Numbered from the stretch's first letter, positions 1 through 32,000 are shown. The stretch is 32,000 nucleotides of DNA from Candidatus Aenigmatarchaeota archaeon (GCA_015522745.1 WALQ01000028.1:2961-34960); one strand, 5' to 3'. The notes: a model not told the origin generated them from the letters alone. Numbers and translations: made by a program.

Positions 1-63
1 GAATATTCCGAGCATGATTATTGTCAGTATGATGCCTACGACTATCATCAGCCCTTCACTCAT
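1..63 (-). CDS. 5' end only of a small TM or pilin-like protein; the rest runs off the window
   Basis: ATG at 63..61 opens MSEGLMIVVGIILTIIMLGIF: a short polar N-terminus ending in Gly, then a hydrophobic stretch, as in a class III signal. It lies directly downstream of the 71..1117 gene on the same strand. Only 21 codons are visible. Confidence 0.3.
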   Translation of the reverse strand, partial: MSEGLMIVVGIILTIIMLGIF

Positions 64-70
64 TCCCTTT

Positions 71-1117
71 TTACCATTTTTCATATCCGAAAGCCCCACT
101 ATCATTTGCGAATGTATCGTATCTCATGATTGTGTAATTGTTTTCTACTATGGGCAATTGTGCCAAAAGGCAATTTGATTGACATGGCAATTGCTCGCAA
201 AATCCGTTTGCATTAGTTATATCAACTATTATGCATGTCCTATCGCCGTTATCATCTTTTTCGCAAGTTGTGTAATTTCCGATGTATTCAATCTTACTAT
301 TATTGATGATGTATTTCTTGTGCACTTCACACGAACATTTTGCCGAGTAAACAGTTACTTCCCCTTTGCATGGGCTTGCCAATGATAATTCCCCATAGTA
401 TTCACCAGTCGCTCCTTGATCGGTATCGAATAGCACGCTCCCGTTGAAATCGCATTTAAGCGGAAACGCGTATATGGCATTTTTCGTTTTCATGCATATC
501 GAATTGTTCATGCAGAACTCGTACTTGTAAATCATTCTGTCTTGGGATTCCGTGGCGTTTTTTATGTAATACTTTACTCGTCCGAACTGTTTCACAGCTT
601 TCCAGTTCGAATCTTGTACATTTGCGACAACCGGATAGAACATCGGGATCGCCGTTCTCACGTTCAATGATTTCAACGTTTCGTTCGCCTCGTGCTCGGA
701 CCTTTCTATGAAATCCTTTATATAACTTTTGTCAAATTCATCATTCGTTGAATTCACGTAGACGAACAGTATGTTCTTTGGGAGCTCACCGTAGTACCCT
801 TCCCACGAGTACCCCGTGCCTGGATGAAATGCCTCGTAGTACACAACGACATCTGGATCTCCTCGCGTCGTTATGTAAGCGCCTTTCAGAAGGTCGTTTG
901 GCATATTCTGGTCTATGTTGAACGTTATCGTCTTTGCACTCGAACCTTCGCAAACGCTGTCTATGGCATCTCTCAACTTGGACGTGTAGTAAATCGCCCG
1001 CCTCGTTGACGAGCGTTGCGAAGCCATTATGGCGTAAAACGGAAGAATCATGAGAATGACTATGCCTATTATGACTATGACTGTGAGCGGTCCGACTGAG
1101 AGGAATCCCCGATTCAT
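71..1117 (-). CDS. Cys-rich secreted or pilin-like surface protein with a class III (prepilin-like) signal peptide, 348 aa
   Basis: The ORF track extends to 1405. However, Met97 (ATG 1117..1115) opens MNRG|FLSVGPLTVIVIIGIVILMILPF: a basic residue, Gly, then about 20 hydrophobic residues. The 288 nt upstream are better explained by two small SD-coupled TM ORFs in another frame. The mature part is Cys-rich with many N-x-S/T sequons. Its C-terminal LPIVENNY..DSGAFGYE is shared with the 2327..3931 product. Confidence 0.6.
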   Translation of the reverse strand: MNRGFLSVGPLTVIVIIGIVILMILPFYAIMASQRSSTRRAIYYTSKLRDAIDSVCEGSSAKTITFNIDQNMPNDLLKGAYITTRGDPDVVVYYEAFHPGTGYSWEGYYGELPKNILFVYVNSTNDEFDKSYIKDFIERSEHEANETLKSLNVRTAIPMFYPVVANVQDSNWKAVKQFGRVKYYIKNATESQDRMIYKYEFCMNNSICMKTKNAIYAFPLKCDFNGSVLFDTDQGATGEYYGELSLASPCKGEVTVYSAKCSCEVHKKYIINNSKIEYIGNYTTCEKDDNGDRTCIIVDITNANGFCEQLPCQSNCLLAQLPIVENNYTIMRYDTFANDSGAFGYEKW

Positions 1118-1248
1118 CAAATACCTGCCTCCGACGTCCAATTTGCTATGAGATGCTTTATAACGGCTGGTGAAACGTTTTTCGCGAGCAGAAAGTATAT
1201 CAGAAGGACGACGACAAAAATTATTATTCCGACTACCAATTTGTTCAT
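1117..1248 (-). CDS. small single-TM protein, 43 aa, below the ORF-track size cut-off
   Basis: Hand translation gives MNKLVVGIIIFVVVLLIYFLLAKNVSPAVIKHLIANWTSEAGI*. It is preceded by GGTGGT-TGA-ATG (SD, 3 nt, start). Its TGA overlaps the ATG of the 71..1117 gene by 1 nt (TGATG), which suggests translational coupling. Confidence 0.35.
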   Translation of the reverse strand: MNKLVVGIIIFVVVLLIYFLLAKNVSPAVIKHLIANWTSEAGI

Positions 1249-1398
1249 TCAACCACCCACGAGCATTTTCAGCGACCCGATGAATATGGACACGACCGAC
1301 GATGATATCGAAGTCAACTTTCCTGTTATGAGCATTATCACGAATGTGAACAGCGCCATAAATATGACCGCAAGCACGACTATCGTTGCAATTTTCAT
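1249..1398 (-). CDS. small hydrophobic (1-2 TM) protein, 49 aa, below the ORF-track size cut-off
   Basis: Hand translation gives MKIATIVVLAVIFMALFTFVIMLITGKLTSISSSVVSIFIGSLKMLVGG*. An AT-rich TATA-like element lies about 24 nt upstream. The stop TGA abuts the next ATG (TGAATG). Confidence 0.35.
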   Translation of the reverse strand: MKIATIVVLAVIFMALFTFVIMLITGKLTSISSSVVSIFIGSLKMLVGG

Positions 1399-1410
1399 AA
1401 TACATATTTC

Positions 1411-1432
1411 GCGTATTAATATAAATAAATTT
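1411..1432. promoter_or_regulatory. AT-rich TATA-like element in a divergent intergenic region
   Basis: GTATTAATATAAATAAATTT lies between the divergent starts at 1398 (-) and 1450 (+). It is about 24 nt from the minus-strand ATG. The plus-strand gene also has GGAGAGGT 9 nt before its ATG, so which strand or strands this element serves is unclear. Confidence 0.3.
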
Positions 1433-1449
1433 GGAGAGGTAATAAAATT

Positions 1450-2316
1450 ATGAGAACGGAATTCGAGATAGTCCTCGCAATACTAATATCATTACTGGTT
1501 CTTTTCATAGTCATTGTGATAACCAAAAATTCGAAGATAAGTGTTATCGGTGGAATAAATAAAAGCGAAAACGAGACGCAGCGCGTAATCAAAATGAGCA
1601 TAAGGAACATGTCCGTTGATGACATTTCAAATCAATACACGAATAAATACCGTTTCGATGTAAATCTTTCGTTCGACAACGATTGGGAGGATAAAACTGT
1701 CGTTCCTGTATTGCGTGTTGGAAAATCATACGCGCTTTGCGACAGAAAAACTTTGAACGTTCCAAAAGGCATTTCCGTGAAAGAGTGTGAATTCACGCTC
1801 TCAACGGGCGAGAAGCTCGTAATTGATTGTGGAATGCCGATAGGAAATTATTTTTCGTGCACAACCCTACTGGAAAAAGGTCAGGTTGTGGACGTTGGTG
1901 GATACTCGGTTCGGTTCGGCGGACTGTTTTTCAAATTTATGTCAAATGATTATCTGGCAAAATTCTTCATTTACGATGGAAACATACCGTACAAGTATTT
2001 TGAATTTTTTGACTCGACTTCAGGAAGCGAGCATAAAACCAATGTCAACGGAGGCTGGGCCAGTGTAACCGTTCTCAAACCGAAGAAATACGAATCTTCG
2101 TGTGTTGAAATAAAGACATTTGGTGAATCCAAGTCAGGATTGATTAAAAACGAGGCGGGAATTTACATATATCCGGCTGGATGCCAATTCTGGAATGGCA
2201 TAACACCCAATGCTCCATCTGATAAAATTGCAGATACCATAGAATATTGCTCCGACACTCCCCTTGGATATTCAGAAGGCAGCTTCTTGGTTGATAAAAA
2301 GTATGTTGGATGCTGA
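1450..2316 (+). CDS. N-terminally membrane-anchored secreted protein of unknown function, 288 aa
   Basis: ORF with SD GGAGAGGT upstream. N-terminus MRTEFEIVLAILISLLVLFIVIVITKNSK (charged residues, then a 20-residue hydrophobic helix). The remainder is soluble, contains Cys, and has N-x-S/T sequons. It is the only plus-strand gene inside the filament locus. Confidence 0.6.
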   Translation: MRTEFEIVLAILISLLVLFIVIVITKNSKISVIGGINKSENETQRVIKMSIRNMSVDDISNQYTNKYRFDVNLSFDNDWEDKTVVPVLRVGKSYALCDRKTLNVPKGISVKECEFTLSTGEKLVIDCGMPIGNYFSCTTLLEKGQVVDVGGYSVRFGGLFFKFMSNDYLAKFFIYDGNIPYKYFEFFDSTSGSEHKTNVNGGWASVTVLKPKKYESSCVEIKTFGESKSGLIKNEAGIYIYPAGCQFWNGITPNAPSDKIADTIEYCSDTPLGYSEGSFLVDKKYVGC

Positions 2317-2326
2317 GTGCAAGGAA

Positions 2327-3931
2327 CTAATGGACCACTTTTAATGGATATTTGATTACTGCTATTTCTATTCCGTTTTCTTTCGATTCGTCCACGAGGT
2401 ACTTTTCACATGGCCCATGAATTGATTTGCAAATTTCTGCATATCCAAATCCAGCTCCGCTTGCAAAAGGATCTGACGATGAATCTATGTAAACGTAAAA
2501 ATCGTTTGATATTATGGGTATGTAAGACGGCGTTGCCGATGGAAGGTATATGTAATCATTCAGCAATGCTTGTGAAATGACTTTGATCTCATATTTCTGA
2601 GGATTTGTTCCCGAACATTTTCCGTCTGAACACGCACACGATATTTCGCTATAACCATGCTCGCCTCCAATGCAATAATATTCTTCTAGCTCACCATTGC
2701 TAGTGCATTCATCTTCTTCAACATGCTTTCCGCTATTGTCTGTGTACGTAGTCGTTCCCTTGTCGAAAACATTTATCTCCGGCTCTCTTGTTATAATGCT
2801 GTCTGTACTGTCAACCTTTTTACATGTATGACTGCTGCAAAATTGTAAGAATTTGCCTCCATAACTGCATAATTTCTCGTTGTAGAGGTAACATTTTTTC
2901 ATTGGGATTTCATCGTATTGAATTACGTACGTGGGAAAATCGTAAATGATTTTGTTCACATCTTCTTTTTGCGATTTCATTTTATCGAGCTCATCCTGGA
3001 ACTTTTGGTCCTTCTCGCTGCCCGTGAGGTCCATAAAGAGTATTTCCAGTGTTCCGTCGGGGCGTTCGATTGAGCGTTCCCACGGATGTCCTGAAGTAGA
3101 TTTTAAATCTACAACAATTATACTATTTCCAGAAGCATCGTTGATCGTATGAATGGTTTGATTGAGCTGAGATAAAACATATTGTGGTTGATTATTTATT
3201 GATGTAAAATTCATTTTTATTCGAGATGTGACACCACTGCTTTGCGTTATGGGTGTTACATCATATTGAAGCTCTTCGAAATTGGACAGACCATCTACTT
3301 GATTATGAGCAATTATTGATGTTTTATAATCCTTCGAATTCTTATCAAATGTTTTGCCTTTTAATATATCAATGAAATATTCCATATTCACATCATAATA
3401 CCCACCATACGGCGTGTAAATCCTTTCTTTTTCTATGTCGCCGGCATCCGAATATCCGACGAAAACTATGTACGAACCGATGATGTATTGTCTCCCTCTG
3501 AGCTCAATATCGTCTATCGGATTGTCAAGGACTATGGGGCAGATGCTGTTTTTCACTATTATTTCGCCGCATTCAGAGAGATTTTTCTCCTCCCCGGGCC
3601 CGATGACGACGTTCGAGCATTTGTCGTTCTGCGGGAGCGTCGTGTTTCCAAATATCTCAAAATAAGGCGTCACGTTGAGCTCACTGTCGCCGACATTCTT
3701 CAGCGTTATGTTGTCTATGTGGAGGTCCATCGTCGGGACATTTGAATCCAAATGGCATTCGTAATAGATATTGTAATTTTCTATCTGGAGTTGATCGGCC
3801 ACCGGATTTTGGTCAAATATGTCGTGCATTTTTTTCCGCGCTATTGTCGATGGTATCTTGACAAACGCCACTATGCCTATGAATATCATGAGAACCATGA
3901 GTATTACGCTTAGCACAAGCTTGAACTCCAT
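2327..3931 (-). CDS. large N-terminally anchored surface protein (putative adhesin or filament-associated), 534 aa
   Basis: The start is preceded by GGTGAT-TGA-ATG. N-terminus MEFKLVLSVILMVLMIFIGIVAFV. It carries one copy (aa 370-439) of the Cys module found twice in the 6807..7472 product (…ECTSNGELEEYYC…CACSDGKC). Its C-terminal IPIISNDFYVYIDSS..ASGAGFGYAE is paralogous to the C-terminus of the 71..1117 product. Confidence 0.7.
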   Translation of the reverse strand: MEFKLVLSVILMVLMIFIGIVAFVKIPSTIARKKMHDIFDQNPVADQLQIENYNIYYECHLDSNVPTMDLHIDNITLKNVGDSELNVTPYFEIFGNTTLPQNDKCSNVVIGPGEEKNLSECGEIIVKNSICPIVLDNPIDDIELRGRQYIIGSYIVFVGYSDAGDIEKERIYTPYGGYYDVNMEYFIDILKGKTFDKNSKDYKTSIIAHNQVDGLSNFEELQYDVTPITQSSGVTSRIKMNFTSINNQPQYVLSQLNQTIHTINDASGNSIIVVDLKSTSGHPWERSIERPDGTLEILFMDLTGSEKDQKFQDELDKMKSQKEDVNKIIYDFPTYVIQYDEIPMKKCYLYNEKLCSYGGKFLQFCSSHTCKKVDSTDSIITREPEINVFDKGTTTYTDNSGKHVEEDECTSNGELEEYYCIGGEHGYSEISCACSDGKCSGTNPQKYEIKVISQALLNDYIYLPSATPSYIPIISNDFYVYIDSSSDPFASGAGFGYAEICKSIHGPCEKYLVDESKENGIEIAVIKYPLKVVH

Positions 3932-3939
3932 TCAATCAC

Positions 3940-4110
3940 CTATGGCATCAACGATGACACTGCCTTTGTCGCCACGTTGGCTATCGCATTCATCATGCTT
4001 GTCGCGAGCTCCTTGACTCCGGCTCCGAAGACCTTCGCGAGCAGTATTAGGACGACGGCTATCACGGCCACCATAATCACCACGACTATCATGTACGTTA
4101 TTCCCTTCAT
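3940..4110 (-). CDS. small pilin-like protein with a class III-type signal, 56 aa, not in the ORF track
   Basis: Hand translation gives MKG|ITYMIVVVIMVAVIAVVLILLAKVFGAGVKELATSMMNAIANVATKAVSSLMP*. It is preceded by GGAGTGAT-TGC-ATG, the local SD spacing. The 60-aa track ORF at 3932..4114 (-) is a different, Arg/Asp-rich frame. Confidence 0.5.
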   Translation of the reverse strand: MKGITYMIVVVIMVAVIAVVLILLAKVFGAGVKELATSMMNAIANVATKAVSSLMP

Positions 4111-4114
4111 GCAA

Positions 4115-4270
4115 TCACTCCACGAAAAATCTCAAATTCAGCCTCGACGTTATATATCTTATTATGTCCTTCCAATATAAAATACCCAAAAGGAGTATCA
4201 TCACAACTACTACGAGTATCACGATTATTATAAGACCCCTTTTTGAATATCCCTCGGATTCGCTTTCCAT
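4115..4270 (-). CDS. small TM protein with a KRG|hydrophobic motif, 51 aa, not in the ORF track
   Basis: Hand translation gives MESESEGYSKRG|LIIIVILVVVVMILLLGILYWKDIIRYITSRLNLRFFVE*. The start lies 5 nt after the stop of the platform gene (TGTGATGTAAATG). Confidence 0.45.
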   Translation of the reverse strand: MESESEGYSKRGLIIIVILVVVVMILLLGILYWKDIIRYITSRLNLRFFVE

Positions 4271-4275
4271 TTACA

Positions 4276-6300
4276 TCACAGGTTGAATTGAGTGCGCCCG
4301 AAAACGAGCCATGATATGAAAAGCACGATTATATATATGATAGTGGAAATTAAAATCGTTGACGCCGTGGCGTCGTAACGCGAGACGTTGTCATCCGCAT
4401 TCTCTATGGCGTTGTAAAACCACACGAGAAGCATGGCGCTTTCAATCATGTAAAGTCCGACGGAAAATTGGAACTGTCCGGGCGTTATATTGACTTTCCC
4501 GAACATTGGAACGCTTCCCCCCATGTTTGAATTGCTCATTAAATCCGCGAGCTTGTTGAGAACTTTTATGACAAGAGTGGACATTGACGTTATCACGGCG
4601 GTTAGCACGGGCGTGAGGACTATCGCTTGGAACTTTACCGAGCTCGTCACCTCGGAAAGCATTTCAACGACTTGATCCTGAACCTCCTTTGTGTACTTGA
4701 GATAAACGGATATCTTCTTCATCGTGCTCGCGAGCGCGCGGACTCCTTTTTTTGATGCCTCCACGATTATCTTCAGCGTTGAGCTTATGAGGTCTGATGG
4801 GAAGAACAGTATGGCCCCGAATTTTGAGTCGTTTATCGCCTGCTCAAACGTCATTCCGCGCATTTTTATGTTCTCAACAATCGTGGAAAACATCTTGTTT
4901 ATCTTCAGCTTCCCTATGTCGTGCAGTGATTCTTCGAGCGAGATTTCGATCGGCTTCCCGCGCTCTATGAAATTCGAAATCTTGTAAAGCGACTCGGGGA
5001 GCTCGTTTTCAATTCTTCGCGTATCTTCGCGTATCTTTATCCTTTGAAACGCAAGGAACTTGTAGTAAATGTAAAAGAACAATGCAGTCCCGAAAACTAT
5101 TAGCACGGACGGCCACAAATCGCTTTTTCCTGAAATCTCCGCGGCTCTCATTGACTTGTACCCTATGTAAACAATTGGAAACGCCAATGACGATGGCACG
5201 AGCGCGTTGATGTAAAATATCTTGTGACCCAATTTCATCTTAAACTTTCCGTTTGGCGGAACATTTGGATTTTTCGAAATGTCAGCGGGGGCGAAAGCTA
5301 TCGGCCTTCTGTCTATGACGTTCGTGACGACAAACAAGAGTGTTATCGGGAGTATTATATTATAAGTTATGAACATTGCCGACGGCTTGAAATAATTTGA
5401 AAGGAATATGATCATTATCGGAACGAGAACCATGCCCATTATTGGCAGGAGTATTCCGAGCGCGTAAATGGACGTTATCGGCATCCTCATCTTGAGGTTG
5501 AAATCCTTTGCCTCGTCGCGGGCCCCTTCCATTATGTTCGAAATGGCGTTGTCTATGACTTCGAGCCGTTTCTTCGTTGGGAGCTCTATGCTCGAGAGGA
5601 GTATCTGCATGGTTTCAACTATCTTTTTGTCGTCTTTCCAGTACTTGAGGAAGTTGTTTATAGCGTCCTTCATCGTCTTGAACCGACCAACTTCTACGTC
5701 CCATATCATCTTCCTGAGCGTGTACGCAAGCGGTTCCGGGCTGTTGTCCGCGGCAAAAACTATCGAGCCCTCGATGTTTGGGTAGTTTCTCAAGTAAATG
5801 GACATGTACACGAACATTCTGACGATCTGCGATTTGAGCTTGACGCGGTAAATTTTTTCAAGATGAATGGGATAGTAGTACATGTAAATTGAGAATATGA
5901 GAAGCGTTAGTATGAGGACGAATGCATTTCCGACGGAAAGCCCGAATCCGTAAAACAACTTCATTATCATCCCGAGTATTATGAAAAATCCAAACAGAAG
6001 CCCGCTCAACACAACGAATGACGTCGTCCCCTCTGGCGTTGTTTTCAGACCCGTGATGTCTATTGCCCCTTGGAGTGATTTTCTCGTCTTCTCGTCTGGC
6101 TCTATGGTCAGAATGGATTTCGATATGTTGCACGCCTTTTCATAGAGGGTTTTTGGAATCGACTGTATTTTTTCCTCTTCTTTGTAAAGGTTGTAAGCGC
6201 CGGAATTTATTCCAAAATTCCTCTTTTCGGGAAGGAGGATGCTCTGCTCTCTCTCGTCCTTGACTTCCACGAAGTATTTTATGATGTCGCTAAGAGCCAT
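4276..6300 (-). CDS. type IV filament platform membrane protein (TadC/FlaJ/PilC-like, T2SSF-type)
   Basis: 674-aa polytopic membrane protein. It has two cytoplasmic helical segments (…EPLAYTLRKMIWDVEVGRFKTMKDAINNF… and …ELPESLYKISNFIERGKPIEISLEESL…), each followed by TM clusters. This is the duplicated T2SSF architecture. It is co-oriented with and close to the secretion ATPase. Confidence 0.75.
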   Translation of the reverse strand: MALSDIIKYFVEVKDEREQSILLPEKRNFGINSGAYNLYKEEEKIQSIPKTLYEKACNISKSILTIEPDEKTRKSLQGAIDITGLKTTPEGTTSFVVLSGLLFGFFIILGMIMKLFYGFGLSVGNAFVLILTLLIFSIYMYYYPIHLEKIYRVKLKSQIVRMFVYMSIYLRNYPNIEGSIVFAADNSPEPLAYTLRKMIWDVEVGRFKTMKDAINNFLKYWKDDKKIVETMQILLSSIELPTKKRLEVIDNAISNIMEGARDEAKDFNLKMRMPITSIYALGILLPIMGMVLVPIMIIFLSNYFKPSAMFITYNIILPITLLFVVTNVIDRRPIAFAPADISKNPNVPPNGKFKMKLGHKIFYINALVPSSLAFPIVYIGYKSMRAAEISGKSDLWPSVLIVFGTALFFYIYYKFLAFQRIKIREDTRRIENELPESLYKISNFIERGKPIEISLEESLHDIGKLKINKMFSTIVENIKMRGMTFEQAINDSKFGAILFFPSDLISSTLKIIVEASKKGVRALASTMKKISVYLKYTKEVQDQVVEMLSEVTSSVKFQAIVLTPVLTAVITSMSTLVIKVLNKLADLMSNSNMGGSVPMFGKVNITPGQFQFSVGLYMIESAMLLVWFYNAIENADDNVSRYDATASTILISTIIYIIVLFISWLVFGRTQFNL

Positions 6301-6318
6301 AATAATTATTTGTCTCAG

Positions 6319-6337
6319 AAATTATAAATATAAAAAT
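6319..6337 (-). promoter_or_regulatory. TATA box for the platform/small-ORF/adhesin transcription unit
   Basis: The minus strand reads ACAATTTTTATATTTATAATTTC. Its centre is about 27 nt upstream of the ATG at 6300, and no SD lies between them. This is consistent with a leaderless archaeal transcript. Confidence 0.35.
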
Positions 6338-6355
6338 TGTAAAAAGAGAAGTGGA

Positions 6356-6775
6356 TCAATTGGAATACGAACATCCGCATTTTTCCGCGCATTTCTTTTC
6401 TATATATTTTTCACATTCAGATCCTTTTTTGCATTTATCGCTTCCATAAATATAATAGTTTCCATCTGAGTCTTTTCCTTCTATGTTTAATCTATATACG
6501 CAATAGTCGAAAAGTGATGCTGACCCACTTTTTTCCGAATTTCCAACATCACCTTCGGTTATTCCATTAAGATATATTAATTTTGTGCTATCTGGGTTGC
6601 ATCCTCGTTCTGTTAATTGAGTGCAAGCTTGAGAATACGCCTTTGTGATTTCCTGCGATTTTGAAAATCCGCTCGCGCCACTCGTGAACATTCCTATCAA
6701 AACTATCAGAACGAGCACTGCTATGGACAAAATGACTATCGTGCTTATTGGAAGTGAAACACCTTTTTTCGACAT
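6356..6775 (-). CDS. archaeal type IV pilin-like protein, 139 aa
   Basis: MSKKG|VSLPISTIVILSIAVLVLIVLIGMF is a textbook class III signal: basic residues, Gly, then a hydrophobic helix. GGAGGG SD lies 5 nt upstream. The C-terminal globular part has 8 Cys. Confidence 0.7.
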   Translation of the reverse strand: MSKKGVSLPISTIVILSIAVLVLIVLIGMFTSGASGFSKSQEITKAYSQACTQLTERGCNPDSTKLIYLNGITEGDVGNSEKSGSASLFDYCVYRLNIEGKDSDGNYYIYGSDKCKKGSECEKYIEKKCAEKCGCSYSN

Positions 6776-6806
6776 TTTTCATCCCTCCTGAATATATAAT
6801 AATATC

Positions 6807-7472
6807 TTATTCTCGGCCATTTATATAATTATCACTCGGCATCACGCACGCTCCGTCAGCGCATTTGTACGTACATCTTATCTCCGTAGATGCACACGAG
6901 CCGTCGCAAAAGTACTCAATAAGGGTGCGGTTGTTCAAGCATCTGTCGATGTATTTCGTTCCATTGAAAAAGCAAATTCCGCGCGACTCCGGGCGAACGC
7001 CACCGTCCGTGTCCGTGCACAGTGAATATGAGCAATGACCATCAACGCAACCGTTTTTGCATTCGATCATTTTCTCTTTCACTTGGCCATTATTACAGTA
7101 AAACTCTTTCAACGTCGTGCTGTTTGTGCACGTGTCCGAGAACGACTTTATTCCATTTTCAATGAGCTCCGCGTGCCCGGGAATCAGCGGGTTGACTCCG
7201 TTGTCCGTGTCCACACATTTTGATGCGATGAAATTCCCTTTGACCTCCGCACCTATGTACATGAGTATGATGAGAAGCGCAAGGAGAAGTGCGAGCCAAA
7301 TGATCCTTCTCGTGCGTTCAATCTCGGATCGGCGGACATTTTTGAATTTTCGAGCTTTCTCTTCGAATTTCGGGCCTACGTCGTATACCTTTTGCTTTGG
7401 ACTTCTCGACTTGCGCGTTACTCTTATCTTTTTCGCATGTTTTGAGCGTTTTTTCGACTTTGTCCTTTTCAT
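6807..7472 (-). CDS. single-pass membrane protein with a very basic cytoplasmic tail and two extracellular Cys-rich modules, 221 aa
   Basis: GGTGAG-TGA-ATG start. The first ~57 aa are Lys/Arg-rich (MKRTKSKKRSKHAKKIRVTRKSRSPKQK…). TM helix IIWLALLLALLIILMYI. Then a tandem duplication: C-[VT]-D-T-D-x-G-V-x-P … C-x-N-x-T-L-x-E-[FY]-[FY]-C … C-x-D-G-x-C. Confidence 0.7.
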   Translation of the reverse strand: MKRTKSKKRSKHAKKIRVTRKSRSPKQKVYDVGPKFEEKARKFKNVRRSEIERTRRIIWLALLLALLIILMYIGAEVKGNFIASKCVDTDNGVNPLIPGHAELIENGIKSFSDTCTNSTTLKEFYCNNGQVKEKMIECKNGCVDGHCSYSLCTDTDGGVRPESRGICFFNGTKYIDRCLNNRTLIEYFCDGSCASTEIRCTYKCADGACVMPSDNYINGRE

Positions 7473-7476
7473 TCAC

Positions 7477-8175
7477 TCACCACGGTATCTTTCCCAACAT
7501 AGCCGGAAGCACGAACGTCTCGAGGAACGCCGCGAACATGAGGAACGCGACGCCTATCGTGTACACGCTTGACGCGTCGAGCGCTATCTTCCCGAAGTCC
7601 CGCCCGAACGCGCGCGAGCCTATGACAGCCGATGCGAGCATTCCACCGGAAAGTGCGCCCAAAAAGTACGCGAATATTTCAACGGACGTGTGCGGCACGT
7701 ACAGAACGGCGACTTCTATGTTGCTTGATAGCAAAGATGCAAAAAGCTTCCCCGCCATTGCAGCGTTGAGCGCGAGTATGAAAGCCGCCCCGGTTCCATA
7801 TATGAGGGACATCGCAAAGCACACGAACATGACCTTGAGGTTGTTCATGAGCACGGAGCCGAACGCGGAGTACGGATTGTAAGCGTTTCCAACGACCGTG
7901 AGCTCCGACAGCGATATGTACTTGCTCGCTACCCCGAAGACGATGGCCATTCCTATGAAAGAGTATAAGTAGATCTTTATGAGCTCGTTCTTGTGGACGC
8001 GCCTTCTCGACTTGAGCGAATTGTATATGTAATGCGACAGTGGCATTGCGGAAAAGAATATCATGGCGAGAGATGAATGGAAAAGTATGTGACCTATGTA
8101 AATTCCAATGACTGTGTAAGCGACTGAAATCAGAAGCGTTGACCAATCCGACTTCATTAAGTCGTCCAATATCAT
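7477..8175 (-). CDS. SpoIIM/DUF95-like polytopic membrane protein
   Basis: 232 aa, about 6 TM helices. The motifs …MNNLKVMFVCFAMSLIYGTGAAFILALNAAMAG… and …VPHTSVEIFAYFLGALSGG… resemble the stage II sporulation protein M family pattern (NN.kv…G…l..NG…; PHG..E…a). The family assignment is from memory of that pattern, not from a search. Confidence 0.55.
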   Translation of the reverse strand: MILDDLMKSDWSTLLISVAYTVIGIYIGHILFHSSLAMIFFSAMPLSHYIYNSLKSRRRVHKNELIKIYLYSFIGMAIVFGVASKYISLSELTVVGNAYNPYSAFGSVLMNNLKVMFVCFAMSLIYGTGAAFILALNAAMAGKLFASLLSSNIEVAVLYVPHTSVEIFAYFLGALSGGMLASAVIGSRAFGRDFGKIALDASSVYTIGVAFLMFAAFLETFVLPAMLGKIPW

Positions 8176-8205
8176 AAATTAATTTGTCGTGATTGAATAA
8201 AAAGG

Positions 8206-10437
8206 TTATTTCAAATCATCAAACCAATTCTTCCATCGGCGGAAAATCTCATCGCTGTCAAGAGTCCCGAGCTCCTCCTTGACCTCGTCGGATATTATGT
8301 GGAACATTGAATTGGATTTCACAACGTACGGAGCTTCCAAAAGGTGCTTTTTGCTCTCCGGAACGTTCGCTATGTACTCAAGTATCTTCCCGCGGAGGAC
8401 GATGTTGTTCCAAACGAGGTCCCAGTTTCCCTTCCACTCGCGGACGCGCTCGGCAATGTCGTTGAGTATAACGCTTTCACCCGTGAGCAACGTGTCCGTC
8501 GGCTTGAGCTGGTCTTCCTTTGCCGAGTACTGCATGAGATTAATGAACCCGCCCTCTTTCACAGGGTCATCTGTCCAATGCTTTCTGACTTCCGTGATTT
8601 CGACGACGCGTCTGAAACTGTGGAGTCCGTCCGCGGATTTCAACCTGTTCGCCACAACGACTATGTCCGTCGCCTTGAAAGACGTCTTGGGCACGCCGAG
8701 ATCGTTGACAACACGGTCAAACACGCCGTACGCGCTGTCCCCGTGAATCGTTCCCGCGACGACGTTGGCAAGAGCGCCTATCCTCATTGCCTCGTAGAGG
8801 GCGAGCGCCTCTTTGCTTCTCACTTCACCGACTATGAGGCAGGAATCTCCAAGTCGGAGTGCGGTTCTCAGCGCTTCTTCCGCAGGGAGCTCCGTCTCAA
8901 CCTTCGTTATCACGGAGCGCGACTTCAAACGTTGTACGTTGTAACCAATCTTCCTAAGTGCTTCCATTGGGAGCTCGAGTGTGTCTTCCGTCGTGATTAT
9001 CCTGTACCTCGGCATTATCTGGACGAGCATTGAACCGAGCAGTGACGTCTTTCCAGCGCTTCGCGTTCCAGCGACGAGTATCGTTCGCGCGCCGTCTATT
9101 ATGAACCACAAAAGGCCGGCTCCGAGTGGATTGAGATAGCGGTTCCTTATAAAGAGTGGGAACGTCCACGGCTTTTCCCTGTGACGTCGGAAAGCGAATC
9201 CGAGTCCCTTCGGAGATAACGTTCTCGTGATTGCACATATCCTCGCCGAGCCGCCAGGAAGGGTGACTTCTGTGTCTAGCACGGGGTTCGCTTCATCGAG
9301 AGGGCGGCCGGACTGCAACCTGAATCTCGTCGCCCACAATTCGCCGTCCTCCTTGCTCGGATAGATGTTGGTTTCGCAATCCTCGTACTTAGCGTGGAAC
9401 AGGAATATTGGGCTCTCGCCGAGCGGTGCGTTTATCGAAATGTCCTGAACGTTCGGATCTGACATGAGAACTTCAATTATGCCGAGTCCTGCCGTGTAAC
9501 GCGTCAGTATGGACGTAAGCTTGTTGATATCGTCCTCGTTGAGATGATAATTTCTTTGCTTTGCAAGGTCGCGTATGAGGTCCTTCCCGATGTTGTAGAG
9601 GTTGTCCCTGATTTTTTCCGGGTCGACCATCTCCGTCTCCATGGGTTTGTGCTCCATCATGTAGCGCCGCGCCGTGTCGAGAAGTATGTAATGGTCCTCG
9701 GAAAGCTTGAACTCCGGCGGAATGAGATGGTACAGGTAGCGCGTCGAGCCCTTTATTTTGTATATTTCGACCTCGCCCTCTGGAATTTTGTAATTCTCGA
9801 CTATCTCCGCGTTCTTCGGAGGAAGCGAGAGATATCTTGTGTACATGAAGTTTGGCCTTATGACGGGGTGGAATATCGAGCGGTAGAACGAGCGGTCGCT
9901 TATCTCCGTCACGTGTCCGCCAGCCATTTTTATTATTGACAGGTTTTCGAGTATTGTCTTCACGGGAACGAGCGCATTGTTGATGTAGCGCTCCGTGCAG
10001 CGCTTGCAGATGTCCGGAGCTCTCTTTTCCATTATCCTCGCGAGGCGTATTTCGCGCAGCGTCGAGTTGTACGCCTTTATCGGGTCGTATTTTATTGCGG
10101 AGACGATTGATTGCAATGTTGCATAACGCGAAGGAGCGCATTTGGTGCACTGTGGTATGGTAACGTTCTTCGTTGAGACGATTCCCATGTCGTTTATCTG
10201 CTTTATCGCAGACGCGATCTCTTTCAAAAGCTTTACGTTGTTGTAATCGTAGTCGTACTCGCGCTCGGCAGCGAGAACGACTCTCATCGCCTCGGGGCGC
10301 TCTATGAGCTTCGACACGGTTCTTGCCATGCACACGTCAAAATTCTCAACGCTTGAACCGTATATGCATCCTAAACAGTTCACGCGTATTGTCCTAGATT
10401 CGTCATCGTACGTATAATCGCATACCATTTCTACCAC
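8206..10437 (-). CDS. type II/IV secretion-family ATPase (FlaI/PilB/VirB11-like) with a long N-terminal extension
   Basis: Walker A GTRSAGKTS, TTEDTLEL, Walker B region SCLIVGEVR, His box AGTIHG. About 330 aa of N-terminal extension contain C-x14-C-x2-C-x11-C and two CxxC pairs. The track start at 10437 is GTG; the ATG at 10428 (MVCDYTY…) is an equally good start. Confidence 0.9.
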   Translation of the reverse strand: MVEMVCDYTYDDESRTIRVNCLGCIYGSSVENFDVCMARTVSKLIERPEAMRVVLAAEREYDYDYNNVKLLKEIASAIKQINDMGIVSTKNVTIPQCTKCAPSRYATLQSIVSAIKYDPIKAYNSTLREIRLARIMEKRAPDICKRCTERYINNALVPVKTILENLSIIKMAGGHVTEISDRSFYRSIFHPVIRPNFMYTRYLSLPPKNAEIVENYKIPEGEVEIYKIKGSTRYLYHLIPPEFKLSEDHYILLDTARRYMMEHKPMETEMVDPEKIRDNLYNIGKDLIRDLAKQRNYHLNEDDINKLTSILTRYTAGLGIIEVLMSDPNVQDISINAPLGESPIFLFHAKYEDCETNIYPSKEDGELWATRFRLQSGRPLDEANPVLDTEVTLPGGSARICAITRTLSPKGLGFAFRRHREKPWTFPLFIRNRYLNPLGAGLLWFIIDGARTILVAGTRSAGKTSLLGSMLVQIMPRYRIITTEDTLELPMEALRKIGYNVQRLKSRSVITKVETELPAEEALRTALRLGDSCLIVGEVRSKEALALYEAMRIGALANVVAGTIHGDSAYGVFDRVVNDLGVPKTSFKATDIVVVANRLKSADGLHSFRRVVEITEVRKHWTDDPVKEGGFINLMQYSAKEDQLKPTDTLLTGESVILNDIAERVREWKGNWDLVWNNIVLRGKILEYIANVPESKKHLLEAPYVVKSNSMFHIISDEVKEELGTLDSDEIFRRWKNWFDDLK

Positions 10438-10442
10438 AGAAA

Positions 10443-11231
10443 TTAAGATTTTTCTTCAGCCTTTTTGACAGAATCGCTCCACGGAACATCATCGCCGTAA
10501 ATGTGATGAAGCGTCTTCTTTTCAAGGTCCTCATGGCGCTTCTTGAGCGTTTCAACTATGTTGGACAGGTTCTGTATGTTGTCAACGAGCGTCGGAAGCA
10601 ATTGCTTGAACGATTTCTCGAGCGCGCCGACGCGAACTTCCAAATCCTCGACTTTCGTGTCAAGTTCGCTGAATTTCTCCTCCACTTCTTCCTTGCTCAC
10701 TTCTTCCTTCTTTTCCGTCTTTATGTTGGACAGGAGCTTTTTCGCGTCTTCCATCTCCCGCTCGACTTCCTTCATCCGCGCGTCTATCTTTTCCCACTTC
10801 TCGTTAACCATGCTTTGAATGATGTCCTCGACTATGTTGTTTATGTCCACAGTGTCCTCCACAGACTGCGAGAAATCCTGTGGGGGCTCTTGAATGTTTG
10901 ATTGTTGGGGTGATAAATTTTCAAAATTTTCTCCCTGCGGAAGAGAGGGCATTTGACCTTGTTGAGAGCCTTGATTGAATTGAGGATTAAACTGTTGATT
11001 TAATTGAGTGTTCTGTTGTGTACTTTCATTTGGTTGTTTTGGCGGTGATTTTCTTTTCACTGAAGATTTCATTGCCATAAGCATAGCCTTTTCTATTTCG
11101 TCGTAAGTATAACCCTCGGATTTTAAATGGCGTATTATATCCTTGTCTGGCATCCCACTTTGGCTCATCTTCACAACTTCATCTGTTGGAAGTGGGCGCT
11201 CTTCCTTTTTCTTTTTTGTCAAGAATAGCAT
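10443..11231 (-). CDS. hypothetical protein: small N-terminal helical domain, Q/N/P-rich linker, acidic coiled coil, 262 aa
   Basis: GGTGAT-TAA-ATG start coupled to the upstream gene. Low-complexity stretch QPNESTQQNTQLNQQFNPQFNQGSQQGQMPSLPQ. The C-terminal half is heptad-like and Glu/Lys-rich. Only 5 nt separate it from the ATPase gene. Confidence 0.65.
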   Translation of the reverse strand: MLFLTKKKKEERPLPTDEVVKMSQSGMPDKDIIRHLKSEGYTYDEIEKAMLMAMKSSVKRKSPPKQPNESTQQNTQLNQQFNPQFNQGSQQGQMPSLPQGENFENLSPQQSNIQEPPQDFSQSVEDTVDINNIVEDIIQSMVNEKWEKIDARMKEVEREMEDAKKLLSNIKTEKKEEVSKEEVEEKFSELDTKVEDLEVRVGALEKSFKQLLPTLVDNIQNLSNIVETLKKRHEDLEKKTLHHIYGDDVPWSDSVKKAEEKS

Positions 11232-11615
11232 TTAATCACCACCTTCGTATATCTTGTCCTTGATCTCCTCAAACTCCTTCCTCGTGACGTAGTTGTTGTT
11301 CAACGGATTGAGGATTTCAACCATTTTTTCTATTTCCTTTAAATCGGTTTTGCGCGCAGTTTTTGAGAGCTTGCCATCGATTTTTCTTATTGCATCCTCT
11401 ATTCTGTTTAGGCGGTCCTTTATCGATTCGACGTCGGACGACATGGACGCGATTTTTTTCTTTACATCCGAGAATTTTTTGTTCGACGTGTCTTCGAGAG
11501 TGGATATCTTCGATTCGTTCATATCCATTCGCTGTTCCAGAACGCGGAGCCGCCTGCTCTCTTCGTTGGCGCGCCTGACGAGCTCCTGAATTATGACATT
11601 CATTTCATTTACCAT
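11232..11615 (-). CDS. hypothetical coiled-coil protein, 127 aa
   Basis: Clean ORF. A TATA-like GTTTAAATATTTC lies about 30 nt upstream of the ATG at 11615. The sequence is dominated by heptad-like charged repeats (…LRVLEQRMDMNESKISTLED…IKDRLNRIEDAIRKIDGKL…). Confidence 0.65.
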   Translation of the reverse strand: MVNEMNVIIQELVRRANEESRRLRVLEQRMDMNESKISTLEDTSNKKFSDVKKKIASMSSDVESIKDRLNRIEDAIRKIDGKLSKTARKTDLKEIEKMVEILNPLNNNYVTRKEFEEIKDKIYEGGD

Positions 11616-11698
11616 ATAACATTAATTATTTTGAGAAATATTTAAACTTTCCAAAGAGAAAAAGGAAAAGAGCGCTATCCGTGATTGCTTCCTGAGTT

Positions 11699-12274
11699 TC
11701 ACTTTTTATTATCTCCCGTAGGATTGCTTTGTTTGCTCGTCACCATGAAGTAAAGCGCGATTGCTATTACGCCGAGGAACAAAATTATCCCCCATGTCAT
11801 CGGACTCAATGATATCGTCTGAGACGGTATTCGTATGTTCGCTGCTATGAGGAATATGTAAATCGCGACGCCGACGAAGAAGAGATTGACGAGGAACTTT
11901 GCAATTCCCTTGATGTTAAGCCCCATAAACTTATCCGGAAGCATTGTATCAAATAGCTTGTCCATTATCGTTCTGTCTTTTTCCGGAGCTCCGAGTATTA
12001 TCGCAAGTATCATGAGAAAGACGAGAACGCCTGCAGAAACCATTGTGTAGTCGCCCATCATATTCGTGAAGAACGACTCTATGTTCGTCCCGAATGGCGT
12101 GTACACCACGAGATACGACGCAACGACTATTCCGAGTATTGGCGGAACAGCCTTTGCCTTTTCCTTGAATATCTGGCCCGAGAAATAATACGTCAGCGCG
12201 AAAGCGAAAATCCACGGGAGTATGGTGTCGTAAAATCCGAGATTCCTAAGTGAAAGTATTATTTGCTCCATCAT
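11699..12274 (-). CDS. polytopic membrane protein, paralog family member A, 191 aa
   Basis: N-terminus MMEQIILSLRNLGFYDTILPWIFAFALTYY aligns with MSVLQIMIGNLRQLGFFDFILPWVFAFAITWG of the next gene. About 5 TM helices. SD AAGGAG upstream. Confidence 0.65.
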   Translation of the reverse strand: MMEQIILSLRNLGFYDTILPWIFAFALTYYFSGQIFKEKAKAVPPILGIVVASYLVVYTPFGTNIESFFTNMMGDYTMVSAGVLVFLMILAIILGAPEKDRTIMDKLFDTMLPDKFMGLNIKGIAKFLVNLFFVGVAIYIFLIAANIRIPSQTISLSPMTWGIILFLGVIAIALYFMVTSKQSNPTGDNKK

Positions 12275-12279
12275 TCATA

Positions 12280-12792
12280 TCAGCTCCTTGTCACGAACCA
12301 CACGACGATTCCAATCACAGCCAGCGCGAACACGACCGCGACCGCCGTCTGATTGAATGAAACCGCGTACATTGGGATGCTGTATCCCATGGCGAACATG
12401 AACAGGTAGATTGCGAGAATTATGATCAGAAGATAAAAGAAGAACTTGAGCCACTTGCCTATGCCCTCTCCTTTGATTGGTTCGAATATGTCGCTCGCCT
12501 TTACGCCTATGAGGCCGAGCAGAAGCACGCCAATGAGTATGCCGCCCATGACCATTGATGACTCCCCAAAGAGCTTCGTGAAGAACATTCCGATGTAGCC
12601 GTACGGCGTGTAGTTTGTCACGAAGAACGCGACCACAAGTGAAATTATGCCGGCGACGGCATCTTGATTGTTGAAGAGACCCGCCATCTTTATGGAGCCC
12701 CAAGTTATGGCAAATGCGAATACCCACGGGAGTATGAAGTCGAAGAATCCAAGCTGGCGAAGATTTCCAATCATTATTTGAAGCACGGACAT
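12280..12792 (-). CDS. polytopic membrane protein, paralog family member B, 170 aa
   Basis: AGGAGGT SD 8 nt upstream. Clear similarity to member A along the first ~90 aa (…YTP[FY]G…FFT…G[DE]…MV…G[VI]L…). Confidence 0.65.
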   Translation of the reverse strand: MSVLQIMIGNLRQLGFFDFILPWVFAFAITWGSIKMAGLFNNQDAVAGIISLVVAFFVTNYTPYGYIGMFFTKLFGESSMVMGGILIGVLLLGLIGVKASDIFEPIKGEGIGKWLKFFFYLLIIILAIYLFMFAMGYSIPMYAVSFNQTAVAVVFALAVIGIVVWFVTRS

Positions 12793-12831
12793 TTTTAACT
12801 ACCTCCTAATTAATTATGTCATCGGTTGTTT

Positions 12832-13845
12832 TTATAGTTTTTCTTTCACTCCATTTAGGATTTGTTCATACGATCCATCAAAATATTTTTTCACGCCCCC
12901 GTATATTGCATCATCTAAGAAATCTTCAAATCCAATACGAAGAAGAAGTTTAACAGGGAGATCGTATACTCTGTCATCCTCACGAAGAACATTCTTTATT
13001 TTATCGAAATAATAATTTTTAATCCTAAGTATCCTATTCGCAACGTCCATAGGTTTTTCAAACATTATCTCACGATGTGGATTATCGATATATATTATAT
13101 CTCCTTCTGGATCTGACTCGTAATTAATATCATGTTTTCCACTATGATAGTAATCCAACAATTCGTCAAAACTTTCTGCTTCTGTGTATGCCTCTCCGAT
13201 TGTTTGTGGGTCATGCGAGTCGGAGCCGACCGTTATGTGCTTTTTCTCACCCGAAAGTATTTTGAGCAGCGTCAGTGACTCGTTGGGGTGCGTCGTGTTG
13301 AGCTCAACCGCGTATGGAAATTCCTTTATGAGCTCTTCTGTGGCAGGTATGCCGTCTCTGTTCGTTTTCGCGAATGGATGGGCCCAAGACACGATGAGTT
13401 TGTGCTCCTTTTTGTAATCTTTGATGCGACTAAGAAACTCTTTCATATCGAGTCCGATAAGGCGCTTGTACATATCCGTGTCGAAACTGTCTGTATCCCC
13501 TATGACAAGTATGTGAGCAGTCTTGTTCTCTATCTTTACGCTGAACTCTCCACCATATGGTATGCCGAGATTATTCGCGAGTTCCCAACGCGCTTGGTAG
13601 TTGTTATCGTCGTGATCGAGGACGGGAACGATAATTCCTTTGTCTTTGTATTCTTTGACGTATTTTGGAAATATTATCGACTCAGATCCAATTGTGCCGG
13701 TTATGAACCAGTCTGGAAACGTCTTTTTGACGGCATAATACACAAGTGATGGGATAAATAGACGTTCGATACCAGTGAGAGCCTTGCGTGTATCGTGCTC
13801 TTTTGGATTTACATGAACGTGCAAATCAAATTTCATAGATTTCAA
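12832..13845 (-). CDS. PHP-domain metal-dependent phosphoesterase
   Basis: N-terminal FDLHVHV (H-x-H), internal WAHP, distal VGSDSHDP. This is the PHP (polymerase/histidinol-phosphatase) metal-ligand pattern. The TTG start at 13845 has GGAGGA 6 nt upstream; the ATG at 13836 is an alternative. Confidence 0.75.
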   Translation of the reverse strand: MKSMKFDLHVHVNPKEHDTRKALTGIERLFIPSLVYYAVKKTFPDWFITGTIGSESIIFPKYVKEYKDKGIIVPVLDHDDNNYQARWELANNLGIPYGGEFSVKIENKTAHILVIGDTDSFDTDMYKRLIGLDMKEFLSRIKDYKKEHKLIVSWAHPFAKTNRDGIPATEELIKEFPYAVELNTTHPNESLTLLKILSGEKKHITVGSDSHDPQTIGEAYTEAESFDELLDYYHSGKHDINYESDPEGDIIYIDNPHREIMFEKPMDVANRILRIKNYYFDKIKNVLREDDRVYDLPVKLLLRIGFEDFLDDAIYGGVKKYFDGSYEQILNGVKEKL

Positions 13846-13881
13846 TTGATGTCCTCCATTTAAAAAACTTTTCTCATTCGT

Positions 13882-14343
13882 TTATTGACTAACATTACCC
13901 CCACCGAACATATTCATTTTTGCGGCAAGAAGGAAAAGAACTGCAACAAGCGTGAATCCCACTATGAATGTTATCGTCGTTGAGTTCGGAATGTGTATGG
14001 AATTTCTTATTGTTGGAGATGCGAGACCTATAAAAATGAGAAAGACTATCGCTCCGACGACTCCGTAATCCGCTTTGCTGCCGCTCCCAATCGAGTTTAT
14101 AAACTTCCATATGAAACCGACTATGAAAAGTATGACGAACACGATGGTCGCCACGGGCATATACTTCCACAACATATCCACAACGCTTTCATTGACGATT
14201 GACATTATGGCGATTGTAATTGCTATTATCGCGTTGACCGCCTTGTTTTTGAAGACACCACTGAGCTCAATTGAGCCGTACACAACGGCAAATGAGAATA
14301 CGAAAGGGACAATATAATACCAAATATCCGATGGAACATACAT
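13882..14343 (-). CDS. polytopic membrane protein, distant member C of the same paralog family, 153 aa
   Basis: MYVPSDIWYYIVPFVFSFAVVYGSIELSGVFKNKAVNAIIAI parallels …ILPW[IV]FAFA[LI]T…G…F.N…AV.GII of members A and B. About 4 TM helices. Confidence 0.6.
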   Translation of the reverse strand: MYVPSDIWYYIVPFVFSFAVVYGSIELSGVFKNKAVNAIIAITIAIMSIVNESVVDMLWKYMPVATIVFVILFIVGFIWKFINSIGSGSKADYGVVGAIVFLIFIGLASPTIRNSIHIPNSTTITFIVGFTLVAVLFLLAAKMNMFGGGNVSQ

Positions 14344-14354
14344 TTTTAATCATC

Positions 14355-14951
14355 TCACGTTCTCATTCTCCTCACAAGCCTTGCACGCTGGTCAACGAGT
14401 TTCCTAATTTGCATATCTATATCATCCATCTTTCTCTGAAGGTTGTTTATCCTGGTTCTTAGTGAACTTATTACTCCAGGGTTCGATGCACTTGAGAGTG
14501 AAGCAGTTGCGACGTTTATTCGGTTCTCAATTGAACTTTTCATTCCATAAAGACCTTCCAATCTTGTGTCAATTGTTTTTATCGACCTGTAAACGCGGTC
14601 AGAAGAGTTCGGAAGTTTTATCTTCGTGCCCGGGCTTATGAACATTCCGAATATGAACAGGAAGCCTGAAACGAGTATGAGTATGAGATACCATATCTGG
14701 GAGAGCGTCACGAAAAATCCATATAGACCAATATCTATTGAAAAAATCATTCCTCCAACAACTACGAGAAATCGTATGCCCTTATGGTTGTTCAGCGGTT
14801 CAGTTGCTGCGTAGAAGAATATAAGCGACACTATGCTTGGGAGAAGAATGAGATTAATGAGCCTATCGTAAACGCTGTAGTACGATGACACCTGTCCCAT
14901 AGGTATCTTCAGGATTTCCGTGTAGATTATTCTCTCGAGCTCGGACAACAT
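14355..14951 (-). CDS. membrane protein with a C-terminal cytoplasmic coiled coil, 198 aa
   Basis: AGTGAT-TTAA-ATG start. Three or four TM helices in aa 30-115. Then …IDTRLEGLYGMKSSIENRINVA…LRTRINNLQRKMDDIDMQIRKLVDQRARLVRRMRT. Confidence 0.6.
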   Translation of the reverse strand: MLSELERIIYTEILKIPMGQVSSYYSVYDRLINLILLPSIVSLIFFYAATEPLNNHKGIRFLVVVGGMIFSIDIGLYGFFVTLSQIWYLILILVSGFLFIFGMFISPGTKIKLPNSSDRVYRSIKTIDTRLEGLYGMKSSIENRINVATASLSSASNPGVISSLRTRINNLQRKMDDIDMQIRKLVDQRARLVRRMRT

Positions 14952-14960
14952 TTAAATCAC

Positions 14961-16310
14961 TTACTTGTGCGTGTATATGCCATGCTTAGACAATAGATTA
15001 TTCACGTCTCCGTTGTACTTGTCTTTAACGAATTTTTCAAACGTGTCTATGTTTACATATTTTGCCGCTGTTTTTATATTTGGCTTTTTGTATTGACCTT
15101 TTTTAGCTCCAACTTCTTCAGGGTTCTCTTTGAGCTCATCACGTATCCATGTTAGATATCCCTCCATCGCCTCTTTCGCGCCTTTTAGATATTCTCCATT
15201 TTCCGTGACTTTTGCCATAGTATTACGGAGCTCATCCAAATTGTTTTCGTATGCGTCCTTGTTGTTGGGATCAGCTATTCTTTTTCTTTCCAAGTATCTG
15301 TTCGCCAAATACGCTATGGAGGCCGTGGCCGCAAAATCTCCGTTTTCTTTTTTCTTTTCCTGCTTTACATTATTGCTTATGTAAGCGTTTATGGTATCTG
15401 CCAATTTTTCTGTTTTGTTATTGGTAATGTTATACGTAGTAGAGCTCTTTTCATCCTCTTTTTTCAATTCATTGATTTCATTAATTATGCTTGTGACTAT
15501 CTCCTTGTATGCGCCATCATCGATGACATTCGAGTTTTCTGAATTGGCACCGCTTCTGCTGTATGACCCTCCGCTTTCTGCCGATGCGTTCCCACCGTTG
15601 ATGGTTGAACTTTGATTTGATCTTCCTCCTGATGCATAAGAGTCTCCTCCTTCACTTTTGGACGAGTTGTTTGAAGAGTTCTTTGACGAATTGTTTGCGT
15701 TTGATGAGTTGTTTGCCGAGTTGGTTGATGAGTTGTTAGAATTTCCTCCGTATCCACTTCCACCAGAGCCACCATTGGCAGTTACATTTGGATTCGCTGT
15801 TGCACTTCCTCCGTATCCGCTGCCACCTTCACCACCGGTGGCGCTAACTTTTCCTACACTTCCACCAGAGGCATTTACATTAACCCCTTTTTCTAAAAAT
15901 TTTTCTAAAAAGTGTTCTAAGTTAACATAGGTATTATTATTGATAACAATTCCGCTACCCTGATTTCCTGTTCCGCTTCCTCCGCCGCCGTTTCCGCTTC
16001 CTCCGTCTCCGCCGCCATCATTTCCTCCTCCGTCTCCGCCGCCATCATTTCCTCCTCCGTCTCCGCCGCCATCATTTCCTCCTCCGTCTCCACCACCATC
16101 GTTTCCGCCGCCTCCGCCGGAATGTCCAGGTGGTGGTTGATACGTTGGCATATTAGGAACTTCGTGCCTTTCTCCTGTTTCTTTCTCAAATAAATTCCCT
16201 ATGGTTTGGGGTATTTGGTCCACCGGAACTTCTGAGGATATATATTCTTTCTTAAATGGGTTATTTTCCTTTTTATTATTGTTATCATTTCCCTCTGGCA
16301 TGCTTATCAC
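14961..16310 (-). CDS. low-complexity Gly/Asn/Asp- and Ser/Asn-rich protein with a globular Lys/Glu-rich C-terminal domain, 449 aa
   Basis: Long ORF with no N-terminal hydrophobic segment. It contains PPPGHSGGGG(GNDGGGDGG)x4, GG.GGSGYGG x2, and NSNNSSTNSANNSSNANNSSKNSSNNSS, followed by about 170 aa of ordinary composition. The track start at 16310 is GTG; an ATG lies at 16301. A TATA box sits about 27 nt upstream. Confidence 0.7.
   Translation of the reverse strand: MISMPEGNDNNNKKENNPFKKEYISSEVPVDQIPQTIGNLFEKETGERHEVPNMPTYQPPPGHSGGGGGNDGGGDGGGNDGGGDGGGNDGGGDGGGNDGGGDGGSGNGGGGSGTGNQGSGIVINNNTYVNLEHFLEKFLEKGVNVNASGGSVGKVSATGGEGGSGYGGSATANPNVTANGGSGGSGYGGNSNNSSTNSANNSSNANNSSKNSSNNSSKSEGGDSYASGGRSNQSSTINGGNASAESGGSYSRSGANSENSNVIDDGAYKEIVTSIINEINELKKEDEKSSTTYNITNNKTEKLADTINAYISNNVKQEKKKENGDFAATASIAYLANRYLERKRIADPNNKDAYENNLDELRNTMAKVTENGEYLKGAKEAMEGYLTWIRDELKENPEEVGAKKGQYKKPNIKTAAKYVNIDTFEKFVKDKYNGDVNNLLSKHGIYTHK
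15974..16108. repeat. 27-bp tandem repeat inside the CDS: 3 perfect copies plus 2 degenerate flanking copies
   Basis: ctccgtctccgccgccatcatttcctc is identical at 16001-16027, 16028-16054 and 16055-16081. Diverged copies lie at 15974-16000 and 16082-16108. The repeat encodes GGGNDGGGD on the minus strand. Confidence 0.9.
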
Positions 16311-16334
16311 TATTTTACTATTGTTCGGCGGTTT

Positions 16335-16351
16335 ATATAAAGTTTTTAGCG
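16335..16351 (-). promoter_or_regulatory. TATA/BRE-like promoter core of the 14961..16310 gene (copy 1 of an identical 17-mer)
   Basis: The minus strand reads CGCTAAAAACTTTATAT. The TATA centre is about 27 nt upstream of the start at 16310. The exact same 17-mer occurs at 16832..16848. Confidence 0.45.
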
Positions 16352-16380
16352 TGAGCTCCGGGCGTATTAGTGCGGAGCGC

Positions 16381-16809
16381 TCAGGCGGAGAATGCCACGA
16401 GTATTTCCGAGCCGATTATCACGAGAAGCAATCCGAATATCTTCATCAACGTCACGGAATCGCCCATAAAGAATCCTATGACGGACGAAACCGCAATGCT
16501 CCCGCCAATGATTATTGGACCCGCGACCGAAATCGGAATTCCGTATCCATACGATTTCAGCGAGAAATAATCAATCAACAATGCGAAAATCCCGGCAAGA
16601 GCCGCGAACAGCACCCCCTTTGGATTTGTGAATAGAATCGTGCTTTTTATTTTCGGCAAAAGAAACACCAATCCAATCGCAGACGCGGTCAATGATACGA
16701 CTATTGCTCCGAACAGATAATTTATTTTGCTCGCTGCCTGCTGCTCAAATACGACCCAAAAGGCGGAAGTAATTGCGGCGGCTATCGCGTAGATTATTCC
16801 CAAATTCAT
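16381..16809 (-). CDS. small EamA/DMT-like membrane transporter (single EamA-type domain, about 5 TM)
   Basis: MNLGIIYAIAAAITSAFWVVFEQQA… has 142 aa from the ATG at 16809, with Gly/Ala-rich TM helices typical of DMT-fold half transporters. The track start at 16824 is TTG. The ATG at 16809 sits about 26 nt from the TATA centre, so a leaderless start is preferred. Confidence 0.55.
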   Translation of the reverse strand: MNLGIIYAIAAAITSAFWVVFEQQAASKINYLFGAIVVSLTASAIGLVFLLPKIKSTILFTNPKGVLFAALAGIFALLIDYFSLKSYGYGIPISVAGPIIIGGSIAVSSVIGFFMGDSVTLMKIFGLLLVIIGSEILVAFSA

Positions 16810-16831
16810 GATACTAATTCTCAAAGGATAA

Positions 16832-16848
16832 ATATAAAGTTTTTAGCG
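16832..16848 (-). promoter_or_regulatory. TATA/BRE-like promoter core of the EamA-like gene (copy 2 of the identical 17-mer)
   Basis: The plus-strand atataaagtttttagcg is identical to 16335..16351. It is positioned about 26 nt upstream of the ATG at 16809 on the minus strand. Confidence 0.45.
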
Positions 16849-16860
16849 CCTTGCACTCAC

Positions 16861-16870
16861 ATTTATATTC
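16861..16870 (+). promoter_or_regulatory. TATA box for the nucleotidyltransferase operon
   Basis: ATTTATATTC is centred about 26 nt upstream of the ATG at 16892, with no SD between them. This suggests a leaderless start. Confidence 0.3.
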
Positions 16871-16891
16871 AAGTGCGAACAAATAATACTC

Positions 16892-17977
16892 ATGGACATT
16901 GACGGAGCTCTCAAAGAACTTTCAAAGGTGCTAGTAGAGCGCTACGGAAGCAAGATAAAGGCAATTTGGACGTACGGTTCTTATGCCCGTGGAACAATGA
17001 ACTCGGGGTCTGACATTGACATTCTCATACTTCTTGACGACGTCAGCCAGAAAATTGGTGTTGCGGTGCAGAACGATATCTTTACGTTTGCTCAATTTAT
17101 TGGTAACAAAATAAAAAAAGAAAACAAAATAAAAAACGAATTCCACTTCCAGCCGCCCCGAACGCTAACGGATTGGTGGGATTTGCTGCGCTCTGGCGAA
17201 CCGTGGGTATACACGGGAATGCACGACGCGAAAATACTCTACGACCCATCGGGGTTCGTTGAGCCGATAAAGCGCCTTCTCAACGAAGGGAGGATTTACG
17301 CCACGAAGGAGAAGAGCATCGCACTCCTCAGGCGCGCTAAAAGCCGCTACGAGTCCCTACACAAAAAAATACTTATCGATGTCATGTCTAAAATACTCAG
17401 GGTCATGGTGGAGACATCGCAGGCGGTTCTCATGTACTACGGCGAGCCGCCACTCTACGACGAAATGCTCTTGAGCAAGATGAAGTACCTCGCCGACAAG
17501 AAGCTCATCAAGGATAAGTACTTCCTCTACCTTGAGGACATTTACAAAGTCAATGAGCTCATAAAGAGTGGCGACATGGGCACGCTCAGGATTCGCGATG
17601 TGGAGCGCTACATAAACCGTGGTATGGAATTCATAGGGGGCATGGAAAAACTTTTCGAGAAGCTCGAGATAAAGAAAAAGAAGATGATAATACGGAAGTC
17701 TCATGAGCAGATGATGAAAATCGCAAAGGCGGTGCTCAAATCGTTTGGCGTGAAAGTGAAGAGTGAACGCTCAATCGTTAAGAAGTTGAAGGAGCTCTCG
17801 AAGAAGGGCTACATCACCCCGCTCTACATAGAGTTCATAAAGCACATAATCGACATGAGAAAGAAGATGAATAACGTTCAGGTCCTTTCCGAAAAGGACA
17901 TTTACAACTCACGCGTTTACGTGAAGACGCTCGAATCTCTTTTGGAGATGGCGAAGTATGAAAAAAAGCGAAAGTAA
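16892..17977 (+). CDS. Pol-beta-superfamily nucleotidyltransferase domain protein with a long helical C-terminal region, 361 aa
   Basis: YGSYARGTMNSGSDIDILILLDD matches the G-S…[DE]-x-[DE] minimal nucleotidyltransferase motif followed by a hydrophobic strand. The C-terminal ~230 aa are helical and Lys-rich. Confidence 0.75.
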   Translation: MDIDGALKELSKVLVERYGSKIKAIWTYGSYARGTMNSGSDIDILILLDDVSQKIGVAVQNDIFTFAQFIGNKIKKENKIKNEFHFQPPRTLTDWWDLLRSGEPWVYTGMHDAKILYDPSGFVEPIKRLLNEGRIYATKEKSIALLRRAKSRYESLHKKILIDVMSKILRVMVETSQAVLMYYGEPPLYDEMLLSKMKYLADKKLIKDKYFLYLEDIYKVNELIKSGDMGTLRIRDVERYINRGMEFIGGMEKLFEKLEIKKKKMIIRKSHEQMMKIAKAVLKSFGVKVKSERSIVKKLKELSKKGYITPLYIEFIKHIIDMRKKMNNVQVLSEKDIYNSRVYVKTLESLLEMAKYEKKRK

Positions 17978-18743
17978 GCCGAAGAAAAAGGTAAACAAGA
18001 AAGTCGTCGAAGCGGGGAAGTTGATAGTAGACGAATTCATCAAGAATTACGAGTCGAACATAAAATCGATTTGGATAATACCGCCAAAAGAGAAAGAGAT
18101 AAACATGATATTCCTCATAGACGACACGCTCGAAATATCCAAGGACAAAATCGACGAAATGAAGCTCGCCGCATCGCTCATATCAAAGAAGATATTCAAG
18201 AAGTACAAGATAACGTTCGTCACCCAATTCCAAATGCTCACTGACTATTGGGAGGCCATAAAGAATGGAAATCCGGCGATAATATCTGAGATAAGGGACG
18301 GTGTTTCCGTTTACGACCCCTCCGGGTTCTTCGTGCCCATAAAGAAGCTCATACAGAAGGGGCGCGTTCCGGGCACTAAAGAGGCGATGAAGGAGCTCAT
18401 TGCCCATTCACCAGACGAGCTCGCCAAGCTGAAAACGCAGATAAAGGTGGACATAATATCTTCGATGTTCGATATGATAGTTGACCTGTCCCATGCGCTT
18501 CTCATAGCAAATGGTGTATCGCCACCCATACCAAAGAAGATACCCGAATACCTCAGGAGGCACATAGTCAAGAAGGGAATACTGAAGAATTCCGATGTTG
18601 AGAAAATCGAATACGTGATAAAATTTTGGAAGGACGTCGAGCATGGTCGCATAAAGATCGATGACATAACGTCTAATGAGCTCGACAACATAATAGAAAG
18701 TGTGACGTCGTACGTGGACGATGTCGAGCTTGTGTTGAAGTGA
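17958..18743 (+). CDS. paralog of the upstream nucleotidyltransferase with a degenerate active site, 261 aa
   Basis: Overlaps the upstream gene by 20 nt. It aligns to it (YDPSGFFVPIKKLIQKGRVPGTKEAM vs YDPSGFVEPIKRLLNEGRIYATKEKS). The G-S / D-x-D segment is replaced by WIIPPKEKEINMIFLIDDT. Confidence 0.65.
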   Translation: MKKSESKPKKKVNKKVVEAGKLIVDEFIKNYESNIKSIWIIPPKEKEINMIFLIDDTLEISKDKIDEMKLAASLISKKIFKKYKITFVTQFQMLTDYWEAIKNGNPAIISEIRDGVSVYDPSGFFVPIKKLIQKGRVPGTKEAMKELIAHSPDELAKLKTQIKVDIISSMFDMIVDLSHALLIANGVSPPIPKKIPEYLRRHIVKKGILKNSDVEKIEYVIKFWKDVEHGRIKIDDITSNELDNIIESVTSYVDDVELVLK

Positions 18744-18747
18744 TTTT

Positions 18748-18918
18748 ATGAAGGTTACACGTGTTGGTGTTGTTACGGGTGTCATAGGGGGCATACTTCA
18801 GCTGAGCAAGATAGCCGACAAGTTCCCGTACCCTATAAATTACGTGGGATACGCTGCCATATTCATAGGCGTCTTCATGATAGCGTTTGATGTCATGCAC
18901 GGCGGACTCGAAGATTGA
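18748..18918 (+). CDS. small 2-TM membrane protein, 56 aa, not in the ORF track
   Basis: AGTGAT-TTT-ATG matches the local SD spacing, and the SD contains the upstream stop codon. Hand translation gives MKVTRVGVVTGVIGGILQLSKIADKFPYPINYVGYAAIFIGVFMIAFDVMHGGLED*. It competes with the antisense 92-aa track ORF at 18673..18951. Confidence 0.5.
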   Translation: MKVTRVGVVTGVIGGILQLSKIADKFPYPINYVGYAAIFIGVFMIAFDVMHGGLED

Positions 18919-18970
18919 TTTGTCCAGTTGTTTTATAAGCATTTCTGACAATTAAATTTTGGGTGATTTA

Positions 18971-19297
18971 GTGGCAGATTCATTTTCATTCAAACGGTCT
19001 CCATCAGTTTACAGGAGTGTAAAGGATATCAACCCGGAGAAGGACAGTCGCGTCCGGCTCTTGGGAAAAGTTGTTAACAAGAAGGATGATTTGCTCTTTC
19101 TCGATGATGGAACAAACACAGCAGAAATCACAATGATGAACGATTTTGACGTCGCCATAGGCGAGACTGTGCGTGTATTTTGTCGCGTTCTCCCACTTGA
19201 AGATGGATACGAGCTCCGTGGAGAGATAATTCAGAAGATGGACTCGCTTGACGTCGAGCTCTACAAGAAGGCCGTTGAGAAATTTAGAGGTGATTAA
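18971..19297 (+). CDS. small OB-fold (nucleic-acid-binding, tRNA_anti/RPA-like) protein
   Basis: …SRVRLLGKVVNKKDDLLFLDDGTNTAEITMMNDFDVAIGETVRVFCRVLP… is the typical beta-barrel OB pattern. The track start is TTG at 18959, but GGTGAT-TTA-GTG places the start at 18971 with the same spacing used by neighbouring genes. It is coupled to PCNA. Confidence 0.6.
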   Translation: MADSFSFKRSPSVYRSVKDINPEKDSRVRLLGKVVNKKDDLLFLDDGTNTAEITMMNDFDVAIGETVRVFCRVLPLEDGYELRGEIIQKMDSLDVELYKKAVEKFRGD

Positions 19298-20044
19298 ATG
19301 GACATAGTTCTTGACCATGTTGATGTTCTGCGCGATTCTTTGCAGGCGATAACTGAGCTCATTGATGAAGGAATATTCAAATTCACTCCCACTGGATTGG
19401 AGTTTGTTGCCGCCGACCGCGCCGTGGTTGCTGTGGCAGCATTTTCAATGAGCAAAGACCTTTTCAGAAAATATTCTGTTGATAAGGAGATACCAATTGG
19501 TCTCAATCTTGAGGAGTTTCTGAATGTCTTGAAGCGCGTCAAATCGGGTGAGTCGCTTGCATTTGAGGCGAACGGTGGCCAGCTTATGTTGACGTCGGTT
19601 GGAAAGTACAGAAGGACGTTCACTCTGCCCGTTCTCAACATATCCGAAGAGGAGGCACCACCCATAGACAAGCTCACCGATTTCAAGGCGGCATTCGACA
19701 TATCAACAGCGGTGTTCCAAGATGCCATAACAGATGCGGGTCTGTTCTCGGACTCGATAACGTTCATAGTGAAAAAAGATGTTTTGATGTTGAAATCGTC
19801 CGTTGACTCGAAGGGCACGGAAATGGTTCTCACGCCAGGTGATGATGGTATTAAAAACTTTGAAGTCGCAGAAGATGTTAAGTCGAACTACTCGCTCGAT
19901 TATTTGAAGAAGATGATGAAGGCATCAAAAATTTCAGATACGGTGAAAATATCACTTTCAACAAACTATCCAATGAAAATGAATTTTAGTGCACCAGGCG
20001 TGAAACTTGGATTCATACTAGCCCCACGGTTTGAAGAAGAGTAA
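19298..20044 (+). CDS. pcn: DNA polymerase sliding clamp PCNA
   Basis: 248 aa. The N-terminus …LRDSLQAITELIDEGIFKFTPTGLEFVAADRAVVAVAAFSM… and the two-domain length are typical of archaeal PCNA. GGTGAT-TAA-ATG start. Confidence 0.9.
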   Translation: MDIVLDHVDVLRDSLQAITELIDEGIFKFTPTGLEFVAADRAVVAVAAFSMSKDLFRKYSVDKEIPIGLNLEEFLNVLKRVKSGESLAFEANGGQLMLTSVGKYRRTFTLPVLNISEEEAPPIDKLTDFKAAFDISTAVFQDAITDAGLFSDSITFIVKKDVLMLKSSVDSKGTEMVLTPGDDGIKNFEVAEDVKSNYSLDYLKKMMKASKISDTVKISLSTNYPMKMNFSAPGVKLGFILAPRFEEE

Positions 20045-20896
20045 TTACAATTTCAATTTTTTCTTTATTTCTTTGGCAACACTATCACTGACGTCTATTG
20101 CAGATATTTCTGATTGTATTGTGTTCGTCGCGACGAGCTCATCAACATTTATTGCTCTCCAGTCCCCGACAAGCACGGGATGAACAACACACCCTACTAG
20201 CTTTTCGACACCGCGCGATCTTAGAAGGTCCGCTGCCATCTTAAGCGTTCCACCACTTGCAAGTATGTCGTCAATGAGTATTGCATTTTTTGGCATCTCT
20301 CCATCATAGTCAAATTTTATAGATATCGATCCCGTTGACGGATTTCTAGTTTTTTCCATGCATATGTAATCATACCCGAGCTTTTTGGCCACCTTTTTCA
20401 CAAGTTTTGTCGAGCCCTTGTCTGGACCTATGATGGTTCCACCTATTTTTTTCAGATAATTGGAAAGGTCATCTGAAACGTCAATGTTAATTACGCCATC
20501 CATCTCATTGTGGAGCTCAACTGAGAAAATGTTGTCTGCCCAAACTTTCAGAATTTCTTTCACGAATTTTGATGATACAGGTTCACCAGATATTATGACA
20601 CGGTCTTGCCTACTGTATGGAAAATAAGGAAGAACAAGATTTATTTTATTTGCTCCGTATGATTTCAGGTTTCTTATCGTGATCAGGATTTCCATGAGAT
20701 AGCTGTTTGGATTGTACGGCCTGGACGCTGTCATTGCGAGCACAACATCTTTTCCTATGATTTTGTCAGGAACTGAGAGTCGTGGGCAAACCTCACCATC
20801 AGGAAACGTTCTGCGTTTGACATCTATGAAATCAAGGCCAAGCTTCTCCGAAAGAGATTGAGCAAATGAATCTCCGGCGACAATCATTTTTTCCAT
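20045..20896 (-). CDS. prs: ribose-phosphate pyrophosphokinase (PRPP synthetase)
   Basis: …FPDGEVCPRL…, …LVLPYFPYSRQDRV…, and the PRPP-binding loop ILIDDILASGGTL. 283 aa. Confidence 0.9.
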   Translation of the reverse strand: MEKMIVAGDSFAQSLSEKLGLDFIDVKRRTFPDGEVCPRLSVPDKIIGKDVVLAMTASRPYNPNSYLMEILITIRNLKSYGANKINLVLPYFPYSRQDRVIISGEPVSSKFVKEILKVWADNIFSVELHNEMDGVINIDVSDDLSNYLKKIGGTIIGPDKGSTKLVKKVAKKLGYDYICMEKTRNPSTGSISIKFDYDGEMPKNAILIDDILASGGTLKMAADLLRSRGVEKLVGCVVHPVLVGDWRAINVDELVATNTIQSEISAIDVSDSVAKEIKKKLKL

Positions 20897-21519
20897 AATC
20901 CCACCACAAACCTAAATGATATACTTATTATTCTCCACAAAACCTTAAAGAAGTCAACGTATATCGATATTGCAGCTGTTATGTAGTCCTCGTCATTGTA
21001 ATCACGTATTATCCTTGATGTGTCCATTAGAATCATAATCAAGAACAATATTATAGTTAAGATATCTGCAATCAAGTCGTACAGGCGATGAACGAGGAAT
21101 ATGTTTATAAGTGATGCCACGATTAAACCTATGTTTATTGCTACGAGCATCCCCCCCAAAGAGCGAAAGTCCCTCTTTGTTGCCATTGAGTAAAGTGAGA
21201 GCGACATTATGAAAAGTGAGCTCACGAGCATTGATTCGATGAATATTATCTGATTATACCCAAACAGATGATATATGAGTGGAAACAATATCATTCCACT
21301 CAATATTGAAAATGAGAAGAACAGGAATGCATTCCACGGTTTTCTTCTTTTCAACCACACGAACATGAAGAAAATTAGAATGTAAATCCCATACGATATG
21401 AGAGATTCTATTTCTCCTGTATATCTTATGAGCGCAGAAATTGATGCACCTATGGCTATCATGAACACAGATATTCCAAACAACGGAAGTACTTTTGTCC
21501 TAAATTCATCCTCTTTCAT
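20884..21519 (-). CDS. BAX inhibitor-1/YccA-like 7-TM membrane protein
   Basis: 211 aa, about 7 TM helices. The C-terminal …DYNDEDYITAAISIYVDFFKVLWRIISI resembles the BI-1 family C-terminal signature (…A..LYLD..N.F..LL.I). Overlaps the prs start by 13 nt. Confidence 0.55.
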   Translation of the reverse strand: MKEDEFRTKVLPLFGISVFMIAIGASISALIRYTGEIESLISYGIYILIFFMFVWLKRRKPWNAFLFFSFSILSGMILFPLIYHLFGYNQIIFIESMLVSSLFIMSLSLYSMATKRDFRSLGGMLVAINIGLIVASLINIFLVHRLYDLIADILTIILFLIMILMDTSRIIRDYNDEDYITAAISIYVDFFKVLWRIISISFRFVVGLWKK

Positions 21520-21520
21520 T

Positions 21521-22129
21521 TTATCTCCTCAACTTGTAATACATTTTTGGTTCCTCTCCAGAAAGTATGAGTGGTATCTTTGGAATGTGCGCCACGAACA
21601 TTGGAACGCACGCTGCTAGTGCAACGTACACGTAAAACTTATCAAAACCGAGAATGAAGAGTGCGAATGGTGTCAGAAGCGCTGCGAGAACTTGCCCGAG
21701 AGAAAATATGCGCGTCGGAACGAATCCCATGAACCATATGACAATCCACACCAGGGCAATTTTCCAATTCACAGTTAGCGCTATGCCAAGTGATGTTGCT
21801 ATTCCGCGACCAGAACGAAATCGCTCGAACATCGACCAATTGTGTCCGCAAACAACGAGCAGCGACGAAATTATGATGGCTGAGTTCACGTTTCCCCCTG
21901 TGACACAAGCAATGTGCATGGCTGTTGCGACTGCGAGAGCTCCCTTTCCTGCGTCAAGTACAAGCACAACAAGTGCCTTTTTTATCGATTTCGTTGCGCG
22001 AAATGTATTCATTGTTCCAATATTTCCAGAGCCGACTTTCTTTAAATCTATTCCTGAGATTATTTTTGCAAATGGAATTGACCCGAGCATGTAAGACAAA
22101 ATAGCTATCAACAACATCATCATTTCCAC
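21521..22129 (-). CDS. PlsY-family (acyl-phosphate:glycerol-3-phosphate acyltransferase-like) membrane protein, paralog 3
   Basis: YMLGSIPFAKII…VGSGNIGTMNTFR…DAGKGALAV…CGHNWSMFERFRSGRGIATSLG. All three PlsY motif blocks are recognisable but substituted. Confidence 0.7.
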   Translation of the reverse strand: MEMMMLLIAILSYMLGSIPFAKIISGIDLKKVGSGNIGTMNTFRATKSIKKALVVLVLDAGKGALAVATAMHIACVTGGNVNSAIIISSLLVVCGHNWSMFERFRSGRGIATSLGIALTVNWKIALVWIVIWFMGFVPTRIFSLGQVLAALLTPFALFILGFDKFYVYVALAACVPMFVAHIPKIPLILSGEEPKMYYKLRR

Positions 22130-22674
22130 CGTTCAGATTTTATTTTGTAATATCGCTTTAAATATCCTATTGACAGTGCTGTTGCCGCGCCGTAAAACGC
22201 TGAAAATGTTGAATTTATGAACATGGTTGATGCGCTTAAAATTGCTATTGCGACGAGCCCCGAAATGCAATTCCCAAGTTTCTTTGGCATAAACTTATAG
22301 AAAATAAACGCGAGAGTGTACCTTGTCGCATAAACGAAAAATGCGAATATCGGATTCTCGTAGAGTATTATTCCAAACGATGTGAGTTGACCCATCCCAC
22401 CCTCAAAATTAAGATACGGAGAAAAAACGTGACCGATAACCGCGAAAAACGCGGACACGAACGGATGGCCGAACAATGCGACCGGTACAATTCCTTTCAT
22501 CAAGTCGAGCAAAAATGCGAGGGCGACTTTCAATTTTGAGTGCTCATGCGAGAGGAAGTTGTAAAATCCAACATTCTTGTCACCCACGCTTCTTAAATCA
22601 TGCGATGCAAACAATTGGGCAAACGGTATTCCCCCAATGAGATAGGCGAAAACAACAGATGCAACGACGTTCAC
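22120..22674 (-). CDS. PlsY-family membrane protein, divergent paralog 2
   Basis: YLIGGIPFAQLF…VGDKNVGFYNFLS…DLMKGIVPV…IGHVFSPYLNFEGGMGQLTSFG. Motif 1 (GSGNxGATN) and the GGKG of motif 3 are eroded. Overlaps paralog 3 by 10 nt. Confidence 0.6.
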   Translation of the reverse strand: MNVVASVVFAYLIGGIPFAQLFASHDLRSVGDKNVGFYNFLSHEHSKLKVALAFLLDLMKGIVPVALFGHPFVSAFFAVIGHVFSPYLNFEGGMGQLTSFGIILYENPIFAFFVYATRYTLAFIFYKFMPKKLGNCISGLVAIAILSASTMFINSTFSAFYGAATALSIGYLKRYYKIKSERWK

Positions 22675-22675
22675 T

Positions 22676-23251
22676 TCATCGACCCCCGATGCGCAACTCC
22701 CTACTTTCTACAAGGCGTCGTATATTCTCCCTGTGTGTGTAAAAAATCAGTGCTGACATCACAATCGCCGCCAATGCGCTTCCAACGTGGCCGAAAATGG
22801 CAAGGAGCATGGGCGCCCAAATGGATATGGACAGACTATTGACTGAGACGATTCTCGTTTCCACTATGCCCACGACCGCCATGGCGAGAAGCAAGAGTGC
22901 TATTTTCCAATCAACAAATAGCAAGAATCCGAAAAACGTCGATACACCCTTTCCTGCGCGAAATTTCAGAAACATGGAGAATACGTGACCAATCATTGCG
23001 AACATTCCGGCAATCGGAACAAATTGAGTGCTGTATATGCTTGCTATGTAGCACGCCAAATAAGCTTTAGTAACGTCCAGTGCTCCGCACAAAAGCGCGT
23101 AGTATGGTCCGAGAGCACGGGACACGTTCGTCGCGCCAACATTGCCGCTACCAATCTCCCTTATGTCAATTCCTTTCAGCTTTGGGATTATGTACGAGAA
23201 CGGGACAGATCCTATGAGATAAGACAATATTGATATTTCAACAGCATTCAT
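22676..23251 (-). CDS. plsY: PlsY-family acyl-phosphate:glycerol-3-phosphate acyltransferase, canonical paralog 1
   Basis: YLIGSVPFSYIIPKLKGIDIREIGSGNVGATNVSRALG…IGHVFSMFLKFRAGKGVSTFFG closely matches the bacterial PlsY motifs. Confidence 0.8.
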   Translation of the reverse strand: MNAVEISILSYLIGSVPFSYIIPKLKGIDIREIGSGNVGATNVSRALGPYYALLCGALDVTKAYLACYIASIYSTQFVPIAGMFAMIGHVFSMFLKFRAGKGVSTFFGFLLFVDWKIALLLLAMAVVGIVETRIVSVNSLSISIWAPMLLAIFGHVGSALAAIVMSALIFYTHRENIRRLVESRELRIGGR

Positions 23252-23254
23252 GCA

Positions 23255-24061
23255 TCACACCATGTGGAATGAGACTATGAGGCATCTCGGACCCAAATGC
23301 GCCATTAGAGCCGGTCCGAGCGGCTCTATGTAGCTTTCATTTACATTGAATTGCTCCTTTATTTTTTTCATGAGCTCATCCGCCTTTTCGCGGACGCTGC
23401 CATGAACAACCATGACGTTTATCTTCTCGTCGGTCACGTACGTCCCGAGCTTTTTTACGAGTCGCTCTATGGGGTCTCCCCTGAGCGACGATGTGGATTT
23501 TATTTCTCCGTCCACGAGCTCGAACATGGGTTTAAGTGATAGCGCACGGGCAATCAGTCCCTTGGCGGCAGGAATGCGTCCGCTCTTTACAGCATTCTTC
23601 AACGTGTCGAGAACGCCGAACGTTTTCATCTTGTCACGAAGCTCAATAACCTTCTCAACATCCTTGAGCTGAGACGCTTTCATTGCGAGATAACCGAGCA
23701 TGAACGCTCCCGTTTTGCTGTCTATGACCGTGACCCTTTTGTCGTGCGTGCGCTCGAAAATCTTCTTGGCGAGAAGGGCGGAGTTGTAGATACCGCTCAG
23801 CTTCGATGAAATCGTGATGACTGTTACATCGTCGTTCGCACGCTCGTATGCGTCCAAAAACGCCTTTGGGCTTGGCTGAGATGTTTTAACTTCGGCGCGT
23901 TCTATGTATTCCATTATTTGCGAGCGCACACTTTCGTCATTGAGCTTGTCGGATGTTATCTCACTGTCGCCATAGTAAACTATTATGGGAACTACGTCTA
24001 TACCGTACTTCTCGGGATTCTGTAAATCAGATGTTCCATCAGTTATGATTTTCATTTTCAA
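23255..24061 (-). CDS. DegV-family fatty-acid-binding protein (FakB-like)
   Basis: 268 aa. MKIITDGTSDL…YGIDVVPIIVY…TSQPSP…ITISSKLSGIYNSA… is the characteristic DegV N-terminal pattern. Overlaps the upstream Dak2 gene by 4 nt (ATGA). Confidence 0.8.
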   Translation of the reverse strand: MKMKIITDGTSDLQNPEKYGIDVVPIIVYYGDSEITSDKLNDESVRSQIMEYIERAEVKTSQPSPKAFLDAYERANDDVTVITISSKLSGIYNSALLAKKIFERTHDKRVTVIDSKTGAFMLGYLAMKASQLKDVEKVIELRDKMKTFGVLDTLKNAVKSGRIPAAKGLIARALSLKPMFELVDGEIKSTSSLRGDPIERLVKKLGTYVTDEKINVMVVHGSVREKADELMKKIKEQFNVNESYIEPLGPALMAHLGPRCLIVSFHMV

Positions 24062-24984
24062 TCACGCGAGAAAAACATGTGCCTGTGGAGTATTTTCATG
24101 TCATCAACTTTCATTGCCTTGATTATGCCGTGGGAAGAGCACACGCGCTGAACTTTCCACGGTTCGTTTGTGTGGACGTGGACTTTTACGTAGTGTTCGA
24201 GCTTTCCGACCTCCACAGAGTCGCCGAGTTTCTTGAGCTCATTGAACAGACCTTCAGACTGGCCTATAAAAAGAATTTCCGTGCAGTACCTGAATTTTAT
24301 GCGCTCATTCCTCTTCACTGGGGTCTCGACGTCGACTTTCGGTGGGTGCATGTTGAAGGCAACCATCCAACCTTCGAGTATGTAGAGGAATCCAAGACCA
24401 CCCGCATCGACGACACCATAATCCTCAAGCTCTTTCAATTGGTCCTTTGTACGTTTCAGCGATTCACGAGCTCCGAACACAGCGTTCTTTATGACGTCGA
24501 GCACGCTTTCTCCGTGGCGGACGGATTCCGACGCTTCCTTTACAGCGTCCTTTATGACGGTCAGAATTGTTCCCTCCTTTGGCGAGCTCAGCGCCTTGTA
24601 TGCGTATTCCTTCGCGCATTTCAGCGCCTCGATAAAGTCACGGACGCTCAGTTTTTTCTTTCCTTTGGACTTCTCATAAAGGCCGGCAAAAAACTGAGAT
24701 ATTATCATGCCCGAGTTCCCGCGAGAATTCATGAGTGAGCTCATTGCGATTGTTTCTAGTACTTTGTCCGCCTCATTGACGTCGATTTCGCGTATCTCAT
24801 CAGACACGGACGACAACGTTGAGAACAAGTTTGTTCCCGTATCACCATCGGGGACAGGGAAGACATTTATTCTGTTTATCATGCCCTTATGGCTCTTTAT
24901 GTACTCGACCGATTTCAAGAACATCCTCTTGATGTCCTCTCCATCGAGCTCGCGAACTGCTTGCATAATTTTAATTGAGCTCAT
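24058..24984 (-). CDS. Dak2/DhaL-domain protein (short FakA/YloV-like kinase subunit)
   Basis: INVFPVPDGDTGTNL and RGNSGMIISQFFAG are the Dak2 nucleotide/Mg-binding signatures. They are followed by DAGGLGF…YCTEILF…VHVHTNEP, as in the YloV/FakA middle region. At 308 aa it is much shorter than the bacterial ~550 aa. Confidence 0.8.
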   Translation of the reverse strand: MSSIKIMQAVRELDGEDIKRMFLKSVEYIKSHKGMINRINVFPVPDGDTGTNLFSTLSSVSDEIREIDVNEADKVLETIAMSSLMNSRGNSGMIISQFFAGLYEKSKGKKKLSVRDFIEALKCAKEYAYKALSSPKEGTILTVIKDAVKEASESVRHGESVLDVIKNAVFGARESLKRTKDQLKELEDYGVVDAGGLGFLYILEGWMVAFNMHPPKVDVETPVKRNERIKFRYCTEILFIGQSEGLFNELKKLGDSVEVGKLEHYVKVHVHTNEPWKVQRVCSSHGIIKAMKVDDMKILHRHMFFSRD

Positions 24985-25031
24985 TTGCTTAAATAAATTT
25001 TTTTGCGCCGTTTATTCGACGCAAGACGAAA

Positions 25032-25658
25032 TTACTTACTCCGAGTTCCCATAAATCCGGAATAAATAAATTTCAGTGATTTTGTTAGTTCTTTATCGTC
25101 CGTTAACGGAGTCAATTTTATGGTCGTTTCGTTTGTTCCCATTGAACTCCCCGTCTTTTGATAAAGTATGCCAAGCACTGTGTCTGGGTTCGCTATGACG
25201 AGGAATTTGGGCAAAATACTTTTAATTTTATCTTCTGACAGGTTCATCAATTTTTCTATTTCGCCACCTTTCCTTAATTCGATTCCATCTTTTTTGAGGC
25301 CTCCGATGAAATAACTGTAAACAATTTTTGTCACTCTGTTGATAGGCGCTTTCGAATTCTCCTCACTGTTTGGAACATAATTGTCAATGTTCTTTATTAT
25401 CTCTTTCCCCTTTTTTGACAGAGACGGTGTTGCCTCAATGATGTAATATCCTTTGTCGCCAACTATTCTGAAATTCTGCTTCATAATCTCAACGTTGCTG
25501 TATGCTCCCTCCAGCACGTCGAGTACGGCCTTGTTCACTTTTATCTCTTCCGGGTGACCAGAACCAGTTAGAAACAATTCCCCATTTTTAAAAACTCTGT
25601 AATTCGGGAGTAATTTTCTCAATTCATTTACGTACTTTACAATTCTCTCTATGTTCAT
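25032..25658 (-). CDS. hypothetical soluble protein, 208 aa
   Basis: Clean ORF on the same strand, 47 nt upstream of the Dak2 gene. No motif was recognised. Confidence 0.55.
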   Translation of the reverse strand: MNIERIVKYVNELRKLLPNYRVFKNGELFLTGSGHPEEIKVNKAVLDVLEGAYSNVEIMKQNFRIVGDKGYYIIEATPSLSKKGKEIIKNIDNYVPNSEENSKAPINRVTKIVYSYFIGGLKKDGIELRKGGEIEKLMNLSEDKIKSILPKFLVIANPDTVLGILYQKTGSSMGTNETTIKLTPLTDDKELTKSLKFIYSGFMGTRSK

Positions 25659-25749
25659 AAAATCACAACTTTATAATAGTAAGAGAGAATATAAACGTTT
25701 CCCGTTGAGAATTTAAATACTCGTGTGGAAATTTATTTGGTGAAATCCT

Positions 25750-26301
25750 ATGGGGGAAAATGTTAAAGATCTTCTTGAGGAGCTCAAGAACACGTCAGAG
25801 CTCATTCTGGACCTCGGGTACTCGTCCGTGCTTTTTGAAAGCAAAGACATAGCGAAAGAAGTTGAGCTTCTTTACGACAATCTCGATGATGTTGAAGAAA
25901 AACTCTACGTTCACCTTTTCGCTGCGGCGCGTGGCCGCCCGTCGAGAAAGCTCGTCGGCGTCATGGACATAGTAGAGTCAGCAAGACTCGTTAGTCGTGC
26001 GGCGAGGAACTTGGCTGAGCTCGTTTTGAGCGGGCAGAAGCTGCATCCGATAATAAAAGATGCGCTCAAGGACACAGACGAAACAATTTTCAAAGTGAAA
26101 ATAGGCGGTCGCTCCGACAGGAAGACGTTACTTGAGCTCGAACTGAGGAAGCGTTATGGTGTAAACATAATAGGGATACGAAGGCACAAAAAGTGGATAT
26201 TCAATCCGAAAAAAGATACGAGACTCAAAACCGGCGACGTTGTCATTGGCGTTGGTTCGAAAGGCGCGTGCAAACATGTGAAGAGGATACTTAAGAGGTG
26301 A
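25750..26301 (+). CDS. regulatory protein with a PhoU-like N-terminal helical domain and a TrkA-C/RCK_C domain
   Basis: C-terminal LELELRKRYGVNIIGIRR…RLKTGDVVIGVGSKG is a TrkA-C pattern. The N-terminal part is helical (…ELILDLGYSSVLFESKDIAKEVELLYDNLDDVEEKL…). GGTGAA SD. Proteins with this domain pair commonly sit next to MgtE-like permeases in archaea. Confidence 0.7.
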   Translation: MGENVKDLLEELKNTSELILDLGYSSVLFESKDIAKEVELLYDNLDDVEEKLYVHLFAAARGRPSRKLVGVMDIVESARLVSRAARNLAELVLSGQKLHPIIKDALKDTDETIFKVKIGGRSDRKTLLELELRKRYGVNIIGIRRHKKWIFNPKKDTRLKTGDVVIGVGSKGACKHVKRILKR

Positions 26302-27482
26302 TTTCATGGACGGGGGCGACGACGATGAAGGAAAGCCTGGCGGCAATAATCATAAGTATAGCCACGGATTTTCTCACCGGCTTTCTTTTAGGCTCATTTA
26401 ATCATTTTTTTCTTCTTCTTCCCGGACTCATGATACTTGTGCCTGCATCCATAAGCATGCGCGGAAACGTTTTCGCGTCCCTCGGATCGCGTCTGGGGAC
26501 CGCGTTTCATCTCGGTTCCATTGAGAAATTCTCAATTGAAGAGAACGAGGTTTCAAAGAACATTTACTCGACAATTTATATCACGGCTGTTATGGCGCTT
26601 GTCCTCGGAATAATAACCAAGGCGTCTGCAATTGTCATAGGCGAACGTGCGATAAGCTTGTACGATTTCATAGTCATCGCGTTCCTCTCGGGCGTCGTGT
26701 CTGGTACCATCATGCTCGTTGTGACTTTTTTCATAACGTTCAAATCGTACGAACATAACTTCGACCCGGACAACGTGACTTCTCCACTCATTACGGGTCT
26801 CGGCGATTTGTTTACACTCCCGTCCATACTTCTTTCAGGTTATCTTGTGCTCAAGTACCACGCGCTTTCCATTGCGCTGTTCTTTGCAATTCTTGTCGGC
26901 ATCTCATACTATCTCATAAAGGGTTATAAGCGCGACAACCGCGTTTCAATAATAAAGCAGTCCATTCCAATACTCCTCATGTGCTCTCTCATAGGTATGA
27001 TATCCGGGAGCGTCATGCAGGGGAAAATAGGACTCCTCTCCACTTATCCTTCAATACTCATGCTCATACCCGTGTTTCTTGAAGAAGGCGGCAACATGGG
27101 AAATATCTTCTCATCGCGCCTTTCAACGAAGTTGCACCTTGGAGAAGTCGAGCCGAAACTTTCGAGCGTGTCAAAAATCAAAGAAGAGCTTGTGCTCGTT
27201 GGTGAGCTCTTCATAAGCGTGTTTCCCCTTGTCGGAGCTCTGACTTATGCGATATCAATCGTCGCGGGACTGAAGACACTTTCTCTCTTAAAGATGGTTT
27301 TCCTCAGTACGACTGCCGGAGCTCTACTCACGCTTATAATATTGGTTATAACTTACATTGTTTCCATATACTCTTACAAGAAAGGAATCGATCCGGACAA
27401 CGTTTCCATACCCATTCTAACGAGCGTTGCCGATGCCATAGGTGTGTCCGTGCTCATACTTGTTGCAATGATGATAATGTGA
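26298..27482 (+). CDS. MgtE-like divalent-cation transporter membrane protein with two MgtE TM repeats
   Basis: Internal duplication with PGLMILVPASISMRGN…DPDNVTSPLITGLGDLFTLP and PSILMLIPVFLEEGGN…DPDNVSIPILTSVADAIGVS. The track start at 26298 is GTG; the in-frame ATG at 26325 (MKESLAAIII…) is a likely alternative. Confidence 0.8.
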   Translation: MISWTGATTMKESLAAIIISIATDFLTGFLLGSFNHFFLLLPGLMILVPASISMRGNVFASLGSRLGTAFHLGSIEKFSIEENEVSKNIYSTIYITAVMALVLGIITKASAIVIGERAISLYDFIVIAFLSGVVSGTIMLVVTFFITFKSYEHNFDPDNVTSPLITGLGDLFTLPSILLSGYLVLKYHALSIALFFAILVGISYYLIKGYKRDNRVSIIKQSIPILLMCSLIGMISGSVMQGKIGLLSTYPSILMLIPVFLEEGGNMGNIFSSRLSTKLHLGEVEPKLSSVSKIKEELVLVGELFISVFPLVGALTYAISIVAGLKTLSLLKMVFLSTTAGALLTLIILVITYIVSIYSYKKGIDPDNVSIPILTSVADAIGVSVLILVAMMIM

Positions 27483-27486
27483 GAAG

Positions 27487-27731
27487 TGGGGTCAGAGGGA
27501 TTCGAACCCCCGTCAGCAGGTTTCTCCTGTCATCGCTCGTTTCCGAGCTCAGCGCTCCAGAAAAGCCCTTTAGAAAAGGGCTTTAACCTAAAACTTTCTG
27601 AACCCTTTTCTTTTCAAAGAAAAGCGTTCTATCGGAAAAGAAAGTTTGAAAAACTTTCTTTCAACTCCCTTCTTTCAGCGGAAGGGAGCTCTCTGGAGCC
27701 TACCGTCCTAACCAGGCTAGACTATGACCCC
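27487..27731 (-). tRNA. tRNA-Trp (anticodon CCA) interrupted by a 171-nt intron at the canonical 37/38 position
   Basis: The minus strand reads GGGGTCA-TA-GTCT-AGCCTGGTTA-GGAC-G-GTAGG-CTCCAG / intron 27692..27522 / A-CCTGC-TGAC-GGGGG-TTCGAAT-CCCTC-TGACCCC-A. All four stems pair, with U-G wobbles. The T-loop is TTCGAAT and the 3' CCA is not encoded. Exons are 27693..27731 and 27487..27521. Confidence 0.85.
27522..27692 (-). ncRNA. tRNA-Trp intron carrying a box D'/C' (K-turn-like) unit, a C34-directed guide, and four additional perfect hairpins
   Basis: CTGA (27552..27549), hairpin GCTCG-GAAA-CGAGC, then GATGA (27534..27530). The 12 nt 5' of CTGA (CTTTTCTGGAGC-G) are complementary to G31-G37 plus the first intron nucleotides. 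Guide position 5 upstream of CTGA pairs with C34. Confidence 0.6.
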
Positions 27732-27756
27732 GCTCTTAAATTATTTCTGGTAACGT

Positions 27757-27771
27757 GTTTAAATAATTAAT
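27757..27771 (-). promoter_or_regulatory. TATA-like element upstream of tRNA-Trp
   Basis: The minus strand reads ACATTAATTATTTAAACACG, centred about 31 nt upstream of tRNA position 1 (27731). Confidence 0.3.
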
Positions 27772-27874
27772 GTTTTTTTACCGCAATGACAGTGAGCCCG
27801 AAAGTTTCAAGGGTCAGGATTGTGTATGGATAATTTAATTTAAACTTTCAATCCAATTTCTTATCGGTGATGAC

Positions 27875-28354
27875 ATGGACGGATGCATATTTTGTAAAAT
27901 AGTTTCCGGCGAGATACCGAGCTTCAAAATACTCGAGACGGATAAATGCATTGCAATACTTGACATCAATCCAGCAAACCCTGGTCACACACTCATAGTG
28001 TCAAAAGAGCATTTTGACAACGTGTACTCCATAGATGACGACGTTCTTTCTGACATGATGCTCGTTGCGAAGAAAATAGCACGCCGGCTAAAAGAGAGAT
28101 TAGGGTGCAAAGGCGTAAACATAATCATGAACAATGAGAAAATTGCAGGGCAGATAATTCCGCACGCTCATATTCACGTCATACCGAGGTTCGACGACGA
28201 CAAGGTCATAATAACGTATACGAAGAAACAGATGGCGAAGGAGCAATTCGCCGAGATAGCAAAACGCCTTTCTGAAGAAGAACAAGAAGAGCACGAAGAG
28301 AGCGGGGAGGAGGCGCCGAAAGAGAACATAAAAGAGGAGTGGGTCTTCCGCTAG
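27875..28354 (+). CDS. HIT-family (histidine triad) nucleotide hydrolase/transferase with an acidic C-terminal tail
   Basis: CIFCKI… N-terminus and the histidine triad IPHAHIHVIPR. GGTGAT-GAC-ATG start. The C-terminus is EEEQEEHEESGEE. Confidence 0.85.
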   Translation: MDGCIFCKIVSGEIPSFKILETDKCIAILDINPANPGHTLIVSKEHFDNVYSIDDDVLSDMMLVAKKIARRLKERLGCKGVNIIMNNEKIAGQIIPHAHIHVIPRFDDDKVIITYTKKQMAKEQFAEIAKRLSEEEQEEHEESGEEAPKENIKEEWVFR

Positions 28355-28388
28355 ATAACTTTTAATTTCTTTCTTTTTAGTAATCAAT

Positions 28389-29357
28389 ATGCTTGTAAAA
28401 GAATCCGACCTGAAACGCCTTGCCGATGGGCTCATCAATTATTTTTACTTCTTTAATCAACACGATGAGGAGCATCAAAACGAAATAATCGTGAAAAGCA
28501 AGAAGGAGCTCATGAACGCATTGAAAAGCGACCTCGGAGACACGAAAATTTATTTTGAAGGTCGCGTGCTCTCAGATGGAATGAGCTCAGACGAATTCGA
28601 CAAAAAAGGCAAGGAGTTTAAAATAAAGATTCCCCATCCTAATCGTGTAATAAATCCGCAGAAGTTGATACGCGATCAAATAAAAAACCACAGCAAAGGA
28701 ATTTATCGAGGATACGGATGGAGGTCGCGCTCCGACAACACTTTTCGGCTCACGCCGTTGACAATGATTTTCAAAGGACTTGAGATGCTTTACTTTTTTG
28801 TTCCAAAAATTTACGAGAAGCCCGAGAACGAAAATGCGAAGAAACTTCACTTTTACCTCTCCAAAGTTTTTGACAACGTCATCCATTCCGACGATTACGG
28901 CGAGAACGCAATCGTATACGTGCCTTCCACATCAGAAGACAGGATTTACAAAATGAAAATAGAGCATGTCCCATTACATTTAGGCGAGTGGGAAAACACA
29001 AAACAATCAAACCACAACTGCGACTACGTGAATTACTTTACACTTGCCAAAAAGTACAAGAACACAATTGCGGTCTGGTGCCATCACGGCGTTGCTGCGT
29101 TTAATTACTTGAAGTGGAAATCTCAGCGCGGCGAGTACTCTGACGGGAAGAAAATACTTTCAAACATGTTCACCATACCAAATGAGAGAGATATGAACTT
29201 TTACAACAATCTCGGCAACGTTTTCATTCATGACAGCGGGTACAGGTATTTGACTATGGCCGAGAGGGAAGCGCTGCTTTGGATGCACGTTCTTGGTAAT
29301 GAGAAATCGTTTTCGTACGACAGGGAGCTCTCATCGTTCATAATAAAAATAAAATAA
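28389..29357 (+). CDS. hypothetical protein, 322 aa
   Basis: Clean ORF with ordinary composition. The only notable motif is H-N-C-x19-C-H-H-G-V-A-A-F, weakly reminiscent of a SWIM-type zinc finger. That is not enough to assign a family. Confidence 0.55.
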   Translation: MLVKESDLKRLADGLINYFYFFNQHDEEHQNEIIVKSKKELMNALKSDLGDTKIYFEGRVLSDGMSSDEFDKKGKEFKIKIPHPNRVINPQKLIRDQIKNHSKGIYRGYGWRSRSDNTFRLTPLTMIFKGLEMLYFFVPKIYEKPENENAKKLHFYLSKVFDNVIHSDDYGENAIVYVPSTSEDRIYKMKIEHVPLHLGEWENTKQSNHNCDYVNYFTLAKKYKNTIAVWCHHGVAAFNYLKWKSQRGEYSDGKKILSNMFTIPNERDMNFYNNLGNVFIHDSGYRYLTMAEREALLWMHVLGNEKSFSYDRELSSFIIKIK

Positions 29358-29369
29358 AAAAGGAGAAGT

Positions 29370-32000
29370 TTAATTTTTATTTTTCAGCTTCGCCTGAGCC
29401 GCCGCAAGTCTTGCTATCGGAACTCTGTATGGAGAGCACGAAACGTAGTTGAGCCCTATGATGTGGCAGAATTCAATGGAAGATGGGTTTCCGCCGTGTT
29501 CGCCGCATATTCCGAGCTCGAGTTTCGGATTCGATTTCTTCCCGTCACTGACAGCCATCTTCATGAGCTTTCCCACACCGTCGCGGTCGAGAACTGCGAA
29601 CGGGTTGTCCTTGAGGATCTTCTTGTCTATATACTGTGCCAAGAACTTCGATTCCGCGTCATCCCTCGAATATCCGAATGTCATTTGGGTCAGGTCGTTC
29701 GTTCCAAAAGAGTAGAATTCCGCGTGTTTTGCTATCTCCTCTGACGTCAGAGCCGCGCGCGGTATCTCTATCATGGTTCCTATCATGTAGTGTATGTCAG
29801 CACCATTTTCTTCGAGGACGCTCTTTGCGACGCGGTCAACGATTTCGCGCGCTATCCTGAGCTCATTCACGTGGCCGACGAGCGGTATCATTATCTCCGG
29901 CTTCACGTCAACTCCCTCGTTCTTCACTTCGACTGCCGCTTCCATTATGGCGCGCGTTTGCATTTCAATTATCTCCGGATATATGATTCCGAGCCTGCAT
30001 CCGCGCAGTCCGAGCATCGGGTTCGCCTCGTGCAATTCATTCACGCGGTCGAGAAGCTCTTGGACTTCCTTTATTTCGTTCTCATTTCCGTGCTCCTTGA
30101 GAAGTGCAAGCTTCACCATGAGGTCTTCGCGCTTCGGCAGGAATTCGTGCAACGGCGGGTCGATGAGCCGGATGATGACAGGTCTCGATCCCATTGCCTT
30201 GAAAATTCCAACGAAGTCCTCACGCTGCATCGGGAGGAGAAGGTCGAGATACTTTTTCCTCTCCTCAGACGTCTTTGACATAATCATCTTCTGAACCGTC
30301 GGGAGTCGCTCTGGGTCGAAGAACATGTGCTCCGTTCGGCAGAGTCCTATGCCCTCCGCGCCGAGCTCGACTGCTTTCACCGCGTCCTTCGGGTTGTCTG
30401 CGTTTGCGCGGACTCCGAGGTCGCGTATCTCATCTGCCCAGGTGAGAAGCGTCTTAAATTCTCCTGAAAGTGTCGGCTCAACTGTTGGAACTATTCCTTT
30501 TATGACTTCTCCTGTTGACCCATCAATTGTGATCTCTTCACCCTTTTCGACACGCACGCCCTTGACCTCGAAGAAGTCACCGTGGATTTCTATGTCCTCG
30601 CATCCGGCGACGCACGGCTTTCCCATTCCGCGCGCCACAACTGCCGCATGTGATGTCATTCCACCATGGACCGTAAGTATTCCCTGAGATGCTATCATCC
30701 CATGTATGTCCTCAGGGGTTGTTTCGTTGCGGACGAGTATGACTTTCTCACCGCTTTCACTGAGACTCACGGTCTCGTCAGCGTCAAACACGACTTTTCC
30801 TGACGCTGCCCCAGGAGATGCTCCAAGGCCTTTTACAAGCACGTCCTTCTTTGCATTCGGGTCGAGTCTCCTGTGTAAGAGTTGATTAAGGTCGTTCGGA
30901 TTTACACGCAATATCGCCTCTTCCTTCGTTATGAGGCCCTCGTTGACCATGTCCACCGCGATTTTCACCGCTGCGGCTGCCGTGCGCTTGCCCGTTCTTG
31001 TCTGAAGCATGTAAAGTTTCCCTTTTTCCACTGTGAATTCCATGTCCTGCATATTGCGGTAATGCTTCTCGAGGGTCTTGAAGACGTTCTCGAGCTGCTC
31101 GTAAACTTTTGGTATCTCCTTCTTAAGATCGGATATACTTTTTGGAGTGCGTATTCCGGCGACAACGTCTTCACCTTGCGCGTTGAACAAGAATTCTCCG
31201 AAGTACTCCTTCTCGCCCGTGGCCGGGTTGCGCGTGAATGCCACACCCGTTCCTGAGTCTGGACCCATGTTACCAAACACCATGGTCTGGATGTTCACGG
31301 CGGTTCCGAGGTCGTCCGGTATCTTGTTCGCCTTTCTGTACACTATGGCGCGCTCGTTGTTCCACGACTTGAACACGGCGTCTACGGACATCCTCAGCTG
31401 CTCGTACGGATCCTGTGGGAACTCACGCCCCGTCTCCTTCTTTATGAGCTCCTTGTACTTCTCTATGACCTCGCGCCAATCGGCCGCGGTGAGCTCTGTG
31501 TCTTCCTTGACGCCGCGCTTTTTCTTCTGCTCGGATATGATTTCCTCGAATTTCTCGTGCGGCACGCCCATGACGACGTTTCCAAACATCTGAATTAGGC
31601 GCCTGTACGAGTCGTATGCGAACCGCTCGTCTCCCGTCTGCTTTTCAAGACCCTTCACGGAGACGTCGTTGAGCCCGAGATTCAATATGGTGTCCATCAT
31701 GCCCGGCATGGAAATCGGAGCTCCGGAACGAACGGAAACGAGCAGTGGATTCTCGGAGTCGCCGAACTTCTTTCCCGTCTTTTTCTCGAGCTCCTTCATG
31801 TGAGCAAGGACGTCATCCCATAACCCTTCCGGGTACTTGTTATTTTTCGTGAAGTAGGCGCAAACTTCGGTTGTTATCGTGAATCCTGGCGGCACGGGCA
31901 ACCCGATTTTTGTCATTTCGGCAAGGTTGGCCCCCTTTCCGCCAAGAAGCGATTTCATCTCCTTTCCGCCTTCTTCAAAAGAATATATGTACTTGGTCAT
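29370..32000 (-). CDS. ppdK: pyruvate, phosphate dikinase
   Basis: 876 aa, full length (ATG at 32000..31998). N-terminus GGKGANLAEM. The phosphohistidine region is GGMTSHAAVVARGMGKPCV. The PEP-utilising C-terminal region is …FFSFGTNDLTQ-like (EFYSFGTNDLTQMT)…CGEHGG. Confidence 0.95.
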   Translation of the reverse strand: MTKYIYSFEEGGKEMKSLLGGKGANLAEMTKIGLPVPPGFTITTEVCAYFTKNNKYPEGLWDDVLAHMKELEKKTGKKFGDSENPLLVSVRSGAPISMPGMMDTILNLGLNDVSVKGLEKQTGDERFAYDSYRRLIQMFGNVVMGVPHEKFEEIISEQKKKRGVKEDTELTAADWREVIEKYKELIKKETGREFPQDPYEQLRMSVDAVFKSWNNERAIVYRKANKIPDDLGTAVNIQTMVFGNMGPDSGTGVAFTRNPATGEKEYFGEFLFNAQGEDVVAGIRTPKSISDLKKEIPKVYEQLENVFKTLEKHYRNMQDMEFTVEKGKLYMLQTRTGKRTAAAAVKIAVDMVNEGLITKEEAILRVNPNDLNQLLHRRLDPNAKKDVLVKGLGASPGAASGKVVFDADETVSLSESGEKVILVRNETTPEDIHGMIASQGILTVHGGMTSHAAVVARGMGKPCVAGCEDIEIHGDFFEVKGVRVEKGEEITIDGSTGEVIKGIVPTVEPTLSGEFKTLLTWADEIRDLGVRANADNPKDAVKAVELGAEGIGLCRTEHMFFDPERLPTVQKMIMSKTSEERKKYLDLLLPMQREDFVGIFKAMGSRPVIIRLIDPPLHEFLPKREDLMVKLALLKEHGNENEIKEVQELLDRVNELHEANPMLGLRGCRLGIIYPEIIEMQTRAIMEAAVEVKNEGVDVKPEIMIPLVGHVNELRIAREIVDRVAKSVLEENGADIHYMIGTMIEIPRAALTSEEIAKHAEFYSFGTNDLTQMTFGYSRDDAESKFLAQYIDKKILKDNPFAVLDRDGVGKLMKMAVSDGKKSNPKLELGICGEHGGNPSSIEFCHIIGLNYVSCSPYRVPIARLAAAQAKLKNKN

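Follow-up and report, generated by a model that had tools for sequence, protein, structure and literature searches.

The locus described here is very likely an archaeal type IV pilus-like machine (a type IV filament system) typical of Aenigmatarchaeota, and its product is probably a surface filament. It lies at the start of a 32,000-nt stretch of DNA (the window) from a 533-kb, 94% complete metagenome-assembled genome of this DPANN phylum. The assignment follows from the combination of an assembly ATPase (gene N), a membrane platform (gene J), a set of class-III-like substrates that have been conserved, and the lack of archaellin, all of which agree with the proposal, made in a sequence-only reading of the window, of a pilus-like system and not an archaellum. 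That reading had called the locus compact, which was an overstatement: the gene cluster reaches about 3 kb beyond the left edge of the window up to the contig end (C28:2-3065), for a length of at least 14.6 kb, and is longer still in the nearest relative, where further giant Cys-rich genes extend the operon. The genes are listed in Table 1.

TABLE 1. Genes of the type IV filament locus. Positions are those in the window; a slash marks the candidate cleavage site; TM, transmembrane segment; percentages are amino acid identities to the orthologue in the nearest relative.
Gene	Position	Strand	Product	Orthologue in nearest relative
P	11232..11615	-	127-aa cytoplasmic coiled-coil protein, ATPase partner; no Cys, no TM
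O	10443..11231	-	262-aa cytoplasmic protein: small conserved N-terminal helical domain, disordered linker, coiled coil
N	8206..10437	-	743-aa PilB/FlaI-family assembly ATPase with N-terminal extension of ~200 aa
M	7477..8175	-	232-aa SpoIIM-like 6-TM membrane protein (PF01944, 3.1e-13)
L	6807..7472	-	221 aa: basic cytoplasmic tail, one TM (57-75), two extracellular Cys-rich modules, 14 Cys
K	6356..6775	-	139-aa pilin-like protein, MSKKG/VSLPISTIVIL..., 8 Cys	58%, same position, identical signal
J	4276..6300	-	674-aa polytopic TadC/FlaJ-type platform, two T2SSF-like repeats	75%
I	4115..4270	-	51-aa single-TM mini-protein, ...SKRG/LIIIVIL...	71%, same position
H	3940..4110	-	56-aa single-TM mini-protein, MKG/ITYMIVVV...	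71%, same position
G	2327..3931	-	534-aa N-anchored Cys-rich protein, MEFKLVLSVIL..., no [KR]G, single N-terminal TM, 15 Cys	36%, 352 aa
F	1450..2316	+	288-aa N-anchored Cys-rich protein, 8 Cys	45%, same position, opposite strand there too
X1	1249..1398	-	49-aa single-TM mini-protein	51%, annotated gene, same position
X2	1117..1248	-	43-aa single-TM mini-protein, stop overlaps E start	65%, same position
E	71..1117	-	348-aa pilin-like protein, MNRG/FLSVGPL..., D/E family
D	1..84 (rest left of window)	-	start of ~400-aa E paralogue, MKNGKKGMSEGLMIVVG...
C	left of window, after D		153 aa, MKG/M
B	left of window, after C		275 aa, MLKG/A
A	left of window, after B		at least 180 aa, DKG/Q, broken off by contig end

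Profile matches bore out both the FlaI/PilB-family ATPase and the TadC/FlaJ-type platform recognized in the sequence-only reading. ATPase N matched the Pfam T2SSE profile (1.9e-17) as well as the TadA model, and its best NCBIfam match was the FlaI model NF058587 (141.3 bits, 4.2e-41; equivalog cut-off 550). Its closest solved relative was afGspE of Archaeoglobus fulgidus (PDB 2OAP; 3.7e-33 over residues 211-643), with solved FlaI behind it (1.5e-20); CpaF (PDB 8RKD) matched at 2.6e-19. The catalytic motifs are intact (Walker A 457-464, Asp box 482-489, Walker B 534-540, His box 562-566). Ahead of the afGspE-aligned core lie ~210 residues that afGspE itself lacks, in which Cys 21, 36, 97, and 147 are semi-conserved (61-86% of 48 orthologues). 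An AF2 model of residues 1-300 reached a pLDDT of 86.7, and a Foldseek search of the PDB with this N-terminal model returned no fold match (best E 0.43). Of the Aenigmatarchaeota genomes sampled, 198 of 201 have the extension, as against just 3 of 41 in Micrarchaeota.

Taken alone, platform J matched its families weakly (T2SSF, 0.0021, residues 165-294; GspF, 0.0012, residues 441-645), but 15 of 29 orthologues matched T2SSF, the best at 4e-8. The C-terminal half of J aligned with the canonical TadC encoded on contig C68 of the same genome (hhalign 83%, E 8e-6), and hydropathy indicated at least eight TM. A search of the platform alignment against PDB profiles gave spurious apolipoprotein matches only.

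We compared the locus with 68 related loci. Their core is made up of ATPase, platform, P, and O, and behind it come 5-12 class-III-like genes in an array. The platform gene adjoins the ATPase gene in 49 of them and P likewise in 49, while O is present in 43. P yielded generic coiled-coil matches only, as did the O alignment when searched against PDB and Pfam; the O coiled coil terminates in a conserved GLEKAFK..LP motif (alignment A4, 28 orthologues). A weak match of O to DUF7310 (1.2e-4, under the cut-off) was rejected as a tie to the haloarchaeal coiled-coil protein, being both sub-threshold and unspecific. Also rejected as a system component was the SpoIIM-like protein M, which is missing from all 68 related loci and whose homologues in same-order genomes are unlinked to the ATPase gene, being encoded on a different contig or at a distance of tens of kb; M is probably a lineage-specific insertion, as judged from gene neighborhoods. 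L, which shares one module with G (phmmer 5e-5) and is not conserved in the related loci, is not a class III protein and is a local insertion outside the core.

Eight proteins of the locus (K, E, D, C, B, A, H, and I) have an N-terminus in which a hydrophobic helix comes directly after [KR]G. The five N-termini of this type quoted in the sequence-only reading are all present, and three further genes past the window edge bring the number to eight. Such proteins are enriched in the locus over the genome (hypergeometric p 7e-5 to 2e-9), and for all eight the nearest relative retains the [KR]G motif despite overall identities of 51-78%. A FlaFind-type check of these signals gave a divided result, the strict regular expression being passed by only three of the eight and failed by five. 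The secreted set is also rich in Cys, at 3.3% vs. 0.93% genome-wide and ~0 in the predicted cytoplasmic proteins, and Cys counts in the predicted extracellular proteins are even, as in K (8), F (8), and L (14), with 15 in G. Two large N-anchored Cys-rich proteins, F and G, had been pointed out in the window and both are real, with the correction that F is encoded on the plus strand. They diverge fastest in the locus, G being its fastest-evolving gene, and G found no family match in profile family databases. The sequence-only reading took the large Cys-rich subunits as possible tip adhesins that would matter for attachment if the organism is an episymbiont; the one indirect sign in favor of such a putative role is this fast divergence.

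Among the substrates, K is our guess for the best candidate major subunit, from its size and position. Its homologues numbered 3 among 5.8e9 proteins, and in relatives small KG/ pilin genes fill the same interval between ATPase and platform. Alignment A1 defines the D/E family by a KG signal and 10 Cys, all conserved, and by the motifs GDPxxVLYYExFP and KYxxCGxNSLCLKT; the paralogy of D and E was significant at 4e-13, and a homologue search with E found seven proteins. An AF2 model of E (pLDDT 76, pTM 0.77) has a 47-residue N-terminal helix (residues 10-56) and an alpha/beta head, a predicted layout that is the pilin "lollipop" of long helix and globular head; a Foldseek search of the PDB with this model gave no fold match (best E 0.055, TM ~0.1). 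Because the E head and the ATPase extension lack a solved counterpart, the pilin-like nature of the substrates is read from N-terminus and gene context alone. That several components have no recognizable family, as previously noted, was thus upheld by profile, homologue, and fold searches. The partial gene D had been placed at 1..63; the gene is real, and its start is most likely at 84, giving MKNGKKGMSEG..., with two candidate cleavage sites (KKG/M and SEG/L). All three candidate starts are ATG, and the D protein of the nearest relative begins MKDKGYSEG....

Two conserved mini-genes, X1 and X2, had been overlooked in the earlier note. Equivalent pairs of ~45-aa ORFs stand ahead of the D/E gene in two related loci (L012 and L017), and small TM ORFs recur directly 3' of the platform gene in relatives, in the position of I. 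At 43-56 aa, the mini-proteins have no room for a pilin head. X1, X2, F, and G have no Gly cleavage site, so these may be membrane components instead of filament subunits.

A profile search found neither an A24 peptidase nor an archaellin inside the locus. The lack of a prepilin peptidase in cis had been remarked upon and is true of the locus, but it carries little weight because two A24 prepilin peptidases are encoded in trans, on contigs C45 and C50, as a genome-wide search revealed. The C45 peptidase (252 aa; PF01478, 2.2e-12) scores over the Pfam cut-off and has both Asp motifs (D...GGGD); its C50 paralogue (371 aa) reached 25.8 bits against PF01478, vs. a cut-off of 26.5, and carries an SPGD motif. 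The genome also encodes a second, canonical pilus system on other contigs, and a PilB3_C domain occurs in its other ATPase (C20), not in ATPase N. In Sulfolobus and Haloferax, too, the gene for the broad-range peptidase PibD lies outside the pilus operons. EppA is the only form of the peptidase reported often inside its pilus locus (PMC4858521 section 15).

The pilin-like genes diverge fast; ATPase, platform, and the two coiled-coil genes are the conserved core. In the nearest relative the operon runs on with a class-III-signal Peptidase_M23 protein and giant Cys-rich proteins; these M23 and giant Cys-rich genes were seen in GCA_053990035.1. An M23 peptidase as part of the present locus was rejected: the class-III M23 protein of the relative has no N-terminal match here, the M23 gene of this genome is on another contig (C62) and encodes a multi-TM N-terminus, and the remaining related loci yielded no M23 gene.

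Loci of this general kind are already described, and so are Cys-rich extensions of the ATPase, its coiled-coil partners, and unrecognizable DPANN pilins (Makarova et al. 2016, 2019). ATPases of T4P subclade 4F have an extra variable Cys-rich N-terminal domain and an intracellular coiled-coil partner, arCOG07564, and this ATPase clade occurs in "nanoarchaea," whose pilins that study failed to identify (PMC4858521 section 12). The present locus resembles subclade 4F in its VirB11/PilB-type ATPase with a Cys-containing N-terminal domain, its adjacent TadC-like platform, and possibly its coiled-coil protein. It differs in that its pilins belong to a type other than PilA/arCOG02981, P/O match DUF7310 below threshold only, and the extension Cys are conserved in just the fraction of orthologues given above. 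Similarly, the T4P "dark-matter" loci of DPANN archaea consist of ATPase and TadC followed by signal-peptide proteins unlike known pilins, which were read as diverse pilins (PMC6393860 section 6, Fig. 2A); our analysis goes beyond that paper in phylum-wide prevalence, the definition of the D/E family, the mini-proteins, and where the peptidases are encoded.

The adhesion pili of Sulfolobus (Aap/Ups) and Haloferax (PilA with PilB3-PilC3) share with this locus the ATPase, the platform, class III pilins, and a PibD encoded elsewhere. The pilin heads of the present locus, by contrast, are rich in Cys and unrelated in sequence, and ATPase N is without PilB3_C. The ATPase and platform families are also homologous to those of the archaellum (FlaI/FlaJ/FlaB). 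The bacterial Tad/Flp pilus has a related ATPase (CpaF), and the single-helix mini-proteins recall the Flp pilin in size, but they lack the G/xxxxEY Flp motif, and the locus has no secretin, CpaB, or TadZ components.

In the mechanism that we propose, every step of which is drawn from homology, the eight precursors would insert in the membrane via the N-terminal hydrophobic helix, ahead of which stands a short basic leader with [KR]G at its end. An A24 aspartic prepilin peptidase encoded in trans (the C45 candidate, possibly also its C50 paralogue) would trim the leader. Hexameric ATPase N would dock on platform J, and ATP hydrolysis would lift the subunits out of the membrane; stacking through the long N-terminal helices would then build up a surface filament or a short pseudopilus. 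Small K would be the likeliest bulk subunit, and the large, disulfide-rich, fast-diverging proteins (the D/E family, C, B, A, G, and F) would probably serve as minor, tip, or base subunits facing outside, plausibly touching a host cell. The P/O coiled-coil pair and the ATPase extension would be conserved accessories, probably scaffolding or regulating the motor, and M and L would be local insertions outside the core. Attachment to a host is a field-wide hypothesis (PMC6142677 section 15).

Other readings of the locus were weighed against an adhesive pilus. We consider it unlikely that the product is a short pseudopilus or bindosome-like apparatus for surface display or secretion, mounting large class-III proteins or exporting cargo, instead of a long adhesive fiber. 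The five different large class-III proteins (153 to ~400 aa) beside one small K-type gene do point in this direction, and the class-III Peptidase_M23 and giant Cys-rich proteins of the nearest relative look like enzyme or effector display. However, ATPase N reached only 75.6 bits against the model of the bindosome ATPase BasE (NF053672; cut-off 1000), no substrate-binding-protein domains were found in the proteins of the locus, and in other Aenigmatarchaeota loci small pilin genes stand in tandem, as is typical of fiber-forming systems. Type IV filaments take up or exchange DNA in other organisms, and with its reduced 533-kb genome this organism might depend on scavenged nucleic acids; nevertheless, a Ups- or Com-like pilus that captures or exchanges DNA instead of attaching to a host seems very improbable, as no DNA-binding, nuclease, or translocase (ComEC/Ced-type) genes were found in or beside the locus and the ComGA model scored 40.8 bits against a cut-off of 300. 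That the locus is a degenerate archaellum, serving motility, is hardly credible. The FlaI model is the best NCBIfam match of ATPase N, but at 141 bits it stays far below its equivalog cut-off, and a non-archaellar protein, afGspE, outscores FlaI among solved relatives. At E ≤ 1, the 94%-complete genome contained nothing that matched archaellin (PF01917), and the previously stated lack of archaellum genes held in the locus for archaellin-type FlaB/F/G, the genes that the search covered.

It is also conceivable, if rather unlikely, that this phylum-wide machine is a specialized host-contact organelle and not a plain adhesive pilus. The mini-proteins H, I, X1, and X2 and/or K would then form a thin fiber, topped by a fast-evolving, disulfide-locked tip complex of novel fold made up of the D/E family, C, B, A, G, and F. 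In some lineages this tip would carry enzymes, e.g., the class-III-signal M23 peptidase, that breach or remodel the host envelope, and host sensing would be linked to assembly through the unique N-terminal domain of the ATPase and the P/O pair.

The type IV pilus-like reading, which we prefer, leaves the general picture unchanged, in that DPANN archaea with divergent type IV pilus loci, presumed to serve host attachment, are already in the literature. To our knowledge, no member of Aenigmatarchaeota has been cultured. What the analysis adds is that one T4P-type machine, marked by the ~200-aa ATPase extension and the coiled-coil pair, occurs in essentially every sampled Aenigmatarchaeota genome, that its exposed subunits turn over quickly, that the peptidases it requires are encoded in trans, and that the modeled head of its D/E family is without a solved relative. 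Imaging of enrichment cultures, proteomics, and structural work thereby gain concrete targets in K, the D/E family, and the extension of the ATPase.

The filament locus that the sequence-only reading placed at 1–11615 was borne out, with corrections, one of them being that it extends left of the window (C28:2961-34960 in contig coordinates). The 2960 contig bases on that side hold the remainder of D, then C, B, and A, the last cut by the contig end; the locus is therefore at least 14.6 kb long, and its left end is an assembly truncation, not a biological boundary. Neighboring genes overlap or lie 0–55 bases apart, and within the window all but F are on the minus strand.

Locus proteins and related genes, in window coordinates unless a contig (C) or the nearest related locus (L088) is named, with identity to L088
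Feature	Position	Strand	Description	Identity
P	11232-11615	-	coiled-coil protein	
O	10443-11231	-	coiled-coil protein	
N	8206-10437	-	ATPase	
M	7477-8175	-	SpoIIM-like; PF01944, 3e-13	
L	6807-7472	-	basic tail, one TM, two Cys-rich modules	
K	6356-6775	-	small pilin-like protein	58%
J	4276-6300	-	platform	75%
I	4115-4270	-	mini-protein	71%
H	3940-4110	-	mini-protein	71%
G	2327-3931	-	N-terminal anchor without Gly site; 534 aa (352 aa in L088)	36%
F	1450-2316	+	N-terminal anchor without Gly site	45%
X1	1249-1398	-	mini-protein; N-terminal anchor without Gly site	51%
X2	1117-1248	-	mini-protein; N-terminal anchor without Gly site	65%
E	71-1117	-	pilin-like, D/E family	52.5%
D	starts at left window edge	-	D/E family	57%
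C	left of window			78%
B	left of window			51%
A	left of window			60%
Multi-TM paralogues	11699-12274, 12280-12792, 13882-14343		Q-R 2e-22, R-T 4e-8	
Second SpoIIM-like gene	C18:3131-3592			
A24 peptidase	C45:11723-12481	-	252 aa; IWDLFTTDIPD and GGGD motifs; PF01478 2.2e-12; adjoins glycosyltransferase-like (GT2-like) gene	
A24 paralogue	C50:6883-7998	+	371 aa; SPGD motif; 25.8 bits (cut-off 26.5); adjoins gene for 1201-aa secreted protein	
Second-system ATPase	C20:2684-4351		PilB3_C domain	
Second-system platform	C68:3-1720, C68:1747-2181		split TadB/TadC (two T2SSF genes)	
Second-system pilins	C67:14-4193 and C68		at least 5; [KR][GA]|Q…E[FY] signals	
Class-III-signal protein	after A in L088		Peptidase_M23 domain; 480 aa, 20 Cys	
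Cys-rich protein	after A in L088		699 aa, 48 Cys	
Pilin MKG|NVT…	after A in L088		117 aa	
Giant Cys-rich protein	after A in L088		at least 1546 aa	

The nearest relative, on contig JBMXCT010000006.1 of GCA_053990035.1 (L088), has the gene order K-J-I-H-G-F(reversed)-X1-X2-E-D-C-B-A in common with the locus and retains [KR]G in all eight of its signal proteins. Its operon runs on past A (L088:10224-18804); of these further genes, only the M23 catalytic domain was matched in the window genome (C62, 57–59% identity, behind a multi-TM N-terminus).

There is good support for reading the locus as pilus-like. The ATPase N, with all four catalytic boxes intact, matched T2SSE (1.9e-17), TadA, BasE, and, at 141 bits (cut-off 550), the FlaI model; among solved structures the non-archaellar archaeal afGspE (2OAP) scored best (3.7e-33), followed by FlaI (1.5e-20) and CpaF (2.6e-19). 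The platform J by itself matched T2SSF weakly; this model was matched by 15 of 29 J orthologues (best 4e-8), and a profile of the J C-terminal half aligned with the canonical TadC of the same genome (C68; 83%, E 8e-6). Archaellin was absent from the genome (533 kb, 72 contigs, 94% complete).

In A, B, C, D, E, H, I, and K, eight proteins in all, the N-terminus is a short leader with [KR]G at its end, and a hydrophobic helix comes after it. A crude, permissive genome-wide pattern scan gave 35 matches among 669 ORFs, six in this locus and five at a further pilus locus (C67/C68), with H and I uncounted where overlapping spurious ORFs masked them; enrichment in the locus was significant (p 7e-5 to 2e-9). 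Only E, I, and D (the last at EG|L) passed a strict regex of the FlaFind type, so the locus signals depart from the canonical form at positions +2 to +4. Across 15 aligned D/E sequences the KG signal, ten Cys, GDPxxVLYYExFP, KYxxCGxNSLCLKT, and a C-terminal WxWP are retained, and the AlphaFold2 model of E (pLDDT 76, pTM 0.77) has a 47-residue N-terminal helix and then an alpha/beta head, for which no PDB match was found. Predicted extracellular locus proteins carry 4–15 Cys each, an even number in all except G (15), amounting to 3.3% of residues vs. 0.93% genome-wide and approximately none in the locus's cytoplasmic and membrane components.

The reported lack of a prepilin peptidase in cis holds for the locus but is unremarkable, as two A24 paralogues are encoded on other contigs. 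In Sulfolobus and Haloferax, the PibD gene likewise sits apart from pilus operons. Just the EppA form is often found inside its own pilus locus (PMC4858521). The same genome has another type IV pilus system (C20, C68, and C67), this one canonical and with a signal style unlike that of the window locus, and each peptidase may serve one of the two systems.

Relatives of N (42–66% identity) were encoded in 68 loci, nearly all from Aenigmatarchaeota-labelled MAGs, with a few from Micrarchaeales/Anstonellales, Woese-, Pace- or Nanohaloarchaeota; the window genome is accordingly that of a DPANN archaeon in the phylum Aenigmatarchaeota. By tblastn, N was found in 68, J and P in 49 each, and O in 43; D/E and C were confined to the closest clade, and K, L, M, G, and F had essentially no match. 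The ATPase-platform pair in relatives is followed, and often interrupted, by 5–12 genes with KG| or KA| signals, including tandem genes of 100–130 aa of the form KG|VAIPYIIALILG…GYW, and small TM ORFs (43–70 aa) directly follow the platform. M is unlinked to the ATPase in genomes of the same order; this copy, one of two SpoIIM-like genes in the genome, is divergent, no homologue in the order exceeding 41% identity to it, and is syntenic nowhere else. The P-O pair is divergently transcribed from the ATPase in most relatives (L013, L016, L017, L029, and others) and co-directional here, and has thus been inverted locally. The multi-TM family adjoining P also occurs upstream of the ATPase in 11–23 related loci and may have a loose association with the filament genes. 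In many Aenigmatarchaeota the orthologous ATPase is interrupted in its core, near the Asp box, by one or two inteins (domains Intein_splicing and LAGLIDADG; e.g., L078:9572-13312, L073:3493-8739, and many genomes of the phylum with open frames of 1250–2007 aa); N has none.

Residues 1–210 of N lie outside the core aligned to afGspE. Cys 21, 36, 97, and 147 are retained in 61–86% of 48 orthologues, in which their CxxC partners are not. An AF2 model of residues 1–300 was confident (pLDDT 86.7, 45-sequence alignment), and no PDB neighbor was found for it. The extension profile matched 198 of the 201 Aenigmatarchaeota genomes sampled (118 of 119 genera; 91 of the 92 of high quality), just 3 of 41 genomes from the phylum to which the Micrarchaeota locus belongs, and 466 clusters among 1.84 billion representatives. 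One of the three phylum genomes without a match, G043, is of the same genus as the window genome and 90% complete; its missing match is probably an assembly gap.

This system is of a kind already known from the literature. Subclade 4F, noted also in ‘nanoarchaea’ whose pilins could not be recognized, is described as having ATPases with a variable domain, rich in Cys, at the N-terminus and a coiled-coil protein as their partner (Makarova et al., 2016, PMC4858521); signal-peptide proteins in DPANN type IV pilus loci have been taken as divergent pilins (Makarova et al., 2019, PMC6393860); type IV pili were proposed as a host-attachment device in Nanoarchaeota (Jarett et al., 2018, PMC6142677); and conserved pilus scaffold genes with variable pilins were inferred for Aenigmatarchaeota ancestors (2025 preprint, 10.1101/2025.08.05.668663). 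The locus agrees with all four pictures and is, by its features, a candidate member of subclade 4F. Judged from sequence, adhesin and tip roles for the putative subunits are plausible. What is added to this known kind is modest: its prevalence across the phylum, a defined D/E family, four mini-proteins, and an uncharacterized ATPase extension.

What the first reader, a model, noticed from the sequence alone, without database searches (positions are those of the whole stretch)
21521..24984. Contiguous Dak2(FakA-like)-DegV(FakB-like)-3x PlsY cluster: a complete bacterial-type fatty-acid kinase to acyl-phosphate to glycerol-phosphate acylation module on an archaeal contig
**What is seen.** Five co-directional genes abut or overlap:
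- 24058..24984, a Dak2 domain protein with INVFPVPDGDTGTNL and RGNSG motifs.
- 23255..24061, a DegV protein that overlaps the Dak2 gene by 4 nt.
- Three PlsY-family genes at 22676..23251, 22120..22674 and 21521..22129.

**Established knowledge.** In Firmicutes the Dak2-domain kinase FakA (YloV) phosphorylates a fatty acid held by a DegV protein (FakB). The resulting acyl-phosphate is the dedicated donor for PlsY, which acylates sn-glycerol-3-phosphate. Here all three roles sit in one apparent operon.

**Why the context matters.** The same contig carries PCNA, a BHB-intron tRNA and class III signal peptides, so it is archaeal. Archaeal membranes are normally isoprenoid ethers on glycerol-1-phosphate.

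**Inference.** This looks like a scavenging route that would let the organism build ester-type lysophospholipids from exogenous (host?) fatty acids. Alternatively, it is a repurposed version with a different acceptor.

**An unusual detail.** The Dak2 protein is only 308 aa. It lacks the C-terminal third of bacterial FakA.
Basis: partly seen in the sequence, partly recalled or inferred. Interest (0 to 1): 0.78.

Follow-up and report, generated by a model that had tools for sequence, protein, structure and literature searches.

The report
Archaeal fatty-acid kinase–PlsY lipid operon
A small DPANN-like archaeon carries a conserved operon with a stripped-down two-gene fatty-acid kinase and three different PlsY acyltransferases, which could explain how some archaea obtain the acyl-phosphate needed to build bacterial-style ester lipids from scavenged fatty acids.

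Summary
Five co-directional, abutting genes at 21521-24984 (minus strand) match Dak2+FakA middle domain, DegV and three PlsY (G3P_acyltransf) proteins, all above Pfam cut-offs. The contig is archaeal: archaeal PCNA nearest DPANN Aenigmatarchaeota, intron-bearing tRNA-Trp, FlaI-type ATPase. The block is not chimeric. It was assembled independently at least three times, and synteny holds in relatives down to 54% identity.

- **The 308-aa kinase is a natural FakA_NL.** All catalytic residues are kept. An engineered S. aureus FakA_NL is known to be active.
- **The DegV is a true FakB-type carrier.** It has the Thr/Ser/Arg/His ligand site and is not a split-off FakA_C.
- **The three PlsYs are old, non-equivalent paralogs.** One is canonical. 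One has an altered phosphate clamp (T41M/K104R/S142Q/N180K). One has lost the glycerol-phosphate clamp but keeps the acyl-phosphate site.

All genes are under purifying selection. Natural Dak2-DegV and PlsY-Dak2-DegV fusions support the functional link. PlsY homologs in archaeal MAGs were already published; an archaeal acyl-phosphate source was not found in the searchable literature. Biochemistry remains inferred. Verdict: new variant of a known pathway, of moderately high interest.

The parts
24058..24984 (-). Natural FakA_NL: Dak2 (ATP/Mg) domain plus FakA middle (Zn/dimerisation) domain, with no FakA_C. 308 aa from ATG 24984, or 302 aa from ATG 24966.
   Evidence: Pfam Dak2 128 bits plus FakA-like_M 57 bits. 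phmmer to S. suis FakA 7W7H, E=2.8e-45, covering chain residues 24-321 only. Catalytic N40/D46/D48 and C234/H269/H271 match S. aureus N32/D38/D40 and C240/H282/H284 (PMC9136124) and are invariant in 17 short forms. dN/dS 0.057.
23255..24061 (-). FakB-type DegV fatty-acid-binding protein. 268 aa from TTG 24061 (overlapping the FakA stop), or 266 aa from ATG 24055.
   Evidence: Pfam DegV 174.8 bits; TIGR00762 196.9 bits against a cut-off of 99.7. Best PDB hit is S. aureus FakB2 4X9X, E=2.2e-30. The Thr (KTSQP), Ser (LSG), Arg (SGRI) and His (AHLGP) ligand-site residues are present. Bacterial FakA_C domains keep only the aligned Thr and lack the Ser motif and the His. dN/dS 0.050.
22676..23251 (-). 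PlsY-a: canonical acyl-phosphate:glycerol-phosphate acyltransferase.
   Evidence: Pfam 158.8 bits. TIGR00023 134.9 bits, just under the 137.2 cut-off. 40% identity to Aquifex PlsY 5XJ5, E=1e-33. S35, T41, R45, H92, K104, S142, H177 and N180 are all conserved; the only deviation is G102A. dN/dS 0.07-0.20.
22120..22674 (-). PlsY-b: divergent, lineage-restricted PlsY paralog lacking the glycerol-phosphate clamp.
   Evidence: Pfam 81.1 bits. S35D, T41Y (Thr in the two orthologs), R45S/K, K104M/I, H177Y and N180R, plus a 6-residue insertion. H92 and the G-G-x-G loop are kept. The pattern is conserved in three lineages. Only 4 relatives among 5.8 billion proteins in the word-seeded search. dN/dS 0.060.
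21521..22129 (-). PlsY-c: variant-clamp PlsY paralog.
   Evidence: Pfam 117.6 bits. T41M, K104R, S142Q and N180K are identical in three lineages. It clusters with a wider variant-clamp subfamily, about 19 of the top 150 representatives. dN/dS 0.085.
24989..24997 (-). TATA-box-like element (tttatttaa) preceded by an A-rich BRE-like run, about 27 nt upstream of ATG 24966. Candidate archaeal promoter giving a leaderless operon mRNA.
   Evidence: Read directly from the sequence. No sigma-70 enrichment and no minus-strand terminator-like site within the cluster. Motif-level evidence only.
20045..21519 (-). Bax1-I/YccA-family membrane protein (20884-21519) and PRPP synthase (20045-20896). Co-directional and abutting or overlapping, so probably the same transcription unit. 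No functional link to the lipid genes is shown.
   Evidence: Pfam. The same position is conserved in L001, L004, L092 and L097.

Best explanation
The block is an archaeal operon for activating free fatty acids and transferring them to lipid acceptors without ACP or CoA.

Step 1 (inferred from residues and homology): the DegV protein, a FakB-type carrier, binds a free fatty acid.

Step 2 (inferred; supported by published enzymology of a truncated FakA): a minimal kinase, FakA_NL, phosphorylates the carboxylate using ATP-Mg to give acyl-phosphate. FakA_NL consists of the Dak2 ATP domain plus the Cys-His-His middle domain. With no FakA_C docking domain, the stand-alone DegV most likely docks directly on the Dak2 face that binds the DegV-fold FakA_C in bacterial FakA, much as DhaK docks on DhaL.

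Step 3 (inferred): PlsY-a, whose acyl-phosphate and glycerol-phosphate sites are intact, makes a 1-acyl-glycerol-phosphate. The enantiomer (G3P or G1P) is undetermined.

Step 4 (speculative): PlsY-c (altered phosphate clamp) and PlsY-b (no clamp, acyl-phosphate hole kept) use the same donor on different acceptors.

Physiologically, this would let a small-genome DPANN-type archaeon put scavenged fatty acids into membrane lipids. It would also supply the acyl-phosphate source that archaeal PlsY homologs, which lack PlsX, have been missing.
For: - Family assignments and residue-level conservation are given under 'parts'.
- S. aureus FakA_NL lacking FakA_C is an active kinase with apparent Km for FakB1 of 0.99 vs 0.09 uM (PMC9136124). 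True short forms all end 0-11 residues after the window protein's C-terminus.
- Dak2 residues that contact FakA_C in S. suis (L75, M76, R79, N81, V84, I85, E179; PMC10848957) are conserved in the window protein as L84, M85, R88, N90, M93, I94 and D188.
- Rosetta-stone fusions exist: P0124 is Dak2-FakA_M-DegV (609 aa), and L047 from a Saccharibacteria MAG is PlsY-Dak2-FakA_M-DegV in one 863-aa ORF.
- The short-FakA/DegV/PlsY operon recurs in three separate lineages: the window family, L088, and L089. L089 lies beside an archaeal RPA and HerA-Mre11-Rad50.
- All five genes are under purifying selection, with dN/dS 0.05-0.20 against 0.025 for PCNA.
- The locus was assembled independently three times and its composition is native to the contig.
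- In 10 of 80 bacterial loci a full-length fakA is followed directly by plsY, so the pairing is a known functional theme.
- PlsY accepts both G1P and G3P in vitro (PMC13400652).
Against: - No biochemistry exists for any archaeal member.
- None of the proteins reaches NCBIfam equivalog cut-offs.
- The fourth zinc ligand of S. suis FakA_M (H226) lies in a segment absent from the window protein.
- In the L004/L005 lineage the cluster has no DegV gene, so either the carrier is encoded elsewhere or it is dispensable.
- Only 32-38 kb of the genome is visible. It is unknown whether the organism has G1P/G3P dehydrogenases, PlsC/CdsA, ACP or the archaeal ether-lipid genes.
- The conserved Dak2 surface residues overlap the nucleotide-binding RGNSG motif and may be conserved for that reason alone.
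- The cultured Lokiarchaeon, from a group that carries PlsY homologs, has so far shown only isoprenoid lipids (PMC13400652, PMC9385802).
Confidence: 0.62

Rival explanations
1. Plain reading of the first reader: a canonical bacterial Fak-PlsY pathway in which the three PlsYs are redundant or chain-length-specialised G3P acyltransferase isozymes.
For: All three pass the Pfam PlsY threshold. From my own recollection, not checked here, some bacteria carry several plsY paralogs.
Against: In Aquifex PlsY, alanine substitutions of the phosphate-clamp residues S35, R45, K104 and N180 cost more than 92% of activity, and H177 could not be replaced by any residue tried (PMC5700162). PlsY-b replaces S35, R45, K104, H177 and N180. 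PlsY-c replaces T41, K104, S142 and N180. Both patterns are conserved across three lineages. The paralogs are only 25-35% identical to each other and group with different subfamilies.
Confidence: 0.12
2. The chemistry is the same but the purpose differs. The module detoxifies or recycles free fatty acids, or remodels host-derived lipids, rather than building bulk membrane.
For: The Fak system in Firmicutes also handles endogenous and toxic fatty acids (PMC9136124, PMC12408189). DPANN are thought to take lipids from hosts (PMC7242380). No other lipid-synthesis gene lies in the window.
Against: Three dedicated acyltransferases under strong purifying selection suggest more than detoxification. 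Sequence alone cannot separate this reading from the main one.
Confidence: 0.15
3. PlsY-b is a non-catalytic pseudoenzyme or subunit that associates with PlsY-a or PlsY-c, rather than an enzyme with a new acceptor.
For: Most acceptor-binding residues are lost. It has the lowest family score (81 bits) and is lineage-restricted.
Against: H92 and the G-G-x-G acyl-phosphate loop are retained and dN/dS is 0.06. PlsY is described as a monomer (PMC10146087).
Confidence: 0.1
4. The DegV/FakA_NL pair activates a carboxylate other than a straight-chain fatty acid (for example an isoprenoid acid), and the PlsY paralogs transfer that group.
For: The context is archaeal, and DegV ligand specificity varies among FakB isoforms (PMC10146087).
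Against: The ligand-site Thr/Ser/Arg/His are the same as in palmitate- and oleate-binding DegV proteins. There is no positive evidence for another ligand.
Confidence: 0.06
5. Bacterial contamination or chimeric assembly placed a bacterial lipid block on an archaeal contig.
For: The nearest full-length homologs are bacterial at 38-40% identity.
Against: Identical gene order occurs in three independent assemblies. Synteny with PCNA, the RPA3-like gene and MgtE is conserved in lineages with 54-93% FakA identity. GC and GC3 lie within the contig range. A TATA-like promoter is present. No close bacterial donor exists.
Confidence: 0.01

Closest known systems
Firmicute fatty acid kinase FakA/FakB (S. 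aureus, S. suis; PDB 7W7H, 7RM7, 4X9X)
   Same: Dak2 ATP domain with the Asn/Asp/Asp Mg ligands. Middle domain with Cys-His-His. A separate DegV carrier with the Thr/Ser/Arg/His ligand site. Product expected to be acyl-phosphate.
   Different: The kinase naturally lacks the roughly 220-aa FakA_C domain that docks FakB, and the segment carrying the fourth zinc ligand is absent. Kinase and carrier genes are translationally coupled in one operon with the acyltransferases. The host is an archaeon. Scores fall below the NCBIfam FakA and FakB1 equivalog cut-offs.
Engineered S. aureus FakA_NL (Subramanian et al. 2022, PMC9136124)
   Same: Same domain content (N plus L/M), ending at the end of the dimerisation helix. 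That construct is an active dimeric kinase.
   Different: It is a laboratory truncation with 11-fold weaker apparent affinity for FakB. The window protein is a naturally evolved, conserved form with its own cognate DegV.
Bacterial PlsY (Aquifex aeolicus 5XJ5; S. pneumoniae)
   Same: PlsY-a shares 40% identity and every substrate-contacting side chain. All three paralogs keep H92 and the glycine loop that forms the acyl-phosphate 'phosphate hole'.
   Different: Three non-equivalent paralogs sit in tandem. PlsY-c has T41M/K104R/S142Q/N180K. PlsY-b has S35D/K104M/H177Y/N180R plus an insertion. No PlsX is seen nearby.
PlsY/PlsC homologs reported in archaeal MAGs (MGII/III, Asgard, DPANN; Villanueva 2017, Coleman 2019 PMC6431249)
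   Same: Bacterial-type acyltransferase genes in uncultured archaea. Their function is unresolved, and only the PlsY part of the PlsX/PlsY pair is present.
   Different: Here PlsY is physically coupled to a candidate acyl-phosphate-generating system. Within the searchable library, those papers do not describe Fak/DegV partners or the paralog triad.
DhaK-DhaL dihydroxyacetone kinase
   Same: A Dak2/DhaL nucleotide subunit working on a substrate held by a separate EDD-fold (DegV/DhaK-related) subunit, which is the two-protein logic proposed here.
   Different: The substrate is a fatty-acid carboxylate rather than dihydroxyacetone. The FakA middle domain is present. Scores against the DhaL models are far lower (36 bits against 285 bits for YloV).

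Membership tests
FakA / YloV (fatty acid kinase catalytic subunit) | Dak2 domain with Mg/ATP ligands (S. aureus Asn32, Asp38, Asp40) | tested here: met
   Pfam Dak2 128 bits. N40, D46 and D48 have identical spacing and are invariant in 17 short forms. Residue roles come from PMC9136124.
FakA / YloV (fatty acid kinase catalytic subunit) | Middle domain with catalytic/zinc Cys-His-His (C240, H282, H284) and the dimerisation helix | tested here: met
   FakA-like_M 57 bits. C234, H269 and H271 are invariant. The alignment to 7W7H runs to chain residue 321. The fourth ligand, S. suis H226, lies in a segment absent here.
FakA / YloV (fatty acid kinase catalytic subunit) | C-terminal DegV-like FakA_C domain that binds FakB | tested here: not met
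   No FakA-like_C hit. The protein ends at residue 308. It scores below the cut-offs of TIGR03599 (285.5 vs 396.1) and NF038248 (180 vs 975).
FakA / YloV (fatty acid kinase catalytic subunit) | ATP-dependent phosphorylation of FakB-bound fatty acid | not testable with these tools
   Needs an enzyme assay. The analogous truncated S. aureus protein is active (PMC9136124).
FakB / DegV fatty-acid-binding protein | DegV (EDD) fold family membership | tested here: met
   Pfam DegV 174.8 bits. TIGR00762 196.9 bits against a cut-off of 99.7. 25 DegV/FakB structures hit, the best being FakB2 4X9X at E=2.2e-30.
FakB / DegV fatty-acid-binding protein | Carboxylate-site residues, including the conserved Arg that FakA_C lacks | tested here: met
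   T, S, R and H align with FakB2 and palmitate-bound TM841. Three bacterial FakA_C domains keep only the aligned Thr, lack the Ser motif and the His, and only one has an Arg at the aligned position. The Arg role comes from PMC9136124 and PMC10848957. The roles of T, S and H come from my own knowledge of DegV structures.
FakB / DegV fatty-acid-binding protein | Equivalog-level identity to FakB1 | tested here: not met
   NF038249 scores 110.3 bits against a cut-off of 350.
PlsY (acyl-phosphate:G3P acyltransferase) | PF02660 family membership | tested here: met
   158.8, 81.1 and 117.6 bits for paralogs a, b and c against a cut-off of 24.1.
PlsY (acyl-phosphate:G3P acyltransferase) | Acyl-phosphate site: H92, T41 and the G102-G103-K104-G105 loop | tested here: inconclusive
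   H92 and the glycine loop are present in all three. T41 is kept in a and in the L001/L004 orthologs of b, but is Met in c and Tyr in the window's b. G102 is Ala in a.
PlsY (acyl-phosphate:G3P acyltransferase) | G3P pocket: S35, R45, K104 and N180 (phosphate clamp) plus S142 and H177 (2-OH) | tested here: not met
   Met by PlsY-a (6 of 6). PlsY-c keeps S35, R45 and H177 but has K104R, S142Q and N180K. PlsY-b keeps none. Only PlsY-a should be filed as a G3P-type PlsY.
PlsY (acyl-phosphate:G3P acyltransferase) | NCBIfam equivalog TIGR00023 cut-off of 137.2 bits | tested here: not met
   a scores 134.9 (marginal), c scores 118.7 and b scores 62.3.
Archaeal (DPANN-like) genome context | Archaeal information-processing markers on the same contig | tested here: met
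   PCNA's best named relatives are Aenigmatarchaeota at 43-44% identity. Its best PDB hits are archaeal clamps at E about 1e-35. Also present: an RPA3-like OB protein, a GspE2/FlaI-like ATPase, and tRNA-Trp with a 171-nt intron at position 37/38. The exact phylum is not established.

The most novel reading that the evidence does not exclude
The operon encodes a complete ACP- and CoA-independent route to diacyl or hybrid lipids in an archaeon. In this reading, PlsY-c is an acyl-phosphate acyltransferase tuned to a different phosphorylated acceptor, either the archaeal enantiomer sn-glycerol-1-phosphate or lysophosphatidate (which would replace PlsC). PlsY-b acylates an acceptor that is not bound through the canonical glycerol-phosphate clamp, for example a lyso-ether lipid or a glycolipid scavenged from a host. 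That would define two new enzyme specificities in the PlsY family and show that a living archaeon builds membranes that cross the 'lipid divide'.
Probability: 0.2. Interest if true: 0.85.

Novelty: new variant of a known kind. Interest (0 to 1): 0.62.

Why it matters
Bacterial-type PlsY and PlsC genes in uncultured archaea have fed the debate on the 'lipid divide' and on the origin of eukaryotic membranes. Their function is still called unresolved, in part because PlsX, the usual maker of PlsY's acyl-phosphate donor, is missing (PMC9385802, PMC13400652). The same puzzle was raised for CPR bacteria (PMC7242380).

This operon, together with the natural fusions found alongside it, points to a minimal fatty acid kinase as the missing donor-generating step. 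That turns the question into a direct experiment: express five small genes and assay them with G1P, G3P and other acceptors.

It also provides a natural experiment on FakA mechanism, namely a kinase that works without the FakB-docking domain. Finally, it identifies two PlsY subtypes with re-modelled acceptor pockets whose substrates are unknown.

Tried and rejected
- **Taxon from species-representative genomes.** Two genome-contig scans returned only bacterial full-length FakA at 40% identity or less.
- **Cluster-member and accession look-ups.** These gave no organism names or papers, so the phylum rests on PCNA similarity alone.
- **Exact-sequence look-up of the 308-aa FakA.** It failed because public gene calls start at the later ATG. 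The source contig was found instead through PlsY-b.
- **Are all short FakA forms one clade?** A neighbour-joining tree with 100 bootstraps gave 100% support for the window family but 0% for an all-short clade. One loss of FakA_C versus several losses stays unresolved. No maximum-likelihood software was available.
- **Apparent frameshift of PlsY-a in the sister contig L097.** I considered it as evidence of decay and rejected it. It is caused by a 10-N scaffold gap, and both halves are intact.
- **Upstream 208-aa ORF (25032-25658).** I considered it as an operon member. It has no Pfam or NCBIfam hit and no significant similarity to the gene at the same position in L001 (E=0.03). It was left out of the module.
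- **'DegV is a split-off FakA_C'.** Rejected on HMM scores (175 vs 46 bits) and ligand-site residues.
- **Sigma-70 promoter scan.** No enrichment, 16 sites against 11.9 +/- 4.4 expected.
- **Rfam scans at gathering and E-value thresholds.** They did not detect the tRNA. A first PlsY bootstrap script timed out, and only the point-estimate tree was used.
- **Structure prediction.** Not run. Sequence matches to solved FakA, FakB and PlsY structures were already decisive for fold, and the tools do not model complexes or expose coordinates.

Full report
**1. Observation**

The five ORFs are present on the minus strand at exactly the coordinates given.

Pfam assigns the following:
- 24058-24984: Dak2 (128.1 bits) plus the FakA middle domain (57.0 bits), with no FakA C-terminal domain.
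- 23255-24061: DegV (174.8 bits), with a weaker FakA-like_C match (46 bits).
- The three downstream genes: G3P_acyltransf/PlsY, at 158.8, 81.1 and 117.6 bits.

NCBIfam gives the same picture. The kinase matches YloV/FakA models over their first ~300 positions only. The carrier passes the DegV domain model. All three membrane proteins hit the PlsY equivalog below its cut-off, with PlsY-a only marginally below (134.9 against 137.2).

The genes overlap or are separated by 1-3 nt. Two further co-directional genes follow at a 1-nt gap and a 13-nt overlap: a Bax1-I/YccA-family membrane protein and PRPP synthase.

A tttatttaa element preceded by an A-rich run lies about 27 nt upstream of the second in-frame ATG (24966). 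This is the geometry of an archaeal BRE/TATA promoter with a leaderless mRNA. There is no terminator-like site on the coding strand within the cluster and no excess of sigma-70-like sites.

**2. Whose DNA is it, and is the join real?**

Several features mark the contig as archaeal:
- A PCNA whose closest named relatives are Candidatus Aenigmatarchaeota (DPANN) at only 43-44% identity, above a small unnamed family at 77-95%.
- PCNA's best solved relatives are archaeal sliding clamps at E about 1e-35, against about 1e-10 to 1e-17 for eukaryotic PCNA.
- An RPA3-like OB-fold protein and a GspE2/FlaI-type ATPase.
- A pilin-like ORF with a class III-type N-terminus.
- A tRNA-Trp with a 171-nt intron at position 37/38. 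ARAGORN finds it only when introns are allowed, and default ARAGORN and Rfam missed it.
- Many ORFs with no Pfam family.

The locus is not an assembly chimera:
- A protein identical to PlsY-b lies on an ENA scaffold of 38,001 bp, on NCBI GCA_027007995.1 (JALTDY010000074.1), and on a Logan assembly of SRR10312495. Gene order is the same in all three.
- A sister strain (L097, FakA 92% identical) and two more distant lineages keep the kinase and three PlsY genes between MgtE/TrkA_C on one side and Bax1-I/PRPP synthase on the other. Those lineages are L001-L003 (FakA 65%) and L004/L005 (54%). PCNA follows PRPP synthase wherever the contig extends that far.
- GC and GC3 of the five genes fall inside the spread of the other genes on the contig.

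**3. The kinase is a natural FakA_NL**

The protein aligns with S. suis FakA (7W7H) over chain residues 24-321 at E=2.8e-45, and stops there.

Published work on S. aureus FakA defines three domains. It also shows that a construct lacking FakA_C (FakA_NL) is still an active dimeric kinase, with apparent Km for FakB1 raised from 0.09 to 0.99 uM (PMC9136124). The catalytic residues named there are Asn32, Asp38, Asp40, Cys240, His282 and His284. They correspond to N40, D46, D48, C234, H269 and H271 here, and all are invariant in an alignment of 17 short homologs.

The database holds a set of such short proteins that all terminate within 0-11 residues of the window protein's C-terminus. Other 'short' hits extend 17-77 residues further and look like truncated full-length proteins. 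Contexts show that the short form is typically archaeal:
- L089 lies next to RPA and HerA-Mre11-Rad50.
- L090 lies next to a RIO1 kinase.
- One source labels another short form as Kariarchaeaceae, an Asgard family.

A distance tree supports the window family at 100% but does not resolve whether all short forms share one origin.

**4. The DegV is a FakB-type carrier, not a detached FakA_C**

It scores 175 bits on DegV against 46 on FakA_C. Its best solved relative is S. aureus FakB2 (4X9X, E=2.2e-30), followed by palmitate-bound TM841.

The Thr of KTSQP, the Ser of LSG, the Arg of SGRI and the His of AHLGP align with the corresponding residues of FakB2 and TM841. Three bacterial FakA_C domains keep only the aligned Thr. 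They lack the Ser motif and the His, and only one of the three has an Arg at the aligned position. The literature singles out the Arg as essential for Fak activity and as absent from FakA_C (PMC9136124, PMC10848957).

In S. suis, the DegV-fold FakA_C packs against the Dak2 domain of the partner chain through L75, M76, R79, N81, V84, I85 and E179 (PMC10848957). These positions are L84, M85, R88, N90, M93, I94 and D188 in the window protein. I therefore propose that the free DegV docks directly on this face, as DhaK does on DhaL. This step is inference, and part of that surface is also the nucleotide-binding motif.

**5. Fusions and controls**

Two natural fusions tie the components together:
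- P0124 (609 aa) is Dak2-FakA_M-DegV, with a full DegV domain at 248 bits.
- A Saccharibacteria MAG (L047) encodes one 863-aa ORF with PlsY, Dak2, FakA_M and DegV domains.

As a control, I scanned 80 bacterial fakA loci with HMMs built from my own alignments:
- All 80 kinases are full length.
- In 10 of 80, a single plsY lies directly downstream.
- None has two or more plsY genes.
- None has an intact free DegV beside fakA. The two short DegV-like hits overlap the fakA 3' end and look like fragments of its C domain.

So fakA-plsY linkage has bacterial precedent. The combination of short kinase, free DegV and several PlsYs is particular to the archaeal-type loci. It also occurs in L088 (two PlsYs, one lacking motif 3) and in L089 (one canonical PlsY).

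**6. The three PlsYs are not equivalent**

I used the residue roles established for Aquifex PlsY (PMC5700162):
- G3P phosphate clamp: S35, R45, K104, N180.
- G3P 2-OH contacts: S142, H177.
- Acyl-phosphate contacts: T41, H92 and the 102-107 loop.

I aligned the window paralogs with their orthologs in L001 and L004, and then with 150 representatives from an exhaustive search.

| Paralog | Acceptor and donor-site residues | Distribution |
|---|---|---|
| PlsY-a | All eight side chains kept; G102 is Ala | Groups with canonical PlsY |
| PlsY-c | T41M, K104R, S142Q, N180K in all three lineages | Same correlated pattern (T41M/L, S142Q/N/A/T, N180K/R) in about 19 of the top 150 representatives, including one on a 3.3-Mb bacterial contig |
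| PlsY-b | S35D, T41Y (window only; Thr in orthologs), R45S/K, K104M/I, H177Y, N180R, plus an insertion; H92 and the glycine loop kept | Only four relatives found among 5.8 billion proteins by the word-seeded search |

The paralogs are 25-35% identical to one another. That is less than each shares with outside PlsYs (about 40% for a and c), and each forms its own clade. They are therefore old, distinct subtypes rather than recent duplicates.

dN/dS against the sister strain:

| Gene | dN/dS |
|---|---|
| FakA_NL | 0.057 |
| DegV | 0.050 |
| PlsY-a | 0.07-0.20 |
| PlsY-b | 0.060 |
| PlsY-c | 0.085 |
| PCNA (for comparison) | 0.025 |

dS is high (0.6-1.5), so the ratios are approximate, but all genes are clearly constrained. 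An apparent split of PlsY-a in the sister contig is an artefact of a 10-N scaffold gap.

**7. Mechanism proposed**

- **Shown:** domain content, conserved catalytic and ligand residues, operon-like packing, conservation, purifying selection, and the fusions.
- **Inferred:**
  - DegV binds a free fatty acid.
  - FakA_NL phosphorylates it.
  - PlsY-a transfers the acyl group to a glycerol-phosphate.
  - The enantiomer is open, because bacterial PlsY accepts both G1P and G3P in vitro (PMC13400652).
- **Speculative:** PlsY-c and PlsY-b use acyl-phosphate on other acceptors. Candidates are G1P, lysophosphatidate (a PlsC substitute that needs no ACP or CoA), or host-derived lyso-lipids.

**8. Relation to what is known**

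PlsY and PlsC homologs in archaeal MAGs (MGII/III, Asgard, DPANN) are published (PMC6431249). Reviews state that only the PlsY half of PlsX/PlsY is present and that the function 'remains to be elucidated' (PMC9385802, PMC13400652). The same gap was noted for CPR bacteria (PMC7242380).

Full-text searches found no paper linking Fak, DegV or Dak2 to archaea or DPANN. The library lacks most subscription journals, so this is absence within what could be searched.

The finding is best described as a new variant of the known Fak-PlsY pathway. It has a natural domain-minimal kinase, sits in an archaeal host, and carries an unexplained triad of acyltransferases.

**9. Limits**

- There is no biochemistry.
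- The phylum assignment rests on one marker.
- Only about 38 kb of the genome is visible, so the presence of G1P/G3P dehydrogenases, ether-lipid genes, PlsC/CdsA, ACP or PlsX is unknown.
- The L004 lineage lacks DegV in the cluster.
- The trees are distance-based.

Noticed in passing
window 27486-27731 (minus strand): tRNA-Trp(CCA) with a 171-nt intron at position 37/38. ARAGORN finds it only with introns allowed; default ARAGORN and the Rfam tRNA model miss it. Weak C/D-box snoRNA-like Rfam hits and strong hairpins lie inside the intron. From my own knowledge, archaeal tRNA-Trp introns can encode box C/D guide RNAs.
   Followed up: partly
L047 2541-5132 (Candidatus Saccharibacteria MAG CAYHAF010000017.1): One 863-aa ORF fuses PlsY, Dak2, FakA_M and DegV domains (Pfam 106.9, 107.1, 34.9 and 149.7 bits). 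Its middle domain lacks the catalytic Cys. This may answer the published question of how PlsX-less CPR bacteria obtain acyl-phosphate.
   Followed up: partly
L028, L029, L041, L046, L054, L058, L064, L065, L084 (bacterial loci): In 10 of 80 bacterial loci a single plsY lies immediately downstream of full-length fakA. The nine loci listed are Wenzhouxiangella, other Gammaproteobacteria, Lysobacterales and Draconibacterium; the tenth is the L047 fusion listed separately.
   Followed up: no
L095 6001-6645 (3.3-Mb bacterial contig): A member of the variant-clamp PlsY subfamily (T41L, S142Q, N180R) sits beside an LppX/LprAFG-family lipoprotein gene and an MFS transporter gene. This suggests the subtype is an uncharacterised acyltransferase class also present in bacteria.
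   Followed up: no
window 20045-21519 (minus strand): A Bax1-I/YccA-family membrane protein gene and the PRPP synthase gene abut or overlap the last PlsY gene. They keep that position in every related contig examined, so they are probably co-transcribed, for no obvious functional reason.
   Followed up: partly
L004 2069-4928 and L005: In this related lineage (FakA 54% identical) the short kinase is followed directly by the three PlsY genes, with no DegV gene in the cluster.
   Followed up: no
window 6356-16310 (minus strand): A pilus- or archaellum-like locus. It holds a pilin-like ORF (6356-6775, N-terminus MSKKG|VSLPISTIVILSIAVLVL), a 743-aa GspE2/FlaI-type ATPase (8206-10437), and three small paralogous membrane ORFs (11699-12274, 12280-12792, 13882-14343) with similar N-terminal LGF.D.ILPW.FAFA-type segments.
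   Followed up: no
window 25032-25658 (minus strand): A 208-aa ORF lies 47 nt upstream of the kinase gene on the same strand. It has no family hit, is conserved in the sister strain (84% identity, dN/dS 0.23), and is not detectably similar to the gene at the same position in L001.
   Followed up: partly
window 71-7472: A run of large ORFs (444, 288, 534, 674, 139 and 221 aa) has no Pfam match at all. This fits a poorly sampled lineage.
   Followed up: no
L088 8917-9981: The DegV partner of this distant short-FakA cluster is 354 aa, matches the DegV model in two stretches, and has Phe in place of the ligand-site His.
   Followed up: no
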